Below, in pieces: positions 1-64,000 of a stretch of 64,000 nucleotides of DNA (position 1 is the first letter of the stretch; the number at the start of each line of letters is the position of its first letter). A program made the translations under genes and the position numbers. Origin of the DNA: an uncultured virus (IMG/VR IMGVR_UViG_3300042868_010712) (taxonomy: Duplodnaviria; Heunggongvirae; Uroviricota; Caudoviricetes). Location: the IMG/VR virus record IMGVR_UViG_3300042868_010712, positions 1 to 64,000 of that record; one strand, written 5' to 3'. The notes under the pieces are model-generated. The model did no database searches. It was given only the letters and a program-made list of their open reading frames with translations, and was not told the DNA's origin.

Positions 1-2
1 AA

Positions 3-854
3 TTCATTGAAGACGGCGTACGTCCAAATGACACACTCAGAATTAACTTCAGGCTCCGCGCGGACGGTAAGCGTACATATGACGAGTATGTTGTTGACCG
101 TGTGAGAACAAACACAACTTTAGTATTAACGAGGAGCTTAGCCACACCTATCAGCTCGCCTGTTAAAGCTCAAGTTGTGCGTAACTTCACTAAGTCCGAA
201 AGGGCAACAAACATCGCATACACTGCAGGAGAGTACAATAATCGTCGTGTGCGTATGGTGTTCCCTGATACCTATAAGTATGGAGGGGTTGTGAAGCAGG
301 GTTATTTTGCAGCCGCAGGATTAGCAGGATTACGCTCCGGCGTGGTACCTCACCAGGGTCTCACAAACTCTGAGTTCCTTGGAGCTGACGATTTAACTAA
401 GGTGGTAATAGACTTCACTGCGGATGACCTCAATACAATCGCAGAACAGGGTGTGTGGGTTATTACCCAAGAAGTGATTGGAGCTACCCCATATGTAAGA
501 CACCAGCTTACAACCGACGAGCGTAGCTTAAATACCTCGGAAGATTCTATCACAACAAACGTCGATAACATCAGCTACGCGCTCAAGCACACGCTGACTC
601 CGTTTATTGGCAGATACAACATAAATGACGACAACTTGCTCGCCGTTTATGCTGCTGTTGTCAAAGAATTAACATTCAGAGCCTCTAGTACTAGAACCAT
701 CAGAGCAGGTAACCAGCTCACAAGCTTTACGCCTGCAGACGATATTCTTCTATTACAAGTCAATCCTACCTATAAGGACAGGATTGATGTAGAAGTCAGG
801 CTCAATGTTCCATATCCCTTGAACTTCATTAACTTGAAATTGATAGTGGAGTAA
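3..854 (+). CDS. Contractile tail sheath protein, C-terminal part (5' truncated by window)
   Basis: Frame is open from position 3 (FIEDGVRPND...). The C-terminus resembles tail sheaths (AAAGLAGL...HQGLTN, VRHQLTT, RIDVEVRLNVPYPLNFI). It lies upstream of a tube-like gene. Confidence 0.8.
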   Translation, partial: FIEDGVRPNDTLRINFRLRADGKRTYDEYVVDRVRTNTTLVLTRSLATPISSPVKAQVVRNFTKSERATNIAYTAGEYNNRRVRMVFPDTYKYGGVVKQGYFAAAGLAGLRSGVVPHQGLTNSEFLGADDLTKVVIDFTADDLNTIAEQGVWVITQEVIGATPYVRHQLTTDERSLNTSEDSITTNVDNISYALKHTLTPFIGRYNINDDNLLAVYAAVVKELTFRASSTRTIRAGNQLTSFTPADDILLLQVNPTYKDRIDVEVRLNVPYPLNFINLKLIVE

Positions 855-858
855 ACAT

Positions 859-1092
859 ATGACCTCCTTTTCAGCAGGGTTCATAGCTGAAGCCGCAGTA
901 ATGGGGTTGTCCTCTTCGGAGGCAACCCAGTTACTTAAAAGAGCTGCAGAATATCCAGGGATGGAGCAATTAACATCTCATGAGCACAACACTGAAGAAG
1001 ACCCTTCCTCCATGGATGTGTTAAAAGAACTTCTACAGCAGGACATGATAAACAAAAATTTTGGTGGGTATAAACACAAAATTAATATCTAA
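859..1092 (+). CDS. Hypothetical protein
   Basis: 77-aa ORF tightly packed after the sheath gene. Confidence 0.6.
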   Translation: MTSFSAGFIAEAAVMGLSSSEATQLLKRAAEYPGMEQLTSHEHNTEEDPSSMDVLKELLQQDMINKNFGGYKHKINI

Positions 1093-1295
1093 TGAAAGTA
1101 GTAGTCACAGGCGATTTCAGAGAGCCTATCTTGCTTGATACAGATAAAGCCACAGGTCTTTTAATATTCTCTGACGAAGGCAGGCCTAATGTAATATATA
1201 GGATAGTCGGAAAAGGAAGAGCCTGGGTTAGATATACTAAAGGCGAAGATGAAAATTTTGACGAAGTAGCAAAATCTCTAGGACTATTAAAATAA
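1092..1295 (+). CDS. Hypothetical protein
   Basis: 67-aa ORF with TAATG overlap with the previous stop. Confidence 0.6.
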   Translation: MKVVVTGDFREPILLDTDKATGLLIFSDEGRPNVIYRIVGKGRAWVRYTKGEDENFDEVAKSLGLLK

Positions 1296-1306
1296 AACTA
1301 ATACCG

Positions 1307-1335
1307 TTGCATTTAAATAGTAAAAGAGCTATAAT
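1307..1335 (+). promoter_or_regulatory. Sigma70-like promoter
   Basis: TTGCAT-17 bp-TATAAT, followed by an A/C-rich leader before the tube gene. Confidence 0.65.
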
Positions 1336-1367
1336 ATTAACATCAACAACAAACCTAATAAAAACAT

Positions 1368-1790
1368 ATGGCAGATTTATATAAACATGAACACGCAACA
1401 GCAATAGCGCCATTTACGACAGACAAGTGCGCCATAAATTGGGGAGGACCTGTTTTCGCAGCAAACCAGGTATCTGTATCCTATACGCAGCAGGTGCAAC
1501 GCAGACGTACTATTGGAAATAAAAACGTTATGCTCTGGGCAAATTTACCTAGCGGTCAGATTACTATAGCTAGAATGATGGGAGAAAACTCGAAAGAGAT
1601 TTACAGTAAAAATGGCTGGAACATGTGTACCCCTACAGATATCACGCTTGAAACAAAAGGCTGCAAAGGCTCAGTTAAATTTACAGCCAAAGATTGTCTT
1701 GTTGTCAATTATCAGATACAGCTTGAAACAGAAGGATTGACTGTTATCGATAATCTTACTGTCGAATTCCTTGAGTTATCCCAAGGGTAA
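1368..1790 (+). CDS. Probable tail tube protein
   Basis: 140 aa, beta-rich (QVSVSYTQQVQRRRTIG...GQITIARM), downstream of the sheath, with its own promoter and terminator. Confidence 0.6.
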   Translation: MADLYKHEHATAIAPFTTDKCAINWGGPVFAANQVSVSYTQQVQRRRTIGNKNVMLWANLPSGQITIARMMGENSKEIYSKNGWNMCTPTDITLETKGCKGSVKFTAKDCLVVNYQIQLETEGLTVIDNLTVEFLELSQG

Positions 1791-1823
1791 TTCTGAAGTA
1801 CTTCTAGTATATTTCCTTGCAAC

Positions 1824-1864
1824 AATAGCCCTAGCCTTATATATTGAGGCTAGGGTTATTTATT
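1824..1864 (+). terminator. Intrinsic terminator-like hairpin
   Basis: AATAGCCCTAGCCT-9 nt-AGGCTAGGGTTATT, then TATT. Confidence 0.6.
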
Positions 1865-4213
1865 ATGTATATTAGAGAATATCAATCTGCAGACGTTTTT
1901 ACTGCTGTCGTAATCACTAACAACGCAGGCACAGGAATAGTAAGTGTAATCAGGGAGTCTTATGGTGGAGCGGAAGCCGACTTTGGCTTTGAAATGCAAG
2001 GTATCCCATTAGGTTCGACTATTGCCACCTATCTAGGCTTTAAAGAATCATGTTTACCTCAACCAGGCTCTAGAGTGGTATGCATCAAATTTGCTTCGAC
2101 TCATTGCTATATTGTAGGCGTAATTCCTGAGGAAGCTCTCGGAGGCGAAGCTATACCTTTAAGATCTATGCTGGGAGCCGGAGACGCGTCAAACGACTCT
2201 GCGAACAACCAAGGAATTACAGATAGAATAAGTATAGTAACAGACTTACAGAAACCTTCCGACGTAGTTGATGGTGAGCACGTAGTCAGTAATGAGTTTG
2301 GCGTTTTACTTGGGTTATACCAACAGCTAGCCAATTTAAAAGGCTCTGAGCTAGCGCAAATTCAATGCTTCCTGTTGGATGATTTGGTTAGAGTTGTAAG
2401 CCATAATTTTCAACATTACACAGCTCTAGGCGAGTATAATATATATCACGACGGTAAAAAAATAATGGCCGAGTTCGGTGCCACGCATTTACCGAAAGAA
2501 TCTTACGGAGCCACGGACTCTCCAACATTTCAAACAGACGAAGGCGCCTCTAAAGATGACTCTAAAGATCATTATAAGATAGAGGGAGACGAGCGCTTAA
2601 AGGCAATAGAAAGATTTAAGATTTTCCTGGGAGGGCTAGGAGATTTCCTTCATATTTTTCTAGTAAAACCTGCTGAAGAAGCCAGAAAACTAGACCCAGG
2701 ATCTAGCGTAAGCGAGCCTGATAGAGGTCTCTTTAATATGCATGTGGGTACAGATGGGGGACTACATTTAAGAAGCCTAAAGGAAGTATTTATTGAAAAA
2801 ACTAATTGGATCAGGGTACCTATCAGAAAAGCTGCTCCTGATGACCCAAAAGGAGATGATGCTGGGGAATTAAACTACGAAAAAAAGAAAAAATTTGAAT
2901 TTGACGACTCAGTTAAATATCTAGACAACCCTTTTGCTTACAGCTTACAGCTTAAAGACTATGTAGCTTATGTTAACGAAAAACTAGGCTACCAGAATTT
3001 TAAAACACACGAAAAAGATTTCGACGTAAACGACAGTATAGGTAAAGAGAAAAAAATACCCGAAATAGACGAAATTGATGAGGAAACTAAATTAAATTTA
3101 TCTGAGTATAAACTACGCACAGCGGGCATATATCTGATGCCTAATGGCGGTATCACGATCAGAGACGCATGGAACTCCTCTATTGTTCTAGAGGGCGGAA
3201 ACATCTATTTACAGCCAGCCAAAGATCTCATGTCTCTACCTTTAAGACATGATATAGTTAAAGCTGGAGGCTCTGTAAGTATTGCAAGTAGAAAGCACAT
3301 GGATTTATCATCTACCGATGAAGGTATTAGATTAAAGGCTGAGAAATCAGCATACATCTACAGCAATAAAGGTGGAATTGTACTGGAATCTGCAGGAAAC
3401 GAAGACACTCCAGGCACCCCAGAAGAAGAAGCACTGGAGTATGTGGGAGGTATAGTACTCAAATCGGCTTTAGGTATATACAACTACGCAGCTGGAAATA
3501 TATTGAATTATACTGTTAAAGACTTTTACATAGAAGCCACAGAGGCACTATATGCAGTAGGTTCAAATGTGGTTCTTTTTGGCAAGAAAGGCTTTCTTGT
3601 GCTTGCAAAGAAAGGCTTTGATTTAATAAGTAAAACAACCACAACTTTAATGAGTGTAGGTAATGCAATGTTTGGCGGAATAGGCGCCACTTCTTTAGGA
3701 ATGAAAGACCAAAAGCTAGGAAACAAAGCAACTCCAAAATTTGGGTGGCTAGACGGAAAACCTCCCGAAGGTGTTGTAAACTTTCAAAGCTACTACGACG
3801 GTTATGAGGCAGATAAACAAATGAATGAGACCTTCGACTCTCTCCTTAAGTTTACTGTGTTTGAGGAAAAACAAAAGTTTGAAGACTTAAAGTTTAGATT
3901 TTTAAAATCTCTAAAATACAACTTATCGGACGAGGAAGATTGTATAGTTGGGTCGCTAGCCCAGCAAGACGACCTAGTAAGTAATGCATTGAAACTTGAG
4001 ACTTGGACTGAAAAAGAAGTAAATGAAACCATGCCTTTTCCAGGCAAAGAAAAAGGAGAAAAATATTACTTTTCTCCAGGCAAACTAACTAACCTAGAGA
4101 AAAGCCCTGACGACAAAGACCTTATTAACAAGGCGGACTCGAAAGAAAAAATGGAAGATAAAGCCAAAAAGGTTTCGTTATTTACAGAATATAAAGTACA
4201 AAAATCAAGTTAA
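1865..4213 (+). CDS. Probable baseplate central spike/hub (gp5/VgrG-like) protein
   Basis: N-terminal PQPGSRVVC OB-fold-like motif and C-terminal beta-helix-like Gly/hydrophobic repeats. ATG 1865 is preferred to TTG 1844, which lies in the hairpin. Confidence 0.5.
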   Translation: MYIREYQSADVFTAVVITNNAGTGIVSVIRESYGGAEADFGFEMQGIPLGSTIATYLGFKESCLPQPGSRVVCIKFASTHCYIVGVIPEEALGGEAIPLRSMLGAGDASNDSANNQGITDRISIVTDLQKPSDVVDGEHVVSNEFGVLLGLYQQLANLKGSELAQIQCFLLDDLVRVVSHNFQHYTALGEYNIYHDGKKIMAEFGATHLPKESYGATDSPTFQTDEGASKDDSKDHYKIEGDERLKAIERFKIFLGGLGDFLHIFLVKPAEEARKLDPGSSVSEPDRGLFNMHVGTDGGLHLRSLKEVFIEKTNWIRVPIRKAAPDDPKGDDAGELNYEKKKKFEFDDSVKYLDNPFAYSLQLKDYVAYVNEKLGYQNFKTHEKDFDVNDSIGKEKKIPEIDEIDEETKLNLSEYKLRTAGIYLMPNGGITIRDAWNSSIVLEGGNIYLQPAKDLMSLPLRHDIVKAGGSVSIASRKHMDLSSTDEGIRLKAEKSAYIYSNKGGIVLESAGNEDTPGTPEEEALEYVGGIVLKSALGIYNYAAGNILNYTVKDFYIEATEALYAVGSNVVLFGKKGFLVLAKKGFDLISKTTTTLMSVGNAMFGGIGATSLGMKDQKLGNKATPKFGWLDGKPPEGVVNFQSYYDGYEADKQMNETFDSLLKFTVFEEKQKFEDLKFRFLKSLKYNLSDEEDCIVGSLAQQDDLVSNALKLETWTEKEVNETMPFPGKEKGEKYYFSPGKLTNLEKSPDDKDLINKADSKEKMEDKAKKVSLFTEYKVQKSS

Positions 4214-4264
4214 GCTCGACAAGAACAATAAAATTTAGTCAAATCATTAAACCACAAATAAAAT

Positions 4265-4780
4265 ATGGAAGAAACACAGCCATTCAATCAATCTATAGAA
4301 ATGAATCCAGAACCTCCTAAGCAGGATTTAATTACCCCAGAAGACAAGGAAAGGTTCTTCAAAAGTATTCTAGCAAATACACCTTACGAAGAAACTATCA
4401 GTCTGTTTGACGGTCAGATGAAAGTGCGCTTTAGAGCCATGAGTGTTAAAGAAAACAACGACGTGGTTGAACAGATTATCCAAGATAAAAAGAATGGTAT
4501 GGCTGCCGATAATGACGCGTACTTCATCACCATTTCAACTTACAGACTAGCTACGTCGCTTGTATCTATAGATGACAAGGAGTATTCAAGCGTCACTAAA
4601 GACAATTTTTCTGAAACGGCAGAAAAAGATACATATATTCTAGCGAGAGCAAGGCCCATGCAAGCCTGGGCCACACCAAAGCTGTCCTTATTCTTGGATG
4701 CCTTTCAAAAATTTGAGGCAAAATTAGTTAAACTAACTAATGAGGTGCAGACTGCAAATTTTTGGAAAGCCAGCGCGTAA
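4265..4780 (+). CDS. Tail assembly chaperone (gpG-like)
   Basis: Sits two genes upstream of the tape measure and ends in the in-frame slippery heptamer A AAT TTT. Confidence 0.7.
   Translation: MEETQPFNQSIEMNPEPPKQDLITPEDKERFFKSILANTPYEETISLFDGQMKVRFRAMSVKENNDVVEQIIQDKKNGMAADNDAYFITISTYRLATSLVSIDDKEYSSVTKDNFSETAEKDTYILARARPMQAWATPKLSLFLDAFQKFEAKLVKLTNEVQTANFWKASA
4756..4762 (+). promoter_or_regulatory. Programmed -1 ribosomal frameshift site (A AAT TTT)
   Basis: XXXYYYZ heptamer in the reading frame of 4265..4780. The -1 frame is the open ORF 4762..5133. Confidence 0.75.
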
Positions 4781-5133
4781 AATGCCTTACTGAAGGTTAT
4801 CTGCGTGGCTGGCTAAATTTTGAATATCCTCTCAACACGTCTAAATTAAGAGAAGATCTTATTTTAGACTATATTGAGGAAGATAGGCTATTTCAACTAC
4901 TACAGCACAAGCTGTTCATGGAAACAGTTATTAGAAGCTCCCCAGGACCTGGGGCAAAAACGTTAGATCCTATATTCGAAGTGTCTAGATCGCTTATAGG
5001 ATTAAAATTGCCTTCTGCGCTACCAGCAGATAAAATAAAGAAAGCTGGCAGTGCAGGAGGTTCAAATAAACCCCTCACACCTGAAGAAATTGAAGAATAT
5101 AAAGCTTTACTAAAAGAGTTAAATAAAAAATAA
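4762..5133 (+). CDS. Tail assembly chaperone frameshift extension (gpT-like)
   Basis: In the -1 frame relative to the upstream ORF. Its called start is a TTG overlapping the slippery site, and it abuts the tape measure start. Confidence 0.7.
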   Translation: MESQRVKCLTEGYLRGWLNFEYPLNTSKLREDLILDYIEEDRLFQLLQHKLFMETVIRSSPGPGAKTLDPIFEVSRSLIGLKLPSALPADKIKKAGSAGGSNKPLTPEEIEEYKALLKELNKK

Positions 5134-8100
5134 ATGAACGAGTACGGGGATCAAGTAGGCAGTTTTAGACCATACGGAGCGTTTTCCGAGTATCACAGTA
5201 TGGGCAGAAACTACGGTGACCCCCGATTAAACATGCTGGGGCAGGTTTTGTTTGGGCATTCTTACATGCCTAAACCAGAAAGCGGGCAAAGCGCATATGA
5301 CGCCTTTCTTCAAAAAGAAAGATCTATGCATTTTATGAATTTGCAAAAAAGCCAGTTTGCAAATAACCCTTTTTTTCAATCTATAGGTGTAGGCAAAGAT
5401 AACAAATTTTTAAAAAGCTTTGGCATGGCAGCTTCGCCGGACAGTACCATCAGCAGGTTCATGTCACCAATGATGGGAGGAAATCCGATGGCTGCGTCAA
5501 TGGGTATATACGCTAGCATGGCAGGAGCTGGAGGGATGGGGAATTTTGGAAGAATTAGTAGCATTTCTGAGGAAGAAACAGAATCAGTCATGCAGAACAT
5601 AGCTAGCGAGTTTTATAAAACCCAGAAATACGAAGGCCCTGAAGGTTATAGGGAAAAACTCAAAAATAAAACTGCCGATTTTTTATCAGATCAATTAAAA
5701 ACAGGACCTGCCGGCGAGAGATTTCTTCAAGACTTAGGTATAAAAGTAGAAAAGGATAAAAATGGCAAAGTTACACAAGAAACTAAAGACAGAATACGGA
5801 GATTTGATGTAACAGGTACCGAAAGCGATATAGCTCAGGAAGACGTTAAGTCCACGGTATCTTCAAATATTAAAGCGGATATTGATAAAGCTATAAAAGA
5901 AAGCGATAGTAAAACAAAGAAGGCTCTTGATGAGCGTATTAAAAAGCAGATCTTGGCGCATGGAGTCGCAGCAGCAGACGAAATAGAAGAAGCCGCCAAA
6001 GATACTAGCGGAGTCAAGCTTAAGGAATTAGTTTCCAGGTACGACAGTAAGGGCGAAGTAAGAACAGGAAAAGAAAGCCAGGCGGCGCGAGAAGAAATAG
6101 CCAAAGATTTAGGCGCCAGTATAGCTGGCCTTAAAAAAGCCGAAAAGAACTACTCCGAGGCTTTAAGTCCTCCAGAAGTCGAGGCCGAAAAACGATCCGA
6201 CAAGCCCTCCGAAACAACCAGGAAGCTAGTAAACCCTGAAGGAGAAAAACAAGAAAAAGAGTCCTTTTTTTCGAGGTTTTTAAAAGGATTTACAAAAGAA
6301 AAAACAACACAACCAATTGAGCAATCTGCAAAATACGATCCTCTAAGGTTTGATAAAGATGGTGTATCTCTTGAAGCCTACGGCTCAGGAATTAAAGAGC
6401 AATTAACACAGATAAGAAAAGCCAAAGAACTCGGCTTACTTCCAAAAGAATCGAATAATTTTAATTTCACAGGATACCAGCTTACTGATAAAGAATTAAA
6501 ACCTATTTTACCTGATGAAAATAGATCTAAGCTTAAGTCTGTATTGGCTGCCAGGCAGGCTGCAGCGATGATGACCGGAGACACTCAAGAGCTAGAAAAG
6601 ATTCAAGCTGAGACAAAAGATGTTCTTGAAAAATATCCGAGCATAAAACAAGAAACGGGAACGTCCAATCAGACTAACCAGCCTAACCAACCCAACCAGC
6701 CTAACCAACCCAGCCAGCCTAACCAACCCAACCAGCCTAACCAACCCAACCAGCCTAACCAACCCAACCAGCCTAACCAACCCAACCAGCCTAACCAACC
6801 CAACCAACCCAACCAGGCAAATCGTAAAGCTTTAGAAGATGCTGCACAAGAAAGGAAAAAAGCTAGCTCAGAGGTAGCCAAGAAGCTTTTAGGTATAGGT
6901 GTACCTGAACAAAAGATTAAAGAAATAACATCAGAAGATGGAATAATATCTACGGATAAAGCTGAAGACTTGCTAGACTTCTATAAAAAAGGAGGTGTAG
7001 CTAAGGAAAATACAGGGACAGACGCAAAAAAAATAAGAGACAGTATCGAAGCTCAGAGCTATCTAGCTAACGAGATAGACAATTTGGCCAGAGACGTAGA
7101 TACAGCCAAAGATAGTAAGACTAAAAACATAGCGCAAAAAAGTCTAAAAAATAAACTGCAGAGCCAGCTCGGGTATGCCAGCAATCAATACCAGGACCTT
7201 TTAGATTCCGACGGAAATGTAGATACAGCTAAGGCTAGAAAATATGCAGAAGGAGCTAGAAGTTTAAATCCACTGCAGAGAGATTTCATGGACGCGCAAA
7301 ACAAGGCGGACAGATATAATGGGATTAATTTTCAAAATACCCGAGGCTATAAAATAGAAGACTATACAAGTGCTTTCCAAAAAGCTTCAGAACTTAGAGC
7401 TCTAGGTGAAAAGAAATATGCAGATCCAGGGCAGACGGCAAAAGATTTCCAAAAAAATGCAGGGCAGTTCATGGATGCTGCAAAATCTTTATTTGGAGAT
7501 AAGTCAGGTGCTGAATTAGTTGAAAGCGCCAGTAAGTTGGTAGGAAAAGATAAATTAGACCTTTCCTCCGCAAAAGGTACAAGCGAGATAAGCGAGCTGC
7601 TCAGAAAGGCAAAGGCAACCGCAAGAGTTGCAAATATGAGCTTGAGTACAATGTTTTCAATCATTGACGCAACTACGGACCTTGTCAGAAATAATCCTCA
7701 GTTGCAGTACATGAGCCAGGCAAGTGTTTCCAACATGGCCTTAAAGTCTATTGAAACTGCCGCAGATCTAGGATCCTCAATGGGGGCCGCAGACTACAGA
7801 AAACTGGGAGGAGCTCAAGGAATAGCAACTACGGAAGCACAGGAAAATTTAAATTTTGCACAGTCTGAAAAGGGAGGAGCCATAGCTGCCTTTATGCTAG
7901 CAGGCAAAGGAGTAGACGTGGACCCTCTTACAGGTAAGGACGCTTCAGATAGGATTAAAGATATGTTTGAAGCAGGCGAATTGGACGCTAGAAGCATATA
8001 TTCAGGAAAAGGATTGGATAAGGTGGCAAAAGAGTTAAAGACAAACATAGCTAGAGTACACACTATTGCGGGTGACGAAATAATGCAGCAAGAGGCATTC

Positions 8101-9648
8101 AAAGACACCAAAATTTCTGACACTATCATGCAAGGCAACAAGAGAGATCGAGTTAACGATTTCTTTACATTAAATGAACAGCAGGGAGAGCTCTCAAAAG
8201 CTGTAGAGCAAGTTAAGGACGCTCAAGGTAATGTACAGTACGATGAGAATGGTAACGTCAAGACTAGGACTGTATATAAAAACACTAAAAACAAAGAAGA
8301 AACTATAAAGAGGTTCAAAGAAGCCTACGCTAAAGGAGAGAGTATCAGCGACTTCTTTCAAAGAGAGTTTATTACAGGAAATACAGGCAACGCTGACGCA
8401 CAAACCGCAGCCAGACAAAGCAGACTGGCAATCATGGAGGAGATGCTGAACTCGGTCAGGTCCGAACCTGAAAAAGAGCGCGTTAAAAAGAGGATAAAGG
8501 CAGAGGCAGACGCACAAGAGGTAACGTCGAAAAGATTCAGCGCCATACAGGCCCCGGTGGTAACTCAAGCCATCAACGCATTCATGCAGGGCAAAGTTGA
8601 TGGAAATTTGACAGAAGCTTTAACAGGTATATTTGCGATTAAAGGAGAAGACGACGTCAGAGCAGAGCCTTTAAAAAATGCGCAAAAAGCAATGGAAAGT
8701 GCAGCCTCAAAAGTTCAAAAAAATGTAGGCACGCAGCAGGATTTAATTAGAGGAACGGATGTCACTAAAGACATTAATGATATAGTACAAGCAAGAAAAG
8801 ATGCCGCATTTGCCGAGGGCGACATGGCGCAGGCTTCAAAATTAGGCAATGTAACAAAAGAAGAACTAGAGAACCTTGTAAATACCGGCGGAGCTTTAAA
8901 AGCAGATCCAAACCTAGACACTGCAGAAAAGCGCAGAGATAGACTAAGCCAGCTTAGAGAAGAAGCTAAAGGAGGGTTTAAGGGAAGCAGCAAAGAGCAG
9001 GCCAGAATTAAAAAAGACATGCTTAAGGCTCTCGAAGCTCATGAGAAGCTAGGTACTCTTGATATCGATGAGGCATTTAAAGCCGCCAATAGCGGTACGG
9101 TTTCTGGTGTATTGGCTGGCGAAGCTATAGCTCACACTGAAACAGAAAAGAAAAAATTACTGCAGGCGTCTAAAAACGAAAAAGTTAAGACCATGAGTGA
9201 AACCCTGACAGAGCAGGCAGGCAGGGTACAGGGAGAATCTTCGGAAGAAATCAAGAAGGCTAGAGAATTCTATATACAGAAATATGGAAAAAAGGACGCA
9301 GACTCAAAAATGCTTGAGGATTTCACAAAAAGAGGCAAGGAAGGAGACGAGCAAAACGATAAAGATAACTATTTTAGACAAAAAGAAGTTCAGGAAAAAT
9401 TAAAAGACACCGGCAAAAAGGGCAAGGGAATGCGCGATTTGAGTGACATATTGACTAACACTCAAGATCAAATACAGGGAGAAAAAGACAGACTATCAGC
9501 GTCAGGCGGAGGAAAAGGACCAGGAGACGGAGGAGCAGCAGGACTAAATGCAACCATGGAAAAAATAGCGACCATGTTAAGTGCAGACTCCGGCCTAGGT
9601 GGACAATTAGGTCAGCTAGTCATTGCTCTACAGCAACTCAAAAACTAA
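5134..9648 (+). CDS. Tape measure protein
   Basis: 1504 aa, helical and rich in A/K/E/G, directly after the G/GT chaperone pair. Confidence 0.75.
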   Translation: MNEYGDQVGSFRPYGAFSEYHSMGRNYGDPRLNMLGQVLFGHSYMPKPESGQSAYDAFLQKERSMHFMNLQKSQFANNPFFQSIGVGKDNKFLKSFGMAASPDSTISRFMSPMMGGNPMAASMGIYASMAGAGGMGNFGRISSISEEETESVMQNIASEFYKTQKYEGPEGYREKLKNKTADFLSDQLKTGPAGERFLQDLGIKVEKDKNGKVTQETKDRIRRFDVTGTESDIAQEDVKSTVSSNIKADIDKAIKESDSKTKKALDERIKKQILAHGVAAADEIEEAAKDTSGVKLKELVSRYDSKGEVRTGKESQAAREEIAKDLGASIAGLKKAEKNYSEALSPPEVEAEKRSDKPSETTRKLVNPEGEKQEKESFFSRFLKGFTKEKTTQPIEQSAKYDPLRFDKDGVSLEAYGSGIKEQLTQIRKAKELGLLPKESNNFNFTGYQLTDKELKPILPDENRSKLKSVLAARQAAAMMTGDTQELEKIQAETKDVLEKYPSIKQETGTSNQTNQPNQPNQPNQPSQPNQPNQPNQPNQPNQPNQPNQPNQPNQPNQPNQANRKALEDAAQERKKASSEVAKKLLGIGVPEQKIKEITSEDGIISTDKAEDLLDFYKKGGVAKENTGTDAKKIRDSIEAQSYLANEIDNLARDVDTAKDSKTKNIAQKSLKNKLQSQLGYASNQYQDLLDSDGNVDTAKARKYAEGARSLNPLQRDFMDAQNKADRYNGINFQNTRGYKIEDYTSAFQKASELRALGEKKYADPGQTAKDFQKNAGQFMDAAKSLFGDKSGAELVESASKLVGKDKLDLSSAKGTSEISELLRKAKATARVANMSLSTMFSIIDATTDLVRNNPQLQYMSQASVSNMALKSIETAADLGSSMGAADYRKLGGAQGIATTEAQENLNFAQSEKGGAIAAFMLAGKGVDVDPLTGKDASDRIKDMFEAGELDARSIYSGKGLDKVAKELKTNIARVHTIAGDEIMQQEAFKDTKISDTIMQGNKRDRVNDFFTLNEQQGELSKAVEQVKDAQGNVQYDENGNVKTRTVYKNTKNKEETIKRFKEAYAKGESISDFFQREFITGNTGNADAQTAARQSRLAIMEEMLNSVRSEPEKERVKKRIKAEADAQEVTSKRFSAIQAPVVTQAINAFMQGKVDGNLTEALTGIFAIKGEDDVRAEPLKNAQKAMESAASKVQKNVGTQQDLIRGTDVTKDINDIVQARKDAAFAEGDMAQASKLGNVTKEELENLVNTGGALKADPNLDTAEKRRDRLSQLREEAKGGFKGSSKEQARIKKDMLKALEAHEKLGTLDIDEAFKAANSGTVSGVLAGEAIAHTETEKKKLLQASKNEKVKTMSETLTEQAGRVQGESSEEIKKAREFYIQKYGKKDADSKMLEDFTKRGKEGDEQNDKDNYFRQKEVQEKLKDTGKKGKGMRDLSDILTNTQDQIQGEKDRLSASGGGKGPGDGGAAGLNATMEKIATMLSADSGLGGQLGQLVIALQQLKN
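6667..6819 (+). repeat. In-frame 9-bp tandem repeat, 17 units, encoding (NQP)n
   Basis: Alternating AACCAGCCT/AACCAACCC units inside the tape measure gene. Confidence 0.95.
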
Positions 9649-9654
9649 CAACAT

Positions 9655-10098
9655 ATGTCAGCATACCTAGCAACATCAACAAAGAATGACCTCTATAAAT
9701 CTGGAGGCACAGCAGATCATTTAATTAAAATATCCGGAGTAGACGATATCGTGGGCGAGGAAGGCTTGGCCATTTACAATACAATCACAGGTAAAATAAA
9801 TGACACCCTGCAGTACTTCTTAACTTACGACGACGTAATTAAAGTTGTGTGGTTTGGCAAGGGTGTAGGTTCTATCACAGCAGAAGGCACAATGTTTTCA
9901 GATTGTGACGGAGATATTCCAGGCATAAATAAATTCCATTCAGCTATATCAGGCTTGAGAGGTACCGTGTCTTCAGCCACAATAGGCAGTCTACATTTTG
10001 ATGTGATGATCACGGACGCCAGCGTATCTGTTTCCGGCGATCCTGACACATTGGCAAACTTTCAGATCACCATGGCCGTCCTCAACCATAACATGTAA
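9655..10098 (+). CDS. Probable tail tube initiator/baseplate protein
   Basis: 147 aa, tube-like pattern (FGKGVGSITAEGTMF), immediately after the tape measure. Confidence 0.45.
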   Translation: MSAYLATSTKNDLYKSGGTADHLIKISGVDDIVGEEGLAIYNTITGKINDTLQYFLTYDDVIKVVWFGKGVGSITAEGTMFSDCDGDIPGINKFHSAISGLRGTVSSATIGSLHFDVMITDASVSVSGDPDTLANFQITMAVLNHNM

Positions 10099-10103
10099 AA
10101 CCT

Positions 10104-11063
10104 ATGGTAAATCATTTTGCTACATTATTGATAAATCTAGACCTTAAGGAATTTAACGCCTTACGTGAGCGCTATCTACTTGCTGATAATTCTGATTTAT
10201 TATTATTAGCTCAAAGTAATAACGATAGAAGTTATAAAATAGCGCTAGGCGATTATTACACAGAATTAGAATATATGGATAAGGTGAGTCTGTATATTAA
10301 TAGAAAGTTTAAAAAAGTAGCACTGCCAGAACCCTTGACCAAATTTTATGAAATGCTTTTTCCAGCCGAAGCATCATTTCATTATAAGCATTTTTTGCTA
10401 TATAGTTGTTTACGTTTAATCGCTGCGACAGTATACTCTGATGATGTTGCAGTTTACGATAACCGCTTAACGTACAGCCTGGATGATTCGATAGAGTATT
10501 TCAGATTTTCTAAAATTTTTACACCAGCAATAAGCTCTAACGCTTACGATATAATCGTTACAGGTCAGGTTGAAACCTTAGAGAATATAGAAGAGTCTAA
10601 AAATAGCTTTATCGTTAGACAAGTAGGCAACACACCCAGCGTAACAGTTTTCTCAGCTACCCAAAAAAAATATTACAAGGCAGGTAAAATACCTACACAA
10701 AAAGCGAAAGACATGGAGATCCCATTAATTTTTCAAGGCAGAAACTCAGCCCAGATACCTGTAGGCGATGTAGGTTTGAAATTTTCATTTACCGGAGACA
10801 TGACTAATTTTACTGGTACAGCTAATAAAAATTGGCGCTTTGCTGTGCAAGCTCCATTTAATTTTAAGTTTCAAAAAATAATGCAAACTTTTAAAATTAG
10901 AGAAGACGTAGTGACTAATATGCTGCGTTATGCTGAGGATAAATGCAATTCGACTTACTCTAATTTATGGCTAACGCATTATAATGACGTATATCGTTTT
11001 GCTGGCTTGCTTATGGCTTATGTAGAAAGGGTTAATTCTGTATGGCTGGAAAATCGTGGGTAA
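10104..11063 (+). CDS. Hypothetical virion protein
   Basis: 319-aa ORF in the tail cluster. Confidence 0.6.
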   Translation: MVNHFATLLINLDLKEFNALRERYLLADNSDLLLLAQSNNDRSYKIALGDYYTELEYMDKVSLYINRKFKKVALPEPLTKFYEMLFPAEASFHYKHFLLYSCLRLIAATVYSDDVAVYDNRLTYSLDDSIEYFRFSKIFTPAISSNAYDIIVTGQVETLENIEESKNSFIVRQVGNTPSVTVFSATQKKYYKAGKIPTQKAKDMEIPLIFQGRNSAQIPVGDVGLKFSFTGDMTNFTGTANKNWRFAVQAPFNFKFQKIMQTFKIREDVVTNMLRYAEDKCNSTYSNLWLTHYNDVYRFAGLLMAYVERVNSVWLENRG

Positions 11064-12715
11064 CTTTAGATGTCACAGGAATAGACGGAGTTACAATTAC
11101 AGGCGTAACCATAAATTACGCTGTAGGAAGTATACCTACAGCGATGATAGACTTTGTGCCAGGGACAGCAGGACAGATCGATGTATCTAAGGCAAGTGCA
11201 GGAGTATTACAGGACGTAGAAAGCAAAAAAAGAGACGACGTTAGCATTAATCTCAGTGTACGTACCTACGCCTCGTCAGGCGGCGGCTATACCAGAAAGT
11301 TGGAATTCAAGGGTCTTCTTGACGGTATGAATGTCTCCAATTCTGTCGGTCAGAATAGATATCAGGCTGTAGCCAAAGGCAAAGCTCAAGTACTTAGAGA
11401 GCTCACCAAAATTACACCAGGGCTTTATCCTACGTCTATTAACATATACAAAAATCCAGGGTATTCGGGCAATACATCAGCACAGAAAGGCGACAACCAG
11501 GCGCATACAGCCCTTAACGGTATGATGCATAAACTGGCAGGAAAAGGTGAGACCCCAGAAAACACAGATCCTATAACGTTCTATACAGATCTATTAAAAG
11601 AATTAATGGAGATGCAGGAAAAGGAATGGGAAAAATTTATAGGTACTGAAAAGCTTGTACAGGGAGGTATACCTTTAAAAGAGGTTTTTGAGTCCCAAGG
11701 ATACAAAAAAGGACTACAAACAGGTAAGCAGTTTTTTGAAAACAGAGACTTAAGTGCTGTTACCGGAGGCAGCATGATGGGACAGGTAAGTAGAAAGGAT
11801 ATCGCCAATGGTATCATGAAGCATTTCATTGAAGGGCCAGATAATATATTAGATAACTATCTCTCATTTTTAGCTGAGATGAATTGCTCTGTTATATTCG
11901 GCAACTCTAAAATGATAGTGGTACCCTCAAACTCTGTACTCAAGCAAGAACTTACACCTCCAGGGGATCAAGAATCTCAGACAGAACCCAACAAAGCAGG
12001 CCCTGCAGATTACAATGGTTATGTTTACAACGACAACGGCTATAAAGATATTGCACATGTTCTTGTGTTACGTACAGGTGCTGTTGGAGGATACTCAAAC
12101 GGTTCAGTTACGAAAGAGAGAATGGTGATAGGGCAATACAGTAATAATGAATCAAAGGCTAGTGGAGTTTTGGCTGTTTACGGTAACCCATGGATGGTTA
12201 CGTTCCCACACACAGCTCAACCTAAAGATGCGCAGGAAGTAAAAACCTCTGCAGAGTCAGGTAATGTTTTACCTGATGGAGCAAAGGGCAAATCCGGCGG
12301 TGAGGGTGAGGCAGCCAAAGGAGAAGCAAGAGAAGATGAAAAGAATAGCTCCTACGAAGAGGAACTCAGTGAGTCTGTAAAAAATTACGCTGAAACAATG
12401 TACTACCACGCTAAGTACTTTGATAGGCAGGGTTCAATAAACCTAGACTTTAACCCGCAGTGGGCACCAGGCACAGGAGGATGGCTATACATCAAAGAAG
12501 CCAAGACATTCATTTCATTTTATGTGACCAGCGTAACGCACAGAGTAGATATGTCGCCGCCAGCCAACGGAACAGCAATAACCACTATCAGTTTCTGTTC
12601 AGGTAGGCTAGGGTCAACCCCATCAGGAACATCCGAAGATAAATACCTAGGCTACAACATAGGCAAAGAAAAAGGCGCACAGCAGTCTTTCATAGGCGAC
12701 ATAGGCGCACAATAA
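11042..12715 (+). CDS. Probable baseplate hub protein (gp27/gpD-like)
   Basis: Hub-like motifs (LEFKGLLDG; SINLDFNPQWAPG...FYVTSVTHRV) and genomic position. Confidence 0.55.
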   Translation: MAGKSWVTLDVTGIDGVTITGVTINYAVGSIPTAMIDFVPGTAGQIDVSKASAGVLQDVESKKRDDVSINLSVRTYASSGGGYTRKLEFKGLLDGMNVSNSVGQNRYQAVAKGKAQVLRELTKITPGLYPTSINIYKNPGYSGNTSAQKGDNQAHTALNGMMHKLAGKGETPENTDPITFYTDLLKELMEMQEKEWEKFIGTEKLVQGGIPLKEVFESQGYKKGLQTGKQFFENRDLSAVTGGSMMGQVSRKDIANGIMKHFIEGPDNILDNYLSFLAEMNCSVIFGNSKMIVVPSNSVLKQELTPPGDQESQTEPNKAGPADYNGYVYNDNGYKDIAHVLVLRTGAVGGYSNGSVTKERMVIGQYSNNESKASGVLAVYGNPWMVTFPHTAQPKDAQEVKTSAESGNVLPDGAKGKSGGEGEAAKGEAREDEKNSSYEEELSESVKNYAETMYYHAKYFDRQGSINLDFNPQWAPGTGGWLYIKEAKTFISFYVTSVTHRVDMSPPANGTAITTISFCSGRLGSTPSGTSEDKYLGYNIGKEKGAQQSFIGDIGAQ

Positions 12716-12730
12716 CTAGATACTATTTAT

Positions 12731-13363
12731 ATGAACGACGTAGAAAAATTAATAAAAGAAAATAAAAAATTAATAGATCTTGAAGCCTCTAGATATGCAA
12801 CAAATCTACCGCTGATAACTGTTCAGATTGAGGCCTACAAGCTTGCCCGTGAAGCTGCTAAAACATACAATCCTGCTGCAGGCTTTAAGTTCAGTACGCA
12901 CCTTGTAAACAGTCTAAAGAAATTATCCAGACTATCTACACAATATGGAAACGTATTAAGGGTACCTGAAAATGTTCAGTTTGGAGTAAATAAAGTTCAA
13001 AAGGTAGAAAAAGATTTGGAGCATACACTAGGAAGATCTCCGACACTTGAAGAAATTTCTCATCATTCTGGATTTTCTCCAAAAGCAGTCACGAACATGC
13101 TTAGCACAAGAAAAACGTCTACAGGCATATCCTCAATGTTTGAAGCACCAGCTTTGTTTGATAGCTCCAATGACGAATGGGTGCAATTTGTGTATCATGA
13201 TTTATCTGATACAGATAAGCTAATATTTGAGCACAAAACAGGGTTCAGTGGTAAGCAAATACTAGACAATAGTGCGTTATCTAAAAAATTAAATTTGTCC
13301 CCAAGCACTTTAAATAATAGAATAAAGTTAATAAATACAACTTTATCGAAAGGCTGGAAGTAA
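12731..13363 (+). CDS. Phage RNA polymerase sigma-70 family factor (group 3-like)
   Basis: Region 2 (EAAKTYNPAAGFKFSTH), region 3 (LRVP...LGRSPTLEEIS) and region 4 HTH (LSKKLNLSPSTL). Confidence 0.8.
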   Translation: MNDVEKLIKENKKLIDLEASRYATNLPLITVQIEAYKLAREAAKTYNPAAGFKFSTHLVNSLKKLSRLSTQYGNVLRVPENVQFGVNKVQKVEKDLEHTLGRSPTLEEISHHSGFSPKAVTNMLSTRKTSTGISSMFEAPALFDSSNDEWVQFVYHDLSDTDKLIFEHKTGFSGKQILDNSALSKKLNLSPSTLNNRIKLINTTLSKGWK

Positions 13364-13785
13364 TGAGCACTAAAAAAGAATTAAAAGATTTAGTTAAGGC
13401 CATATCAAAATGGGCCGAAGAAGGCATTCCCCCTGCCCGCTTAGGTAACGACGCGTCTACACCTAGACCCTGGTACTGCAAGACTAACGAGTATGAAAAG
13501 TCTTTTAAACTTGAGGATTTAAAAACCGAAACAGATAGAGAAGAATTAAATAATAAGTACGTTGAAAGATTTCATGAAATAGATCCTAAGTCCAGAAAGG
13601 GAATAAGCGCACTCAAGTCTGAGATATCTGCATTATATAGCTATCAAAAATGCTTTACGCAAAGATACAAAGGCAGGATGCATTTTTACCGAGATGACTT
13701 ATCGCAAAAAGGTAAGAGAACAGGGCACGCTTACGGGCGAGGCGCAAAGCGATTTGAAGGTTTTAAAAGCCAGCTAGACTCATAA
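13363..13785 (+). CDS. Hypothetical protein
   Basis: 140 aa, TAATG-coupled to the sigma gene. Confidence 0.6.
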   Translation: MSTKKELKDLVKAISKWAEEGIPPARLGNDASTPRPWYCKTNEYEKSFKLEDLKTETDREELNNKYVERFHEIDPKSRKGISALKSEISALYSYQKCFTQRYKGRMHFYRDDLSQKGKRTGHAYGRGAKRFEGFKSQLDS

Positions 13786-13790
13786 TTCTT

Positions 13791-14273
13791 ATGCCGGTAA
13801 ATTCAATAATATCAGACTATACTGGCCGAAAGAAAGATCTGAGCATCCTTCAAACACCTGACGCTTCGCTAGTAGGAGCACAGACAGTTACCCCATCGTT
13901 TGGTGCTCCTAGTAGATTTTGTGCAGGTATACAAAAATTGATACAGCGCTACGCTATAATACTTCTCACGAACCTAGAGTCACAGCAAAACTACCCAGAA
14001 TTTGGTACACGCTTCATAGCAACCTTAAGTACAAATAGCAGTATAGATAGAATATTAGCCAGACAAATATTCACACTAGCAAACGCCATAGCCGTCAAAA
14101 CATTGCAAAATTACCAAATAAAGAATAAAAATATTCCTAACGACGAGCGCATAGATAGCGCGACTTTAAGAAATATTGTTGTAGTACCTAACCTAGGATC
14201 TGTTTCTTTTGACATTGCCATAACTTCCGAGGCAGGACAAACCGTAGACTTTTTATTACCTTTACCTAAATAA
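13791..14273 (+). CDS. Baseplate wedge protein gp25-like
   Basis: GIQKLIQR..IILLT...PEFGT and DERI motifs, directly before a J-like gene. Confidence 0.7.
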   Translation: MPVNSIISDYTGRKKDLSILQTPDASLVGAQTVTPSFGAPSRFCAGIQKLIQRYAIILLTNLESQQNYPEFGTRFIATLSTNSSIDRILARQIFTLANAIAVKTLQNYQIKNKNIPNDERIDSATLRNIVVVPNLGSVSFDIAITSEAGQTVDFLLPLPK

Positions 14274-14277
14274 ATTT

Positions 14278-15939
14278 ATGGCAGAAACAATACAAACAAC
14301 AGCGTCTAGACTAGAGGCTTTCATAGCACAGAATTATACAGATGTAGAGACTGGTCCAGGCTCAGTAATCAACGAATTACTCATCAAATTAGCTGCGTCT
14401 ATACAGAACGAGCAGTATAATAAGATTAACGAGCTTTCACAGTCTTATACCTTTAATAACGCATTAGCGTCCACAACAGATACTTATTCTCCTGTGATTG
14501 ACGCAGTGGCCTCTAATTATAATACGGTAAGAGCCCAGGGTAATTATGTACGAGGAAAAATAAAAGTCACGGTAAGTTCTGGAGGCATGTTTGCCTTTCA
14601 GCAAAGCTCTCTAATATTCACAGATGTCTCTCTAGGTTTAAACTTTATATTAGAACAAGCTGTGCGTGTGAATGTTACACCCATAGCTGCCCTTAATGAA
14701 GGCCAAGTTTACAGCACTGAAAACGGGATGTTCTATTATATTCTTCCAGTTATTGCCGAGCAGCCAGGCACAAAATACCAATTAAACGCAGGCTCAAAGT
14801 TTTCTATAGGGGCTAAAAATTACATAGCGGGGTTTGTATCGGCTGAAGCTTATGGCAATTTCTCTTCAGGTAGCGACACCGAAACAGACAAACAATTAAT
14901 TTCTAGAATAAAAACAACCTTAGGTAATTCAAGAGTCGAATCGGCTGCAGGAATATATAATAAATTCAAGGAGAGCTTTCCAGGGTTTCAAACACTCTCT
15001 GTTTGCGGCGCAAACGATCCAGAATTACTTAGAGCAAAACAAAACGCGCTAGGTATATCTACATTTGGAAAGGCTGACGTGTATGTGCGCTCCAGCCTTG
15101 GGTTAGAAACAAAAAAAATTATCAAGAAAGCTAAAAAAATTTCAAGCAACTTGTGGCGTATAGACATGCTTAATACGGACGTTCCTGGTTTTTATCGCAT
15201 ACGCTCCATATTGCCTGTAGTCTCTAACGTAAACTTAGGAGGAACTTTAAATCCTTCTGCATTAAAATATGGTTATAGCGTTTACTTAGATAAAAGAAAC
15301 AACGAGATTACCAGTTATAATGCTAGAAATGGTGTAGTTGACGATCGTCAGGCAATACAGAATGCCCGATTCACAAAATATCAAACCGCCTCTTTTGAGT
15401 TTGCGGCAGAATATTTTCCAGATGTGCTAGTAAACAACACAGCAGATTTTGAGGTTGAAGTCATATATCAGCCATTTATAGCAGAAATGCAGGATCTATT
15501 ATTATCTGAAAATAACAGGCTTGCTTGCGCTGATTATTTGGTGAGAGCTGTAACTCCATGCGAAGTATCTTTAAATATCAAGCTATTAAAAAAACGGCCA
15601 ATCGACACCTATTCTTCCTTAAACCTAGGAGGACTAAAGGCAGATATTTTTAAATATATAAACACAATACCTTTTGGCGAAGATTTACAAGCTTCAAGTA
15701 TAGTAGATATATGTCATAACTACGGCATTAAAAGGGTCGACCTACCAATCAAAATGTCCGGATTGATTCTGTCCCCTGACGGTACAAATATAGAACTTAA
15801 CGGAGAGGACGTTTTATCTCTACCTAATTTACCGCATAAAGGAGTTACGCCAAAAACTACATTATACTTTGTAGACTATTACAGGCAAGTAGCAGGAGAA
15901 ATACAGCCTATAGATAATATAGGTCTAAGCATTGCCTAA
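14278..15939 (+). CDS. Baseplate J / gp6-like wedge protein
   Basis: GPGSVINELLI, IDAVASNY, IAEQPGTKY, G.DTETD..L..R and G.ADVYV motifs. Confidence 0.8.
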   Translation: MAETIQTTASRLEAFIAQNYTDVETGPGSVINELLIKLAASIQNEQYNKINELSQSYTFNNALASTTDTYSPVIDAVASNYNTVRAQGNYVRGKIKVTVSSGGMFAFQQSSLIFTDVSLGLNFILEQAVRVNVTPIAALNEGQVYSTENGMFYYILPVIAEQPGTKYQLNAGSKFSIGAKNYIAGFVSAEAYGNFSSGSDTETDKQLISRIKTTLGNSRVESAAGIYNKFKESFPGFQTLSVCGANDPELLRAKQNALGISTFGKADVYVRSSLGLETKKIIKKAKKISSNLWRIDMLNTDVPGFYRIRSILPVVSNVNLGGTLNPSALKYGYSVYLDKRNNEITSYNARNGVVDDRQAIQNARFTKYQTASFEFAAEYFPDVLVNNTADFEVEVIYQPFIAEMQDLLLSENNRLACADYLVRAVTPCEVSLNIKLLKKRPIDTYSSLNLGGLKADIFKYINTIPFGEDLQASSIVDICHNYGIKRVDLPIKMSGLILSPDGTNIELNGEDVLSLPNLPHKGVTPKTTLYFVDYYRQVAGEIQPIDNIGLSIA

Positions 15940-15943
15940 TCTT

Positions 15944-17959
15944 ATGAGTGTAGAATTTATAACAAAAAATTATCCAGCCAATGACGTCACAGACGGACAA
16001 TTTCTGTACAGATCGCTGGGCTCTTTTTGGACGTATATTTTTTCAGATAAAAATCTACTCAAAGGTTATACAACAGGTATGGCCGAAGAACTGATTCAGG
16101 CATATTACACACTCACGGAAGTTATCAATCAGTATTCAGTAAAAGATGTACCTATACTGCATAAAGAAAAATGGTACCCTTTAAAAATAAAAAAATCTGA
16201 GTTTAATAAAACTAAGTTTATATTCGAACCAGGCGGCGCGGTGTTCGGTCCACAATCCAACGAAGATGAGTTTTATCCGAATGCCCTGTTCAGGTTTGGT
16301 TATCCTAAAGAAACGTCAGGTACTGTTTACAGCTTTCAGCCGTCAGATGAATTAAAGAAATTTGGAGCTATATCCAATAAGATCATAGCTCCTTCGTTAT
16401 TACTTCTACCTGGGGTAGATGTAATTGTTAACGGCTCAACATTATTCTTTAACTTAGACTTATTTAATCACCCTAATATTCCAAAAGTTAAATTAGTTGA
16501 AGATCTGGGGGAGTACAAAACGTATACAGACAGTGAAGGCAACACCGTCATTGACGAGTATATTGTTCTATGGGTTTACAACGCAGAGATAGACAATAAG
16601 CAGTTATACCAAAATTTTGGAGTACTGTTTGATATAAATATGCCTTCAAATGAAGCTTATAAATCTCTGCTAAAGACTATGATGAACATGGCTGTTGAGG
16701 GGCCCACAATGGCTGCACTAAAAGCAGCGTTTGCTTCACTGGCAGGCATACCATTCATCATCGAATCTGAAGAAACTATCGAGGATATATACTCTGATGA
16801 AAAAAACACCTATATTATCACAGATAGTCACGTCTATAAGGTAGAAATTGACAGGCCTTTAAGTCGCAATGCACGTATAGCCGCAAAGCTGTATGCTGGA
16901 GATATACTAACTGACGATGTTAAATTATTAGACACCGTCACCTCAGGAGATTGGTGGAGTCGAGAGATAGAGTCTAGTAAACTAGGCTTTTCTTCTCATA
17001 TATTTTTAGCAGATATTAAAAAACAACTCTTTTTTGAAAATGGTGCCGCTTTAATAACTTACAGGCGAGGCAAATTAAACTTTCCAGTTATGGGAGATAG
17101 TAAAGATATCCAAGCTTTCAATGACTATATAAATATTCCTGTGAATAGGGTAAACATCATTGATTCGCTAGGGCTATACGATCAACTGCCAATAACTATA
17201 GAAGATGAAACAATTTTAGATATACGTAAAGGTCCTGGATTTGAGCAGTATATAATTACAGACCATAACGCTTATCTTATACCCAAAGACAGGATACTCA
17301 TACCTTCTGTAGCTTTGCAGACTAAAATAGCAAAAGGCACAACCATCGTCGAATTACATCCAGAAGAATTAGTGGAAGATTTATACCCCCTTGGAGAAGC
17401 CAGGGTTTTAAATATCAACCCAGTAGATTTTGTTTTTAAAACGCTAATTAAAAACAATACAGCCTTACTTAAGTTAAAATTTTATTCAGAACCGCAGCTG
17501 AATCTATTCTTTAAACTGCTACCACTATTGCGCACATATTTACCTCCCCATGTATATGTACTAGTCTACATGAACTATAACTTACCTACAGAAGTTTGGG
17601 AAAATTTTAACCTAGGCTTAACCATACTAGATTTCCCAGGACAGAAATTCAGTTTAGATGGATCAACAAAAACAGGGGAAAGACCAGGAAGCCTAGAGGA
17701 CGGAAAATATTATAAAGATTATAAAAATCGATTATTTTGCGTATCTGTAAGTCCTCAAAAAGACGGTCTACCGCTTCATGACAACGCGAACATAGATACG
17801 CTTAATGTAGACAATTCGAACAACCCAAGCTCTTCACCTGGAATAAAGTGCGGTATGTTACGTACAGAGATTCCTTCCCAGGTAACACCTCCAGGACAAA
17901 CAACAGCCAGACGCCCATCTACCAGAGAAATTCAGTCTATCTTATTAATCGACTTTTAG
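15944..17959 (+). CDS. Baseplate wedge protein (gpI/gp7-like)
   Basis: Follows the J gene. LGSFW, NFG...GPT..AL and LPPHV motifs. ATG 15944 or TTG 15932 start. Confidence 0.55.
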   Translation: MSVEFITKNYPANDVTDGQFLYRSLGSFWTYIFSDKNLLKGYTTGMAEELIQAYYTLTEVINQYSVKDVPILHKEKWYPLKIKKSEFNKTKFIFEPGGAVFGPQSNEDEFYPNALFRFGYPKETSGTVYSFQPSDELKKFGAISNKIIAPSLLLLPGVDVIVNGSTLFFNLDLFNHPNIPKVKLVEDLGEYKTYTDSEGNTVIDEYIVLWVYNAEIDNKQLYQNFGVLFDINMPSNEAYKSLLKTMMNMAVEGPTMAALKAAFASLAGIPFIIESEETIEDIYSDEKNTYIITDSHVYKVEIDRPLSRNARIAAKLYAGDILTDDVKLLDTVTSGDWWSREIESSKLGFSSHIFLADIKKQLFFENGAALITYRRGKLNFPVMGDSKDIQAFNDYINIPVNRVNIIDSLGLYDQLPITIEDETILDIRKGPGFEQYIITDHNAYLIPKDRILIPSVALQTKIAKGTTIVELHPEELVEDLYPLGEARVLNINPVDFVFKTLIKNNTALLKLKFYSEPQLNLFFKLLPLLRTYLPPHVYVLVYMNYNLPTEVWENFNLGLTILDFPGQKFSLDGSTKTGERPGSLEDGKYYKDYKNRLFCVSVSPQKDGLPLHDNANIDTLNVDNSNNPSSSPGIKCGMLRTEIPSQVTPPGQTTARRPSTREIQSILLIDF

Positions 17960-17983
17960 CTTAAAAACAATATAATGTAATCT

Positions 17984-18562
17984 ATGTTAACTACAGAAAA
18001 TATGAACATCAGCAACTCTTTAGAAGGGTTTATAAAGATATGGCAGACCGACCCTAAGTCTGGAGAAATAAAGCTGCTGGTAGACAAACGTAACCTTATC
18101 CTTAAAGGTGGAGCAAAAATAATTGCTAGCGCGTTAGGAGGTAACGTTGACTCTAAAATATGGGGTATGTATATAGGCTATAGTAATGATCCTAATTTCG
18201 ATTTAGTTACTGACGCTCCGACTATTGATGTAGATTACTCTAACAGGTTTATTAACTTTGAATCTCCTTTAGGTTTTTTAAGAGAGCAGTTAACTTTTTC
18301 TCCAACGTATATGTCCACGACAGGTTACGAAAGTAACACTGTATTATTTTCAACCATGATTACCTCCGCAAACAGCGCAGGAGGAGCTGAGTTTAACACA
18401 GACAGCCAGATCTATGAAGTCGCCTTAATTTCAGCGGCAGATCCTACGGCAGCTTTATACGATACGGTTTTCTCTAGAACAAATTTTAATCCGGTACAAT
18501 ACAACTCCAACTATAACTTTACTATTACTTGGGGTATACGTATATTAGTACCTTCAGCTTAA
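17984..18562 (+). CDS. Baseplate/tail fibre attachment protein
   Basis: NLILKGG...IYEVAL...FSR...ITW pattern typical of fibre N-terminal/collar domains. Confidence 0.55.
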   Translation: MLTTENMNISNSLEGFIKIWQTDPKSGEIKLLVDKRNLILKGGAKIIASALGGNVDSKIWGMYIGYSNDPNFDLVTDAPTIDVDYSNRFINFESPLGFLREQLTFSPTYMSTTGYESNTVLFSTMITSANSAGGAEFNTDSQIYEVALISAADPTAALYDTVFSRTNFNPVQYNSNYNFTITWGIRILVPSA

Positions 18563-18568
18563 TAACTT

Positions 18569-20956
18569 ATGAGTATTACACCATGGCTTCCAGCGGTCAG
18601 AAAAATTAAAGACGGTGAACCTGTAGACCAAGCTACAGTCAACGTACCTATAGACCAGCTCACACAGAGAGAGCAGCACCTGTATGAGAAATTTAATGAT
18701 ATTCTAAATAAGTCGGTACTTGTAAGCTTCAATCAGCCTATTCACCCTCAAGAATCTTTGGGTGTCAATGAGCTAAGTATAGTTTATTATAAAAAAGATT
18801 TATTTGGTGAAGGTGTGGCGAAAGGTGTAACAGGCTTTACTTCAAGCAAAGCCTCATCCATGTTTAAACCCAAAGAATCCAACTACGCTTTTGGGCTTTT
18901 AAAAAATATCTATACTGAAAGCTCCACCGTGGACATTTTTACTGAAGGTTTGTGTGAATTGCCTGTGGATTTAGACGATGAAACTCGCGGAGCAATTAAA
19001 GATGAGACGTTTGAGGTAGGTCCTTATTTCCTATCCCCGAAGCATCCAGGTAAGATCACAAAAGATCCTTCAGGCATTCCTGTCTATATAGGATACGCTA
19101 TAAGTAAAAGAAAATTTTTATTGCATACTAATGTAGACGAATTTTCTCAGTTCTTTATAAACTATAGGTACCACTTACTGGATAGAGTCGCAGGAGAGCC
19201 TGTATTGAGTGATAATACATGGACAATTAACGTTAAGGACTACACAGATCCTCCTAGCTATGTCCAATTTTCAGGATCTAATAATAACGTAACCGTTACG
19301 AACACATCTTCCAGTTATGTAGGTATTCCCGCTAAAAGTAAATTTGCGGATGTGTATACAGTAACTGTAACCACCGCAGGTAACACTTCGACGGTAAGAT
19401 TTTCAATAGCCTCGGCCAACGGAGCCTTTTTAACCAAGTTCGACCAAGCATTACAATCTAGTGTTTTAGTTTTAGATACAGCCAACGGAAACAATATCAG
19501 ACTAAACTTCACCGGGTCCACTAGTTTTACGGTAGATAGCCAGTGGACATTGCGTGTCAGTGCTAGGCCGAATAAATTAGGCTGGGTACCGGCCAGCGCC
19601 GCCGCCGCAATCCCTCCAGCTGGCGCAGTTTTTTATTATAATATACCTAATCTCACCGACATAGACTCGGATTCCGGTCTTGATTACGACCTGGATTCAA
19701 ACGACGAAAAAATAGAGTATGAAAAAAATGAGGCGATCGAACTCAGGAAGTATATTCCTCCTGTGCCTGCTAATTTCATACAGCTCTATGTCGATGGCTC
19801 TCTGGTTAGATATAATGACACCTTTGATACTGAAGGTTTATTTTCGGTTAACGAGTACGGCTTGTGGTGGCACAGTGCAAATGATGGAGAGCAACCATGG
19901 GATTCTAATTATCCCCAGGGGGCATTAGGGGCACCATACAAGTGGAGAGATAGTATAAAACCCAGCTTAACTAGAAAAAGAATTTTTGCCAGTTTTTCAA
20001 AGTTTAACCCGGCTTTACGTACTCAGCTGGTCAGCTCTTTAACTCCGTTCAATACTGTAGATAATAAAGCTGCAAACTTTATAAAATTTTATAGCTCTGA
20101 CAACCCTGATCAAACAGCTGGCACTGGAGATCTTTTAGTAGATATTTTAGCTCCAGTAAATTTGGTCGGCTATAAGCCCACAGTACTAGATCCTCAAGAC
20201 TTAACGGACGACTTCGTGTATCCGGGAGAATCCTTCACAGGAGAAGCCTCAAGATCTTCATCTTTTTCCGCAGGCAGAGCAGTAGCCGCAATAAAATACT
20301 CCAAACCTGATGGAGCGTTTAAAGTGGCGTTGACTTCAGTAGTTTCAAAGCTAGAAGGAACGGGAGGAATAACGGTCACACCTAACCCCTTAACTGGCGC
20401 ATATACTATCAGTTATATGTCTGAAGGATATGTAGGTCAGGTTGATTCCATAGAACCAATTAATGCAAGACTTGAGTTTCGAGGGCTTTCTTCTTACATA
20501 AAGTTACCTACACCGTCTACGACGCCATACGGGCTGATAGGTAAAATTGTAGTACCAAAGGGATATATTAATAACAAACCTCTCAGGGTAATTTTTCACC
20601 TTTTTGGAGATTCAGCTATAACTGAAAATGCTGTGGCTAGGAATGTGGCGTTTAGCTTTGAGTATTCAGCAATATCTGCAGCCAATTCAGCAAACCCTTC
20701 AAACTACAATGTGGTAGACACCTCAACTTATGCTCCAAGCATTAATCCTGTTGAGTTTGAGCTGCAGCCTACGACTCAAAGCTACACCAGCTACACATCC
20801 AGGAAAATCTCCGATAATTTTATAATTCCTGCAAACTTTATGCGAGAGGACTCTGTGGTTAACTTTAAGATACAGCGAGTATCAGTATCTTCTGGAGCAC
20901 AGAGCTACACAGGTAATATAGGTGTATTAGGAATTTACTGGGAAGTTATTAACTAG
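18569..20956 (+). CDS. Tail fibre/baseplate structural protein
   Basis: N-terminal IKDGEPV...VN.PI.QL..R..HL fibre-anchor-like motif; 795 aa, beta-rich. Confidence 0.55.
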   Translation: MSITPWLPAVRKIKDGEPVDQATVNVPIDQLTQREQHLYEKFNDILNKSVLVSFNQPIHPQESLGVNELSIVYYKKDLFGEGVAKGVTGFTSSKASSMFKPKESNYAFGLLKNIYTESSTVDIFTEGLCELPVDLDDETRGAIKDETFEVGPYFLSPKHPGKITKDPSGIPVYIGYAISKRKFLLHTNVDEFSQFFINYRYHLLDRVAGEPVLSDNTWTINVKDYTDPPSYVQFSGSNNNVTVTNTSSSYVGIPAKSKFADVYTVTVTTAGNTSTVRFSIASANGAFLTKFDQALQSSVLVLDTANGNNIRLNFTGSTSFTVDSQWTLRVSARPNKLGWVPASAAAAIPPAGAVFYYNIPNLTDIDSDSGLDYDLDSNDEKIEYEKNEAIELRKYIPPVPANFIQLYVDGSLVRYNDTFDTEGLFSVNEYGLWWHSANDGEQPWDSNYPQGALGAPYKWRDSIKPSLTRKRIFASFSKFNPALRTQLVSSLTPFNTVDNKAANFIKFYSSDNPDQTAGTGDLLVDILAPVNLVGYKPTVLDPQDLTDDFVYPGESFTGEASRSSSFSAGRAVAAIKYSKPDGAFKVALTSVVSKLEGTGGITVTPNPLTGAYTISYMSEGYVGQVDSIEPINARLEFRGLSSYIKLPTPSTTPYGLIGKIVVPKGYINNKPLRVIFHLFGDSAITENAVARNVAFSFEYSAISAANSANPSNYNVVDTSTYAPSINPVEFELQPTTQSYTSYTSRKISDNFIIPANFMREDSVVNFKIQRVSVSSGAQSYTGNIGVLGIYWEVIN

Positions 20957-20966
20957 ATATTAAATT

Positions 20967-21860
20967 ATGCCATGGATTGATAGTCTAGACTGGTCATCAT
21001 TAAACGCTCTTCGGAGATATCCTATAAGAGAGGGTCTTAGTGCGCAAAGTATTGACGAAATATTTAACATTCCTGACACTCTAATAGTGGATTTTTCATT
21101 ATCTGCTTCAAGTAATGTCGAAGACAGATTTTACATATCTAAAGTATTTAATAAAATATCTTCCGTAGTCATAGAGATCAGTGACTGGGGAGATAACATT
21201 GTAGGTACATTTCAAGCATCTTCTTCAGATAGCCTTGATACTGATTTTTACATGACCGCAACTAGCGACTATACAGGAGCTAACGGCAAAATAACTATAG
21301 GTACGCTGGCAGATCTAGCCAATCAACCTGCTGGAGTATATACATTTTCAAAATCTGCCACAGAACTAGAACCCAGGACAATCATTCCAGGATTACAGGG
21401 AATTGATAGGATTTCGTTCATTGACGTAAATGCAGGTACATCCACAATGACAGGGCATGTCAAGTTGGCTTCTCGTAGCAATCTAAGGTTTTCATTAAGC
21501 CTCACAGAAGACAATAGTGTACTACTGGACGCTGGAGATGATCTAGGTCTGAATAAACAGTGCGGTGTGACCAACTGTGTTAAGAGAATTAATGGTGTTG
21601 CTCCAGACCCAGCTACAGGAAACATTAGTTTACTGGGTATTGATTGCGTTACAGTGAAAAACAATGAACCCTACACTTTAGATATTGAAGACACCTGCTG
21701 CTCTCCATGCGTAGGCTGTAACGATCTACAAGAATTGACTCTAAGACTCACCTCGCTAGAGAATAACTTTTTAAACTTAAAAAATAATTATAATAATGTT
21801 AATAATCAACTATCTACTTATCTAGCCACCACAAACTCCAATTGCGAATGTCCTGCCTAG
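20967..21860 (+). CDS. Cys-rich structural protein, paralog 1 of a 5-member family
   Basis: LDWSSLNALRRYPI N-terminus, CVKRINGVAPD..GNI, CCSPCVGC, coiled coil, NCECPA. Confidence 0.7.
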   Translation: MPWIDSLDWSSLNALRRYPIREGLSAQSIDEIFNIPDTLIVDFSLSASSNVEDRFYISKVFNKISSVVIEISDWGDNIVGTFQASSSDSLDTDFYMTATSDYTGANGKITIGTLADLANQPAGVYTFSKSATELEPRTIIPGLQGIDRISFIDVNAGTSTMTGHVKLASRSNLRFSLSLTEDNSVLLDAGDDLGLNKQCGVTNCVKRINGVAPDPATGNISLLGIDCVTVKNNEPYTLDIEDTCCSPCVGCNDLQELTLRLTSLENNFLNLKNNYNNVNNQLSTYLATTNSNCECPA

Positions 21861-21881
21861 CTGTTAAAATAGCAAAATATT

Positions 21882-24800
21882 ATGGCAGCTCTGGAGTACT
21901 TAACGCAAAACAGCTTAACAGCATATCCGTTCAGGAGAAGCAGGCCTGCGTTTACAACAAACTTCCAGCAAGAAAATTATACAGAGTCTCTAGTAAGTGA
22001 CGAGTGGTTTTACGATATAATCTTTGTTTCTTACTCGACCAGTATACGAAGTGTATATGTTTCGAGTATAGAAAAAACAGAAGACGGACGGCTTATACTA
22101 GGCTTCAGTAACGCTGAAACTTTACAATTAATAGATAATCGTTTAATTGAAGTACCTGCCGATAAACTAGAGAATCATTTAAACAACAGGGCCCAAAGTT
22201 TTTTTCCTGTCACAAGTACATCTTTTTCAGTAAAAATTGTTTTTGGTGCGGGGCTGGTGGGCAGTACTGCTTTTAGCTATACTTACAACTCAGCACAAAC
22301 ATTATTAGCGGCTAGCGCAGTAATACCCTGCCCTCCAAAATTATTAAGTTTAACTTTTAAAGCATTTCAATCTGAGAGAAATGAGTCTGGTCAGGTCATT
22401 TCAGAGCTCGTACCCATAATAACCTATACTCCTAGTGACTACTCTCCTATATGGAGATTTGGACATAATCTGAACTTTGCTTTAGAGAGTTTAAATTATG
22501 GAGGGATCTCAGTTGAACCAGGAGGAGGGATGGGACTGTTTGATAGCTGTACTCCTGCAGGAGATATTACAGATGTATACACCGTATCAAATGTTAGTCC
22601 AAACGATGAGGGAAGTTTATTTTTAAACACACTTGCCTGCCAAAGTTTAAATCTTTTATCAGAAAACGATAAAAGCTTTTTAACGCTGACCAATCAGTTA
22701 GATAATTACTCTGAAGATATTATTATTGCAGGGCATTCATTAACTTTAAAAAACTTTTGTGAAGCTAAATGCCCTAGGGAAAATATTAACGCTTTTGCGC
22801 ATTATATTAATCGTGTAGCTGACGCAGCTTCAGAAATTAGTAAAATAGCTTTTCTCGATAAAGAAACAAGAGGACTAGGGACACCCACAACAGACATATT
22901 CAACGTTTCTTCTTTTTGCGTCAGCAATTTAGCCGAAGCTGGGGCAACAGGCGCCTCCAGTCAGTTCAATAATCCTTTTTTACGCTGTACTGAAGTTACA
23001 GAACCCATAGATACATTTATAGACTGCAACGCGTCCTTCATAAAATATTTCCATGAGTTTAGAACTTTGCAAATATTTTACAATAGCGTAACCACCAGAA
23101 GTTTCATTATTCTGGAGGTTATTGATGAGAACACTGTAAGATTAAATGAATCCCCTACAGCCGGCCAAAATTTATGGTTTAGAGTAAAAGACAATGGAGT
23201 AATTAGTAATATGAACTGCGCTACTTTAGCGCATAACCAGAAAATTGAGCTAGCAAAAAAAACTTACTTTAAAGTCAGATATACTACTAGTGAAACTCAG
23301 GATTACGACGGATCGCAAGTCACAGTCACATCTTTGTCCATAGGAATATATAATCCTTCAGCTTTAGGTATCACAAGTGTGCGTGTAGATTTCAATGTGT
23401 CACCAAAGCTCACACAAGTAGGTGCAATTAAAGTTAGAAAAAAAGAAACTGTAGACTTGATGAATACTGCAGAAGCAGTGTTGGGTTGTAAAGAGTACGC
23501 TATAGTAGAAGTAGCGTATAAAATAGCTTGCGGAGAAGTTGATGCAGACATAAGCATCCAAGTCATGGATACCACCGGCGCTGTTGAAGAACAGATAGGT
23601 GAAACATACTACATACCTAGCATCAACGGAGCGTTATGTGTAGACAGTCCTATAGGTGCAACAAAAGTAACAAGACAATTAAAACATTCACAGGTCACAT
23701 CTGACTTTGTATACCCGCCATTACCTAGCGTAGTAACACCCCAGGAGGAGTGGACAACGTCTAACGTCACGATAATAGGGGATGCGCCTGCAGGTTTTGC
23801 TGTATCTGCGTATCAGCCGTGGACATGGCCAAGCCAGCAGAACGCTGTGGAAATTTGCCAGACCTATCCAAAATACTGTTTACTCAACGGGAACCCCTTG
23901 TTGGCATGCGGCTGGATTAAATTGTTCTACGCCCTCGTGCCTAGTGAAATACCCGACAACAATAAAAGCAAAAGATATGAAATTATTTTTAGAAATACGA
24001 CGGCCACAGCAGCAGAACTTGGCAATCTTGGAGCGTATGCCCCGCTTCCAAAATACAATTATTCTAAAGTTGTAATAATATGGTTAGCTTCGCCGGTCAT
24101 ATTGTCACCCTTAGGTGTGAATTACACTGAAAGTAACCCAGCGCTTATAGACTACGACACCACATACACTGATGAAAATCCATTACTCACTGTGTCTGTT
24201 GATAATATGCTACGCTTCTCGGAAGCTTTTCCGGGAGATGACGAAGCGTATTATTATATTGTCACAGGACTGCCTGCAGGGCTTACGTTCAACGAAGCCA
24301 CCGGATCAATAACAGGTAAAATATCTTCTGATGCTCCATCTGGCGAAAAGATAGCCATAACAATATCTGCTCATAATCCTGACGGATATGCTCAAAACCC
24401 GCAAACAATTTACCTACAACCTGAGTTACGTGCAGTTCCAGAAATATCCCTGGACCTCACCACGCCTGGGCCTACATTTGATATCGACAATCTGACAGTG
24501 TACACCACGGTCGCATCTTTTTATAAGATAAATACCGTAAATCTACCTATACTATATTACAGAATATATTTTGGTGCAGGGCAAAGCTTACCTAACGGAC
24601 TATACTTTGACCAGGCTGTGGGGTTGATTACCGGCAGAATTACTTCAAACACCGCAGGTAGCTTAAGTTTTGAAATCACGGCAATCAACCGTTTTGGAGA
24701 ATCTGATAGGCTGGCTATAAGTATAAATTACGAAATATTTTCTAGACCTCAAATAACGGCACCAACAGCTTCACAGTACTTCAATCTCTTATTCAATTCA

Positions 24801-27800
24801 GTATATACTATAGAATCTCCACTATTTACTATAACAGCCACGCAGGCTTTTGGAGGAACAGATAATTTTGCCGAGGGGCTCACAGATTTAACTAGAAACA
24901 GCTACACGGCTGACGCATGGAACGGCACCTCAGGCATACCTCCGGGTTTTTTCTTAGATCAATATACTGGTAAATTTTACGGTGTATTAGATAGCGCAGA
25001 AATACCTACAGATTTGGTGCCTGTAACTTATCCTATATTTTTAAAAGCTACAAACCCACTAGGGCAGTCGGAGAAGCTGGTTTATCTTGTTCTTGGTAGT
25101 CCTGAGGGTGCACCAGTAATATCCACAGGTAGCACAATTACAATCGCAAGAAACACGGAATATACATTAGCGTCACCTTTGTTCACAATATCTGCAACAG
25201 GGGATCCTGATACTTATGCAGCTACAGGATTACCTGCAGGTTTGACTTGTGACGAAAGTACAGGAAAAATAATAGGTAGCGTAAACTCATCGCTATACGC
25301 TGGAGTTTATACTGTAACGTTGGAGGCACAAAACGACTACGGCTCAGCCGCACCAATAACGAGGCTTATTAAAGTTCCGTTAACTTCTCCAACTATATCT
25401 CCAGCTGACACTTATACAATATTTGTAGGTGCAACTTATGCAAATATTTTTACAGTAACCCCTCCTCAAATAATAGGTGGAGAAATTTCAAACATATCTT
25501 TGTCTCAAATACCTCCAGGTTTAAGCTTCACAAATAATACGCTCTCAGGCATTCCAACCAATACAGGAAATTTCAACATATCTGTTACAGCATCATCTCT
25601 TACGCTAGGGATTTCCAGATCAACTGTAGCTATAAGCATAAGCAGGCAGTTATACACTATGACAGGTAGCGTTCTAGACGACCAGGGCTCTGGTGTAGCA
25701 GGTGTAGGTATAGTTATGCGAGGAGCCACAGGAGCTATAACCAGCAATGATGGCACGTATAGTTTAAGCGATATACCGTCAGGCACTTTCAATGTTACCG
25801 CAGTTAAAGCCGAGGCAATCATTACACCAACGAGAAAAAGCGCTACGTTTCCACCGACAGGAGGAGGATCAACACTTAGTGGAATTAACTTCACTGCTGT
25901 AGGTCCTCTACGATTAATCACAGGAACTTTAAAAAACAGTGTAGACCAGACGCCTATCGCGAATGCAGTGATAAATGACAGCTTTCAAATAGTAAGAACT
26001 AATTCATACGGGCAATTTGAATTGTATACATCTAGGAATGCGGTAACATTGACGTTAACCGCTTCAAATTACATAATCCCTGACCAACAAGTAAACGCAG
26101 GCAGCACTAGTGTAATTTTGAATATGCTCGGCAATCCAATCTACTCATTGGCAGGAACTATAACAGCCGAAGAAAACATACAGGGTAGTATTCAGGTGAC
26201 TGCAATAAATACAGCCACCGAAGAAGAATTTTCTACACAAGCGCTAATAACAAACAACACAGCTTACTATTATTTAGACCTTAAATCAGGTACGTATACT
26301 ATTTTACCTAGTAGTAATAGCCCTCAAGGATTTTCTTTTTTTGGCCTACCTGCCAGTGTTACGATGAATGTATCCCGCATCGTAAACTTTAGTGCAAATA
26401 AGCCTGGGAAAATATACGGTACAGTAGGATACGTACGTACAAATAGCCAAGACTATACATTCCCACTACCTGGTGCAGTCGTATCGGCCTCTTTGGATAC
26501 TAACGCACAGCCAGGACCAGGACTAAGCTATATTGGAAACATCGGGTCAACAGGCGCAGCATCAGTCACAACTAACAGCCTAGGTGAGTATGTATTAGAA
26601 AATTTAACTTACGGAACTTATATCATAACTACCCAGCTAGAGGGTTATACATTTGCAGTAGGCTCTGCAGCATTAGGAACACAAGCAACAGCTTTAGTTA
26701 ATTTTATACCATCGCAGGCATTTGATATCTCCGGTAGAGTTTACGGAGACACAGCAAAGTCTATAAATTTATATATTGCCAGGGTATATTTAAAAGAGGT
26801 ATCTACAGGCAAATTATATCGCACAGGAACAAATTTAAACGACAGTACATATATAATACGCAACGTACCCTCAAGCGTAAATTATTCTGTAGAACCTCTG
26901 GATTATGTTTTAAGTGCAGAGTTAATAGGCTGTACTTTTACACTTGAATCAGACCCATCAGGTAAAGTATCCGTGAACAATTCGAGTTTATTTGCCAAAG
27001 ACTTCATACTGGACTCCGTATTACCCATATTACCTCCGACCCCCGAGATAGAGAACATTCAGCTAGCCTCAAATCGCGAAGCCACAGTATACTATAACAT
27101 AGGCACAAGCAACGAAGGTTGCCCAGTAATAGAAAAGTATTATGCTATAAGCGAAACACCGGGAGCAACCGGAGCAACCGGAGCAACAGGACCATCATGG
27201 GTGCTTATACCTAGTGCATACGGAGCAACAGGGGCAACAGGATCAACTACACCCGGGTTTGAAGGAGGCGTGGCAGGAGCAACAGGAGCAACAGGAGCAA
27301 CAGGAGCAACAGGAACATTTTTCATAATACCTAGCACATCTATAGTCCTAGGTAAAGATTATGATATAAAGCTTAAATCTGTAAATTTATACGGTGAAAC
27401 AATTTCAAGCCAATATTCTCTTACAACTCCGAAACCTCCTGAGGCCCCAACAATCACATCCTCCACGGTATTATATACTGCACCTCCAGGCTTAAGCGTG
27501 GAATATACGGCTCCGACAGAAACCTACGGTTATTCTATAACTAGGTATGAATGGCGCTACAGAGTTACTGCAGACTTATTGACTGGAGCAGTATTTAATT
27601 CTCCTGCATGGACAGCGTGGGTAGCAACACCAAGCTTAAGTCCGTCTCCTTTAATAATAACCAATATTCCTACGGCGCGAATAATCGATATTCAATTGAG
27701 GGCAGTTTCAACGATAGGCTCAGGAGTAGCTTCTAATATTTTACAAGATATAACCGTCGCAAGCTCCCCTGTAACGCCAAATAATTTCATATTTCCTGAA

Positions 27801-30800
27801 GGGTACGATAAGCGGACACCGGAGATGCTGGCTGAAGGAGGAGGTATAAAAGTATATTTTTATCAGGGCGCAAATGGAGGTTCAGAAATAACCGATATTG
27901 AATATAGCCTGGACGGCGAAGTAACCACTGTTTCAACAGGACTACAACCGCAAATAAATACTTACAACTATTTCATAATTTCAGGTTTAACAGGAGGACA
28001 AACTTACACTGTTAAAATACGTGCTGTAAACGCTAGAGGTTACAGTTCATGGCTTACATATAACTCTAAAAAAATTATAGCTAAACCTATAAGCTTGGCG
28101 CTTAAACCAGAACATTTGGTGGTACATAGCCCTAATCTATATTTAAATTTAAGTTCCACTGACGATATTTTTGATACAGGAGGAGCGTTGAGAATAGCTA
28201 GCTGTGTTTTTGACATAGCTGTAGATAACGATAGTTGGTCTCCTGATCCGTTAAACCCGGACGAAGCAAGAACTTTAGAAAATTCAGGACTAGTAATGCT
28301 TAGCGATAACCAATCGTATGGAAATTATTTTTCACCCAAAACTATAGTGCTCGCACCATTAAACACAACCTATACTCAGCTATATTCTTTTTTAGATGAT
28401 AGAACTTATTATGTGCGCTGCACTCCTACGAATAATGAAAACCTGACAGGGGAACCTTCACCATTCACCAGTGTAACAATAGCTGCCTCTCTACCGACTA
28501 TCGCTGCCCCGATAAAAATTAGAACCGTGCCAGGCGAAGGATCCCTTAGAGTTACAGCCGCAACCGCAGCAAGAAGTATACTTTTAGAGGAAGCAGGAGG
28601 TGCTGAACCGAATCTTTATCCTGGTAGCTGGGAGTTCATTAATACACTACCCCCTCTAAGGTCTGAAGCTAATGAAACTTTACGTTTTGCCGTGGAGGTC
28701 AGAGATCCTTTAGACCTTGAAACGTTAATAAGTACGCATTACATATACCCAACTTATACTTATGGAGGAGATTTTGACTTACCTAGCTCTGTGCGTAGGT
28801 ATTTAAGACGGTCATATTTTGCCCCTCCTGTCGATGACTTTTGGGGAAATATAACCGGACTCAGCGAAGGTCAGCAATATAAGTTGACGTATTATATGGA
28901 GAACCCTATAGGGCAGGGCCCTAAATCTAACATATTTATAACAACCAGCCGAGTTGGCACCCCTCAAAGTTTTGTAGGTGTAACGTTTGGTACGCCAGAC
29001 ATGTTCAACACTATACCTGTATCTTTTAGTCTATCTTATTACATATCCACAGACTACCCTAGTAGTTTAGTGCAATACGCAGTATATCCTAACGACGAAA
29101 GCACTAGCTTATATTATTCTATAGACGACGGGGAAACCTATATATTAATTGATAACTATGTAGCATCCGAAGGAGACATCGACACAGCGTGGCTAGGTGT
29201 ATTAGAAGAAAATCCAGATTGGTATCCATATGAGTTATTAGAGACTGTAGATTGGACTATATTTGCTCCAGACTTTGTAGGCTATGATTGGGAAAGAACG
29301 TTAGAAAACGGAGGATTAATTTATCCTCCTGAAGGAACTATAAGAACACTCGATAACGGCGGCTACTATCCAGGCGCCCTTCGCGAAAGAAGACTAGATA
29401 ACGGCGGATATATTTATAATTTATCAGAACCGCGCACAGTTGCAAATGGTGGCCTTTTACCTAATACGGCAAAATTAAATTGCATGCTACCTACACCAAA
29501 TAACGGTGCATACCAAGCGACATATTTAATTAAAGCTAGCAACAACCTAGGCGACGGTGTTGTGCTTTCGTTCTACTCGTTCAGGCGTACACCTACTGAA
29601 GCAGTTTTACCGACAAGCCTTTCAGACATACAGCAAGCGCAAGGGCAATTAACCTTTAGTGCAAGCGATCAAGAAAACTACAGCTCGCCTACAATGCTGC
29701 GATGCAGCTTCGCCAATACTCTTATTGTCTACGAAGCCCCGCTGACAAACCCATTTGTGTGGACAGATATACCTAGCGGTACATACTCAGGTGGGATTAT
29801 AATTGAAGCTTACAACAACGCAGGCACAGGAGCCAGAAGCGAAATATCTGGAACTGTAGTTATAGCTACACCGTCTCAGCCGATATTAACGTATAACGCT
29901 ACATATAACGGTCCTATAGATCTTGTTATTGGTAGACCTACCTCAACAGCAGGACAAGCCATAACTTTCTACGAAATAACTGTAACTACACAGGAGGAAT
30001 ATGGCGATAGCTGGCAAGACAAGGGTATTAGACAAGCCTCAGTCGCCTACACTGGGCAAATAACAAATTACACAATAAACACAACCGGTTATGTTGTAAA
30101 AATAAATACTAGATTTTTAGTTGTTGTACGGGCCAGGAACCAGTATGACACAGGTATAAGCGCCAGTTTGTTTGTTTATCCTCATATGTACGGGAGCATT
30201 CCAAGCAGCTACTCGGTAACTCCGGGTGCCGACAAGTACACTTTATCATGGAGGCTAGGGTATACCGGCAATCTTCCTGGAGGGTTTAAAATAAACGGAG
30301 AAATCTTAGGTACCCCTCACACATTTACAGGTGAGCCTGGATTATTAAATCGCCTTTATACCAAAGAGGTACCTACGCAGATATATACAACTCAAACATA
30401 CGTATTAGAACAATATAATTCGGCAGGATTATCTGTAAATACTAGCGGGCAGCCACAGCCGCTAACTGTTTACGCTCAAGGGGCGTATAGCCCTGCGCCT
30501 CCATTAATAACTCAAGCCTTACAATATAGTGAAAACACCTATCAAATTAATATAGCGGTAAACCCTTTATGGAAAACAACTATAAACAACAAAACTATAG
30601 AATATAAATTTTGGGTAGAAAATGAGACAAATTTCAACGATGCACCTGTGCAAGGACCATATCCGTGGGGTTCCACAAATACCAATGAATTGTACCTTCC
30701 CGATCTCGTACAGGGAGTCACATATAAATTTGCCTGCAGACTTGCATACGCATATGGCGGTTATGGCTTGAGATACACTGAGTACACAGAAGCGATAAGT

Positions 30801-32321
30801 ATAAGTCTTATGCCAAATACCAGCATATCCGGCATATCTATGGACCAATACGCTAATGCTTTGATAGTAAGAATACTAGCAGAAAATGCTGTAAATCTTA
30901 GCTACTACATTAATGATGCATACCAAGGCGCAATACCTTACCCTCCTGATGGGTACATAGCCATTTGCCCGAGTGAATTTCCAGATGCAAGTATAAGCTT
31001 TTTGAATGGGGGAAATTTACAAATTAAAGCAACCACCAGCAATGTGAGTGGCACGTCGGCTGAGGTTATACAAGACTTTACATATCAGCCAGCCGCAAAC
31101 GTACTTAATTTTACTCCTCCCCTCGTTACGCTATTATCTGCAACTGCAGGCGTAAATAACTGCGCAATAACGTTCAGTACGTCCTGTGGGTTAGCGGGCT
31201 CAATAAGCTACAAGTGTCGCATAACCGAAACTGATACATTTACATTCAGGGAACTCAGTGTTCCGACCCCCACGTTTTCCAACGGAGTTTTCAGTGCTAC
31301 AATCCTGAATCTAATTACAGGTGTAAATTACATAATAGAATTACAGGCTGACTACTACGGAGTACGTTCAGTAGCTTGGAGTAAAGGTCTGCATTCAGGA
31401 ATTATAGTTGGTCCTCCTACAGCCCCTAAAAATCTGTCAGTGGTATCTGCGAATAACTCACTAATAGTTAGCTTTCCTGTAGTCAGCGCAGCCACCAGCT
31501 ATAGGTACAACACCAAAACAGGAACAAACCCAGCAACACAAGATCAAACAGTAACCCATACTACGACCGCAGGAATTGTCAGCTTTACAATACCTAATCT
31601 AACTAACGGAACACTGTATCTAGTTAAGGTCAAAGCTGTAAATTCTTACGGTGCAAGCCCAGATAGCTCAGGAGCAAACGGCACCCCTGCAAATGTACCG
31701 TCTACAATAAACACTGATAAGATAGCATTAACTCGTGGAGACCAACAAGTTAATGTCAATATCTCCCCGCTTCCAGCAAATAATGGAAGCCCTATACAAA
31801 AGTTTAAATATTCGTTGGACGGGGGCAGCAATAGTGTTTTGACCGTAAGTACATCGCTACCCATAACAATCACATCATGGCAAGGGAGTCCTCTACAAAA
31901 TGGAGCAAGTTATTCTTTGATTATTGCAGCTGTAAATGCCGCAGGAGCTGGAGTCTACTCGAACGCAGTCTCTTTTGTTCCAGCTAAAGTTCCCTCAGCG
32001 CCTGCACTAAATGAGTCTGTAATTAACGGAAGCTTGAGTGCGATTATACGATTTACAGCCCCCACAGATGCAGGCGGCCTGGAAATAACAAATTACGAAT
32101 ACTCGACAGACAATGGCGCTACTTACAAGGCCCTTAGCCCAGCAAGCGCAGTCCCGTCAGTTGAAGGTTATGCCGGGTTGGCCATAAGAATCACACAGAG
32201 GTCTTCTGGTGTAGGCTTATTACTACAGGCTAATACTTTTTATGTTATAAAAGTTAGAGCAGTGAACGCTGTAGGTCCTGGAGTAGCCTCAAACTACGTA
32301 GTAGCTCAACCTACAGCTTAA
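21882..32321 (+). CDS. Giant (3479 aa) virion fibre/adhesin with putative-Ig, carboxypeptidase-regulatory-like and FN3 domains; paralog 2
   Basis: Repeated GLP.GL.....G.I.G (Ig), G.V....G..GV (CarboxypepD-like) and GGSEIT.YEYS.D.G / Y.VK.RAVNA.G (FN3) motifs. Confidence 0.8.
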   Translation: MAALEYLTQNSLTAYPFRRSRPAFTTNFQQENYTESLVSDEWFYDIIFVSYSTSIRSVYVSSIEKTEDGRLILGFSNAETLQLIDNRLIEVPADKLENHLNNRAQSFFPVTSTSFSVKIVFGAGLVGSTAFSYTYNSAQTLLAASAVIPCPPKLLSLTFKAFQSERNESGQVISELVPIITYTPSDYSPIWRFGHNLNFALESLNYGGISVEPGGGMGLFDSCTPAGDITDVYTVSNVSPNDEGSLFLNTLACQSLNLLSENDKSFLTLTNQLDNYSEDIIIAGHSLTLKNFCEAKCPRENINAFAHYINRVADAASEISKIAFLDKETRGLGTPTTDIFNVSSFCVSNLAEAGATGASSQFNNPFLRCTEVTEPIDTFIDCNASFIKYFHEFRTLQIFYNSVTTRSFIILEVIDENTVRLNESPTAGQNLWFRVKDNGVISNMNCATLAHNQKIELAKKTYFKVRYTTSETQDYDGSQVTVTSLSIGIYNPSALGITSVRVDFNVSPKLTQVGAIKVRKKETVDLMNTAEAVLGCKEYAIVEVAYKIACGEVDADISIQVMDTTGAVEEQIGETYYIPSINGALCVDSPIGATKVTRQLKHSQVTSDFVYPPLPSVVTPQEEWTTSNVTIIGDAPAGFAVSAYQPWTWPSQQNAVEICQTYPKYCLLNGNPLLACGWIKLFYALVPSEIPDNNKSKRYEIIFRNTTATAAELGNLGAYAPLPKYNYSKVVIIWLASPVILSPLGVNYTESNPALIDYDTTYTDENPLLTVSVDNMLRFSEAFPGDDEAYYYIVTGLPAGLTFNEATGSITGKISSDAPSGEKIAITISAHNPDGYAQNPQTIYLQPELRAVPEISLDLTTPGPTFDIDNLTVYTTVASFYKINTVNLPILYYRIYFGAGQSLPNGLYFDQAVGLITGRITSNTAGSLSFEITAINRFGESDRLAISINYEIFSRPQITAPTASQYFNLLFNSVYTIESPLFTITATQAFGGTDNFAEGLTDLTRNSYTADAWNGTSGIPPGFFLDQYTGKFYGVLDSAEIPTDLVPVTYPIFLKATNPLGQSEKLVYLVLGSPEGAPVISTGSTITIARNTEYTLASPLFTISATGDPDTYAATGLPAGLTCDESTGKIIGSVNSSLYAGVYTVTLEAQNDYGSAAPITRLIKVPLTSPTISPADTYTIFVGATYANIFTVTPPQIIGGEISNISLSQIPPGLSFTNNTLSGIPTNTGNFNISVTASSLTLGISRSTVAISISRQLYTMTGSVLDDQGSGVAGVGIVMRGATGAITSNDGTYSLSDIPSGTFNVTAVKAEAIITPTRKSATFPPTGGGSTLSGINFTAVGPLRLITGTLKNSVDQTPIANAVINDSFQIVRTNSYGQFELYTSRNAVTLTLTASNYIIPDQQVNAGSTSVILNMLGNPIYSLAGTITAEENIQGSIQVTAINTATEEEFSTQALITNNTAYYYLDLKSGTYTILPSSNSPQGFSFFGLPASVTMNVSRIVNFSANKPGKIYGTVGYVRTNSQDYTFPLPGAVVSASLDTNAQPGPGLSYIGNIGSTGAASVTTNSLGEYVLENLTYGTYIITTQLEGYTFAVGSAALGTQATALVNFIPSQAFDISGRVYGDTAKSINLYIARVYLKEVSTGKLYRTGTNLNDSTYIIRNVPSSVNYSVEPLDYVLSAELIGCTFTLESDPSGKVSVNNSSLFAKDFILDSVLPILPPTPEIENIQLASNREATVYYNIGTSNEGCPVIEKYYAISETPGATGATGATGPSWVLIPSAYGATGATGSTTPGFEGGVAGATGATGATGATGTFFIIPSTSIVLGKDYDIKLKSVNLYGETISSQYSLTTPKPPEAPTITSSTVLYTAPPGLSVEYTAPTETYGYSITRYEWRYRVTADLLTGAVFNSPAWTAWVATPSLSPSPLIITNIPTARIIDIQLRAVSTIGSGVASNILQDITVASSPVTPNNFIFPEGYDKRTPEMLAEGGGIKVYFYQGANGGSEITDIEYSLDGEVTTVSTGLQPQINTYNYFIISGLTGGQTYTVKIRAVNARGYSSWLTYNSKKIIAKPISLALKPEHLVVHSPNLYLNLSSTDDIFDTGGALRIASCVFDIAVDNDSWSPDPLNPDEARTLENSGLVMLSDNQSYGNYFSPKTIVLAPLNTTYTQLYSFLDDRTYYVRCTPTNNENLTGEPSPFTSVTIAASLPTIAAPIKIRTVPGEGSLRVTAATAARSILLEEAGGAEPNLYPGSWEFINTLPPLRSEANETLRFAVEVRDPLDLETLISTHYIYPTYTYGGDFDLPSSVRRYLRRSYFAPPVDDFWGNITGLSEGQQYKLTYYMENPIGQGPKSNIFITTSRVGTPQSFVGVTFGTPDMFNTIPVSFSLSYYISTDYPSSLVQYAVYPNDESTSLYYSIDDGETYILIDNYVASEGDIDTAWLGVLEENPDWYPYELLETVDWTIFAPDFVGYDWERTLENGGLIYPPEGTIRTLDNGGYYPGALRERRLDNGGYIYNLSEPRTVANGGLLPNTAKLNCMLPTPNNGAYQATYLIKASNNLGDGVVLSFYSFRRTPTEAVLPTSLSDIQQAQGQLTFSASDQENYSSPTMLRCSFANTLIVYEAPLTNPFVWTDIPSGTYSGGIIIEAYNNAGTGARSEISGTVVIATPSQPILTYNATYNGPIDLVIGRPTSTAGQAITFYEITVTTQEEYGDSWQDKGIRQASVAYTGQITNYTINTTGYVVKINTRFLVVVRARNQYDTGISASLFVYPHMYGSIPSSYSVTPGADKYTLSWRLGYTGNLPGGFKINGEILGTPHTFTGEPGLLNRLYTKEVPTQIYTTQTYVLEQYNSAGLSVNTSGQPQPLTVYAQGAYSPAPPLITQALQYSENTYQINIAVNPLWKTTINNKTIEYKFWVENETNFNDAPVQGPYPWGSTNTNELYLPDLVQGVTYKFACRLAYAYGGYGLRYTEYTEAISISLMPNTSISGISMDQYANALIVRILAENAVNLSYYINDAYQGAIPYPPDGYIAICPSEFPDASISFLNGGNLQIKATTSNVSGTSAEVIQDFTYQPAANVLNFTPPLVTLLSATAGVNNCAITFSTSCGLAGSISYKCRITETDTFTFRELSVPTPTFSNGVFSATILNLITGVNYIIELQADYYGVRSVAWSKGLHSGIIVGPPTAPKNLSVVSANNSLIVSFPVVSAATSYRYNTKTGTNPATQDQTVTHTTTAGIVSFTIPNLTNGTLYLVKVKAVNSYGASPDSSGANGTPANVPSTINTDKIALTRGDQQVNVNISPLPANNGSPIQKFKYSLDGGSNSVLTVSTSLPITITSWQGSPLQNGASYSLIIAAVNAAGAGVYSNAVSFVPAKVPSAPALNESVINGSLSAIIRFTAPTDAGGLEITNYEYSTDNGATYKALSPASAVPSVEGYAGLAIRITQRSSGVGLLLQANTFYVIKVRAVNAVGPGVASNYVVAQPTA
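27162..27314 (+). repeat. GGAGCAACA/C repeats encoding (Gly-Ala-Thr)n
   Basis: Three GAT tracts inside one FN3-like unit. Confidence 0.85.
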
Positions 32322-32369
32322 ACGTAATTTTTCTTGATCACTAGCGTCCTTAAGTAATATTATAAATTT

Positions 32370-34850
32370 ATGTCCATTATTGCCTTAGGATTTAACAATA
32401 AAAATCAATTCAGGAAATTTCCTCTTAAGCAGGGCAGCATTTTTAAATCAACGTCAGGCCACGTAGTTCCAGACGAGCTATTGGTAAATTGCTCATTAAC
32501 ATCTGTGTATGGTAGACATAGAGTATACATTAAACAAACAACCTTCATAAAAAATACTTTAAGTATAGCTATAGCGTCCTGGTTTGACGGCAGTCTATTA
32601 GGTGTTTTTTCTGGCCAAATAAGCTCAGAAGGTAATACTGTATTAACATTAAAAGCATTTGAGCGGTTTGTTTCAGGTAATATCTCTATAGGTAAAATAG
32701 ATAACTTTATGTTCTTGCCTTCAGCTTTAACATTTGAGCGAGAAGCCACCGAACTAGAAGAATCAGTCATATTCTGCTATACTCCACCGGCAGTTAAAAG
32801 TATATCAGATAAACTGAATACAGAGCTTAGAGGTAGTGTAAATTTTGGAAACTTATTAAATTTAACAAAAAACACAGAGAATAAATTTACTAAATTTGCA
32901 GTTAATAATTTTAACAACATTATCAATAGCGCAGACAAGTCATCTTATTTAGACAATTGCGATACACCAAAAATTAAAAGTATAAATAATGCAAAGCCAG
33001 CTGTGCTTGGGGGAGATTCGACAAATACAGGAAACATTTATTTCATAGGAGTTAAACCTTTAACATTTTCAGGTATACCTGCGGGAAATACCAACACGCC
33101 TGAAAACGGCTCGATTTTTGTGGACTCTCCAGATTTAACACTTAATGATGTGTGCGTTTTAAAGCACAGTATATTACCTCCTGTAGATATATCCGGGTTC
33201 TCGCTGAATAGCTCGGAATTTATAAATAAATATTACAGTAAGCCGGCATTACCAGCTGTACCTGCCAACCCTGAAGATAAAAATTATCCGTTATATCGTC
33301 CACAAAGATTCGCGGGGAATGTATACTCTACAAATTTACCTGAGTTCTATTACTGGCCGCAATTTGCGCAATCGGAATATTATTACAGCTGGAACACCCC
33401 AGAATCACCAGGAGCAACAGGCGCTACCGGCGCCACCGGCGCAACAGGCTCATCCGGCTCAACAGGAGCAACGGGAGACCAAAACCCAGCCTACGGTACT
33501 CCACTGCAGTTAGGTGTTACCAGTTATATATCAATAGACGGAAAAAACTACAGAAATGGTACTTATACTGTTTTTGCGGACGGTAATGGAGGCACCTATA
33601 CAGGTAATTTCGTTAGACCTGTGAGCGGAGTTGTCTTAGGTATAGAGTTTAATTATCTTATAATTGAAGAAGAGAATGTTAAAGTAATCAATGGAAGAAA
33701 AACATATACAGCTGATGGCCTAGGAGGATACAGCACTCAAACGCAATGCCCTGAAAGCGGCACGCTACTTTTTTCTAGAGATAATGGAGATCTTTATACA
33801 GCCAATGGTGAGTGTGGTAGTTTATTTACTTCAGGGCTATCAGAAAATAGAACCGAGAGTCTTTTGACAAATTACGCAGAAGTAGGCGGTGAAATTTGCG
33901 CACTGAGCCAGTTAGTAGTTAATACTGAAAATGGAGAGCAAACATATCTAGTTAAAGATTTGACTGAAGGGCAGATAGTTAGGTCTGTTAATTATTATAT
34001 AACTGACAGTAATAACCCTGAGCGTATAGGTGGAGCGTATACACGTATAGACTATATCTTTTCAGAAGGACAAATTGTCGCAGAACAAATATGCCCTGAT
34101 GCGAATGTGGAGCTATTCAGATCTCAAGATGGTTATAAATATGTAACTGACGGTAGCTGTAATTACAGTGTGGCTAGGCTTCTGCCTGAAGACTTTGAAG
34201 GAAACCAGTACCCATCGAAGGGCACCTCGCTAGGGTCTCAGCGCTGGCTTGTATACGTATTAGATGAGACTTTTGATATAGGTACAATTGAAAAGATAGC
34301 CGACGGCAATGGTGGCTACTCTGAAGTGCAAACAGTCGAGCGTGTCGGGTATTTAAAAACAAAAGATATATTTACTAAAATACAAGAAAACTACTTCAAA
34401 GTAGGTACGGAAGATTACGCTGTGAATCCAGACGGATCCTTATATTATACTACTACGTATATTCCGGTTAATACCTTCCTGTGGGCGTTTGCAGGAGTAT
34501 ATTACTACACGAACGGTTTTGGAGGGTATAATGAAATTGACACGCGTAGCGCTCCCGCAACACCTTCCCTACTAAATGTAACCAGTGAAAACGGAAATAT
34601 ACTTATAACCTTTACAATAGGACAAAATGAGAGTCTAAAGAACCCAAACTACATGTACAGTACTGACGGCGGCGTAACGTACGTAGACGTAAGCCACATA
34701 ACGCAAGACAACACCGGCAGTATTTCTATTACATCACAGAGCAATAATGCTCAACAATTGAGAACAAATATTCTTTATAGGGTCAGAATCAAAGCGTATA
34801 ATCAATACGCAACAAGCCCCGCTAGCTCCGTAGTCACAATTACTCTGTAA
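32370..34850 (+). CDS. Structural fibre protein, paralog 3, with GAT linker, ADGxGG repeats and C-terminal FN3
   Basis: LGFNNKNQFRKFPL N-terminus, IKSINNAKP...GNI, GATGATGAT, YMYSTDGG...YRVRIKAYN. Confidence 0.7.
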   Translation: MSIIALGFNNKNQFRKFPLKQGSIFKSTSGHVVPDELLVNCSLTSVYGRHRVYIKQTTFIKNTLSIAIASWFDGSLLGVFSGQISSEGNTVLTLKAFERFVSGNISIGKIDNFMFLPSALTFEREATELEESVIFCYTPPAVKSISDKLNTELRGSVNFGNLLNLTKNTENKFTKFAVNNFNNIINSADKSSYLDNCDTPKIKSINNAKPAVLGGDSTNTGNIYFIGVKPLTFSGIPAGNTNTPENGSIFVDSPDLTLNDVCVLKHSILPPVDISGFSLNSSEFINKYYSKPALPAVPANPEDKNYPLYRPQRFAGNVYSTNLPEFYYWPQFAQSEYYYSWNTPESPGATGATGATGATGSSGSTGATGDQNPAYGTPLQLGVTSYISIDGKNYRNGTYTVFADGNGGTYTGNFVRPVSGVVLGIEFNYLIIEEENVKVINGRKTYTADGLGGYSTQTQCPESGTLLFSRDNGDLYTANGECGSLFTSGLSENRTESLLTNYAEVGGEICALSQLVVNTENGEQTYLVKDLTEGQIVRSVNYYITDSNNPERIGGAYTRIDYIFSEGQIVAEQICPDANVELFRSQDGYKYVTDGSCNYSVARLLPEDFEGNQYPSKGTSLGSQRWLVYVLDETFDIGTIEKIADGNGGYSEVQTVERVGYLKTKDIFTKIQENYFKVGTEDYAVNPDGSLYYTTTYIPVNTFLWAFAGVYYYTNGFGGYNEIDTRSAPATPSLLNVTSENGNILITFTIGQNESLKNPNYMYSTDGGVTYVDVSHITQDNTGSISITSQSNNAQQLRTNILYRVRIKAYNQYATSPASSVVTITL

Positions 34851-34855
34851 AAAAT

Positions 34856-35584
34856 ATGGCCGTATATAATTCACTAAGCTGGCAAAATGAAAATGCGCTA
34901 TCAGGCTATCCCTTTGACGAGGATTTTGAAGTTAACGATTTTATTGTAGATGCGACCTTTATACAATTTGACGGATATATACCTACATTGAGCTCTGTCT
35001 TTGTAGACAAAGACTATATATCTCTTGATATTATTTTTGATACAAAAGAAACACTCACAGTTAAATTTCATAAGAGTACCTATAACCTAGGTGTAGCGTA
35101 CCGAAAAGTTAAAATATACGATCTTGTAACAGATAGGTATTTCGGAGTGATAACGTTCGGTGCAGGCGCAGAAACCCTGTGGAGCACGTATGTAGGTAGA
35201 AAGATAACACAAACCAGAAAATTTTTACCTTCAACCGTAAGAAGCATACCATTCAACGATGCTGTTTATCTTTTTGACGGTATGTTTGGAGATTTATCGC
35301 TATCTAGAGTATTAGAAGATAAAGCTATTTTCTATAATACATATAAAGATACCGTTAATAATAAGTGCTCGATTGTGTTCAATGCTGTCTATGGTCACGC
35401 ACCACTTGTCGCTGACCCCGGTGTGTTAAGAAAGATAAACCTTGTTGGTCCTGTTAATAATAATATAAATTTAGCTGCCAACGACGTTATTAAGATTACG
35501 CAGGTAGACAACGCATATTTAAGCATGGATCTTGTCTCAGGAGCTTCGGACAAGACGTTTTCTTTACCTACACTATTCTCATAA
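34856..35584 (+). CDS. Structural protein, paralog 4
   Basis: LSWQNENALSGYPF...DFIVDA...LRKINLVGP..NNINL. Confidence 0.7.
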   Translation: MAVYNSLSWQNENALSGYPFDEDFEVNDFIVDATFIQFDGYIPTLSSVFVDKDYISLDIIFDTKETLTVKFHKSTYNLGVAYRKVKIYDLVTDRYFGVITFGAGAETLWSTYVGRKITQTRKFLPSTVRSIPFNDAVYLFDGMFGDLSLSRVLEDKAIFYNTYKDTVNNKCSIVFNAVYGHAPLVADPGVLRKINLVGPVNNNINLAANDVIKITQVDNAYLSMDLVSGASDKTFSLPTLFS

Positions 35585-35596
35585 CAAATTAGTACT

Positions 35597-36499
35597 ATGG
35601 AACAGGTTTTAGATTGGCTTAACGAAAATGAAAACAGGGCTTATCCTTTATTGGAAGAAAGCAACAATAGAAATTTTAAACTTTTTGATAATACCTATTG
35701 GTTGATGCCGGACAACTTTATACTAGATGCTCAATTAATATATTTAAAAGACAAGTTAAATGCCCCAGTGATAATTAAAAAAATAGCATCATCATCCACT
35801 CTAGGAGTTGAGGTAGTGTTTGGTACACAGGTAAGCAACATAGCCAAATTCAACATATCATTAGCTACGTTAGCCTCAGCTGAGTTTCCTTTATATGTAA
35901 GAAAATCTTCAGGCTCCCTGGCCGTGTTTGGTGAAGGTATTCTAGACTTTTTTAACTTATGTGGAGACAGGGAAGTCGAGTTATATCCCAATGCACCTTT
36001 AGAGCCTGGCGTTTGCTTTGAATTAAACGAGCCATGGTTAGGAGTAAACAGTATACAAGTGTCTCCTGAAAAATTAAGCAATTTAAACAGTGTGTCAGTT
36101 TTTCGCCCTCTGTTAGATGTAGGATTACCGACCTCGGCGGTGGGAGACGTTAAATTTTTAGAAGGCTATCATTTTAATGTAGTGGTTAGGTCAGGTTTAG
36201 TAGACCTTGCTGTAGGGAGAGATTACGGCATACCTATCGACTGCTCTACATCATTTTTACTTGAAAAATATCTTGATTGTTCAAGTATTATTTCGTACAT
36301 AAATGGAATACCTCCTACAGACAATGGAGACTTCACCATATTTGCAGGAGCTAACATAACAATAACCCCAGGAAATATTGCAGGTAACTTTGAAGATCCG
36401 TTTTTAGAGAGCGCTCAAAACAACACATTGTTTATAGGGCTGAACTTTAAAGCTGAAGAAATCTGTAAACCGGTCAACATCATACCGTCATTAGTATAA
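35597..36499 (+). CDS. Structural protein, paralog 5
   Basis: LDWLNENENRAYPL...PDNFILDA...ISYINGIPP...GDFTI. Confidence 0.7.
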   Translation: MEQVLDWLNENENRAYPLLEESNNRNFKLFDNTYWLMPDNFILDAQLIYLKDKLNAPVIIKKIASSSTLGVEVVFGTQVSNIAKFNISLATLASAEFPLYVRKSSGSLAVFGEGILDFFNLCGDREVELYPNAPLEPGVCFELNEPWLGVNSIQVSPEKLSNLNSVSVFRPLLDVGLPTSAVGDVKFLEGYHFNVVVRSGLVDLAVGRDYGIPIDCSTSFLLEKYLDCSSIISYINGIPPTDNGDFTIFAGANITITPGNIAGNFEDPFLESAQNNTLFIGLNFKAEEICKPVNIIPSLV

Positions 36500-36500
36500 T

Positions 36501-36836
36501 ATGGCTAACGTAGACAATAACCCAAAAGTAAAGCGACTTGTTTTTACAAGCGTATCTCAAATATTACATCTAGTTAAAAACAACCCAGAGGTAATTAAAG
36601 CTATACCTAAGCTTGCAGGATTACAGGACGCTCCGAGCCAAACACCGCAGCCTTCCTGTAACTGCAAAAAAAATGTAACTGCACTAGACGCGCAAAAGAA
36701 ACAAACTGTAGAGCAGGCATTGAATTCGTTAGAAGCTTCAGATTTTTTAACTATTAAAAATATTTTACAGCTAGATCAATTATGTTACTATAAAAGGAAC
36801 GCAACCACAAAAGCGTTGGATCTAATCTGTATTTAA
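36501..36836 (+). CDS. Hypothetical protein (CxC motif)
   Basis: 111-aa ORF in the operon. Confidence 0.6.
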   Translation: MANVDNNPKVKRLVFTSVSQILHLVKNNPEVIKAIPKLAGLQDAPSQTPQPSCNCKKNVTALDAQKKQTVEQALNSLEASDFLTIKNILQLDQLCYYKRNATTKALDLICI

Positions 36837-36837
36837 T

Positions 36838-37554
36838 ATGCCTGATAATATAACACCGCAGTTTTTTACACCAGATGCGCAAGGAGATCCTGCTTACGTA
36901 TATAAGGTAATAGAGAATAACGCGGAGTTATTTAAAAAATCAGAAATAAGAGTAAGAGGCAATCAATCAGAGCTTTTAAACAGGCAGAACGCAGCTGTGG
37001 ACCATATTCCAGGTATTCCATTTGAACGTGGAATACCTAACCCAGCTCTCTTCTATCAGGGAGAAGATATGGTGTACGATCTGTTTTTGTACGACGCAGG
37101 TGCCCCTGCGTCCTTCGAGGACTATGATATAACTGCACTAGTTAAAACAAGCCCTAGAGCAAAAAATGTCGTATGGCAGGGTAAAATTGATTCAGGTATT
37201 TTTACGAATAACGACAATCTGCCTGGGTATTATGAGCTGTGGATTCCTGCCTCAGCTACAGCATTAATGCTTGCAGGTACTTACTATATAGATATTCTGC
37301 TCATGGAAAAGATGGGTAAGACAGGGGGCAGATATGACCGCAAGAAGGTGCTGCTGCAGACTGTGTTTAATATTGAGTACAGTAACTTCTCACCAGCACC
37401 AGAGGCTGTAGGTAGTGACAATACCGCCCCCAGCAGATCTTCGGTAGAGGAAACGTGGCCTAATAAGCCTGATACCGTAGGAAGATCTATAGATAAGTTA
37501 AATCAGTATACTGCGCCAACCGGGAAAGGCACAGATGTGACTGCTAATCAATAA
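36838..37554 (+). CDS. Structural protein, possibly BppU-like Ig-fold domain
   Basis: FYQGED...LWIPASAT..L.AGTYYIDI pattern. Confidence 0.5.
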   Translation: MPDNITPQFFTPDAQGDPAYVYKVIENNAELFKKSEIRVRGNQSELLNRQNAAVDHIPGIPFERGIPNPALFYQGEDMVYDLFLYDAGAPASFEDYDITALVKTSPRAKNVVWQGKIDSGIFTNNDNLPGYYELWIPASATALMLAGTYYIDILLMEKMGKTGGRYDRKKVLLQTVFNIEYSNFSPAPEAVGSDNTAPSRSSVEETWPNKPDTVGRSIDKLNQYTAPTGKGTDVTANQ

Positions 37555-37578
37555 GTCACCCCAGGAAGGTATTCATCC

Positions 37579-37602
37579 TTTTTGTGGTATAATATATTGA
37601 AC
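37579..37602 (+). promoter_or_regulatory. Extended -10 promoter (copy 1)
   Basis: TTTTTGTGGTATAATATATTGAAC. Confidence 0.65.
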
Positions 37603-37647
37603 CCGCTGCTTTGCTTTCAGCAGAGTAGTTGAAACCTAATAAATCAA

Positions 37648-37821
37648 ATGAATAAAATTGAAAAAATCCAAGAGATGGCGGAAGGATTGCCTACCTCTGA
37701 GATTGATAAATTGCTTGAGCAGCTAAACCTGCTTAAGCAGGTAAGAAAGAGCACCCATACGAGAGTAAAGGCCAGGGTAGTACTGGCTAGCAATTCCATT
37801 CATCCAGCTTGTAAATCATGA
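37648..37821 (+). CDS. Small hypothetical protein (57 aa, not in ORF track)
   Basis: MNKIEKIQEMAEGLPTSEIDKLL..., with ATGA overlap with the next gene. Confidence 0.6.
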   Translation: MNKIEKIQEMAEGLPTSEIDKLLEQLNLLKQVRKSTHTRVKARVVLASNSIHPACKS

Positions 37822-38087
37822 ATACTTATTACAGACTGAGTCTATTGACTGCGCTAGTCACGCTAGCCATATCCTTCTACACCGCAGGGTATATCCACGG
37901 CGTAAAAACCGCAGAAAAAGGCTGGCAGGCAAGATTAATCTCGGCGGACTACGCAGAGTACAACAAACGCACAGGCGGATGGGAACTGCGTAACATGGAT
38001 GAAGTTGTCACATCGGCACTAATCCTTGGAAGAGGCAAACTTCCAGAAGAGAAAGAGAAGATCGAGCATTCTTTACTCAAGAAATAG
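37818..38087 (+). CDS. Small protein with N-terminal membrane helix
   Basis: LSLLTALVTLAISFYTAGYI hydrophobic stretch. Confidence 0.65.
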   Translation: MNTYYRLSLLTALVTLAISFYTAGYIHGVKTAEKGWQARLISADYAEYNKRTGGWELRNMDEVVTSALILGRGKLPEEKEKIEHSLLKK

Positions 38088-38109
38088 ACCTTCTCTCCGT
38101 TTTATATTA

Positions 38110-38132
38110 TTTTTGGTATAATACTATAGAAC
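38110..38132 (+). promoter_or_regulatory. Extended -10 promoter (copy 2)
   Basis: TTTTTGGTATAATACTATAGAAC, which closely matches copy 1. Confidence 0.65.
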
Positions 38133-38255
38133 GGAAACGTTTCTGCTGTCGCATGACAGCTAGCTGACCAGGCAGCTAAAAATAACCTGGATATTTTCTG
38201 GTGGTAACGGGTTCCCTCTCCCTGCGAGCATCTTGCTCCAGGGAGAGGGTTTTTT
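38129..38255 (+). ncRNA. Candidate small structured ncRNA (about 125 nt) with H-type pseudoknot
   Basis: Bounded by a promoter and a terminator, no credible ORF, three stacked hairpins, and loop CCAGG complementary to downstream CCTGG. Confidence 0.5.
38214..38255 (+). terminator. Strong intrinsic terminator
   Basis: CCCTCTCCCTG-C-GAGCA-TCT-TGCTC-CAGGGAGAGGG followed by T6. Confidence 0.85.
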
Positions 38256-38270
38256 CAACACCCTATTTTC

Positions 38271-39551
38271 TTAGCTATTGGCTTTTACGATCTTTACGTT
38301 ATGACATGTAAGCTGAATCATTGTAAGCAACTGCCTTACGTACTTTTCATTTATGAAGGGTATACCTAAGCCTAAAGACAAAAACATTTTACGGATACCT
38401 TTAGTGAACAAGAAGCATGACGTAAGATACTTGTCTTCCATCTCGAAAGGTACAGCTGAATCTTCAAAATAAACCATACCGCACCAAATAAACTCTTCTT
38501 CATTTTTTTTACGTATCTCGGTGATATCTAGAGTAAAGTTTGTGAGCATCTCTTCTTCATTTCTCTTAATTAGAAAATAAGCTCTATCTCTTTTAACGTA
38601 TGTTTTTCCATGTACATTAAATTGCTGTTCTCTGGTTTTCATCCAGTACGACATAAGCTCTTGTCCGCTGTTTTTCTCCAGCTCCTGCACTTGCTGGTAA
38701 TTCAGCATAGCTACATGGTTCTTAAGGTCTTCGCTGCCCTGCTTACCAAGCATAAGCTCTTTAATGTCTTCAGAAAATTTAGAGTGATTACTCTCGCTCC
38801 ATATCTTAATTAGCTGCTCTGTTGTAAGCATTTCAGATAAGGATACAGGAGAATTGTTCCAATAGTCGTTTTTATAATTCCAAGTATTTCCCGCTTTTAT
38901 TTTTAGCTCATTCATATCCCTAACAATCTCCACTCCCTGTCTACCGTACCAGCCATACTCACCATTCAAAAAAACATTCTCTCTTTGATTGATGTCAGCG
39001 ATTCTTGCCACCTCTAATGAGCATATATGTTTGGGAGAGCAAAACGACGGCACTACTAGGCTTTTTTTGTACTTATACTTGTTCTCCAGTTCAAGTCTAG
39101 GGAAAGCCTTTATAACTTTCTCTGACAAGTAACCAAATCTATTATTAAGTAATGCAGGCATACCCATCTCTTCTAGTACTTCAGTAAAGTAAGCTAAGCC
39201 ATCTTTATGTCTAACTCTAGCAGCCTGGGCCTCCTGTACACTCAGTAACCATGCAGACTGAAACTGCATAATTCTGGTTTGGTTTTTAAAAAGTTGCTTT
39301 TCAGCATACTCGCTGTATGGTAAATTAAAATCAAAGCAATCTGAAAAGTCTTTGCAAATTATTCCATATAACTTAGACCAATCAGATATAGGGAAAAAAT
39401 CAAAAATATTTCCAATAAAGTCTGAATTTTTAGATCTAGCATACCAACCAAACAAAGGAACACGTATAAAGTCATATTCTGACGTATTTGCCCCTAGCTT
39501 ACCTACCACACTGGGTAGGTTTATTTTAGAATTGAACGAATTTAGTAACAT
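38271..39551 (-). CDS. Hypothetical protein, possibly a degenerate DnaG-primase-like protein
   Basis: Long minus-strand ORF; ATG at 39551 (MLLNSF) preferred. WY......GNIFDF and SLVVP..CS resemble eroded DnaG N-terminal motifs. Confidence 0.55.
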   Translation of the reverse strand: MLLNSFNSKINLPSVVGKLGANTSEYDFIRVPLFGWYARSKNSDFIGNIFDFFPISDWSKLYGIICKDFSDCFDFNLPYSEYAEKQLFKNQTRIMQFQSAWLLSVQEAQAARVRHKDGLAYFTEVLEEMGMPALLNNRFGYLSEKVIKAFPRLELENKYKYKKSLVVPSFCSPKHICSLEVARIADINQRENVFLNGEYGWYGRQGVEIVRDMNELKIKAGNTWNYKNDYWNNSPVSLSEMLTTEQLIKIWSESNHSKFSEDIKELMLGKQGSEDLKNHVAMLNYQQVQELEKNSGQELMSYWMKTREQQFNVHGKTYVKRDRAYFLIKRNEEEMLTNFTLDITEIRKKNEEEFIWCGMVYFEDSAVPFEMEDKYLTSCFLFTKGIRKMFLSLGLGIPFINEKYVRQLLTMIQLTCHNVKIVKANS

Positions 39552-39559
39552 AGTATAAT
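39532..39559 (+). promoter_or_regulatory. Sigma70-like promoter in a divergent junction
   Basis: TTGAAC-16 bp-TATAAT, 10 nt before ATG 39570. Confidence 0.55.
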
Positions 39560-39569
39560 AAGAATAAAT

Positions 39570-40625
39570 ATGAAAATTGCATTTGACCAACAGACCGACT
39601 ACTCAGGTAAACAATTGTACAGCATGCTTTCCGGGGTAGATGTCCCTGAATATGTAAAAACTGCAGAAGTCGAAGATGCTCACGAGCTTAGACAGTTGCC
39701 TAAGACTGCTTTCGCTGACCCTGAAAGAATGATTTACCCTATTAACACTCCTGCTAGGGTTTATGTGAGTAACGCGCATTTTGTTAATAAGAAAGCTGAT
39801 ATCACCAAACTATACGGTGAAGACTACTCCAGTCAATTAGAAAACAAGATCGCTGAAGCTGCGGAAGTGTTCGGAATCTCAGATGATCTCAGCAATTATA
39901 ATAGTGAGCTTAACGTAAAGATTGCTGCAGACTATGAGGAAAAGTACATGGTGGACTTTGAAGCCCCAGGAATGGATGCCTCCATCAAACTTTTCCCTGT
40001 GAAGACATCATCAGATTTGAGCGAATCCGCTGAAACTTTCGCTAAAAATATCAGTAATTTCCCGTTCGCGGTAAGAGTTAAATCTGCTGAGAATTTCGTA
40101 AAGGCTGCTGGTGAACTAGGGGTAGACGATATGCCTGAGCTTATCCTTAAATACGCAGGCCTGTACTACCCAGACTTGATTAACCTCGACCAGGAACTCT
40201 GGCGCAGATCTACAAAATTGGCTAACGAAGCGCATCATGAAATCTATGACAAGATCCGTGATGACCTTTCTAATATGACTAGTGTTTCGGAGGTTATGAA
40301 GGTCGCGGAAACCTGTTTCAATATTGAAAATATGGAAGGCCTTTACGACAACGTTAAAGTAGCTCAGATTCTAGGTGACCCTGTGGACAGAATTTTCACA
40401 GCGCCCGTCACCAAGATTGCTGGCGACCTTAGCTATGTTGAAGTTCATGGCGATAAGTACAAGCTCGACGATCTTACAAAGATCAGCAAGGATAAGTACG
40501 AAGAAGCATTCGGAGACTGCGGGATTGACCCTGCAGACCCTGTGAAGATTGCGGATATTCTCCCCACCATGCCCAGAAGCGATGTAAAGCTTCTCGAGGA
40601 AATCACAGGTTTGAGACCTATCTAA
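39570..40625 (+). CDS. Hypothetical acidic protein rich in K-x-A motifs (possible head/scaffold protein)
   Basis: 351 aa with 14 KxA motifs; has its own promoter and terminator. Confidence 0.7.
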   Translation: MKIAFDQQTDYSGKQLYSMLSGVDVPEYVKTAEVEDAHELRQLPKTAFADPERMIYPINTPARVYVSNAHFVNKKADITKLYGEDYSSQLENKIAEAAEVFGISDDLSNYNSELNVKIAADYEEKYMVDFEAPGMDASIKLFPVKTSSDLSESAETFAKNISNFPFAVRVKSAENFVKAAGELGVDDMPELILKYAGLYYPDLINLDQELWRRSTKLANEAHHEIYDKIRDDLSNMTSVSEVMKVAETCFNIENMEGLYDNVKVAQILGDPVDRIFTAPVTKIAGDLSYVEVHGDKYKLDDLTKISKDKYEEAFGDCGIDPADPVKIADILPTMPRSDVKLLEEITGLRPI

Positions 40626-40658
40626 TTAACAAACTTAAACAAACTAAAATTAAATAAC

Positions 40659-40692
40659 AACCCGCCAGGCTAAAACTTGGCGGGTTTCTTTT
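40659..40692 (+). terminator. Intrinsic terminator
   Basis: AACCCGCCAGG-loop-CTTGGCGGGTT then TCTTTT. Confidence 0.8.
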
Positions 40693-41256
40693 ATGTCAAC
40701 ACATACAGAAGAAGACGTACATGTAGAGTGGGTGCATGGAGGCAAACACTATAAGAAAAGGAAAAGCCTACCGTCACTTAATTCTCCAGAAGAGTTTTTC
40801 ACTAACGCTTTAAGAGAGAATAAAGCTATAATTGTTAAAGCTTTTAATATAAGGAAAAGTAAATCTAGTATATCTCGATATACTATAAATCTAATTGTAG
40901 GATATAGGCAGGATTTTGAGTTTAAAGACCCCAAAATATTCATAAACTACTGGAGATTGTGGCCATATGCTACTCCTCCAGAAGAGACTATGATTGCTTC
41001 TAGGTACCTGCCGTCACCATTCAGTAATATTCACGCAATTCTACCTTGCAGTAAATTTACACATAATGGACAACCTGTATCAGAGTATCTTAGAGCACCT
41101 CGAGTAAGTTTATTTCCCAGATATGGTGATGCATACGTATATAATCTTGACGCTAGTATTAACTCAGACGACCTTGCTAGCTGGATGCCTATAGTTAATC
41201 TGGCTGTTCAAAAAGTTCACAAACAGTTTGTGGATGAGAACGGTGAGATTGTATAA
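40693..41256 (+). CDS. Hypothetical protein
   Basis: 187-aa ORF. Confidence 0.6.
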   Translation: MSTHTEEDVHVEWVHGGKHYKKRKSLPSLNSPEEFFTNALRENKAIIVKAFNIRKSKSSISRYTINLIVGYRQDFEFKDPKIFINYWRLWPYATPPEETMIASRYLPSPFSNIHAILPCSKFTHNGQPVSEYLRAPRVSLFPRYGDAYVYNLDASINSDDLASWMPIVNLAVQKVHKQFVDENGEIV

Positions 41257-41263
41257 TGCCTAT

Positions 41264-41812
41264 ATGAAGAGTAAAAAAGAAATACTAAAAGACGAGAAAG
41301 CTCCTGTACTGGTCTTGCTTGCGCTCGTAACTAAAGAATACGGTAAAGAGTGCTATGAGTGGGAACCTCTTGTTTTAAAAGCAGAACTGCAGGAAGATTT
41401 TGATGTAACTATCTCAGATTTGCAGTCAGATAAAATACAAGCAGGCATCACAATCTTAACCACAGATCAGTACGAAACAAACGTGCCTGTTTTTGAGACT
41501 CTCAACTATCTACTAAACAATCAGCCTGACGACCTGCAGGACTTTAATCCGCTTGAAGCAGAAGAGGTGATATGTGGATTAACAGAGGCGTATCTGATCC
41601 GAGGAGAAAAAATGCACTTCTCTCCTGAAATTAGGGTGTACACAGGATTAATATTTGAAGATTATGGTATGCACAAGCCGCCTACGTTGTTCCCTGAAGC
41701 CTTAATGAAAGAGCGCGACGGCAATGATGAAACCAAGAACGATGCTCTCCAAGAGTTGTTTGACGAAAAAATTAAACTTGTTAAAAAATACCTAGACAAT
41801 GCACAGCTATAA
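41264..41812 (+). CDS. Hypothetical protein
   Basis: ATG 41264 (MKSKKE) preferred; TATAAT lies 6 nt upstream. Confidence 0.65.
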   Translation: MKSKKEILKDEKAPVLVLLALVTKEYGKECYEWEPLVLKAELQEDFDVTISDLQSDKIQAGITILTTDQYETNVPVFETLNYLLNNQPDDLQDFNPLEAEEVICGLTEAYLIRGEKMHFSPEIRVYTGLIFEDYGMHKPPTLFPEALMKERDGNDETKNDALQELFDEKIKLVKKYLDNAQL

Positions 41813-42911
41813 TACACTTCTTGCAAATATTTATGAAAAGCCTAACGCTAAAAGGCTAGAGCATCTGTATAACATACTTTTTGAAACCATACCCACTACA
41901 GTAACCTTTTCTGATAGCTTTGAGATGGATTCTCTGAAAGCCATCGAAGAGCACTTTGACATCTTTACAAGTGACATAACAGTGGTAGGATCTAGGCTTG
42001 TAGAAGAAAACGTGTGGGTAGGTAAGAAGGGTACTTATAGAGATATACTGCTACATTCCTCGTATAGGTCTCCAGATGGAGATCATCCTATGCTGGGTTC
42101 AGTATTTGGTAGCAGTATTAAAAAAGAAGAGATCGATAGCTTGCATGTAAGTGTTAGAGCTGCATGTAAAGACAGAGAAGAGGCCAAGCTGTTATGCGAT
42201 CTTTTGTTACCGTTTAAACTGCAGCTTAAAAATAAGATTTACATGCTTACAGCTAGCTATGGAGATCTCAGCCTATCTCCGTTGCCCACAATGGATGTAA
42301 ACGGTAATTTAGCTCTAAACTATGGCTCAGAGTTCGAAGCTTTTCATGAAAAAATCATGGATAGCCTTAAAACAAAAACATCTGGGCTGTATCTGTTCAG
42401 CGGGCCTCCAGGTACAGGCAAATCATCTTACATCAAATATCTCACAACCTGCGATATCGGACGTAAGATAGTATACATCCCAGGAGGGATGATTGAACAG
42501 CTTGTATCTCCTGAGATGGTTCCGCTACTGGTCGAGAACAAGAATATTATTCTGGTAATCGAGGATGCTGAGAAAGCTTTAATCTCTAGAGAAGTATCAG
42601 CAAACACAGACATGGTACAGACTGTACTCAACCTTACATCAGGCTTCCTTGGCGATGCGGCTAATGTTTCTATCATTGCCACATTCAATACATCCAAGGA
42701 TAACATTGATTCTGCGCTACTACGTAAAGGTCGATTGAAGCTTAGTTATGAGTTTGATAAGCTCTCATTAGCGGACACTATCAATTTGGCTGAATCTCTA
42801 GGATTAAATACCTCCAAAATTACTGAAGGTATGACTCTTGCAGATATCTACCATATGGAAGAGCAGCCAGGCTATGAGAAGCCAGAAGAAAAGCGTGTAG
42901 GCTTTTTCTAA
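41799..42911 (+). CDS. AAA+ ATPase
   Basis: Walker A GPPGTGKS, Walker B ILVIEDAE, ALLRKGRL, C-terminal RVGF. Confidence 0.9.
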   Translation: MHSYNTLLANIYEKPNAKRLEHLYNILFETIPTTVTFSDSFEMDSLKAIEEHFDIFTSDITVVGSRLVEENVWVGKKGTYRDILLHSSYRSPDGDHPMLGSVFGSSIKKEEIDSLHVSVRAACKDREEAKLLCDLLLPFKLQLKNKIYMLTASYGDLSLSPLPTMDVNGNLALNYGSEFEAFHEKIMDSLKTKTSGLYLFSGPPGTGKSSYIKYLTTCDIGRKIVYIPGGMIEQLVSPEMVPLLVENKNIILVIEDAEKALISREVSANTDMVQTVLNLTSGFLGDAANVSIIATFNTSKDNIDSALLRKGRLKLSYEFDKLSLADTINLAESLGLNTSKITEGMTLADIYHMEEQPGYEKPEEKRVGFF

Positions 42912-42915
42912 GATA

Positions 42916-44631
42916 CTAGCTCTCCCTGCCGGCGCTACTGCTAGGTCCTGTAAGGCTTGAGTCGCCTATTACCATATAGGCAGCACATACCGCAAATACA
43001 AGGCTATGCATAGCGTCGTCAGGCTGCTTGGGGTGGTGATCGTAGATTAGCTCCTGTCCATACAAACCGTCTTTGACTTCAATGTATATGTTCAAGAGAT
43101 CTTGCATATATTCCGAAACTTCGCCCCAAGAAGGAAAAAGTATCTTGCCTGCTTTAATTTGCCTGATAACTAGAGATATCACATCAGATCTATGTAGAAC
43201 CCATCTGTTCTGCCTCCAGTCGTACACACCCGGCTCAAAGTGCTGAATCATTTTTGTTCTTCTATAGGCAGCCATTTGAGATCTGTTAGGGTCTGTAAGT
43301 TCACATAGTTTAATTCCCCTGATAGGATCAGGACCTGAGTCAGATACGCAAAAGGCGTTTACACTATTAGCGTGATCAGCTATGGCTCTAATGTGTGCCT
43401 CGTAATCAAACCCACGATATATTTTAGCAGAAATTATTTCGTAAACTCCATCTGAGCGTATTCCGCCCAGTGTAGCTACCGTTCTAGACTGCGCCATACT
43501 CACACCCCAATCCACCCCCATAGTATATGCAGTGTACCTAGCCTTATTTTTATTTAAGATAGCAAAATTATACTCATTACCGTCTACGTACTGTGATCCT
43601 AGCAAACATACTTTAACAAGTTCTTCTTGTGTGATTGGTTTTGACCCTATGTCATATGACAGCCCTAGAGTTTCATTCATAACCACTCTAAGCTCGTTTT
43701 TACCGCTATGTACTTTTTGATAAATTTCTTTCCACTCTTTAGGGTCCTCGTTGAAGTGAGGCAAGAGAGGCTGAGCTAGATGATAGCCGGTGATTAGATA
43801 ATCGCTAGGGTTCATGCTCACCCATTCACCATCTCGAGAGTTTAATACTTTTGAACACTTCGAACAGCTGAAACCGTGAGGCTGAATCATCTTCAGAGGA
43901 TCATTTCCTTCTGTAAGAGAATTCCAATGATTACAGCCTGTACACTTCATCATCCATTCAAGCTGATTGGATGTTTTCCACATTCTATGAATAGTATTTG
44001 TAGAATCAAGAGGCGTACCGGCAAAAATTTCCCTTTTATAAGGGCTCATGGCCATAGTTTCCTGAATAATAGGAATCTGGTCGTGCTGGATATCCTGGAC
44101 TTCATCATACACAACACAATCTATAGCAGGTCCACGAGTTCTGGTAGCATCGTCACTCACATAGCGAAACAAAACGCTGCTGTGCGTGTCATCCAATATC
44201 TTCTCAAACACATCATTCTTAAACCATCCTTTTACTAATAAATTTTTAATTTTTGGGCTCTCGAATCTTGGAGGAATATAGTTACTTGAAAAATACTTAG
44301 TAGTAAGCTCCTGAGGGCCGACATACATCATCTTGAAATAGTTCCAACGTATCAAATTAAGACAAATAAAATTACTTAAAAGTGTAGACTTAAGAGTCTT
44401 ACGGCTGCACTTTAATAAAAGTTTTTGAGGCATATTGTCATAAATATGCTTCAACATCGGGAAAGCATCTAGTTTCTGCAGCCGCCCTTCATTATCGTAC
44501 AGATAATTCTCGACAAAATGTGAAGGCGGAAGTACCGAAAATATTAATTGTCGAGCAATAAACGCTGACTTCGCATTGTTTTTGCGTAGCAGCTTTTCCA
44601 CAGTGTCCTTAATTGTAACATGATACGACAT
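42916..44631 (-). CDS. terL: Terminase large subunit (GpA-like, with Zn ribbon)
   Basis: CSRKTLKST Walker A, VYDEVQD Walker B, AGTP motif, CxxC...CxxC, nuclease GVDWG and PDDAMHS. Confidence 0.88.
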   Translation of the reverse strand: MSYHVTIKDTVEKLLRKNNAKSAFIARQLIFSVLPPSHFVENYLYDNEGRLQKLDAFPMLKHIYDNMPQKLLLKCSRKTLKSTLLSNFICLNLIRWNYFKMMYVGPQELTTKYFSSNYIPPRFESPKIKNLLVKGWFKNDVFEKILDDTHSSVLFRYVSDDATRTRGPAIDCVVYDEVQDIQHDQIPIIQETMAMSPYKREIFAGTPLDSTNTIHRMWKTSNQLEWMMKCTGCNHWNSLTEGNDPLKMIQPHGFSCSKCSKVLNSRDGEWVSMNPSDYLITGYHLAQPLLPHFNEDPKEWKEIYQKVHSGKNELRVVMNETLGLSYDIGSKPITQEELVKVCLLGSQYVDGNEYNFAILNKNKARYTAYTMGVDWGVSMAQSRTVATLGGIRSDGVYEIISAKIYRGFDYEAHIRAIADHANSVNAFCVSDSGPDPIRGIKLCELTDPNRSQMAAYRRTKMIQHFEPGVYDWRQNRWVLHRSDVISLVIRQIKAGKILFPSWGEVSEYMQDLLNIYIEVKDGLYGQELIYDHHPKQPDDAMHSLVFAVCAAYMVIGDSSLTGPSSSAGRES

Positions 44632-44781
44632 AAACGTAATAATAAAAGCAAACCCAGAAAAGCCAAAAATGTAACAGAAGAGGTATTTAAAGTTGTAGAA
44701 TCGTCTTTCGACGCATTTCTCAGTATCTTCAATGGCGGCAATTCTGACAAGAAAAAATATTATAGAGTCTACAAAGATTGA
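44620..44781 (+). CDS. Small basic hypothetical protein (53 aa, not in ORF track)
   Basis: MIRHKRNNKSKPRKAK...; overlaps the terminase start head-to-head. Confidence 0.4.
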   Translation: MIRHKRNNKSKPRKAKNVTEEVFKVVESSFDAFLSIFNGGNSDKKKYYRVYKD

Positions 44782-44788
44782 CCTGCTA

Positions 44789-44797
44789 TGCTATAAT
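44789..44797 (+). promoter_or_regulatory. Extended -10 promoter
   Basis: TGCTATAAT, 10 nt before ATG 44808, at the head of the long + strand block. Confidence 0.55.
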
Positions 44798-44807
44798 AGC
44801 AGGTGTT

Positions 44808-44975
44808 ATGAGTAGAACTATTAGAAAATATCAGGTCAGAGATAAACGAAATCGGTATAAGCAGATCGAACGTCAAAAGCTGGAAGACCAGTATTATACA
44901 GATGTAGCAAAATCGCATGACAGAAAAATCCGTAAAAAGGGTCTTCGAGAAGAAGAATCCGACGAACAGCAGTGA
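44808..44975 (+). CDS. Small basic hypothetical protein
   Basis: MSRTIRKYQVRDKR... directly after the promoter. Confidence 0.45.
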   Translation: MSRTIRKYQVRDKRNRYKQIERQKLEDQYYTDVAKSHDRKIRKKGLREEESDEQQ

Positions 44976-45507
44976 TATAAGTAATATAAAAAGAGGGCGT
45001 GGAAGACCAAAGGGCGCCAAAAATAAACCAAAAGTTGAATCTGTTCCGACTGTAGCTAAAAAAAGAGGTCGGCCTAAGGGTTCAAAGAACAAAGTTAAAA
45101 CAAGCAGTTATCAGGAAATTCAAGTAAAAGGTAAGTACCTTAACCCTATAGCTTCGGCTAAACCTGAAATAGCTCGCATTCCTAAACCTCCAGGTAAAAG
45201 AGGAAGACCTAGGAAAAACGATAACCCACTAGCTGCGTCTTCAGTTAAAAAAGAAGAGCAGAAGGCTGAACTACCTACAACATCAGGTAATCATCCCTTA
45301 TTTCCAGCCGTAGCCTGGCTTGAAAAAAATATGCATCACAACGAGCTGCAATACTATCGCAGTCGTGCGCACAAAATAGGCTCAACCATACAGGTAGCCA
45401 TAGCTTCAGACATCCTGGGTTTCTTTAATGTTCAGGATGCGGAGATATGCAAACAAATCAAGAAAAACACATTCATCGCAAGCGTAACAAAACATGAACT
45501 GCATTAA
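44917..45507 (+). CDS. AT-hook DNA-binding protein
   Basis: Three AT-hooks: KRGRGRPKG, KRGRPKG, KRGRPRK. Confidence 0.8.
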   Translation: MTEKSVKRVFEKKNPTNSSDISNIKRGRGRPKGAKNKPKVESVPTVAKKRGRPKGSKNKVKTSSYQEIQVKGKYLNPIASAKPEIARIPKPPGKRGRPRKNDNPLAASSVKKEEQKAELPTTSGNHPLFPAVAWLEKNMHHNELQYYRSRAHKIGSTIQVAIASDILGFFNVQDAEICKQIKKNTFIASVTKHELH

Positions 45508-47083
45508 TAAAATCAAAAACTATCAAAGAGCCGGCTATTCTGGTGTATTCGTACTAACTCACGAAGAAGCCAGATTCATGCTCGAGCTTACAACTCTAAG
45601 CAACTTAGAGTATAATGCTCTCAACATTGTCGAATGGGACACACAGAAAGGCCTTCTATTCCGGTCAGGAAAAACTAAAATAGGGTTTCAAGAGGACACT
45701 ACTAAAAACACTAGCGATCTACTGGAATATATTCAAAATTATTCGCAGACCAATACAATCTTTGTGTTGAAAGATTTTCATCTGCATTTTGATAAAATTC
45801 TCAATATTCGTCTATTGAGGAACGCTTGGAATAACCTAAAGCGAATGGGTAATATGATTGTTTTTGTAGGGCATAAATACGCAGTACCCGGCGAGCTCCA
45901 AAAGGAGGTACAGCTACTAGACTATGACCTTCCAAATATAGAAGCACTTACCGAGAGGTTGATGTATATCAAAAGCTCGATTGATAAAGGCAGAGAAGAG
46001 GCAGGTAAGGCGCCTACTGAGCTTGATAACAGTATTATAGAGGCAGCAACGGAAGCTGCGAGAGGCATGACCAGCCTTGAGGCTGAGAACGCTTTTGCTT
46101 CCGCCTGGACAGAAACCGGAAAGTTTAATAGCGTTTTTGTTGAAGCAGTATTTAAAGAAAAAATTGCGCAGCTTAAAAAGAACGGATTATTGACCTACAT
46201 GGAGCCAAACATCAGCTTTGATAATGTTGGCGGCATGCAAGGCCTAAAAACCTGGCTAACTACTAGGAAAAAAGCGTACGCTAAAGAAGCTAGAGCATAC
46301 AATCTACCTTTACCTAAGGGTATGCTATTGGCCAGTGTTCCAGGTACTGGGAAAAGTCTGATTTGTAAGGCAATTGCTAAAGAGTTTGACTGTCCGCTGT
46401 TTGCTCTGGATATTGGTAGCGTATTTGATTCGCTTGTTGGTAGCAGCGAAAAGAATATGCGAGAGATCATTAAAACTGTTGAAAGCGTGGGTAAGTGTGT
46501 GATCTTGATTGACGAGATCGAGAAAAGCTTGAGTAACAGCGCAGTCAGTGGCTCTGGAGACAGTGGCGTAGGCAGCCGTATCTTCGGTACTTTCCTGAGC
46601 TGGCTAAATGACCGCACAAATCCTGCGTTCATTGTTGCCACCACGAACAACCACACACTGTTGCCTGCAGCATTGATCCGCAAGGGGCGTTTTGATCAAC
46701 TGTTCTGGGTAGACCTACCTACAGCAGAAGAGCGTAAAGAAATCTTCACTGTCGTGATTAATAAGTATAATAGAGATCCAAAAAACTTCTCTATTAAAAC
46801 TTTAGTAAACGGCTCTGAAAACTTTACAGGCGCCGAGATTGAAGAAGTGTTTAAAGACGCGCTATACAAAGCGTTTGATGCTGGTGAAGAAATTAATGAT
46901 AGCCATGTTATGGAGGTACTGTCGGAGTTTATTCCGTTCGCAGTGTCACATGAAGAAGATCTAAAGACGATGCGCAAGCAAGCGCAAGGTAAGCTAGTTA
47001 TGGTAAACAGTAAAGGTGATCCTATTGCCGACGTTCAGAAAAACATGAGAAAGCTGAGTATTGCAATCGGGGTAGAAGAGTAA
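45494..47083 (+). CDS. Ycf46-like AAA+ ATPase (degenerate N-terminal AAA plus active C-terminal AAA)
   Basis: THEEAR, FVLKDFH, VGGMQGLK.WL, SVPGTGKS, LIDEIEK, LIRKGRFD, FTGAEIE. Confidence 0.85.
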   Translation: MNCINKIKNYQRAGYSGVFVLTHEEARFMLELTTLSNLEYNALNIVEWDTQKGLLFRSGKTKIGFQEDTTKNTSDLLEYIQNYSQTNTIFVLKDFHLHFDKILNIRLLRNAWNNLKRMGNMIVFVGHKYAVPGELQKEVQLLDYDLPNIEALTERLMYIKSSIDKGREEAGKAPTELDNSIIEAATEAARGMTSLEAENAFASAWTETGKFNSVFVEAVFKEKIAQLKKNGLLTYMEPNISFDNVGGMQGLKTWLTTRKKAYAKEARAYNLPLPKGMLLASVPGTGKSLICKAIAKEFDCPLFALDIGSVFDSLVGSSEKNMREIIKTVESVGKCVILIDEIEKSLSNSAVSGSGDSGVGSRIFGTFLSWLNDRTNPAFIVATTNNHTLLPAALIRKGRFDQLFWVDLPTAEERKEIFTVVINKYNRDPKNFSIKTLVNGSENFTGAEIEEVFKDALYKAFDAGEEINDSHVMEVLSEFIPFAVSHEEDLKTMRKQAQGKLVMVNSKGDPIADVQKNMRKLSIAIGVEE

Positions 47084-47114
47084 ACAATAAACAAACAATT
47101 AAACAATAAATTAT

Positions 47115-48116
47115 ATGACAAACGAATATCAAGTAACTGAAACATTGCAGAAATATTATGACAAAGTTTTCCAAGACGGAAAGCTTGTAAATATTCACAT
47201 CGGTATGTGGGGAATGAGTTATAACCTCACAGAAGAGGACATTAAGCTCGATAACAAGCTACCAGATACTATCAAGCTGGGTAAGAAAATGCTTATCAAG
47301 CCTGCAGTATACAACAAGTTCAAGAACATTGAGCAAAAGATCCGTAAATATCTTTACGTTAATTCTTTTGATTTCCCTCTAGTAAGTCAGGCGCATTTTG
47401 TACCTAAGGCAAAGTATCTAGAGGTTTACACGACGCTAGATAAGATGCGCGTTGAATTCATGCAGATGGTTGACGAGTTCGTAGAAAAATACGAAGACTA
47501 TAAGAAGGAGGCTATCGCATATTACCAAGAGCATAAGGATACGGTTAGTGTAGACGATTTAGAAAAATACTATCCAGCTGCAGCTAATGTACGAAGCAAG
47601 TTTTACTTCGACATTGTATCTTTTGAAATTGCACTACCTGCTGAGTTTAAAGAACTCAATTTGCAGGACGAGATCAATCGAGAAATTGCTGGAAACGAGG
47701 CTAAGTCAAAGGCGCTTGAGAACTATAAAACTGAGTATGGTAAGCAGATCAGTACGCACATGGCAAAGATCAACGACTTTGTGGGTGAAGTCACAGCCAC
47801 ATTGCGTTCAAAGATCGTTGAGCATTGCTCTAAAGCCCTGGATAAAATAAACAAGAAAGAAGTTGTGTCTGAGTCTAGCATCAAGACATTGCTTAAGCAT
47901 ATTCAAGAGTTCAGAGATATGAACTTTGTTGACGACAAGGCCGTTGAGGCTGAGTTGGCTAAAGTTGAGCGTTTACTTGTAGGTAACCACGACTTTGATA
48001 AAGACAAGGACGCCATGGGTCTACTTCAGCAGCATCTGAACACTCTTGTAAAAGAGGCTGAGAGTCTGTCTGACGTAGCAAACGTTTCAGGTGAATATTT
48101 CAGGAAACTTGCATAA
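47115..48116 (+). CDS. DUF3150-like protein
   Basis: VNIHIGMWG...LGKKMLI.P...FVP pattern followed by long helices. Confidence 0.65.
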   Translation: MTNEYQVTETLQKYYDKVFQDGKLVNIHIGMWGMSYNLTEEDIKLDNKLPDTIKLGKKMLIKPAVYNKFKNIEQKIRKYLYVNSFDFPLVSQAHFVPKAKYLEVYTTLDKMRVEFMQMVDEFVEKYEDYKKEAIAYYQEHKDTVSVDDLEKYYPAAANVRSKFYFDIVSFEIALPAEFKELNLQDEINREIAGNEAKSKALENYKTEYGKQISTHMAKINDFVGEVTATLRSKIVEHCSKALDKINKKEVVSESSIKTLLKHIQEFRDMNFVDDKAVEAELAKVERLLVGNHDFDKDKDAMGLLQQHLNTLVKEAESLSDVANVSGEYFRKLA

Positions 48117-48119
48117 CCG

Positions 48120-48422
48120 ATGTATCCAGGAGACGATCAAAACGGAACAACTGACCCTCCATATTTTGACACCCTAACTGTCAAGTTTAGGGGAGACAAT
48201 TATGAGGTTGCATTACCATATTGCGAAGTAGCCAATGGCGAGATCACCGAGATAAATGACAAGGCTGTTAAGATAGCTTATTTAAAAGATGGAGTAAAAG
48301 ATACTCTGGTAATGTCACATCCTGATTTTGTCACAGTTATTGAAAAAGCATTCGATATCAAAGAAATCACAAAGCTGAGCATACAGCGCGCCAACAGCTA
48401 CGACACAATAAAAATATTATGA
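48120..48422 (+). CDS. Hypothetical protein
   Basis: 100 aa, coupled to the next gene. Confidence 0.6.
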   Translation: MYPGDDQNGTTDPPYFDTLTVKFRGDNYEVALPYCEVANGEITEINDKAVKIAYLKDGVKDTLVMSHPDFVTVIEKAFDIKEITKLSIQRANSYDTIKIL

Positions 48423-48808
48423 GTCATTCAGTAGACATCAAAACACAGTTCAAAAATACCAATAATCTACTTGCGCAGTTTAAAGCGCTTGGGTGGAGGA
48501 TTGAAATGAATACGAAGTGTACAACATATCCTAGCGATCCTCGCCGTGGAGAGATACACAAGTATGTAGCAAAAAATCCCAGTTCTATAGGATACGATGT
48601 GGGAGTTAACCTAGATAATGAGGGCAACGCCTACTTTGTGTGCGACTTCTATGATCGTAGCATCGAGCAGAGCTTGGGTAAAAACCTGCAGAAAGTCAAA
48701 CAGGGCTATGCACTCAGCGAAATCAAAAAGCGCTTGCGTGAAGAAGACCTGGAATATAAGGTAAGCGAACTACCTACAGGCGAGCTAATCGTGGTTGCTG
48801 AAAAATAA
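48419..48808 (+). CDS. DUF1257 (Ycf35)-like protein
   Basis: MSH..IKTQF...L..LG...YDVG...D.Y...QGYA pattern. Confidence 0.7.
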   Translation: MSHSVDIKTQFKNTNNLLAQFKALGWRIEMNTKCTTYPSDPRRGEIHKYVAKNPSSIGYDVGVNLDNEGNAYFVCDFYDRSIEQSLGKNLQKVKQGYALSEIKKRLREEDLEYKVSELPTGELIVVAEK

Positions 48809-48809
48809 T

Positions 48810-49010
48810 ATGTCTAAAAAAATAGTATTTAAAATTACTAAAGATGGCGATGTTGTAGTTGATAAAGTTGAAGGCTACGGATCGTCATGCCTTGAGGCTA
48901 CCAAGTTCATAGAAAAAGCCTTGGGTAAAGCAGATGAGTCTACTCGCAGAATGACTGAGGAATACGAAGAACCTATAAAGGTAGATAATTCTGAGCGTAT
49001 ACGCAATTGA
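48810..49010 (+). CDS. DUF2997-like protein
   Basis: IVFKI.KDG.V...VEG.G.SC..AT..IE.ALG...TEEY; ATG 48810. Confidence 0.7.
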   Translation: MSKKIVFKITKDGDVVVDKVEGYGSSCLEATKFIEKALGKADESTRRMTEEYEEPIKVDNSERIRN

Positions 49011-49270
49011 TGAAAACAGTCATATACGTAGACAAAGATGGCAACGTCAGCGGACTGGCTGACGATGTTATAGATAGATTGACTTCTCTAGGTGACAAGC
49101 AAGTAACCCGAGTATCTAACGTGGAATTTGACCATACAACACAGTTATGGTCAGCCACAGATCTCGATGGAGCAGTCATAGCTACAAGTCCAATCAGGAG
49201 CGAGGTAATCAATATGGAACGAGATTACCTAAATAAAAAAATAGAAGAGAGCTTCGCAGCTTCCCTCTAA
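49007..49270 (+). CDS. Small hypothetical protein, last gene of the AAA module
   Basis: 87 aa, TTGA overlap with the DUF2997-like gene, followed by a hairpin. Confidence 0.65.
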   Translation: MMKTVIYVDKDGNVSGLADDVIDRLTSLGDKQVTRVSNVEFDHTTQLWSATDLDGAVIATSPIRSEVINMERDYLNKKIEESFAASL

Positions 49271-49277
49271 ACCCACA

Positions 49278-49310
49278 TCAACCCTTCAGGTCCAATCCCT
49301 GTTGGGTTGA
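49278..49310 (+). terminator. Hairpin closing the AAA module
   Basis: TCAACCC..CAGG-loop-CCTG..GGGTTGA; the U-tract is weak and offset. Confidence 0.45.
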
Positions 49311-49320
49311 ACACTTTTAT

Positions 49321-49707
49321 ATGCAAAGACTATTAATTGAAATAATGTGCTGTGACAGCAAGCACGGCAGACACGCAGGAAAGGTAGTTGTAGTAGAGTT
49401 AAACTCTGATGACGAAATGTATAGAGTATTGACTCACAGCGTCAGAACTAACCCTCAAAAGCACCAGAGGAAAAAAATAGCCAGCAGGATACGATTACAG
49501 ACAGAGCACCAGGAAGCAGCCCTTAGCATGCATAAAGCTATTTTGCGGGAGAAACAAAAGGCAGGATTTAGGTTTTTAAGAAATGGAGAAAAGATAGCCG
49601 TACCAAACTTTAAAGATATTTTTAAACCTACTTTAAAAGCAAGAAAGGCTAAGCCTAAGCTTAGAGAAGTAAAACCAGAAGAACCAGCGTATAGAAAACT
49701 ATCATAA
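49321..49707 (+). CDS. Hypothetical protein, possibly WGR-domain-like
   Basis: Beta-strand N-terminus followed by EAAL..HKAILREKQKAGF, like the WGR C-terminal helix. Confidence 0.45.
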   Translation: MQRLLIEIMCCDSKHGRHAGKVVVVELNSDDEMYRVLTHSVRTNPQKHQRKKIASRIRLQTEHQEAALSMHKAILREKQKAGFRFLRNGEKIAVPNFKDIFKPTLKARKAKPKLREVKPEEPAYRKLS

Positions 49708-49712
49708 CTAAT

Positions 49713-49904
49713 ATGAGAAAATCAGGAAACAGAACATTTGCAAAAAATTTAAAACGCTTAAAGAGTAAAGGAGCGATGGCTGTGAAGTCAAATGGTACTC
49801 CTTTATTTTTGGGGTCGATAAGTAATATACCTAAAGGATTTTCGGCCGAATATACAGTAAAAATTAAATCAAGGGTAAATAAATATGAAATTTCTAGCAT
49901 TTAG
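49713..49904 (+). CDS. Small basic hypothetical protein
   Basis: 63 aa, fills the gap before the nuclease gene. Confidence 0.45.
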   Translation: MRKSGNRTFAKNLKRLKSKGAMAVKSNGTPLFLGSISNIPKGFSAEYTVKIKSRVNKYEISSI

Positions 49905-50991
49905 CGACCAGCATCTAGAGAGTAAACTCTATAACATCCCTGAACTCGAGCAGGACAATCGAGAGTTGTTTAAGATGGTTGTGGATAAAGCTATGGAGCT
50001 TGGCGTAGACTATCTTATTAGCGTCGGTGACCTATTTGATAACAACAGACCAAATAGCGAAACAATTCGTTTCGTAAGTGAAGAATTATCTAGGCTCAGC
50101 GCAGATGTAACACCTCTGGCAATAGCTGGTGACCATAGTAAACCAGTAAACGGTGCCACCTGGGAGCATGTGTGCGGGTTTCACAGTGTTAATAACTTCG
50201 ATAGTTTTGTAGGTGTAGACTATAATGATAACCCTGCTGACGTAATTGCTCTAATTAACCATGAGCTGAATAAGCGAGCTAAAGACACTGTTAGGTGGAT
50301 ATTCATGCACCAACAGGTTCCTGAACTGTGGCCGTTCTGTGAAGACAAGAAAAAGATTAGTATCAAAGATCTGGACCTGTCTAACCAGTGTGGAAGTATT
50401 GAGGGAATATTATTGGGCGACATCCATATCCGTAGAGAGATGCGCTACTTCGACAATACCTGCAACAAAGAGTTGTTTGTAGGCTATTGCGGCAGTCTTG
50501 GTGTTACAGCAGCCAACGAGACATCCAAGCCTGGTTTGTACTATTATGATGGACAAAAGCTTTCCACCATAGAGTACACTTTACCCAGGAAGTACGTAAC
50601 CATTGAGATTCATGACCATGTGGCTCCTGAGAGTGATTACCTAGTTGAGCTAAAGAAGAAATATGAGGTGTACAAGCAAGAAGCTAAACGACCTGTATTT
50701 CTGGTAAAGATCTACAAAGGCTCAGAAGTGGGTAATAACCTGAATTTCCTCTATGATATTGGCTATGTACGCATGACCAAGGTTAAAGAGGACAAAGAGG
50801 GCAATGAAGAGATGGTCAACATCAGGTCAGAGCTTAAAACAATGGATAGAATTGAGGCTGTACTCAAGCAGATGACATCCTCATTGGAAAACGCTGAGCT
50901 TGTGTTTGATCTCGCCAGCAAGCTTCTGACAGAAGCAGATCCTAAGATGGTATTAGATAACTATAAAGCAACAATCTATGGAACCGTATAA
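49885..50991 (+). CDS. sbcD: Mre11/SbcD-like (gp47) recombination nuclease
   Basis: Metallophosphoesterase motifs SDQH, GDLFD, GDHS, MHQ, LGDIH, YCGS. Confidence 0.88.
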   Translation: MKFLAFSDQHLESKLYNIPELEQDNRELFKMVVDKAMELGVDYLISVGDLFDNNRPNSETIRFVSEELSRLSADVTPLAIAGDHSKPVNGATWEHVCGFHSVNNFDSFVGVDYNDNPADVIALINHELNKRAKDTVRWIFMHQQVPELWPFCEDKKKISIKDLDLSNQCGSIEGILLGDIHIRREMRYFDNTCNKELFVGYCGSLGVTAANETSKPGLYYYDGQKLSTIEYTLPRKYVTIEIHDHVAPESDYLVELKKKYEVYKQEAKRPVFLVKIYKGSEVGNNLNFLYDIGYVRMTKVKEDKEGNEEMVNIRSELKTMDRIEAVLKQMTSSLENAELVFDLASKLLTEADPKMVLDNYKATIYGTV

Positions 50992-51085
50992 ACTTGCATC
51001 CTTAAACAAGCTACCAACGCCACTGGTACTAACAATAGTAATATTTGCCCTAGTGGCTTTTGCAATTCACTATAACGTAGACTAG
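50978..51085 (+). CDS. Small membrane peptide (35 aa, not in ORF track)
   Basis: MEPYK...PLVLTIVIFALVAFAIHY. Confidence 0.5.
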   Translation: MEPYKLASLNKLPTPLVLTIVIFALVAFAIHYNVD

Positions 51086-51086
51086 T

Positions 51087-51278
51087 ATGACCTACATATT
51101 AAATATATACATCAAAGATCGCCGCACTAAAAGCGGCAAAAGGATAGTCGGCTCGTATGAGTATGATAGAAAAGACGTGGAAAGCATGCTCCGAGAAGTA
51201 AGAGCATTGTATCCTACTTATAAATCAGAAGACGGTTACATGTTTGAAATAGTGGAACCAGATGGACACAATATTTAG
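51087..51278 (+). CDS. Hypothetical protein
   Basis: 63 aa, tightly packed. Confidence 0.6.
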   Translation: MTYILNIYIKDRRTKSGKRIVGSYEYDRKDVESMLREVRALYPTYKSEDGYMFEIVEPDGHNI

Positions 51279-51627
51279 CGGATACGTTAAGTTTCCAGCC
51301 GATGAAGAGGTTGATCTAGCTACACTAGACAGGCTTTATCGGCTGTTAGGCTCAGTAGAGGAGGTTGAAAAAGCTTTCAACATCGAGTTCTCTTGTGGAG
51401 ATGGAAAATACATCTCTGATATGGAAGACGACTCTAGTGAGCTAGATAAATATGATGGTAACGTATGCTTAAGCTCTCCACCCAGGGAAAGCAATGACGG
51501 CAAAGAGTTCGAGCTAGGCAAAGACTATCTGTTTGAAATAATGAGAAAAGGTGACAGCGAACCTTATGAGTGGAGGTTCTATATCGACGAGAAAGAAACA
51601 ACCAGAAGAATAGGAAGATTAAAATGA
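51262..51627 (+). CDS. Hypothetical protein, paralog of 55263..55667
   Basis: Shares DRL..LLGSVE, SCGDGKY and KYDG.VCL..PPR with 55263..55667. Confidence 0.75.
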   Translation: MDTIFSGYVKFPADEEVDLATLDRLYRLLGSVEEVEKAFNIEFSCGDGKYISDMEDDSSELDKYDGNVCLSSPPRESNDGKEFELGKDYLFEIMRKGDSEPYEWRFYIDEKETTRRIGRLK

Positions 51628-52199
51628 GTGCTAACAGCAGTTTTCTAAAAGAATTAGAAAAAAACCACAGAGAAGCCATCAAGTCAATCAAACGTATGAT
51701 TGACGTTGAGGCTAGAAAATATCCTGAGTACAAGGCAGCAGCAACACTGTGTAAGTTTCTCTTCGATAGCGAAGATAGGTACTCAATGATAGTAGAACGT
51801 GAAAGGTTTAAAGGTTTTCACGACAATGCTCAAGCCTTTAATATTTTATGTAATAATATATATCACTCACTGACCGACGATGGAGATATTGCTTTTGTGC
51901 AGATAAACAACCATTGTCCAGCTATTGTGTTTCAGTCTCGCTGGGAGCTTAATGTCGATGATCTCATGTCAAAAAGTGAAAAAGAATTATATGAAAGATT
52001 AAATGCTTTTAAACAAGAAAGAGGAATGCTTCCTCTTCACGAGAATAAGATGGTAATTTTTAATAATGCTTATGAGTATATCGAAGCAGTTAAACAATAC
52101 CGTATAGATTCAGAAATTCAGATTACCAGATTTGAAGAATGGAAAAGGTTGTTAGCAGATAGACCGCAAGCTAATCTAGATGAGGCTGAATTAGCATGA
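51624..52199 (+). CDS. Hypothetical protein
   Basis: ATGA-coupled start at MSANSS. Confidence 0.65.
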   Translation: MSANSSFLKELEKNHREAIKSIKRMIDVEARKYPEYKAAATLCKFLFDSEDRYSMIVERERFKGFHDNAQAFNILCNNIYHSLTDDGDIAFVQINNHCPAIVFQSRWELNVDDLMSKSEKELYERLNAFKQERGMLPLHENKMVIFNNAYEYIEAVKQYRIDSEIQITRFEEWKRLLADRPQANLDEAELA

Positions 52200-52417
52200 A
52201 CACACCTACACTAGAAGAGAAGGTAGCTCAATATGAGCAGTTTCTACACAATATCAATATGATGACAATTTCTGGAAACGGTTCCGGTATTCGAAAATTA
52301 TTGAATAATGCAGACAGTTGGAGTTATGCTCATCGTGTAGGTAACGGTGAGCTTACTGAAGAACAACAACAAGAAATTATTAATCGTAACTTCTGGAACT
52401 TAAATAATCTAGGATGA
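52196..52417 (+). CDS. Hypothetical protein
   Basis: ATGA-coupled small ORF. Confidence 0.65.
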   Translation: MNTPTLEEKVAQYEQFLHNINMMTISGNGSGIRKLLNNADSWSYAHRVGNGELTEEQQQEIINRNFWNLNNLG

Positions 52418-52728
52418 AAACAACTATTGAACAATTAGAAGAAGCCCAGAGTGAAGTAAAGCGGTTAAAGGCAAGAATAGAGATACAAGAAGGCATCTCA
52501 AATGATCTGCTCGCGCAACGGGGAGAATTGTTAGCTGAGCTGAATGTATTGAAGGATCATATTCCTGACGTCACGAAAATGATCAAACCAGAACCGTCTA
52601 GACTAGAGATTGCAGCTATGTTCAAATCCGCATGGTTCGCAAACTCAGACTATAATTCCTCAGATGCTTGCGATGACGGCTGGTGGATCGAACAGGCAGA
52701 TAAACTCATAGAAGCAAATAAAAAATGA
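52414..52728 (+). CDS. Hypothetical coiled-coil protein
   Basis: ATGA-coupled. Confidence 0.65.
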   Translation: MKTTIEQLEEAQSEVKRLKARIEIQEGISNDLLAQRGELLAELNVLKDHIPDVTKMIKPEPSRLEIAAMFKSAWFANSDYNSSDACDDGWWIEQADKLIEANKK

Positions 52729-52967
52729 CAGACGAACAGATTAACACGGCAATTGCCAACGCGACAGATTGCGCTGGTCACGGAAATTACACCCAGGATC
52801 TCAACGCTATGCATGAGGCAGAAAAGACACTAACTCAGGATCAGAGTGAAATCTTTTATCCTAGGTGGCTTGGTGGGTTTATGAGTAGAACGGGACCAAT
52901 TTATGCAACAGCTCGTCAGCGAGCACAAGCTTTTCTTCGCACAATAGGCAAATGGGAAGGAGATTAA
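52725..52967 (+). CDS. Hypothetical phage protein
   Basis: YTQDLNAMHEAE...ATARQRA.AFL motif, of a kind common in small phage proteins. Confidence 0.65.
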   Translation: MTDEQINTAIANATDCAGHGNYTQDLNAMHEAEKTLTQDQSEIFYPRWLGGFMSRTGPIYATARQRAQAFLRTIGKWEGD

Positions 52968-52981
52968 AAACTAAAAATGAT

Positions 52982-53221
52982 ATGAGCATTCAAGTATATG
53001 CAGAACAAAAATGGGGGTTTCGCTTCACCAAGATTAAGATCTCTTATGTGATAGAAGGGGTTCAAAATACTCTAGTTTTGGAGAATGATGATGCTCAACA
53101 TTTGTTTGAGGTGTTAACTGGCAGGCAAGATGTTATCTTTGTTAATAAGAACGATGATACACCGCGTTATTCTTATACAGAAGTAGTATATGCATCAAAG
53201 TATAAAATTGAACCAAAATAA
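52982..53221 (+). CDS. Hypothetical protein
   Basis: Start MSIQV preferred. Confidence 0.55.
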   Translation: MSIQVYAEQKWGFRFTKIKISYVIEGVQNTLVLENDDAQHLFEVLTGRQDVIFVNKNDDTPRYSYTEVVYASKYKIEPK

Positions 53222-53222
53222 T

Positions 53223-53369
53223 ATGAGATTTTTAAACATTGGCGAAACAATAAAAAAGACCGACGAAGTAAACATTCAGCTATCTTATCTTCCACCAATT
53301 TGGGAAAAGGTTACTTGTTTTGTTGGATGGGAAGTGACCGAAGACACATATGGAAAATACAGGAGATAA
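53223..53369 (+). CDS. Small hypothetical protein (48 aa, not in ORF track)
   Basis: MRFLNIGETIKKTDE..., fills the gap exactly. Confidence 0.55.
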   Translation: MRFLNIGETIKKTDEVNIQLSYLPPIWEKVTCFVGWEVTEDTYGKYRR

Positions 53370-53370
53370 T

Positions 53371-53571
53371 ATGGGACACTCAAACTACAAACTATCAGAC
53401 GAACAAAAGAAAGAATTGAATATAATTGCTGAATCGATGATTCATGTAATTGAATCTAAGCTGAGCGATGATATTGGCGGAATTCTAGATCCTTATAATG
53501 GCCGTGAAGCAGACCTCAATAAACTTACTGCTATGATATGGTATATTGGAGATCAAATAGCTTCTTATTAA
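53371..53571 (+). CDS. Hypothetical protein
   Basis: Start MGHSNY preferred. Confidence 0.55.
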   Translation: MGHSNYKLSDEQKKELNIIAESMIHVIESKLSDDIGGILDPYNGREADLNKLTAMIWYIGDQIASY

Positions 53572-53572
53572 T

Positions 53573-53863
53573 ATGGAGCGTAATCTTATGAGTGAATTAA
53601 AAGAAGGTATTGATGCTTTGGCTGAAGATAGATATATGACGAGAGATCAACTTCTCAAAGATTATGCTGCCATCATCGACAAGCAGCGAGAAGATATTAA
53701 AAATTGGGAAAAATGCGCAGAAGCTCTAGTGGATTACGCTCATGAATTTGTGCATCAATTATCCTTATGGGGTAAAGGATACGATAGAAATGATAGGCAG
53801 ATCAAGCACGCAGAAGATGCTATTGAAGAATACCTGAAACTTAAAAATAAAAACACACAGTAA
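53573..53863 (+). CDS. Hypothetical protein
   Basis: 96 aa, helical. Confidence 0.6.
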   Translation: MERNLMSELKEGIDALAEDRYMTRDQLLKDYAAIIDKQREDIKNWEKCAEALVDYAHEFVHQLSLWGKGYDRNDRQIKHAEDAIEEYLKLKNKNTQ

Positions 53864-53865
53864 TT

Positions 53866-54072
53866 ATGCCTAATACAACAGTAAAAGACTTCGTAAATCA
53901 AATCGAAAGCCTCCTAAGTAATATTCTAGAAGCACATGATTATGCTATAGAGAAAATGCAGGATGAACTAGATGAAAAGACAGACCTGCTAGAGAAAATG
54001 CAGGAAGAGCTAGATCAAAAGACAGACCTACTAGATAAGTATGTCTCTGAAAACGAGAATGACGATGTATGA
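53866..54072 (+). CDS. Hypothetical coiled-coil protein with a 14-aa duplication
   Basis: EKMQDELDEKTDLL / EKMQEELDQKTDLL. Confidence 0.6.
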   Translation: MPNTTVKDFVNQIESLLSNILEAHDYAIEKMQDELDEKTDLLEKMQEELDQKTDLLDKYVSENENDDV

Positions 54073-54680
54073 AAACACTAATACCTGAGCCTGGAAGTAA
54101 AGTAAGGTTTAAGGGTGTAGACCTCTTTTGGTATGTGGAAGCTAGCAAAGCAGCCGGTAAGCTGTTGAAGCCTGGCGAGGAATATACCGTAGCCTATACA
54201 AGCAGTGCGTCTAGTTGGACAGCAGTAGTTTTAAAAGAATTCCCAGCATATAAGTTTTGCTTAAGCTGGTTTGAAATACCCGAGACAATGGAACCGAACG
54301 ACAAATTCAAAGTAAAAGTCATTAGAGAGCAGGTCAGCAAAAATCAGGCTGCTAGCGACAAATTATATAATGAACTCGCAGAGAGCCTGGGTTTAGAAGA
54401 AGATGACCAGGAGGCGCACGACTATCTTCACGAGGCTATATTTAACTGCACTACTGATGAAGAATTCAATTACGCTATGAACTGGTTCGATATTAAGATC
54501 AAAGAAACCAAACAGCGTAAATTGGAAAAACAATTAAAGGAAAGCTCTCTGAGAGTTCAGCAAGCACTGGCGCACATCAATAAGCCATATACTAGGCTGG
54601 AAATATTTGATATGTGGCTTTCTGGTAAGTTCAATGCAGAGCTGTTACTGCACCACGCACTCTTAGAACTAGCGAAATAA
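54069..54680 (+). CDS. Hypothetical protein
   Basis: 203 aa, ATGA-coupled. Confidence 0.65.
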   Translation: MKTLIPEPGSKVRFKGVDLFWYVEASKAAGKLLKPGEEYTVAYTSSASSWTAVVLKEFPAYKFCLSWFEIPETMEPNDKFKVKVIREQVSKNQAASDKLYNELAESLGLEEDDQEAHDYLHEAIFNCTTDEEFNYAMNWFDIKIKETKQRKLEKQLKESSLRVQQALAHINKPYTRLEIFDMWLSGKFNAELLLHHALLELAK

Positions 54681-54703
54681 ATCATTATTTAAAATTAATA
54701 ATT

Positions 54704-54895
54704 ATGACAATACAACAAATTACAGATAACGTACAACGCAGAATTAACTCTCTAAACAAGCTGTTTAGTGCTCAGGAAATTACAGTATCAGAATACGTCG
54801 AGATTACGCACGGCGTTCTTGATTATTGGACGAGCATTGTACGCGAACGGAATCATGAGCTAACAAAATATTATGCAGCACAAGATAGCCTATAA
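54704..54895 (+). CDS. Hypothetical protein
   Basis: 63 aa. Confidence 0.5.
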   Translation: MTIQQITDNVQRRINSLNKLFSAQEITVSEYVEITHGVLDYWTSIVRERNHELTKYYAAQDSL

Positions 54896-55082
54896 GCACT
54901 ACTCTTATGAGTGTGGAGATGGTTGTTGCGTTGAGAGTGGCTATGATTGGTACGTAGACGGAGAATTTATTCTTCGTTCTACATGCGAAGATAGCGGCTG
55001 GATGGCAGTAATACGGAAATTGGGTATTGACGCAAAGCTAGTAGGATTAGATGAAAACGATGAAGAAATCTGGGAATTATGA
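54873..55082 (+). CDS. Hypothetical protein (CGDGCC motif)
   Basis: 69 aa. Confidence 0.6.
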   Translation: MQHKIAYKHYSYECGDGCCVESGYDWYVDGEFILRSTCEDSGWMAVIRKLGIDAKLVGLDENDEEIWEL

Positions 55083-55270
55083 GCGACATCAATTGGAGAC
55101 TTATTAGTGAAGATGAAAGCCTGTTTGAAAAGGAAAACAGGAATCGAGAGATATTAATTGAGACTGCAAATCACAGTATGCATTTTAGCAAAGCCTGTTA
55201 CGTGCAACGCTATCCATACATAGATCGCAGCATTCAACAGCCTGTAGCTCGATACGCTTTTATTGATTAA
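55079..55270 (+). CDS. Hypothetical protein
   Basis: ATGA-coupled. Confidence 0.55.
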   Translation: MSDINWRLISEDESLFEKENRNREILIETANHSMHFSKACYVQRYPYIDRSIQQPVARYAFID

Positions 55271-55271
55271 T

Positions 55272-55667
55272 ATGATCAAAGATAAACCTGTAAATAATAT
55301 GGAAACGCATTTTGACGCATGGATGAAATTCCCTGTGACCTCCGAATATGATCATGGTACATTTGATCGTTTGCATGCATTGCTCGGATCAGTAGAAGCA
55401 ATTGAATGTAGCTTTGCAATCGAGCTTTCTTGTGGAGATGGAAAATACATGTCACTTCTGGTTACAGACGAAGAAGTAGAAAAGTATGACGGGAAAGTTT
55501 GTTTACTTACTCCTCCTCGCTTACATACTATCAAGATGTCTATGCTGCCAGAGCAAATGAAAGCTAACAAAGAGTACCGCTTTACCGTCAAATACAAACC
55601 CAAAACAGAAGAGCAGATCTTCTATATTAACGGTAAAGAACGAAATAGATTGAGTATTAGAAAATAA
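55272..55667 (+). CDS. Hypothetical protein, paralog of 51262..51627
   Basis: Shared motifs as listed for 51262..51627; start uncertain. Confidence 0.75.
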   Translation: MIKDKPVNNMETHFDAWMKFPVTSEYDHGTFDRLHALLGSVEAIECSFAIELSCGDGKYMSLLVTDEEVEKYDGKVCLLTPPRLHTIKMSMLPEQMKANKEYRFTVKYKPKTEEQIFYINGKERNRLSIRK

Positions 55668-55674
55668 AAATATT

Positions 55675-55938
55675 ATGATTAAAGATGGCTGGATAAAAAT
55701 TCGTTACGAACACAGACTCGCAGAAGATCTAGGTACTCTAAGAAAAGGGATAACCCTACACAGTCTATCAACTCATGATAAACTGCCACACTACTCAGCT
55801 TGGAATGGGGTTAGTTTCATCACCATCCCTTCGGAGAAAGTTAGAGTGTATCAAGTAACAACCAAACACACAGTAGAAGAAACACTTGTAAACCATGACA
55901 TACGAAAATCTAATAAAAAAATATCCGTTACTGTTTGA
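55675..55938 (+). CDS. Hypothetical protein
   Basis: 87 aa. Confidence 0.55.
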   Translation: MIKDGWIKIRYEHRLAEDLGTLRKGITLHSLSTHDKLPHYSAWNGVSFITIPSEKVRVYQVTTKHTVEETLVNHDIRKSNKKISVTV

Positions 55939-56470
55939 AAACTCCCAAGATTCAAATTCACCCTTTGCGCACTTTGGGTTTGAGTGCAATGACGGCTGGT
56001 ACGACATCATTGATAGCTTGTGTAAATCTCTGTATAGAAACTACAGAATCACAAATCAAAGACTAGAATTTGTAGAGTCAAGTCTGAAGGATCTGGATAA
56101 ATACATTCAGTACAGAAAAGATCTCACAAAAGAGCAGGCGCTTCAGAATCTTGAAAAAGAAAAAAGCGAGCTATTAGTTGAGCTGGAAGAAGCTAAACGA
56201 GGCGTACCTATAGTCTCACAGATCAAAGAAAAGTTCGGCACTCTAAGATTCTATGTAGATTTTAGAGAAGGCGTTTCAGCCTGCAGCACAAGTAGGGTAT
56301 ATGCTCTTGTAGATTTTGCGGAGCATATGACAGAGCTGACCTGTGAAGTGTGCGGAAACAAAGGAGAAACATACGAAATGGGCTGGCATAAAACACTATG
56401 CCCAACACATGCAATGAACAAGTACGGAATAGAAAAAGTAGCAGAATATCACAAAGCAAAAAACGAATAA
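55895..56470 (+). CDS. Conserved phage hypothetical protein with C-terminal Zn finger
   Basis: FEC.DGW, QIKEKFGTLRFY, TCEVCG...TLC..H. Confidence 0.7.
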   Translation: MTYENLIKKYPLLFENSQDSNSPFAHFGFECNDGWYDIIDSLCKSLYRNYRITNQRLEFVESSLKDLDKYIQYRKDLTKEQALQNLEKEKSELLVELEEAKRGVPIVSQIKEKFGTLRFYVDFREGVSACSTSRVYALVDFAEHMTELTCEVCGNKGETYEMGWHKTLCPTHAMNKYGIEKVAEYHKAKNE

Positions 56471-56475
56471 CTATT

Positions 56476-56832
56476 ATGAAATATCACATCAGAAAAACAG
56501 AATCAGCCAGGGTCGCATATGCAAACAAGCCAATTGAATTAGATCCTGAAGAGTTCAAGAATCTAGAAAACAACCCTTATACAGGAAGCGAGCCTCACGA
56601 GTTCCTAGAGTATATCTACAGCCTTCGCTGGGATGCAGAGGCGGGCGATTTTCCAGAAGACCTGGATTTTGAGACACAGCAAAAGCTTGAAGAGCTATTT
56701 CAAGGCGAAATGAAAGAGATCTACAACTCTGCATCAGATGTAGATGAAAGTTTCCTAGAACTAGGTGAGCCTGACGAGAAATATAGAAAGACCGGAGGGT
56801 TTGACGTTCACGTCCGCACCGAGAAAAACTAA
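56476..56832 (+). CDS. Hypothetical acidic protein
   Basis: Start MKYHIR preferred. Confidence 0.6.
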   Translation: MKYHIRKTESARVAYANKPIELDPEEFKNLENNPYTGSEPHEFLEYIYSLRWDAEAGDFPEDLDFETQQKLEELFQGEMKEIYNSASDVDESFLELGEPDEKYRKTGGFDVHVRTEKN

Positions 56833-56833
56833 C

Positions 56834-57034
56834 ATGATATCCACAGGCTTTCCAGGAGATAGTGATCCTAGAGACGAAGAACCAGAAGCTGACATTTGTG
56901 AGTTCTGCAATGAATTCATGGAGTGGGAGGATGATGCTGAGTATGATCCTGAGGCAGGGAGAGTAGTGTATGCGGGAGGAAGCTTCTGCTGCAACAACAA
57001 GCAATGCTCAGGCAAAAACAATAAACTAAATTAA
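56834..57034 (+). CDS. Small Cys-rich protein
   Basis: CEFC...CCNNKQC; start MISTG preferred. Confidence 0.55.
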   Translation: MISTGFPGDSDPRDEEPEADICEFCNEFMEWEDDAEYDPEAGRVVYAGGSFCCNNKQCSGKNNKLN

Positions 57035-57035
57035 A

Positions 57036-57227
57036 ATGGCTATACTAAGTAAAAATGGTGTGCTTCCAGAAATGGAATTTAAGTGCACTGACTGTGGAGA
57101 TATCACTACTGGTTTGGATATTGCTAACGGAACCTATCTGTACATTATCCAAAGAAACAAAGAAACCCCTGAAAAATCGCTCTGGCGGTGTGAGTGCTGC
57201 CAGGACGACCAAGACGACAGAGACTAA
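57036..57227 (+). CDS. Small Zn-finger-like protein
   Basis: CTDC...CECC. Confidence 0.6.
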   Translation: MAILSKNGVLPEMEFKCTDCGDITTGLDIANGTYLYIIQRNKETPEKSLWRCECCQDDQDDRD

Positions 57228-57231
57228 ACTT

Positions 57232-57705
57232 ATGCCAAATTGGTGCGAAAACTACGCGAAAGTAAGTCATCCAGACAAAGAAAAGATTAGTAAACTCCTA
57301 GAAGCCTGCAGAGAAGAGAAAATGTTTGAACACATTCTCCCTTTCCCTAAAGGTGAATGGAGCCACGACGAGGCAGTAGATTTGTGGGGCACAAAGTGGG
57401 AAACCGCCGACGCCAAAAATTCTATAAACATGGTAGACGATAATACTTTTACAGTAATGTTTTCTACCGCCTGGTCTCCTCCTCTAGGAGTGTACGCCGA
57501 AATGTCAGATCAAGGCTTCTATGTAGAGGCGCATTATCTGGAGCTAGGTAACCTTGTGGCAGGATCATACAAAAATGGCTTGAGTATAGACTATGAGCTG
57601 TTTGACTCTGATCTTGCGGAAGTTAAAGAACAACTACCTGAAGAATATCTAAAAATATTCGGTGGAGCGATTGAAGACTTCATTGAATCACCATCAGAAT
57701 TATAA
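57232..57705 (+). CDS. YubB/DUF1281-like ferredoxin-fold protein
   Basis: MPNWCEN, WGTKW and F.TAWSPP motifs; start at 57232. Confidence 0.75.
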   Translation: MPNWCENYAKVSHPDKEKISKLLEACREEKMFEHILPFPKGEWSHDEAVDLWGTKWETADAKNSINMVDDNTFTVMFSTAWSPPLGVYAEMSDQGFYVEAHYLELGNLVAGSYKNGLSIDYELFDSDLAEVKEQLPEEYLKIFGGAIEDFIESPSEL

Positions 57706-57707
57706 TT

Positions 57708-57893
57708 ATGTTGTGCGACGAAATTGAGCAAAAGCTGCGAAAGCAGCTAGCAGATATAAAAGTGTGGGCTACTCATTTGATAGAGAATAGTCGACCACCA
57801 GCAAACCCTGCAGGAGAGTCTAGCTACTATTGCGCTAAGGCTTTTCTGACAGAAGAGTTGAAAAAAATTGTAACAGAAGAAACACATAAATGA
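57708..57893 (+). CDS. Hypothetical protein
   Basis: 61 aa. Confidence 0.5.
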   Translation: MLCDEIEQKLRKQLADIKVWATHLIENSRPPANPAGESSYYCAKAFLTEELKKIVTEETHK

Positions 57894-58780
57894 TTAAACG
57901 AGGCGTTTGCTGTATTGTGCTGGCTCTAGAGCCTTTGAAGTTCAGAACTATCACATACAAAAGCTTCAGCTCTCTACCAAGGGAGCTGGGGCTGGCAAAG
58001 CTAGGCGAAATCATCGAGCACAACCTCGATGTTACCGCGCGAGCTATAGCTTATTGCGGAGAGCATAATCTAAACTACAGATTGAGCTCTAGCCTGTTTC
58101 CGCTTATCACATACGATAAGGCGGAGGTAAAGATGAGGGATTTGCCTAACTTTTTCCAGATATTGGCAAAAGTGCAATATATCAAAGACACTAGAGAAAA
58201 GTTCCCTGATGCGAGGCTGAGCATACATCCTGATCAGTTCAATGTTCTAGCCAGCGAAAATCAAGACGCTGTAATTAGAACAATCAGAGAACTGGATTTC
58301 TATTCAGACTTTATGAACGATATCGGCTGCTATGACATCATTATGAATCCTATTAACATTCATATGAATGCTAATGGAGACTGGGATAAGATTGCAGACA
58401 AGTTTGTAGAAAACTATTCTAGATTAAAACTACACACCAGAATGCGTCTTGTATTGGAGAACGACGACAAGGTTTCAGGCTGGGGTGTTAAGAAGTTAGA
58501 TCAGTATATGAAGCCTAGAGGAGGTTTTCCTATTACCTTCGACTATCTTCACCATAAGTGTCATCCTGATGGTCTCTCTGAAGAAGAGGCATTCAACATT
58601 GCCTACGAATCATGGGGACCAATAATTAGGCCATTGTTTCACTATAGTGAATCAGCTCCAGATCAAAACAACCCTCGTAAACACGCAGACTATGCTACAA
58701 GGTTGCCAGATACGTATGGTAAGTCTATAGACCTAGACTTCGAGTTTAAGCTGAAAGAAAAGTCATTTGAGAATCTATGA
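57890..58780 (+). CDS. uvsE: UV damage endonuclease
   Basis: GVCCI, YRLSSSLFP, RLSIHPDQFNVLAS, LVLENDD, FDYLHH, FHYSES, RKHADY, EFKLKE. Confidence 0.92.
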   Translation: MIKRGVCCIVLALEPLKFRTITYKSFSSLPRELGLAKLGEIIEHNLDVTARAIAYCGEHNLNYRLSSSLFPLITYDKAEVKMRDLPNFFQILAKVQYIKDTREKFPDARLSIHPDQFNVLASENQDAVIRTIRELDFYSDFMNDIGCYDIIMNPINIHMNANGDWDKIADKFVENYSRLKLHTRMRLVLENDDKVSGWGVKKLDQYMKPRGGFPITFDYLHHKCHPDGLSEEEAFNIAYESWGPIIRPLFHYSESAPDQNNPRKHADYATRLPDTYGKSIDLDFEFKLKEKSFENL

Positions 58781-58959
58781 AAATATCAGAACTAATTGAA
58801 GAGTTAGAAGTTCTTAAAGTTGAACATGGAGACCTTATTGTAATTGCAGTAGATGAAGAAGGCAAATACGAAATCGGTAATACTCATGTAAGTGATTATG
58901 AGGTATACAACGGTAAAGGAGCATACGATACGCAACTAGCCATAAGACTTTGTCCATAA
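58777..58959 (+). CDS. Hypothetical protein
   Basis: MKISELIEELE..K..HGDL.V, ATGA-coupled. Confidence 0.6.
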   Translation: MKISELIEELEVLKVEHGDLIVIAVDEEGKYEIGNTHVSDYEVYNGKGAYDTQLAIRLCP

Positions 58960-58970
58960 AGTTTATTAAT

Positions 58971-59285
58971 ATGAAAATTCTAGATACAGAAGAACAGTAT
59001 AAGCCTAGAACAGATTTTGCCGCTATGGCGACATACGATATAACTCTAGGTGAGCGAGTATTGACTAAGCTAGAGCTATTCTCAAAAGATAAAAACATTC
59101 AACTAGACAAAAAAGAGTGTAAAGCCTTACTAGAGGCTCTAAATGTTGAAGGTTGGCTGCTACGCAAGTACCTAAACCGAGAGGAATATCAACCGTACAG
59201 CGTAATGTCAGGGTCGCTAGATGGCAGCTCGTCCAAAGGTGAGTTGTCTATATTCGATAGCGACGCAATAGTAGAAGTAAAATAA
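58971..59285 (+). CDS. Hypothetical protein
   Basis: Start MKILD preferred. Confidence 0.55.
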   Translation: MKILDTEEQYKPRTDFAAMATYDITLGERVLTKLELFSKDKNIQLDKKECKALLEALNVEGWLLRKYLNREEYQPYSVMSGSLDGSSSKGELSIFDSDAIVEVK

Positions 59286-59289
59286 AACT

Positions 59290-59520
59290 ATGAAACTATA
59301 CAGACTAGAAGTAAGCGCAACAGTATTAGTGCTGGCTAATTCTGCGGCAGATGCAGAGAAACAGGCAATCAATGGAGTATCAGATAAGAATGTAAACGCG
59401 CATGCATATGCGTATGAGATTAAAGCGTTAGAGGACTTGCCATACAACATGGACAGATATTCTACACCTTTAAACTCAGACAAGACGGTAAAGGATATAT
59501 TGCAGCTAGCCATGAAGTAA
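59290..59520 (+). CDS. Hypothetical protein
   Basis: 76 aa. Confidence 0.6.
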   Translation: MKLYRLEVSATVLVLANSAADAEKQAINGVSDKNVNAHAYAYEIKALEDLPYNMDRYSTPLNSDKTVKDILQLAMK

Positions 59521-59521
59521 T

Positions 59522-61579
59522 ATGGAACTTCAAAAACTAATACTCAAAAACTTCAGGAGTCATAAAAATTTGACGCTTGATTTTAACGCAGGTGTAACCG
59601 GTATTGTTGGCGGCAACGGCACCGGCAAGTCGAGTATTGTAGAAGCTATAATCTTCCTCCTTACGGGGGAGGGTTATGGTAAGACTAAGGCAGATATGCT
59701 TACTGTAGGACAGGTCTCTGGTCATGTGGTTGGGCATATGCTGATAGACGGCAAGGAAGCCATCCTGGAGCGGCACACGGATACCGCAAAGGTAAACCTT
59801 AAATACGATGGCAAGGTTTACAAGAAGAGCAGTGAAGTAAACGAGCTGTGGGACCAGCTGTTCCAGATCGACAAGCATCTAGTACAGAATGTAATTGTCT
59901 CAAATCAGGGTGAGATAGCGTTACTGTTCAACGGAGACAATAGTACTAAAGAGAAGCTCTTTCAGAAGATCTTCATGGTACCTAATACAACCAAGCTCAG
60001 AGATACAGTCTGGAATGGTTATATAAAGACTGCTCCTCCAGAGTATCCTGTAAAGAACTTGGATGAGCTTAAAAACGATCAGCAGCTCTTAGAGCAGATT
60101 ATTCTGATGACCTCAGAGCAGCTGGCTACGCTGGATGCTCCTAAGCTACAGATTGATTACAACAGGCTTACCTCTCGTAAGACTGAACTAGAGAAAGTCA
60201 TCAGCGACGAGCGGGTATCGTCAGGGCTTAGCGACAAGCTTACTAGTCTTCTAGGTGAGCTAGCGGATATCTCAAGCAAGGTAGTACGTATAGAAAATAA
60301 CCTAAGTAACATCAACTATGATGAAATAATAGGGGCTATTGCTGAGATGGACGCAGTAGAGCGCCAGGTAGCCCAGAAGACCAGACTGAGTGCAGAATTA
60401 GCGCAGCTTAAGCGGCCTGCAGTTAATGTTACAAAAGATGAACTTGATAATCTATCTGCAGACATTGCCCAACAGGAAGGCAAACTTAAGGAGAAAAGAG
60501 ATACGCTTGCAGGATTAAACGACAAGCTAAAATCCTACGAGCAGAAGGGTCTGTCTTCTGAGACTACCACATGTCCCACATGCGGCTCAGAGCTGAAGGA
60601 TACTGCTCAGGTTATAGCACACATTCAGGCAGAAGTTGATATGGTTATTTTTGAGGGAATTAAACTCAAAGATAAACTGACAGCACTGCAGAAGGATAAA
60701 GAAATTAAGCAAGAAGAGTACAAACTGGTTGAGGAATATCAAAAAGCTAGAGATACACTTAATCTTAAGCTAGATGCTATAGGCGAGCTTGATTATAATC
60801 CAGAAGATCATGGTTTATATAAAATAATAGCAGAGAAATACAAGAACGATAAGTCCACGGTATCAGCGCTAAAGATCACAGAGAGTCAAAAACTACAGGA
60901 TGTTAACAGCGTAAGGTTGGCTATTGCCGCCCAGCGTGTATATGATGGAGCACATCCTGTAGGAGCAGAGGCTGAGCTTAGTGAGGTTGACACAAACCTG
61001 GCATCTGTATCCCGAGGTATACAAGCAGCCAAACAGCTAGAGATAGACCTGGCTGTAAAGACACAAGAGCTTAAAACTCGCCTAGAAGATATTAGGGAAA
61101 ATCAGGAGTATATTGAAAAGAATAAAAAGCGTGAAGAGTATACAAGTACCCTAGACGCTATTTATGACATTTTCCATCCTTCCAAATTTCCAAGAGCCTT
61201 GATCCAAACCTACAGTTCTACTGTAACTGAGTATATGAATGAGGTATTGGCTTCATTTGATTTCCCATACACAGCCAAAGTAAACGAAACTTTCGGAATT
61301 GATATATTCAATGAAGAAGGTTTACAGCTGCCTGCTGTATCAGGCGGTCAGCAGGTTATGGTCGGCTTTAGCTTACGTCTAGCGCTACATAACATGTTCG
61401 TAGGAGCATTCCCGTTCATGATTGTGGACGAGGGCAGCTATGGACTGAACGCAGAAAACAGCAAGAAATACTTCGAGATTATTCGAAGCCTGAACAAAAC
61501 AAGCAAGTTCAAACAGGTGATCGTCATCGACCATCACCCTGAGTTGAGCGATTACGTAGACAACACTATTAACTTATGA
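59522..61579 (+). CDS. sbcC: Rad50/SbcC-like (gp46) ABC ATPase
   Basis: GGNGTGKSS, Q-loop SNQGE, Zn hook CPTCG, signature SGGQ, VDEG, IDHH. Confidence 0.92.
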   Translation: MELQKLILKNFRSHKNLTLDFNAGVTGIVGGNGTGKSSIVEAIIFLLTGEGYGKTKADMLTVGQVSGHVVGHMLIDGKEAILERHTDTAKVNLKYDGKVYKKSSEVNELWDQLFQIDKHLVQNVIVSNQGEIALLFNGDNSTKEKLFQKIFMVPNTTKLRDTVWNGYIKTAPPEYPVKNLDELKNDQQLLEQIILMTSEQLATLDAPKLQIDYNRLTSRKTELEKVISDERVSSGLSDKLTSLLGELADISSKVVRIENNLSNINYDEIIGAIAEMDAVERQVAQKTRLSAELAQLKRPAVNVTKDELDNLSADIAQQEGKLKEKRDTLAGLNDKLKSYEQKGLSSETTTCPTCGSELKDTAQVIAHIQAEVDMVIFEGIKLKDKLTALQKDKEIKQEEYKLVEEYQKARDTLNLKLDAIGELDYNPEDHGLYKIIAEKYKNDKSTVSALKITESQKLQDVNSVRLAIAAQRVYDGAHPVGAEAELSEVDTNLASVSRGIQAAKQLEIDLAVKTQELKTRLEDIRENQEYIEKNKKREEYTSTLDAIYDIFHPSKFPRALIQTYSSTVTEYMNEVLASFDFPYTAKVNETFGIDIFNEEGLQLPAVSGGQQVMVGFSLRLALHNMFVGAFPFMIVDEGSYGLNAENSKKYFEIIRSLNKTSKFKQVIVIDHHPELSDYVDNTINL

Positions 61580-61674
61580 GTACGAGAACACAAACAAGAA
61601 CAAGAAGCGTCACCAGAGGAAACGTAACGATTCGTAAAACAGTAACAATCAGTAGAACAGTAAAGCGTAAATAA
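61576..61674 (+). CDS. Arg/Thr-rich micro-protein (32 aa, not in ORF track)
   Basis: Coupled on both sides (ATGA and TAATG). Confidence 0.55.
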   Translation: MSTRTQTRTRSVTRGNVTIRKTVTISRTVKRK

Positions 61675-61895
61675 TGAGTGATACTAAAAGACCCTGGACA
61701 ATAACTATGGATAAAACCAGAATGACTGCGCCACCGCCGCTAGGTCCTGGTTTCTCTATAGATGAGGCTGAAATTGCAGACTCGATGAGTATAACGTTTT
61801 CAGCCTTTAATGATCTTGGTGACGATTACACTATCTTCAATTTACACGCTAAAGATGGCTCAGTTGTAGCAACAAGAAAAATTAACGGATATTAA
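61674..61895 (+). CDS. Hypothetical protein
   Basis: 73 aa. Confidence 0.6.
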   Translation: MSDTKRPWTITMDKTRMTAPPPLGPGFSIDEAEIADSMSITFSAFNDLGDDYTIFNLHAKDGSVVATRKINGY

Positions 61896-61897
61896 GC

Positions 61898-62053
61898 ATG
61901 AAACATATAACTGACGAGATTGACAAAGCAATAGCTGAATTGCTAGTCTCTACCAAAAATAACGCAAAGCAGATAGCGAAAAAGACGCTGCTTAAAGTAC
62001 TAGCGGATTCTCCGCCAAAAAGCAGTAAAAAGAAAAAGCACAAGCTTATCTAG
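61898..62053 (+). CDS. Small basic protein (51 aa, not in ORF track)
   Basis: MKHITDEIDKAIAELL...KKKKHKLI. Confidence 0.5.
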   Translation: MKHITDEIDKAIAELLVSTKNNAKQIAKKTLLKVLADSPPKSSKKKKHKLI

Positions 62054-62057
62054 TAGC

Positions 62058-63515
62058 ATGAACATAAAGATCGTTCGATTTGATGGCGGGCTAAAAATAA
62101 ACCCATGTCCTGCATACGTTTCAAAGTTTCTCAAGTATCATCATAGAGAAATGAAGAGTATTGGGTACCAGCGGCAATGCGTGTTTGTTGAAAAATTACT
62201 ATACGCTACAGATCAGGACGGCTCTATATATACGCTACCAGGTTTTTATCACAGCCTGGTAGCGTTAATAGGTAAGCAGATGGATACTGTGGAGACGGAA
62301 GATCTCAGGACACCCATGCCTGACCCTGATTGGGCTAGCGTTAAAAAGATAAAGCTTAGAGACTACCAAAAAGAACCCACCTTAGATCTGATATTCAAAG
62401 GAATGGAAGACAGTGGGGTAATTAATGCTACTGGGGGGTTTGGGAAGACACACATCCAAGCTATCACTTACGCAGCGTGGAATGGTCTGAATACAATTCT
62501 AGCCATACCTCTAAAGCAGGTGGTCCTGCAGACGTATGAAAAGTTTAAGCAATTTTTCCCTGATAAACATATAGGTATAGTTGGCGACGGTAAACATGAT
62601 ATAAGTAATGATATTACTATAACTACGTTTAGGTCTTTACCCAGCTGCGCACTAGAGAAATGTCAATTGCTTCTAGTTGATGAAATGCAGTCTGCAGGTC
62701 AAGAGACTTTTCAAAACGCACTAAAACAAATGAAGCCTTACAGGGTGTTCGGCTTTTCAGCTACCACGGAAGGTATATTCAACAACACAGACAAGCTGTT
62801 AAAGGGCCTGTTTGGTGATGACCTGATATACTTCCCATACGAGGACGCTGAGGAGGCCGGCGCGGTTGTACCTGGTATGGTGTACATGGTCAACATGCCT
62901 GAAGACTTATTTATTGAAAATTATAATAATTTTGAAAGCAAGTTAAAGTACGGAATTAAAAGGTGTGATAAGCGCAACGAGATCATAGGACGAGTATGCT
63001 CCTTGATTCCAAAAGAGTGGCAGACTATTGTATTTATTGACCATGTTAAAGATCATCTGATTCCTATGTACAAGTATATGCCTAAAGAGACAAAATACCT
63101 GCATAGGGAGACCAGCAAGAAAAACGTAGGCGCATTTGCACTGACGCCGAAGCAGCAAAATAAAACAATCGAAGAATTCAGTAATAACGAGTTTCAAACA
63201 TTGATAGCTAGCGATGCGTTTAGAGCAGGTGTAGATATTCCTAACTGTCGTGTAGTCATTCAGGCTAGCGGCGGAAGCAGTAAAGTAGAAGTATTGCAGG
63301 AAGCTTACAGGGGAAGCCGAATACTTACGAAAGAACAGCGTGATAAATTTGGTCTTTCAGAAAAAACGCATTTTGTGCTTGTAGATTTTATGGACAACCA
63401 TGATCCTACACTAGAGGCAATGGCGAAAAAGCGGAAAAAGTATTATGAAGAGCAAGGATGGACAATCACTACAGTTGATCGCCCCGAAGACATAACATGG
63501 AATAGACAAAAATAA
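62058..63515 (+). CDS. Superfamily 2 helicase (UvsW/XPB-like)
   Basis: LRDYQ, GGFGKT, VDEMQ, SAT, GVDIP, Q..YRG.R. Confidence 0.88.
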   Translation: MNIKIVRFDGGLKINPCPAYVSKFLKYHHREMKSIGYQRQCVFVEKLLYATDQDGSIYTLPGFYHSLVALIGKQMDTVETEDLRTPMPDPDWASVKKIKLRDYQKEPTLDLIFKGMEDSGVINATGGFGKTHIQAITYAAWNGLNTILAIPLKQVVLQTYEKFKQFFPDKHIGIVGDGKHDISNDITITTFRSLPSCALEKCQLLLVDEMQSAGQETFQNALKQMKPYRVFGFSATTEGIFNNTDKLLKGLFGDDLIYFPYEDAEEAGAVVPGMVYMVNMPEDLFIENYNNFESKLKYGIKRCDKRNEIIGRVCSLIPKEWQTIVFIDHVKDHLIPMYKYMPKETKYLHRETSKKNVGAFALTPKQQNKTIEEFSNNEFQTLIASDAFRAGVDIPNCRVVIQASGGSSKVEVLQEAYRGSRILTKEQRDKFGLSEKTHFVLVDFMDNHDPTLEAMAKKRKKYYEEQGWTITTVDRPEDITWNRQK

Positions 63516-63536
63516 CGTATGAATGGAGTATGAGAT

Positions 63537-63809
63537 ATGACATACGAAGAAAAAAATAAACTACAGCGTGAAAAAGACATAGAGCGCGTAAAGGAAGCGC
63601 TTATTGTACTGCAGGCTTATTGGCTAGAAAGACCATATCTTAGGCTAGGTCAGCTAGTTATGAACGCCTTTCATGTTCTGCCGGAATACACTAAAAATCC
63701 TGAACCTGAAACTGCTGATGTGTTCTATTTACCGGACAATAGGCTGCTGGAAGGTTTATCCAAACTAGTAGAACAAGAACGTGAATCAAAGAGTAAAAGA
63801 ACTACTTAA
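63537..63809 (+). CDS. Conserved phage hypothetical protein
   Basis: W...P.LRLGQL...DVFY..D motif. Confidence 0.65.
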   Translation: MTYEEKNKLQREKDIERVKEALIVLQAYWLERPYLRLGQLVMNAFHVLPEYTKNPEPETADVFYLPDNRLLEGLSKLVEQERESKSKRTT

Positions 63810-64000
63810 GCTAAAGTTCGGAAAAGTAAAAAGCGTGTCGGGAGGCAGTTATAGAATTGCTTGCCCGACATGCGATCCGAAGAACAGCAAGAAGATGAAG
63901 AGGTACATCAACCCTGGATGGACCCAGAGTAGGTGTTTTATCTGTGAAGAGGCTATCCCTATACAAGAACTCCTTGGTGAAAATATAGTACTAGAAAGGG
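63781..64000 (+). CDS. Probable DNA primase, N-terminal Zn-binding domain (3' truncated)
   Basis: GTG start; CPTCD...SRCFIC; frame is open to the window end and follows the helicase. Confidence 0.55.
   Translation, partial: MNQRVKELLKLKFGKVKSVSGGSYRIACPTCDPKNSKKMKRYINPGWTQSRCFICEEAIPIQELLGENIVLER

Follow-up and report, generated by a model that had tools for sequence, protein, structure and literature searches.

The operon described here belongs to a freshwater phage and lies in the window, by which we mean the whole 64,000-nucleotide stretch of viral DNA that was analysed. Its seven open reading frames are all on the + strand and overlap or nearly abut, with junctions, in order, of −14, +31, +3, −4, −14 (+1 if the ATG at 48810 is used) and −4 nt; the seven genes are therefore tightly coupled. 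The genes and their flanking signals are as follows.

44768..44797, + strand: sigma-70-like promoter with an extended −10 element (TCTACA-18-TGcTATAAT); promoter scan, 10/12 matches, TG present
44781..44804, no strand: palindrome with 9-bp arms centred on the −10 element, a possible operator; fold −14.4 kcal/mol, z −4.28
44917..45507, + strand: lineage-specific 196-aa protein, conserved in its C-terminal part and carrying three AT-hook cores, possibly the operon regulator; ORF, Pfam
45494..47083, + strand: 529-aa Ycf46-type AAA+ ATPase, with a degenerate AAA fold (1–230, no Walker A) and an active classic AAA domain (~240–500); Pfam, PHROG, alignment, model
47115..48116, + strand: 333-aa DUF3150 protein, with an N-terminal alpha/beta part (~22–172) and long C-terminal helices (183–332); Pfam, model
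48120..48422, + strand: 100-aa accessory protein (s100), lineage-specific; domain and family searches
48419..48808, + strand: 129-aa DUF1257 (Ycf35-family) protein whose N-terminal Met-Ser-His is invariant; sub-cut-off Pfam, phrog_20456, alignment, profile links
48795..49010, + strand: DUF2997 protein, 66 aa if translated from the ATG at 48810, the likelier start, or 71 aa from a TTG; Pfam, alignment
49007..49270, + strand: 87-aa protein (s87, phrog_38408), a fourth conserved small component in phages; PHROG
49278..49310, + strand: stem-loop 3′ of the last gene, then ACACTTTTAT, the probable operon end; folding energy

The initial annotation had placed seven tightly coupled genes between an extended −10 promoter and a hairpin, and the ORF coordinates, the TGnTATAAT element and the stable hairpin agree with that layout. 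The promoter-like site ranks top among 14 matches in the region, but shuffled sequences yield 12.0, so the promoter scan is not significant by itself. TGnTATAAT is found at the identical offset in 16 of 44 relatives, and about 12 of the 44 have palindromes there that differ in sequence. The 3′ hairpin has a folding energy of −17.6 kcal/mol (z −3.87) that none of 200 shuffles equalled; it is not among the terminators listed by a simple terminator scan. WGR and Mre11 genes had been reported next to the operon. The Mre11-type neighbour stands (Metallophos in Pfam, 2.3e-5; SbcD-like PHROG, 6.5e-7); the proposed WGR gene at 49321–49707 has no WGR match in Pfam at E ≤ 10.

We compared the operon with 53 related viral loci, of which the 42 with at least 3.3 kb of downstream sequence were used for partner counts. 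In 43 of the 53 the ATPase is preceded by an AT-hook homologue, and s100 is present in 33 of the 42; neither was found outside that lineage. The 196-aa protein has three AT-hook cores (GRP) and scores 16.7 bits against a Pfam AT_hook cut-off of 17.4, and s100 matched none of the known families searched. The seven-gene set first proposed thus keeps s87, which to judge from its distribution is a core component in phages (homologues come after DUF2997 in phages HJ05, P11VFA and SM1, and it clusters with viruses only), and probably loses the AT-hook gene and s100 as core parts, because these are confined to one lineage.

The ATPase and its DUF partners

The ATPase matches phrog_8638 (3.4e-118) and is homologous along its full length to cyanobacterial Ycf46 (33% identity over 490 aa, E 3e-100, the reference being the protein named stress-responsive protein Ycf46 by NCBI). 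Pfam finds a single AAA domain, at residues 277–407 (PF00004, 100.1 bits). The motifs SVPGTGKS, DEIEK and RKGRFD are all found in the ATPase and do not vary among the 16 aligned relatives; the same holds for Walker A, Walker B, sensor 1 and the two SRH arginines. Residues 1–227 of the model superpose on p97 D1 (5ifs_D; Z 10.8, rmsd 3.8 Å, 194 residues). The PAN ATPase domain is a further match (5eqt; Z 10.7, rmsd 4.4 Å, 203 residues). In the alignment, Walker A is absent from this first AAA fold and LTHEE stands at its position.

As in the tandem type II AAA+ proteins (p97/Cdc48/VAT, Pex1/Pex6, Rix7/NVL and SPATA5), there are two AAA folds per chain; the entire model aligns with D1–D2 ATPases (Foldseek E 4e-16, VIA Z ~11), and D2 of Cdc48/p97 is the best-scoring match of the active domain. 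The model supports a dead D1 joined to a live D2, like the tandem AAA+ unfoldases. Pex1/Pex6 also has an inactive D1. The phage ATPase differs from these unfoldases in having no N-terminal adaptor-binding domain ahead of D1, in a D1 entirely without a P-loop, and in its pore loop 1, Leu-Val-Gly, which contains a leucine and no aromatic residue (relatives carry His, Tyr or Met). Against the NCBIfam CDC48 model it scores 106 bits, with a cut-off of 802.65. Given the leucine in pore loop 1, threading by the ATPase may be weak or absent.

The DUF3150 protein scores 49.3 bits in Pfam (PF11348; cut-off 24.9, 5.3e-13). Its model (pLDDT 76.4) matched viral DUF3150-like folds in a fold search and returned no specific or informative structural relative from the PDB. 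DUF2997 is likewise recognized by Pfam (PF11211, 38.5 bits, cut-off 24.1, 1.1e-9), and its residues G18, G29, C32, T36, E40, G44 and R51 are invariant in the alignment. DUF1257 fails its Pfam cut-off (PF06868, 14.4 bits vs 22.2, E 0.047), but a profile built from its own family reaches Pfam-positive DUF1257 proteins. In an alignment of 12 DUF1257 proteins, from phages to cyanobacteria, M1 and S2 are invariant and H3 is conserved in at least 90%.

A DUF1257–DUF2997 heterodimer is predicted with an ipSAE of 0.77 (runs 0.76, 0.79 and 0.77), the best of three controls reaching 0.00. Of 157 solved complexes, 116 attain this ipSAE mark, compared with 2 of 215 mismatched pairs; these counts hold only roughly here because the alignments were self-made. 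At least 81% of contacts agree between runs, partner pLDDT is at least 52, and the predicted interface joins the C-terminal strand of DUF1257 to the N-terminal strand of DUF2997.

Much of the initial annotation is upheld by these results: the Ycf46-like ATPase, its eroded N-terminal and intact C-terminal AAA domains, and the DUF3150 and DUF2997 assignments. The DUF1257 assignment misses the Pfam cut-off and holds through profile links to its relatives, and complex formation is predicted for the DUF1257–DUF2997 pair.

Distribution in phages, plasmids and cells

Downstream of the ATPase, DUF1257, DUF2997 and s87 are each present in all 42 related viral loci and DUF3150 in 41, with gene order and strand identical throughout. 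This synteny largely reflects shared descent and hence is no independent evidence. Of seven distant cultured phage lineages, five (HJ05, SM1, P11VFA, JP1 and RcDurkin) have DUF1257 and DUF2997 downstream of the ATPase, and three have s87. Phages with the module infect Aeromonas, Pseudomonas, Rhizobium, Agrobacterium and Rhodobacter.

In three further phage lineages the ATPase is followed by DUF3150 or by some protein at that position, and for one such protein a fold match suggests a DUF3150-like protein. The operon's ATPase aligns along 92% of its length (~30% identity) with the AAA-ATPase of mycobacteriophage cluster O (Corndog gp96), which is always followed by a protein of ~266–275 aa. The DUF3150 model has a Foldseek match to Dylan gp94 (E 6.1e-4, TM 0.24–0.29), a single row assigned to that protein by organism and length only. 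Profile comparison does not place the Corndog gp95 family in DUF3150 (hhalign probability 0.24%). Cluster O differs in that DUF1257, DUF2997 and s87 were not detected there; DUF1257 and DUF2997 were also looked for in Javan368, and none was seen.

DUF3150 had been said to occur on mobile elements, and of the 823 plasmid records that contain it, 810 are conjugative. In all three contexts examined (pYR1, a Comamonas plasmid and an ICE-like locus), DUF3150 is grouped with an AAA ATPase, ssb, bet, exo and a VWA protein; on IncC-type plasmids and the ICE-like element its neighbours are recombination genes and an AAA+/vWA pair of another kind. This AAA_5(CobS/MoxR-like)–SSB–Bet–Exo–DUF3150–vWA(CobT-like) block resembles the phage operon in placing DUF3150 and an AAA+ ATPase in one operon on mobile DNA, beside recombination genes. 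It differs in that its ATPase is of another AAA+ clade (AAA_5/CbbQ_C) with a vWA partner, DUF1257 and DUF2997 were not seen there, and the plasmid DUF3150 proteins are longer (379–454 aa) and match the phage ones only in the N-terminal half, at 26–29% identity.

The ATPase–DUF1257–DUF2997 set also occurs in Chromatiaceae and Acidobacteriota contigs. Seven of ten ATPase loci in four genomes adjoin DUF1257 and/or DUF2997, three of those genomes having been picked on account of a linked locus already known in them. A sample drawn without that selection, the best 30 ycf46 loci from 61 cyanobacterial-phylum genomes, has DUF1257 within 1.5 kb in 14 loci (directly downstream of ycf46 in 13) and DUF1257 or DUF2997 in 17; neither lies within 1.5 kb in the other 13, the nine best matches included. 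A single cyanobacterial locus has a DUF3150-like gene, DUF1257, DUF2997 and the ATPase all together. Among the best 80 loci of genome contigs, four have DUF1257 or DUF2997 by our own profiles, and PF06868 and PF11211 were not found in any of five Acidobacteriota/Myxococcales genomes. In Acidobacteriota chromosomes the ATPase family also stands alone without these partners, with homologues among the housekeeping genes rpsT, holA, phoH and ybeY. The anticipated co-occurrence of Ycf46, DUF1257 and DUF2997 in cyanobacteria, and of the homologs across genomes, is thus found in related loci, distant phages and cells.

Among the closest known systems is Ycf46 of cyanobacteria and plastids, with Ycf35 (DUF1257) and DUF2997. 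The likeness between the phage and cyanobacterial ATPases includes the motifs of the degenerate N-terminal AAA fold, and DUF2997–DUF1257 pairs exist in cyanobacteria. The phage operon adds DUF3150, s87, s100 and the AT-hook protein. It also holds DUF1257 and DUF2997 beside the ATPase, whereas the best-scoring cyanobacterial DUF2997–DUF1257 pair lies away from it, adjoining a ferredoxin gene. A cyanobacterial duf2997-ycf35-fed7 cluster is described in excerpts of PMC4284462.

Candidate functions of the module

We consider it slightly more probable than otherwise that the operon encodes a multi-protein Ycf46-type AAA+ remodelling machine, in which cofactors would direct an unfoldase to complexes that are DNA-associated or belong to the host. 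That the partners accompany the ATPase in cyanobacteria as well as in unrelated phages suggests a single conserved machine.

A rather unlikely alternative is that the phage copy of the Ycf46 stress module acts on host proteins, imposing a growth-arrest-like state or redirecting physiology, with no role in phage DNA transactions. The full-length homology to Ycf46 and the ATPase–DUF1257 pairing common to phage and cyanobacterial chromosomes are in keeping with it. According to excerpts of PMC13683863, the S. elongatus ycf46 operon comprises three genes with a copG-like gene first, is stress-induced, being on in severe stress and darkness, opposite to ribosomal gene expression, and its Ycf46 is cited as a KaiC interactor. 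However, the module resides in phages of the Aeromonas-to-Rhodobacter host range given above, in the one proteobacterial genome set searched DUF1257 and DUF2997 occurred only beside ATPase copies, and phage-only s87, DUF3150 and the DNA-repair neighbours are left unexplained.

A role in defence or counter-defence, in which an IetA/SgiA-like ATPase restrains a toxic partner or dismantles a host immune complex, seems improbable. The AAA domains are related: PADLOC IetA models match at 7.2e-29 and NCBIfam IteA at 1.2e-23. The sgiAT pair of SGI1 joins a SpoVK/Ycf46/Vps4-superfamily ATPase to a protease toxin (excerpts of PMC10954446), and in one distant locus an Acb2/Tad1-hairpin protein lies ~3.6 kb downstream of the ATPase. 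But these IetA/IteA matches are limited to the generic AAA domain, with an IteA score of 83.9 bits far under the cut-off of 510, and the N-terminal architecture differs from that of IetAS/SgiAT (AAA+ ATPase plus S8 protease). Domain and family searches found no protease or known toxin domain in the seven genes, and the housekeeping surroundings of the Acidobacteriota homologues also argue against defence.

Highly improbable is a proteolytic machine, in which DUF1257 would be a small peptidase-like partner fed by the unfoldase, with an N-terminal Ser-His active site after Met removal. The conserved N-terminus, which we take to be comparable to that of N-terminal-nucleophile hydrolases, would suit this, and proteasomal ATPases are among the solved structures closest to the ATPase. 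Yet known N-terminal-nucleophile hydrolases are much larger than DUF1257 (~100–130 aa), DUF1257 matches no sequence of a solved structure, and its N-terminus might just as well serve in binding or recognition. That the genes are neighbours purely through shared descent within one phage lineage and act independently is very unlikely and already disfavoured: most of the 42 syntenic loci are one related group of large phages, to which s100 and the AT-hook gene are confined, but the families recur by the ATPase, in varying gene order, in unrelated siphophages, a Chromatiaceae genome, an Acidobacteriota contig and cyanobacterial chromosomes, and the DUF1257–DUF2997 complex is predicted. These comparisons support a conserved module and not a chance cluster.

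In the literature searched, the module is undescribed. As a remodelling machine, the ATPase would form a hexamer whose D1 tier is structural and inactive and whose D2 tier does the work. The DUF1257–DUF2997(–s87) complex may be its cofactor, either selecting the client or being a regulated client. DUF3150 would be a mobile-element-specific adaptor or client linking the motor to DNA transactions, because it adjoins SSB/Bet/Exo and AAA_5/vWA genes on plasmids and Mre11/Rad50-like genes here. In the simplest view, the AT-hook protein would regulate its own operon by binding DNA at the palindrome that covers the −10 element. This would parallel the small DNA-binding gene that heads cyanobacterial ycf46 operons (copG-like in S. 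elongatus in the excerpts, RHH-like in genome G002). During infection, such a machine would act by unfolding or taking apart a protein complex, either on DNA or within the host.

Operon layout and surroundings

The seven genes of the operon lie on one strand and are tightly packed: five of the six junctions overlap or are at most 3 nt apart, and the remaining one is 31 nt. The DUF2997 frame is 71 residues long, but a 66-residue protein from ATG 48810 is more likely because relatives begin there.

Features of the operon and its downstream neighbours (window coordinates)
44768–44797, +, promoter-like TCTACA-18-TATAAT with TG extension, from a promoter scan
44781–44804, palindrome with 9-bp arms centred on the −10 element (−14.4 kcal/mol, z −4.28)
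44917–45507, +, AT-hook protein ORF, 196 aa, with three AT-hook cores
45494–47083, +, ATPase ORF, 529 aa
47115–48116, +, DUF3150 ORF, 333 aa
48120–48422, +, ORF of the small protein s100, 100 aa
48419–48808, +, DUF1257 ORF, 129 aa
48795–49010, +, DUF2997 ORF, 71 aa (66 aa more likely)
49007–49270, +, ORF of the small protein s87, 87 aa
49278–49310, stem-loop after the s87 gene (−17.6 kcal/mol, z −3.87; none of 200 shuffles reached that stability)
57890–58780, downstream, UvdE UV-endonuclease gene
59522–61579, downstream, Rad50/SMC-like gene
62058–63515, downstream, SF2 helicase gene

Overall the promoter scan did no better than shuffled sequence, with 14 hits where 12.0 would be expected. Among 44 relatives, 16 have TGnTATAAT at this offset, and about 12 have palindromes of differing sequence at the −10 position.

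The operon is flanked on one side by structural genes, a second AAA gene and a divergent large terminase gene, and on the other by Mre11/SbcD-like, UvdE, Rad50/SMC-like and helicase genes, the last three forming a DNA-repair/recombination block. The second AAA ATPase (370 aa; 41799–42911, +; PF00004 at 7.8e-12; phrog_14322) is encoded some 2.6 kb upstream of the operon ATPase, beyond the divergent terminase, and occupies the same place in related loci. Among the structural genes, a 3479-aa ORF (21882–32321, +) carries He_PIG (Ig-like), fn3 and CarboxypepD_reg domains and probably encodes a giant fibre or decoration protein. The 128-aa gene just past the hairpin (49321–49707, +) occurs in no more than 29 related-group loci. 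It had been labelled WGR; searched at E ≤ 10, Pfam still gave no match to that domain.

The longest contigs that carry nearest relatives of the window reach about 226 kb. Window DNA was found in part in 20 sequencing-run rows from 13 studies, all of freshwater, river or lake DNA, and no RNA dataset containing window sequence is among the 20 rows listed. At the DNA level the operon has no match in cultured phages. One locus, L080, carries the full block of AT-hook gene, ATPase, DUF3150, DUF1257, DUF2997 and s87, continuing to Mre11, on a 211-kb contig assigned to a Sediminibacterium MAG. Most probably this is a large phage contig that was placed in a bacterial genome bin, and the binning could be a hint at the host or an artefact.

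The tandem AAA+ ATPase and its Ycf46 kinship

Pfam recognizes one AAA domain (PF00004) in the ATPase, at residues 277–407 (100.1 bits against a cut-off of 21.2) with a weak lid, and PHROGs places the whole protein in phrog_8638, a family of unknown function (3.4e-118). Judged by the classic AAA+ criteria (Walker A GxxGxGK[ST], Walker B hhhhDE, the sensor-1 Asn and the two arginines of the second region of homology), all motifs are there: SVPGTGKS, ILIDEIEK, TTNN and RKGRFD. All 16 aligned relatives (42–79% identity) share G284, G286, K287, D340, E341, N385, R396 and R399 without change. Pore loop 1 of classic AAA+ ATPases is aromatic–hydrophobic–Gly; in the alignment the window ATPase lacks this aromatic and reads S-L-V-G, the aromatic position being L, H, Y or M among relatives while V315 and G316 are invariant.

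Sequence matches to solved structures are confined to residues 240–500, with Cdc48/p97 D2 (the second AAA domain of that tandem enzyme) as the top match. In the predicted model (mean pLDDT 73.9; 85–92 over most of residues 1–230), residues 1–227 form a complete AAA alpha/beta-plus-lid fold that superimposes on the first AAA domain, D1, of p97 (5ifs_D; Z 10.8, rmsd 3.8 Å over 194 residues) and on the ATPase domain of PAN (5eqt; Z 10.7, rmsd 4.4 Å over 203 residues). The full chain aligns by Foldseek to the D1–D2 enzymes 55LCC, p97, Rix7, NVL and Pex1/6 (best E 4.1e-16). As modelled, the ATPase is a tandem AAA protein of D1–D2 architecture. The alignment contains no P-loop or Walker A within residues 1–230; D1 carries a conserved 'LTHEExR' at the Walker A position and 'KDFH' at the Walker B position. 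Because D1 is an AAA fold without a P-loop, followed by a domain with invariant catalytic motifs, the initial annotation was right to read the first AAA domain as eroded and the second as intact. Where the P-loop would lie, D1 (residues 1–230, window 45494–46180) has the strongly conserved polar residues T22, H23, E24, E25 and R27, and at the Walker B site D94 and H96; these motifs may form a binding or metal site.

Membership in the curated Cdc48, FtsH, PAN and IteA families was rejected, every score being far under its cut-off. The Cdc48/p97 model TIGR01243 gave 106 bits against 802.65, and the IetA/IteA model NF042959 fell far short with 83.9 bits against 510. Furthermore, Cdc48/p97 has an N-terminal adaptor-binding domain and a nucleotide-binding D1, whereas the D1-like fold of the window ATPase begins at residue 1 and has no Walker A.

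The ATPase gene is split in several relatives, the break falling exactly within a catalytic motif and the halves lying in different frames. In locus L043 (8017–8811; the gene is split also in L044, L046, L047, L033 and L034) an insert of about 800 bp sits at Walker B (ILID / EIEK), and the L043 insert encodes a 179-aa HNH-type endonuclease ORF; in L050 (7900–8192; the gene is split also in the L051–L055 group and L072) an ORF-less insert of about 290 bp sits at Walker A. We suspect that a homing element or an intron accounts for these inserts; among the relatives with a split ATPase, no intron family of Rfam scored above its gathering threshold. Rfam also returned a tmRNA 3′ fragment at the end of L046 (1–129; 52.7 bits) and an abiF RNA motif in L043 (2583–2619; 47.2 bits).

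Cyanobacteria and algal plastids have conserved both Ycf46 and Ycf35, and neither has a known mechanism. By BLASTP the window ATPase matches P0168, named 'stress-responsive protein Ycf46 [Microcystis]' by NCBI, with 33% identity over 490 residues (12–500 against 10–487; E 3e-100), and the alignment takes in the N-domain motifs. Close relatives of a Chroococcus ATPase (L166), P0168 among them, are named 'stress-responsive protein Ycf46' or 'AAA domain-containing protein ycf46' in NCBI and UniRef. On sequence grounds, then, the window ATPase is homologous over its full length to Ycf46-named proteins, which bears out the Ycf46-like label first given to it. The family is present in 41 of 61 sampled cyanobacterial-phylum genomes. 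In the papers examined, 'Ycf46' occurs together with phage as a COG-style annotation label only, and PMC5940233 lists ycf35 and ycf46 among plastid genes lost jointly in freshwater red algae.

Partner families and their co-occurrence with the ATPase

DUF2997 (PF11211; 38.5 bits against 24.1, and 38.1 in a genome search) and DUF3150 (PF11348; 49.3 bits against 24.9, profile positions 6–168 of 257) pass Pfam as first assigned. The 129-aa protein fails the Pfam cut-off for DUF1257 (PF06868; 14.4 bits against 22.2, E 0.047), and that assignment holds only by way of relatives. A phage-family DUF1257 profile matches the copies in the cyanobacterial locus L089 (4e-13) and in L086 (2e-11); PF06868 itself matches the L089 copy at 1.2e-10 and, in the genome search, the Chromatiaceae copy corresponding to L086 (G003:C357) at 1.4e-19. 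PF06868 also occurs in 49%, 88% and 62% of the members of the three Atlas clusters nearest the 129-aa protein, and in 12 sequences the N-terminal Met-Ser-His is kept (M1 and S2 invariant, H3 in at least 90%). Through the profiles of its relatives, the 129-aa protein can be assigned as a DUF1257/Ycf35 homologue. DUF2997 has seven invariant positions in its alignment, one of them a Cys. Neither s100 nor s87 has a Pfam family, and s87 falls in phrog_38408 and in virus-only Atlas clusters. Profiles of DUF1257, DUF2997 and DUF3150 found nothing under E 0.1 among solved structures, and a fusion ('Rosetta stone') search of longer DUF1257 proteins gave two matches with PF06868 as sole domain. The literature searched contained no mechanistic or phage work on the three DUF families; PMC4284462 describes a duf2997–ycf35–fed7 cluster in cyanobacteria.

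Complex prediction paired DUF1257 with DUF2997 at ipSAE 0.77 (runs 0.76, 0.79 and 0.77), the best of three controls scoring 0.00. Of solved complexes, 116 of 157 reach this mark, as do 2 of 215 mismatched pairs; the calibration is only rough here because we supplied an alignment of our own for each protein. The runs agreed in at least 81% of contacts, with partner pLDDT of at least 52, and the predicted interface sets DUF1257 residues 120–129 and 88–105 against DUF2997 residues 6–20. The model supports, but does not show, that DUF1257 binds DUF2997.

The predicted DUF3150 structure combines an alpha/beta part at the N-terminus with long helices. Against the PDB, Foldseek returned no row at E ≤ 0.001, and wider superposition found generic helical bundles only, the best (ClyA, residues 179–321) at Z 11.0, which is under the meaningful level for helical proteins, in a search that bore mainly on the helical part; no ESCRT-III/PspA-like (Vps4-type substrate) likeness was among the matches listed. 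In a viral structure library the model matches eight DUF3150-like proteins (E ≤ 1.4e-6) and, from Mycobacterium phage Dylan, a protein of 275 aa (E 6.1e-4, TM 0.24–0.29). The gene following the Dylan AAA-ATPase encodes 275 aa and is tied to this fold match by organism and length only. Three more distant viral loci with an ATPase of 31–33% identity (L066, L067 and L069) have a Pfam-positive DUF3150 directly past the ATPase; eight other loci and the Corndog group have, as the next gene, a member of a different, mutually conserved family of 249–302 aa. The Corndog gp95 family was rejected as DUF3150 (hhalign probability 0.24%).

DUF3150 is rare outside phages, occurring in 2 of 301 Pseudomonadota genomes, and common on conjugative plasmids (823 plasmid records, 810 of them conjugative). 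All three contexts examined (pYR1, a Comamonas plasmid and an ICE-like locus) have the order AAA ATPase–SSB–(Bet–Exo)–DUF3150–vWA/CobT-like, and the ATPase of the one locus scanned has AAA_5/CbbQ_C domains. The MoxR/CobS–vWA–DUF3150 block of IncC-type elements likewise has an AAA_5 ATPase, whereas the window ATPase is PF00004; no VWA domain was found in the operon or neighbouring genes. From its phage and plasmid contexts, DUF3150 therefore accompanies AAA+ motors of two clades together with recombination genes.

We compared 53 related IMG/VR loci with an ATPase at least 40% identical, of which 42 extend at least 3.3 kb downstream. DUF1257, DUF2997 and s87 are present in 42 of 42, DUF3150 in 41 and s100 in 33, with gene order and strand identical in all 42; an AT-hook homologue precedes the ATPase in 43 of the 53. 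This synteny is weak evidence by itself because the phages are relatives. Seven lineages of distant cultured phages also have a full-length member of the ATPase family. HJ05, SM1 and P11VFA have Pfam-positive DUF1257 and DUF2997 two to four genes past the ATPase, with s87 immediately after DUF2997, and JP1 and RcDurkin have a Pfam-positive DUF2997 preceded by a match to the DUF1257 profile (2.1e-8 and 1.5e-9). None of DUF1257, DUF2997 and s87 was found in the Corndog and Javan368 loci. Cultured phages infecting Pseudomonas, Aeromonas, Rhizobium, Agrobacterium and Rhodobacter have the module; in tblastn against phages the window DUF3150, DUF1257 and DUF2997, being too small or divergent, gave no match. 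In locus L068, a distant ATPase homologue is followed about 3.6 kb downstream by a gene for an Acb2/Tad1 hairpin domain protein (12109–12750; 2.1e-9) of the anti-CBASS/Thoeris sponge family.

In cells, 7 of 10 ATPase loci in four whole genomes adjoin DUF1257 and/or DUF2997, a count biased by the choice of three genomes in which a linked locus had already been seen. Linked cellular loci include a Chromatiaceae genome and an Acidobacteriota contig. A sample free of that bias, the 30 best ATPase matches among the 61 cyanobacterial-phylum genomes, has DUF1257 within 1.5 kb in 14 (13 directly downstream on the same strand), DUF2997 in 4 and one or the other in 17, and the 9 best of the 30 have neither within 1.5 kb. 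In L089, a DUF3150-like gene (3.7e-7 with our own profile), DUF1257, DUF2997 and the ATPase are consecutive, next to a large helicase-methyltransferase gene. The 80 best matches in genome_contigs are mostly Acidobacteriota chromosomal loci between rpsT or holA and phoH–ybeY; our own profiles found partners in only 4 of the 80, and PF06868 and PF11211 were not found in five of five genomes with this type of locus. The ATPase family can therefore work without DUF1257 and DUF2997. Four Acidobacteriota chromosomal loci (L099, L100, L109 and L153) are among its nearest cellular relatives in genome_contigs, and the Acidobacteriota ATPases seem to form a housekeeping branch of the Ycf46 family that has no such partners. 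Overall, the expected co-occurrence of ATPase, DUF1257 and DUF2997 is supported across related viruses, five of seven distant phage lineages and cells.

A candidate AAA+ machine and its alternatives

The comparisons establish, at the level of sequence, a conserved gene set around a putatively active AAA+ motor with a dead first tier, to which modelling adds a predicted DUF1257–DUF2997 heterodimer. The initial annotation's AAA+ system is confirmed as an observation, and its interpretation is supported in architecture and co-occurrence. The motor would be a hexamer, the small proteins would serve as its cofactor or regulated client, and DUF3150 would be a mobile-element-specific adaptor or client tying the motor to DNA transactions. 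The AT-hook protein may regulate the operon at the palindrome over the −10 element, an idea that two observations fit: a copG-like gene heads the stress-induced ycf46 operon of S. elongatus (PMC13683863), and an RHH-like gene heads the operon in genome G002.

Takeover of the host state, modelled on the stress role of Ycf46, is unlikely. It is quite unlikely that Ycf46, Ycf35 (DUF1257) and DUF2997 are subunits of one ancient AAA+ machine, captured by phages and extended by DUF3150 and s87, whose clients are ring-shaped RecA/DnaB-fold ATPases. The client in cyanobacteria would then be KaiC, for which PMC13683863 cites an interaction with a ycf46 operon product, and in phages and plasmids the clients would be replicative helicases or recombination complexes; if true, the phage version would load, unload or dismantle rings as phage DNA metabolism starts. 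A role in defence or counter-defence is very unlikely; PMC10954446 describes the sgiAT toxin–antitoxin pair. IetA/IteA systems have an S8 protease partner, and no peptidase family was found in any of the seven operon genes. A proteolytic partner is scarcely credible, and we give next to no credence to there being no system at all, given the co-occurrence across viruses and cells.

The AAA+ module is real, conserved and undescribed in the literature searched, a variant of the theme of an AAA+ unfoldase with cofactors. It joins three orphan 'ycf'/DUF families: the Ycf46-type ATPase, DUF1257 and DUF2997 are a linked set retained in unrelated phages. With this linkage and the predicted DUF1257–DUF2997 binding, the question of function becomes directly testable, and the cultured phages that bear the module are easy to manipulate genetically. 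DUF3150 gains a context, as a mobile-element protein beside AAA+ motors of two clades and near recombination genes. What current annotation records only as 'AAA-ATPase' and hypothetical proteins is a widespread early- or middle-gene module.
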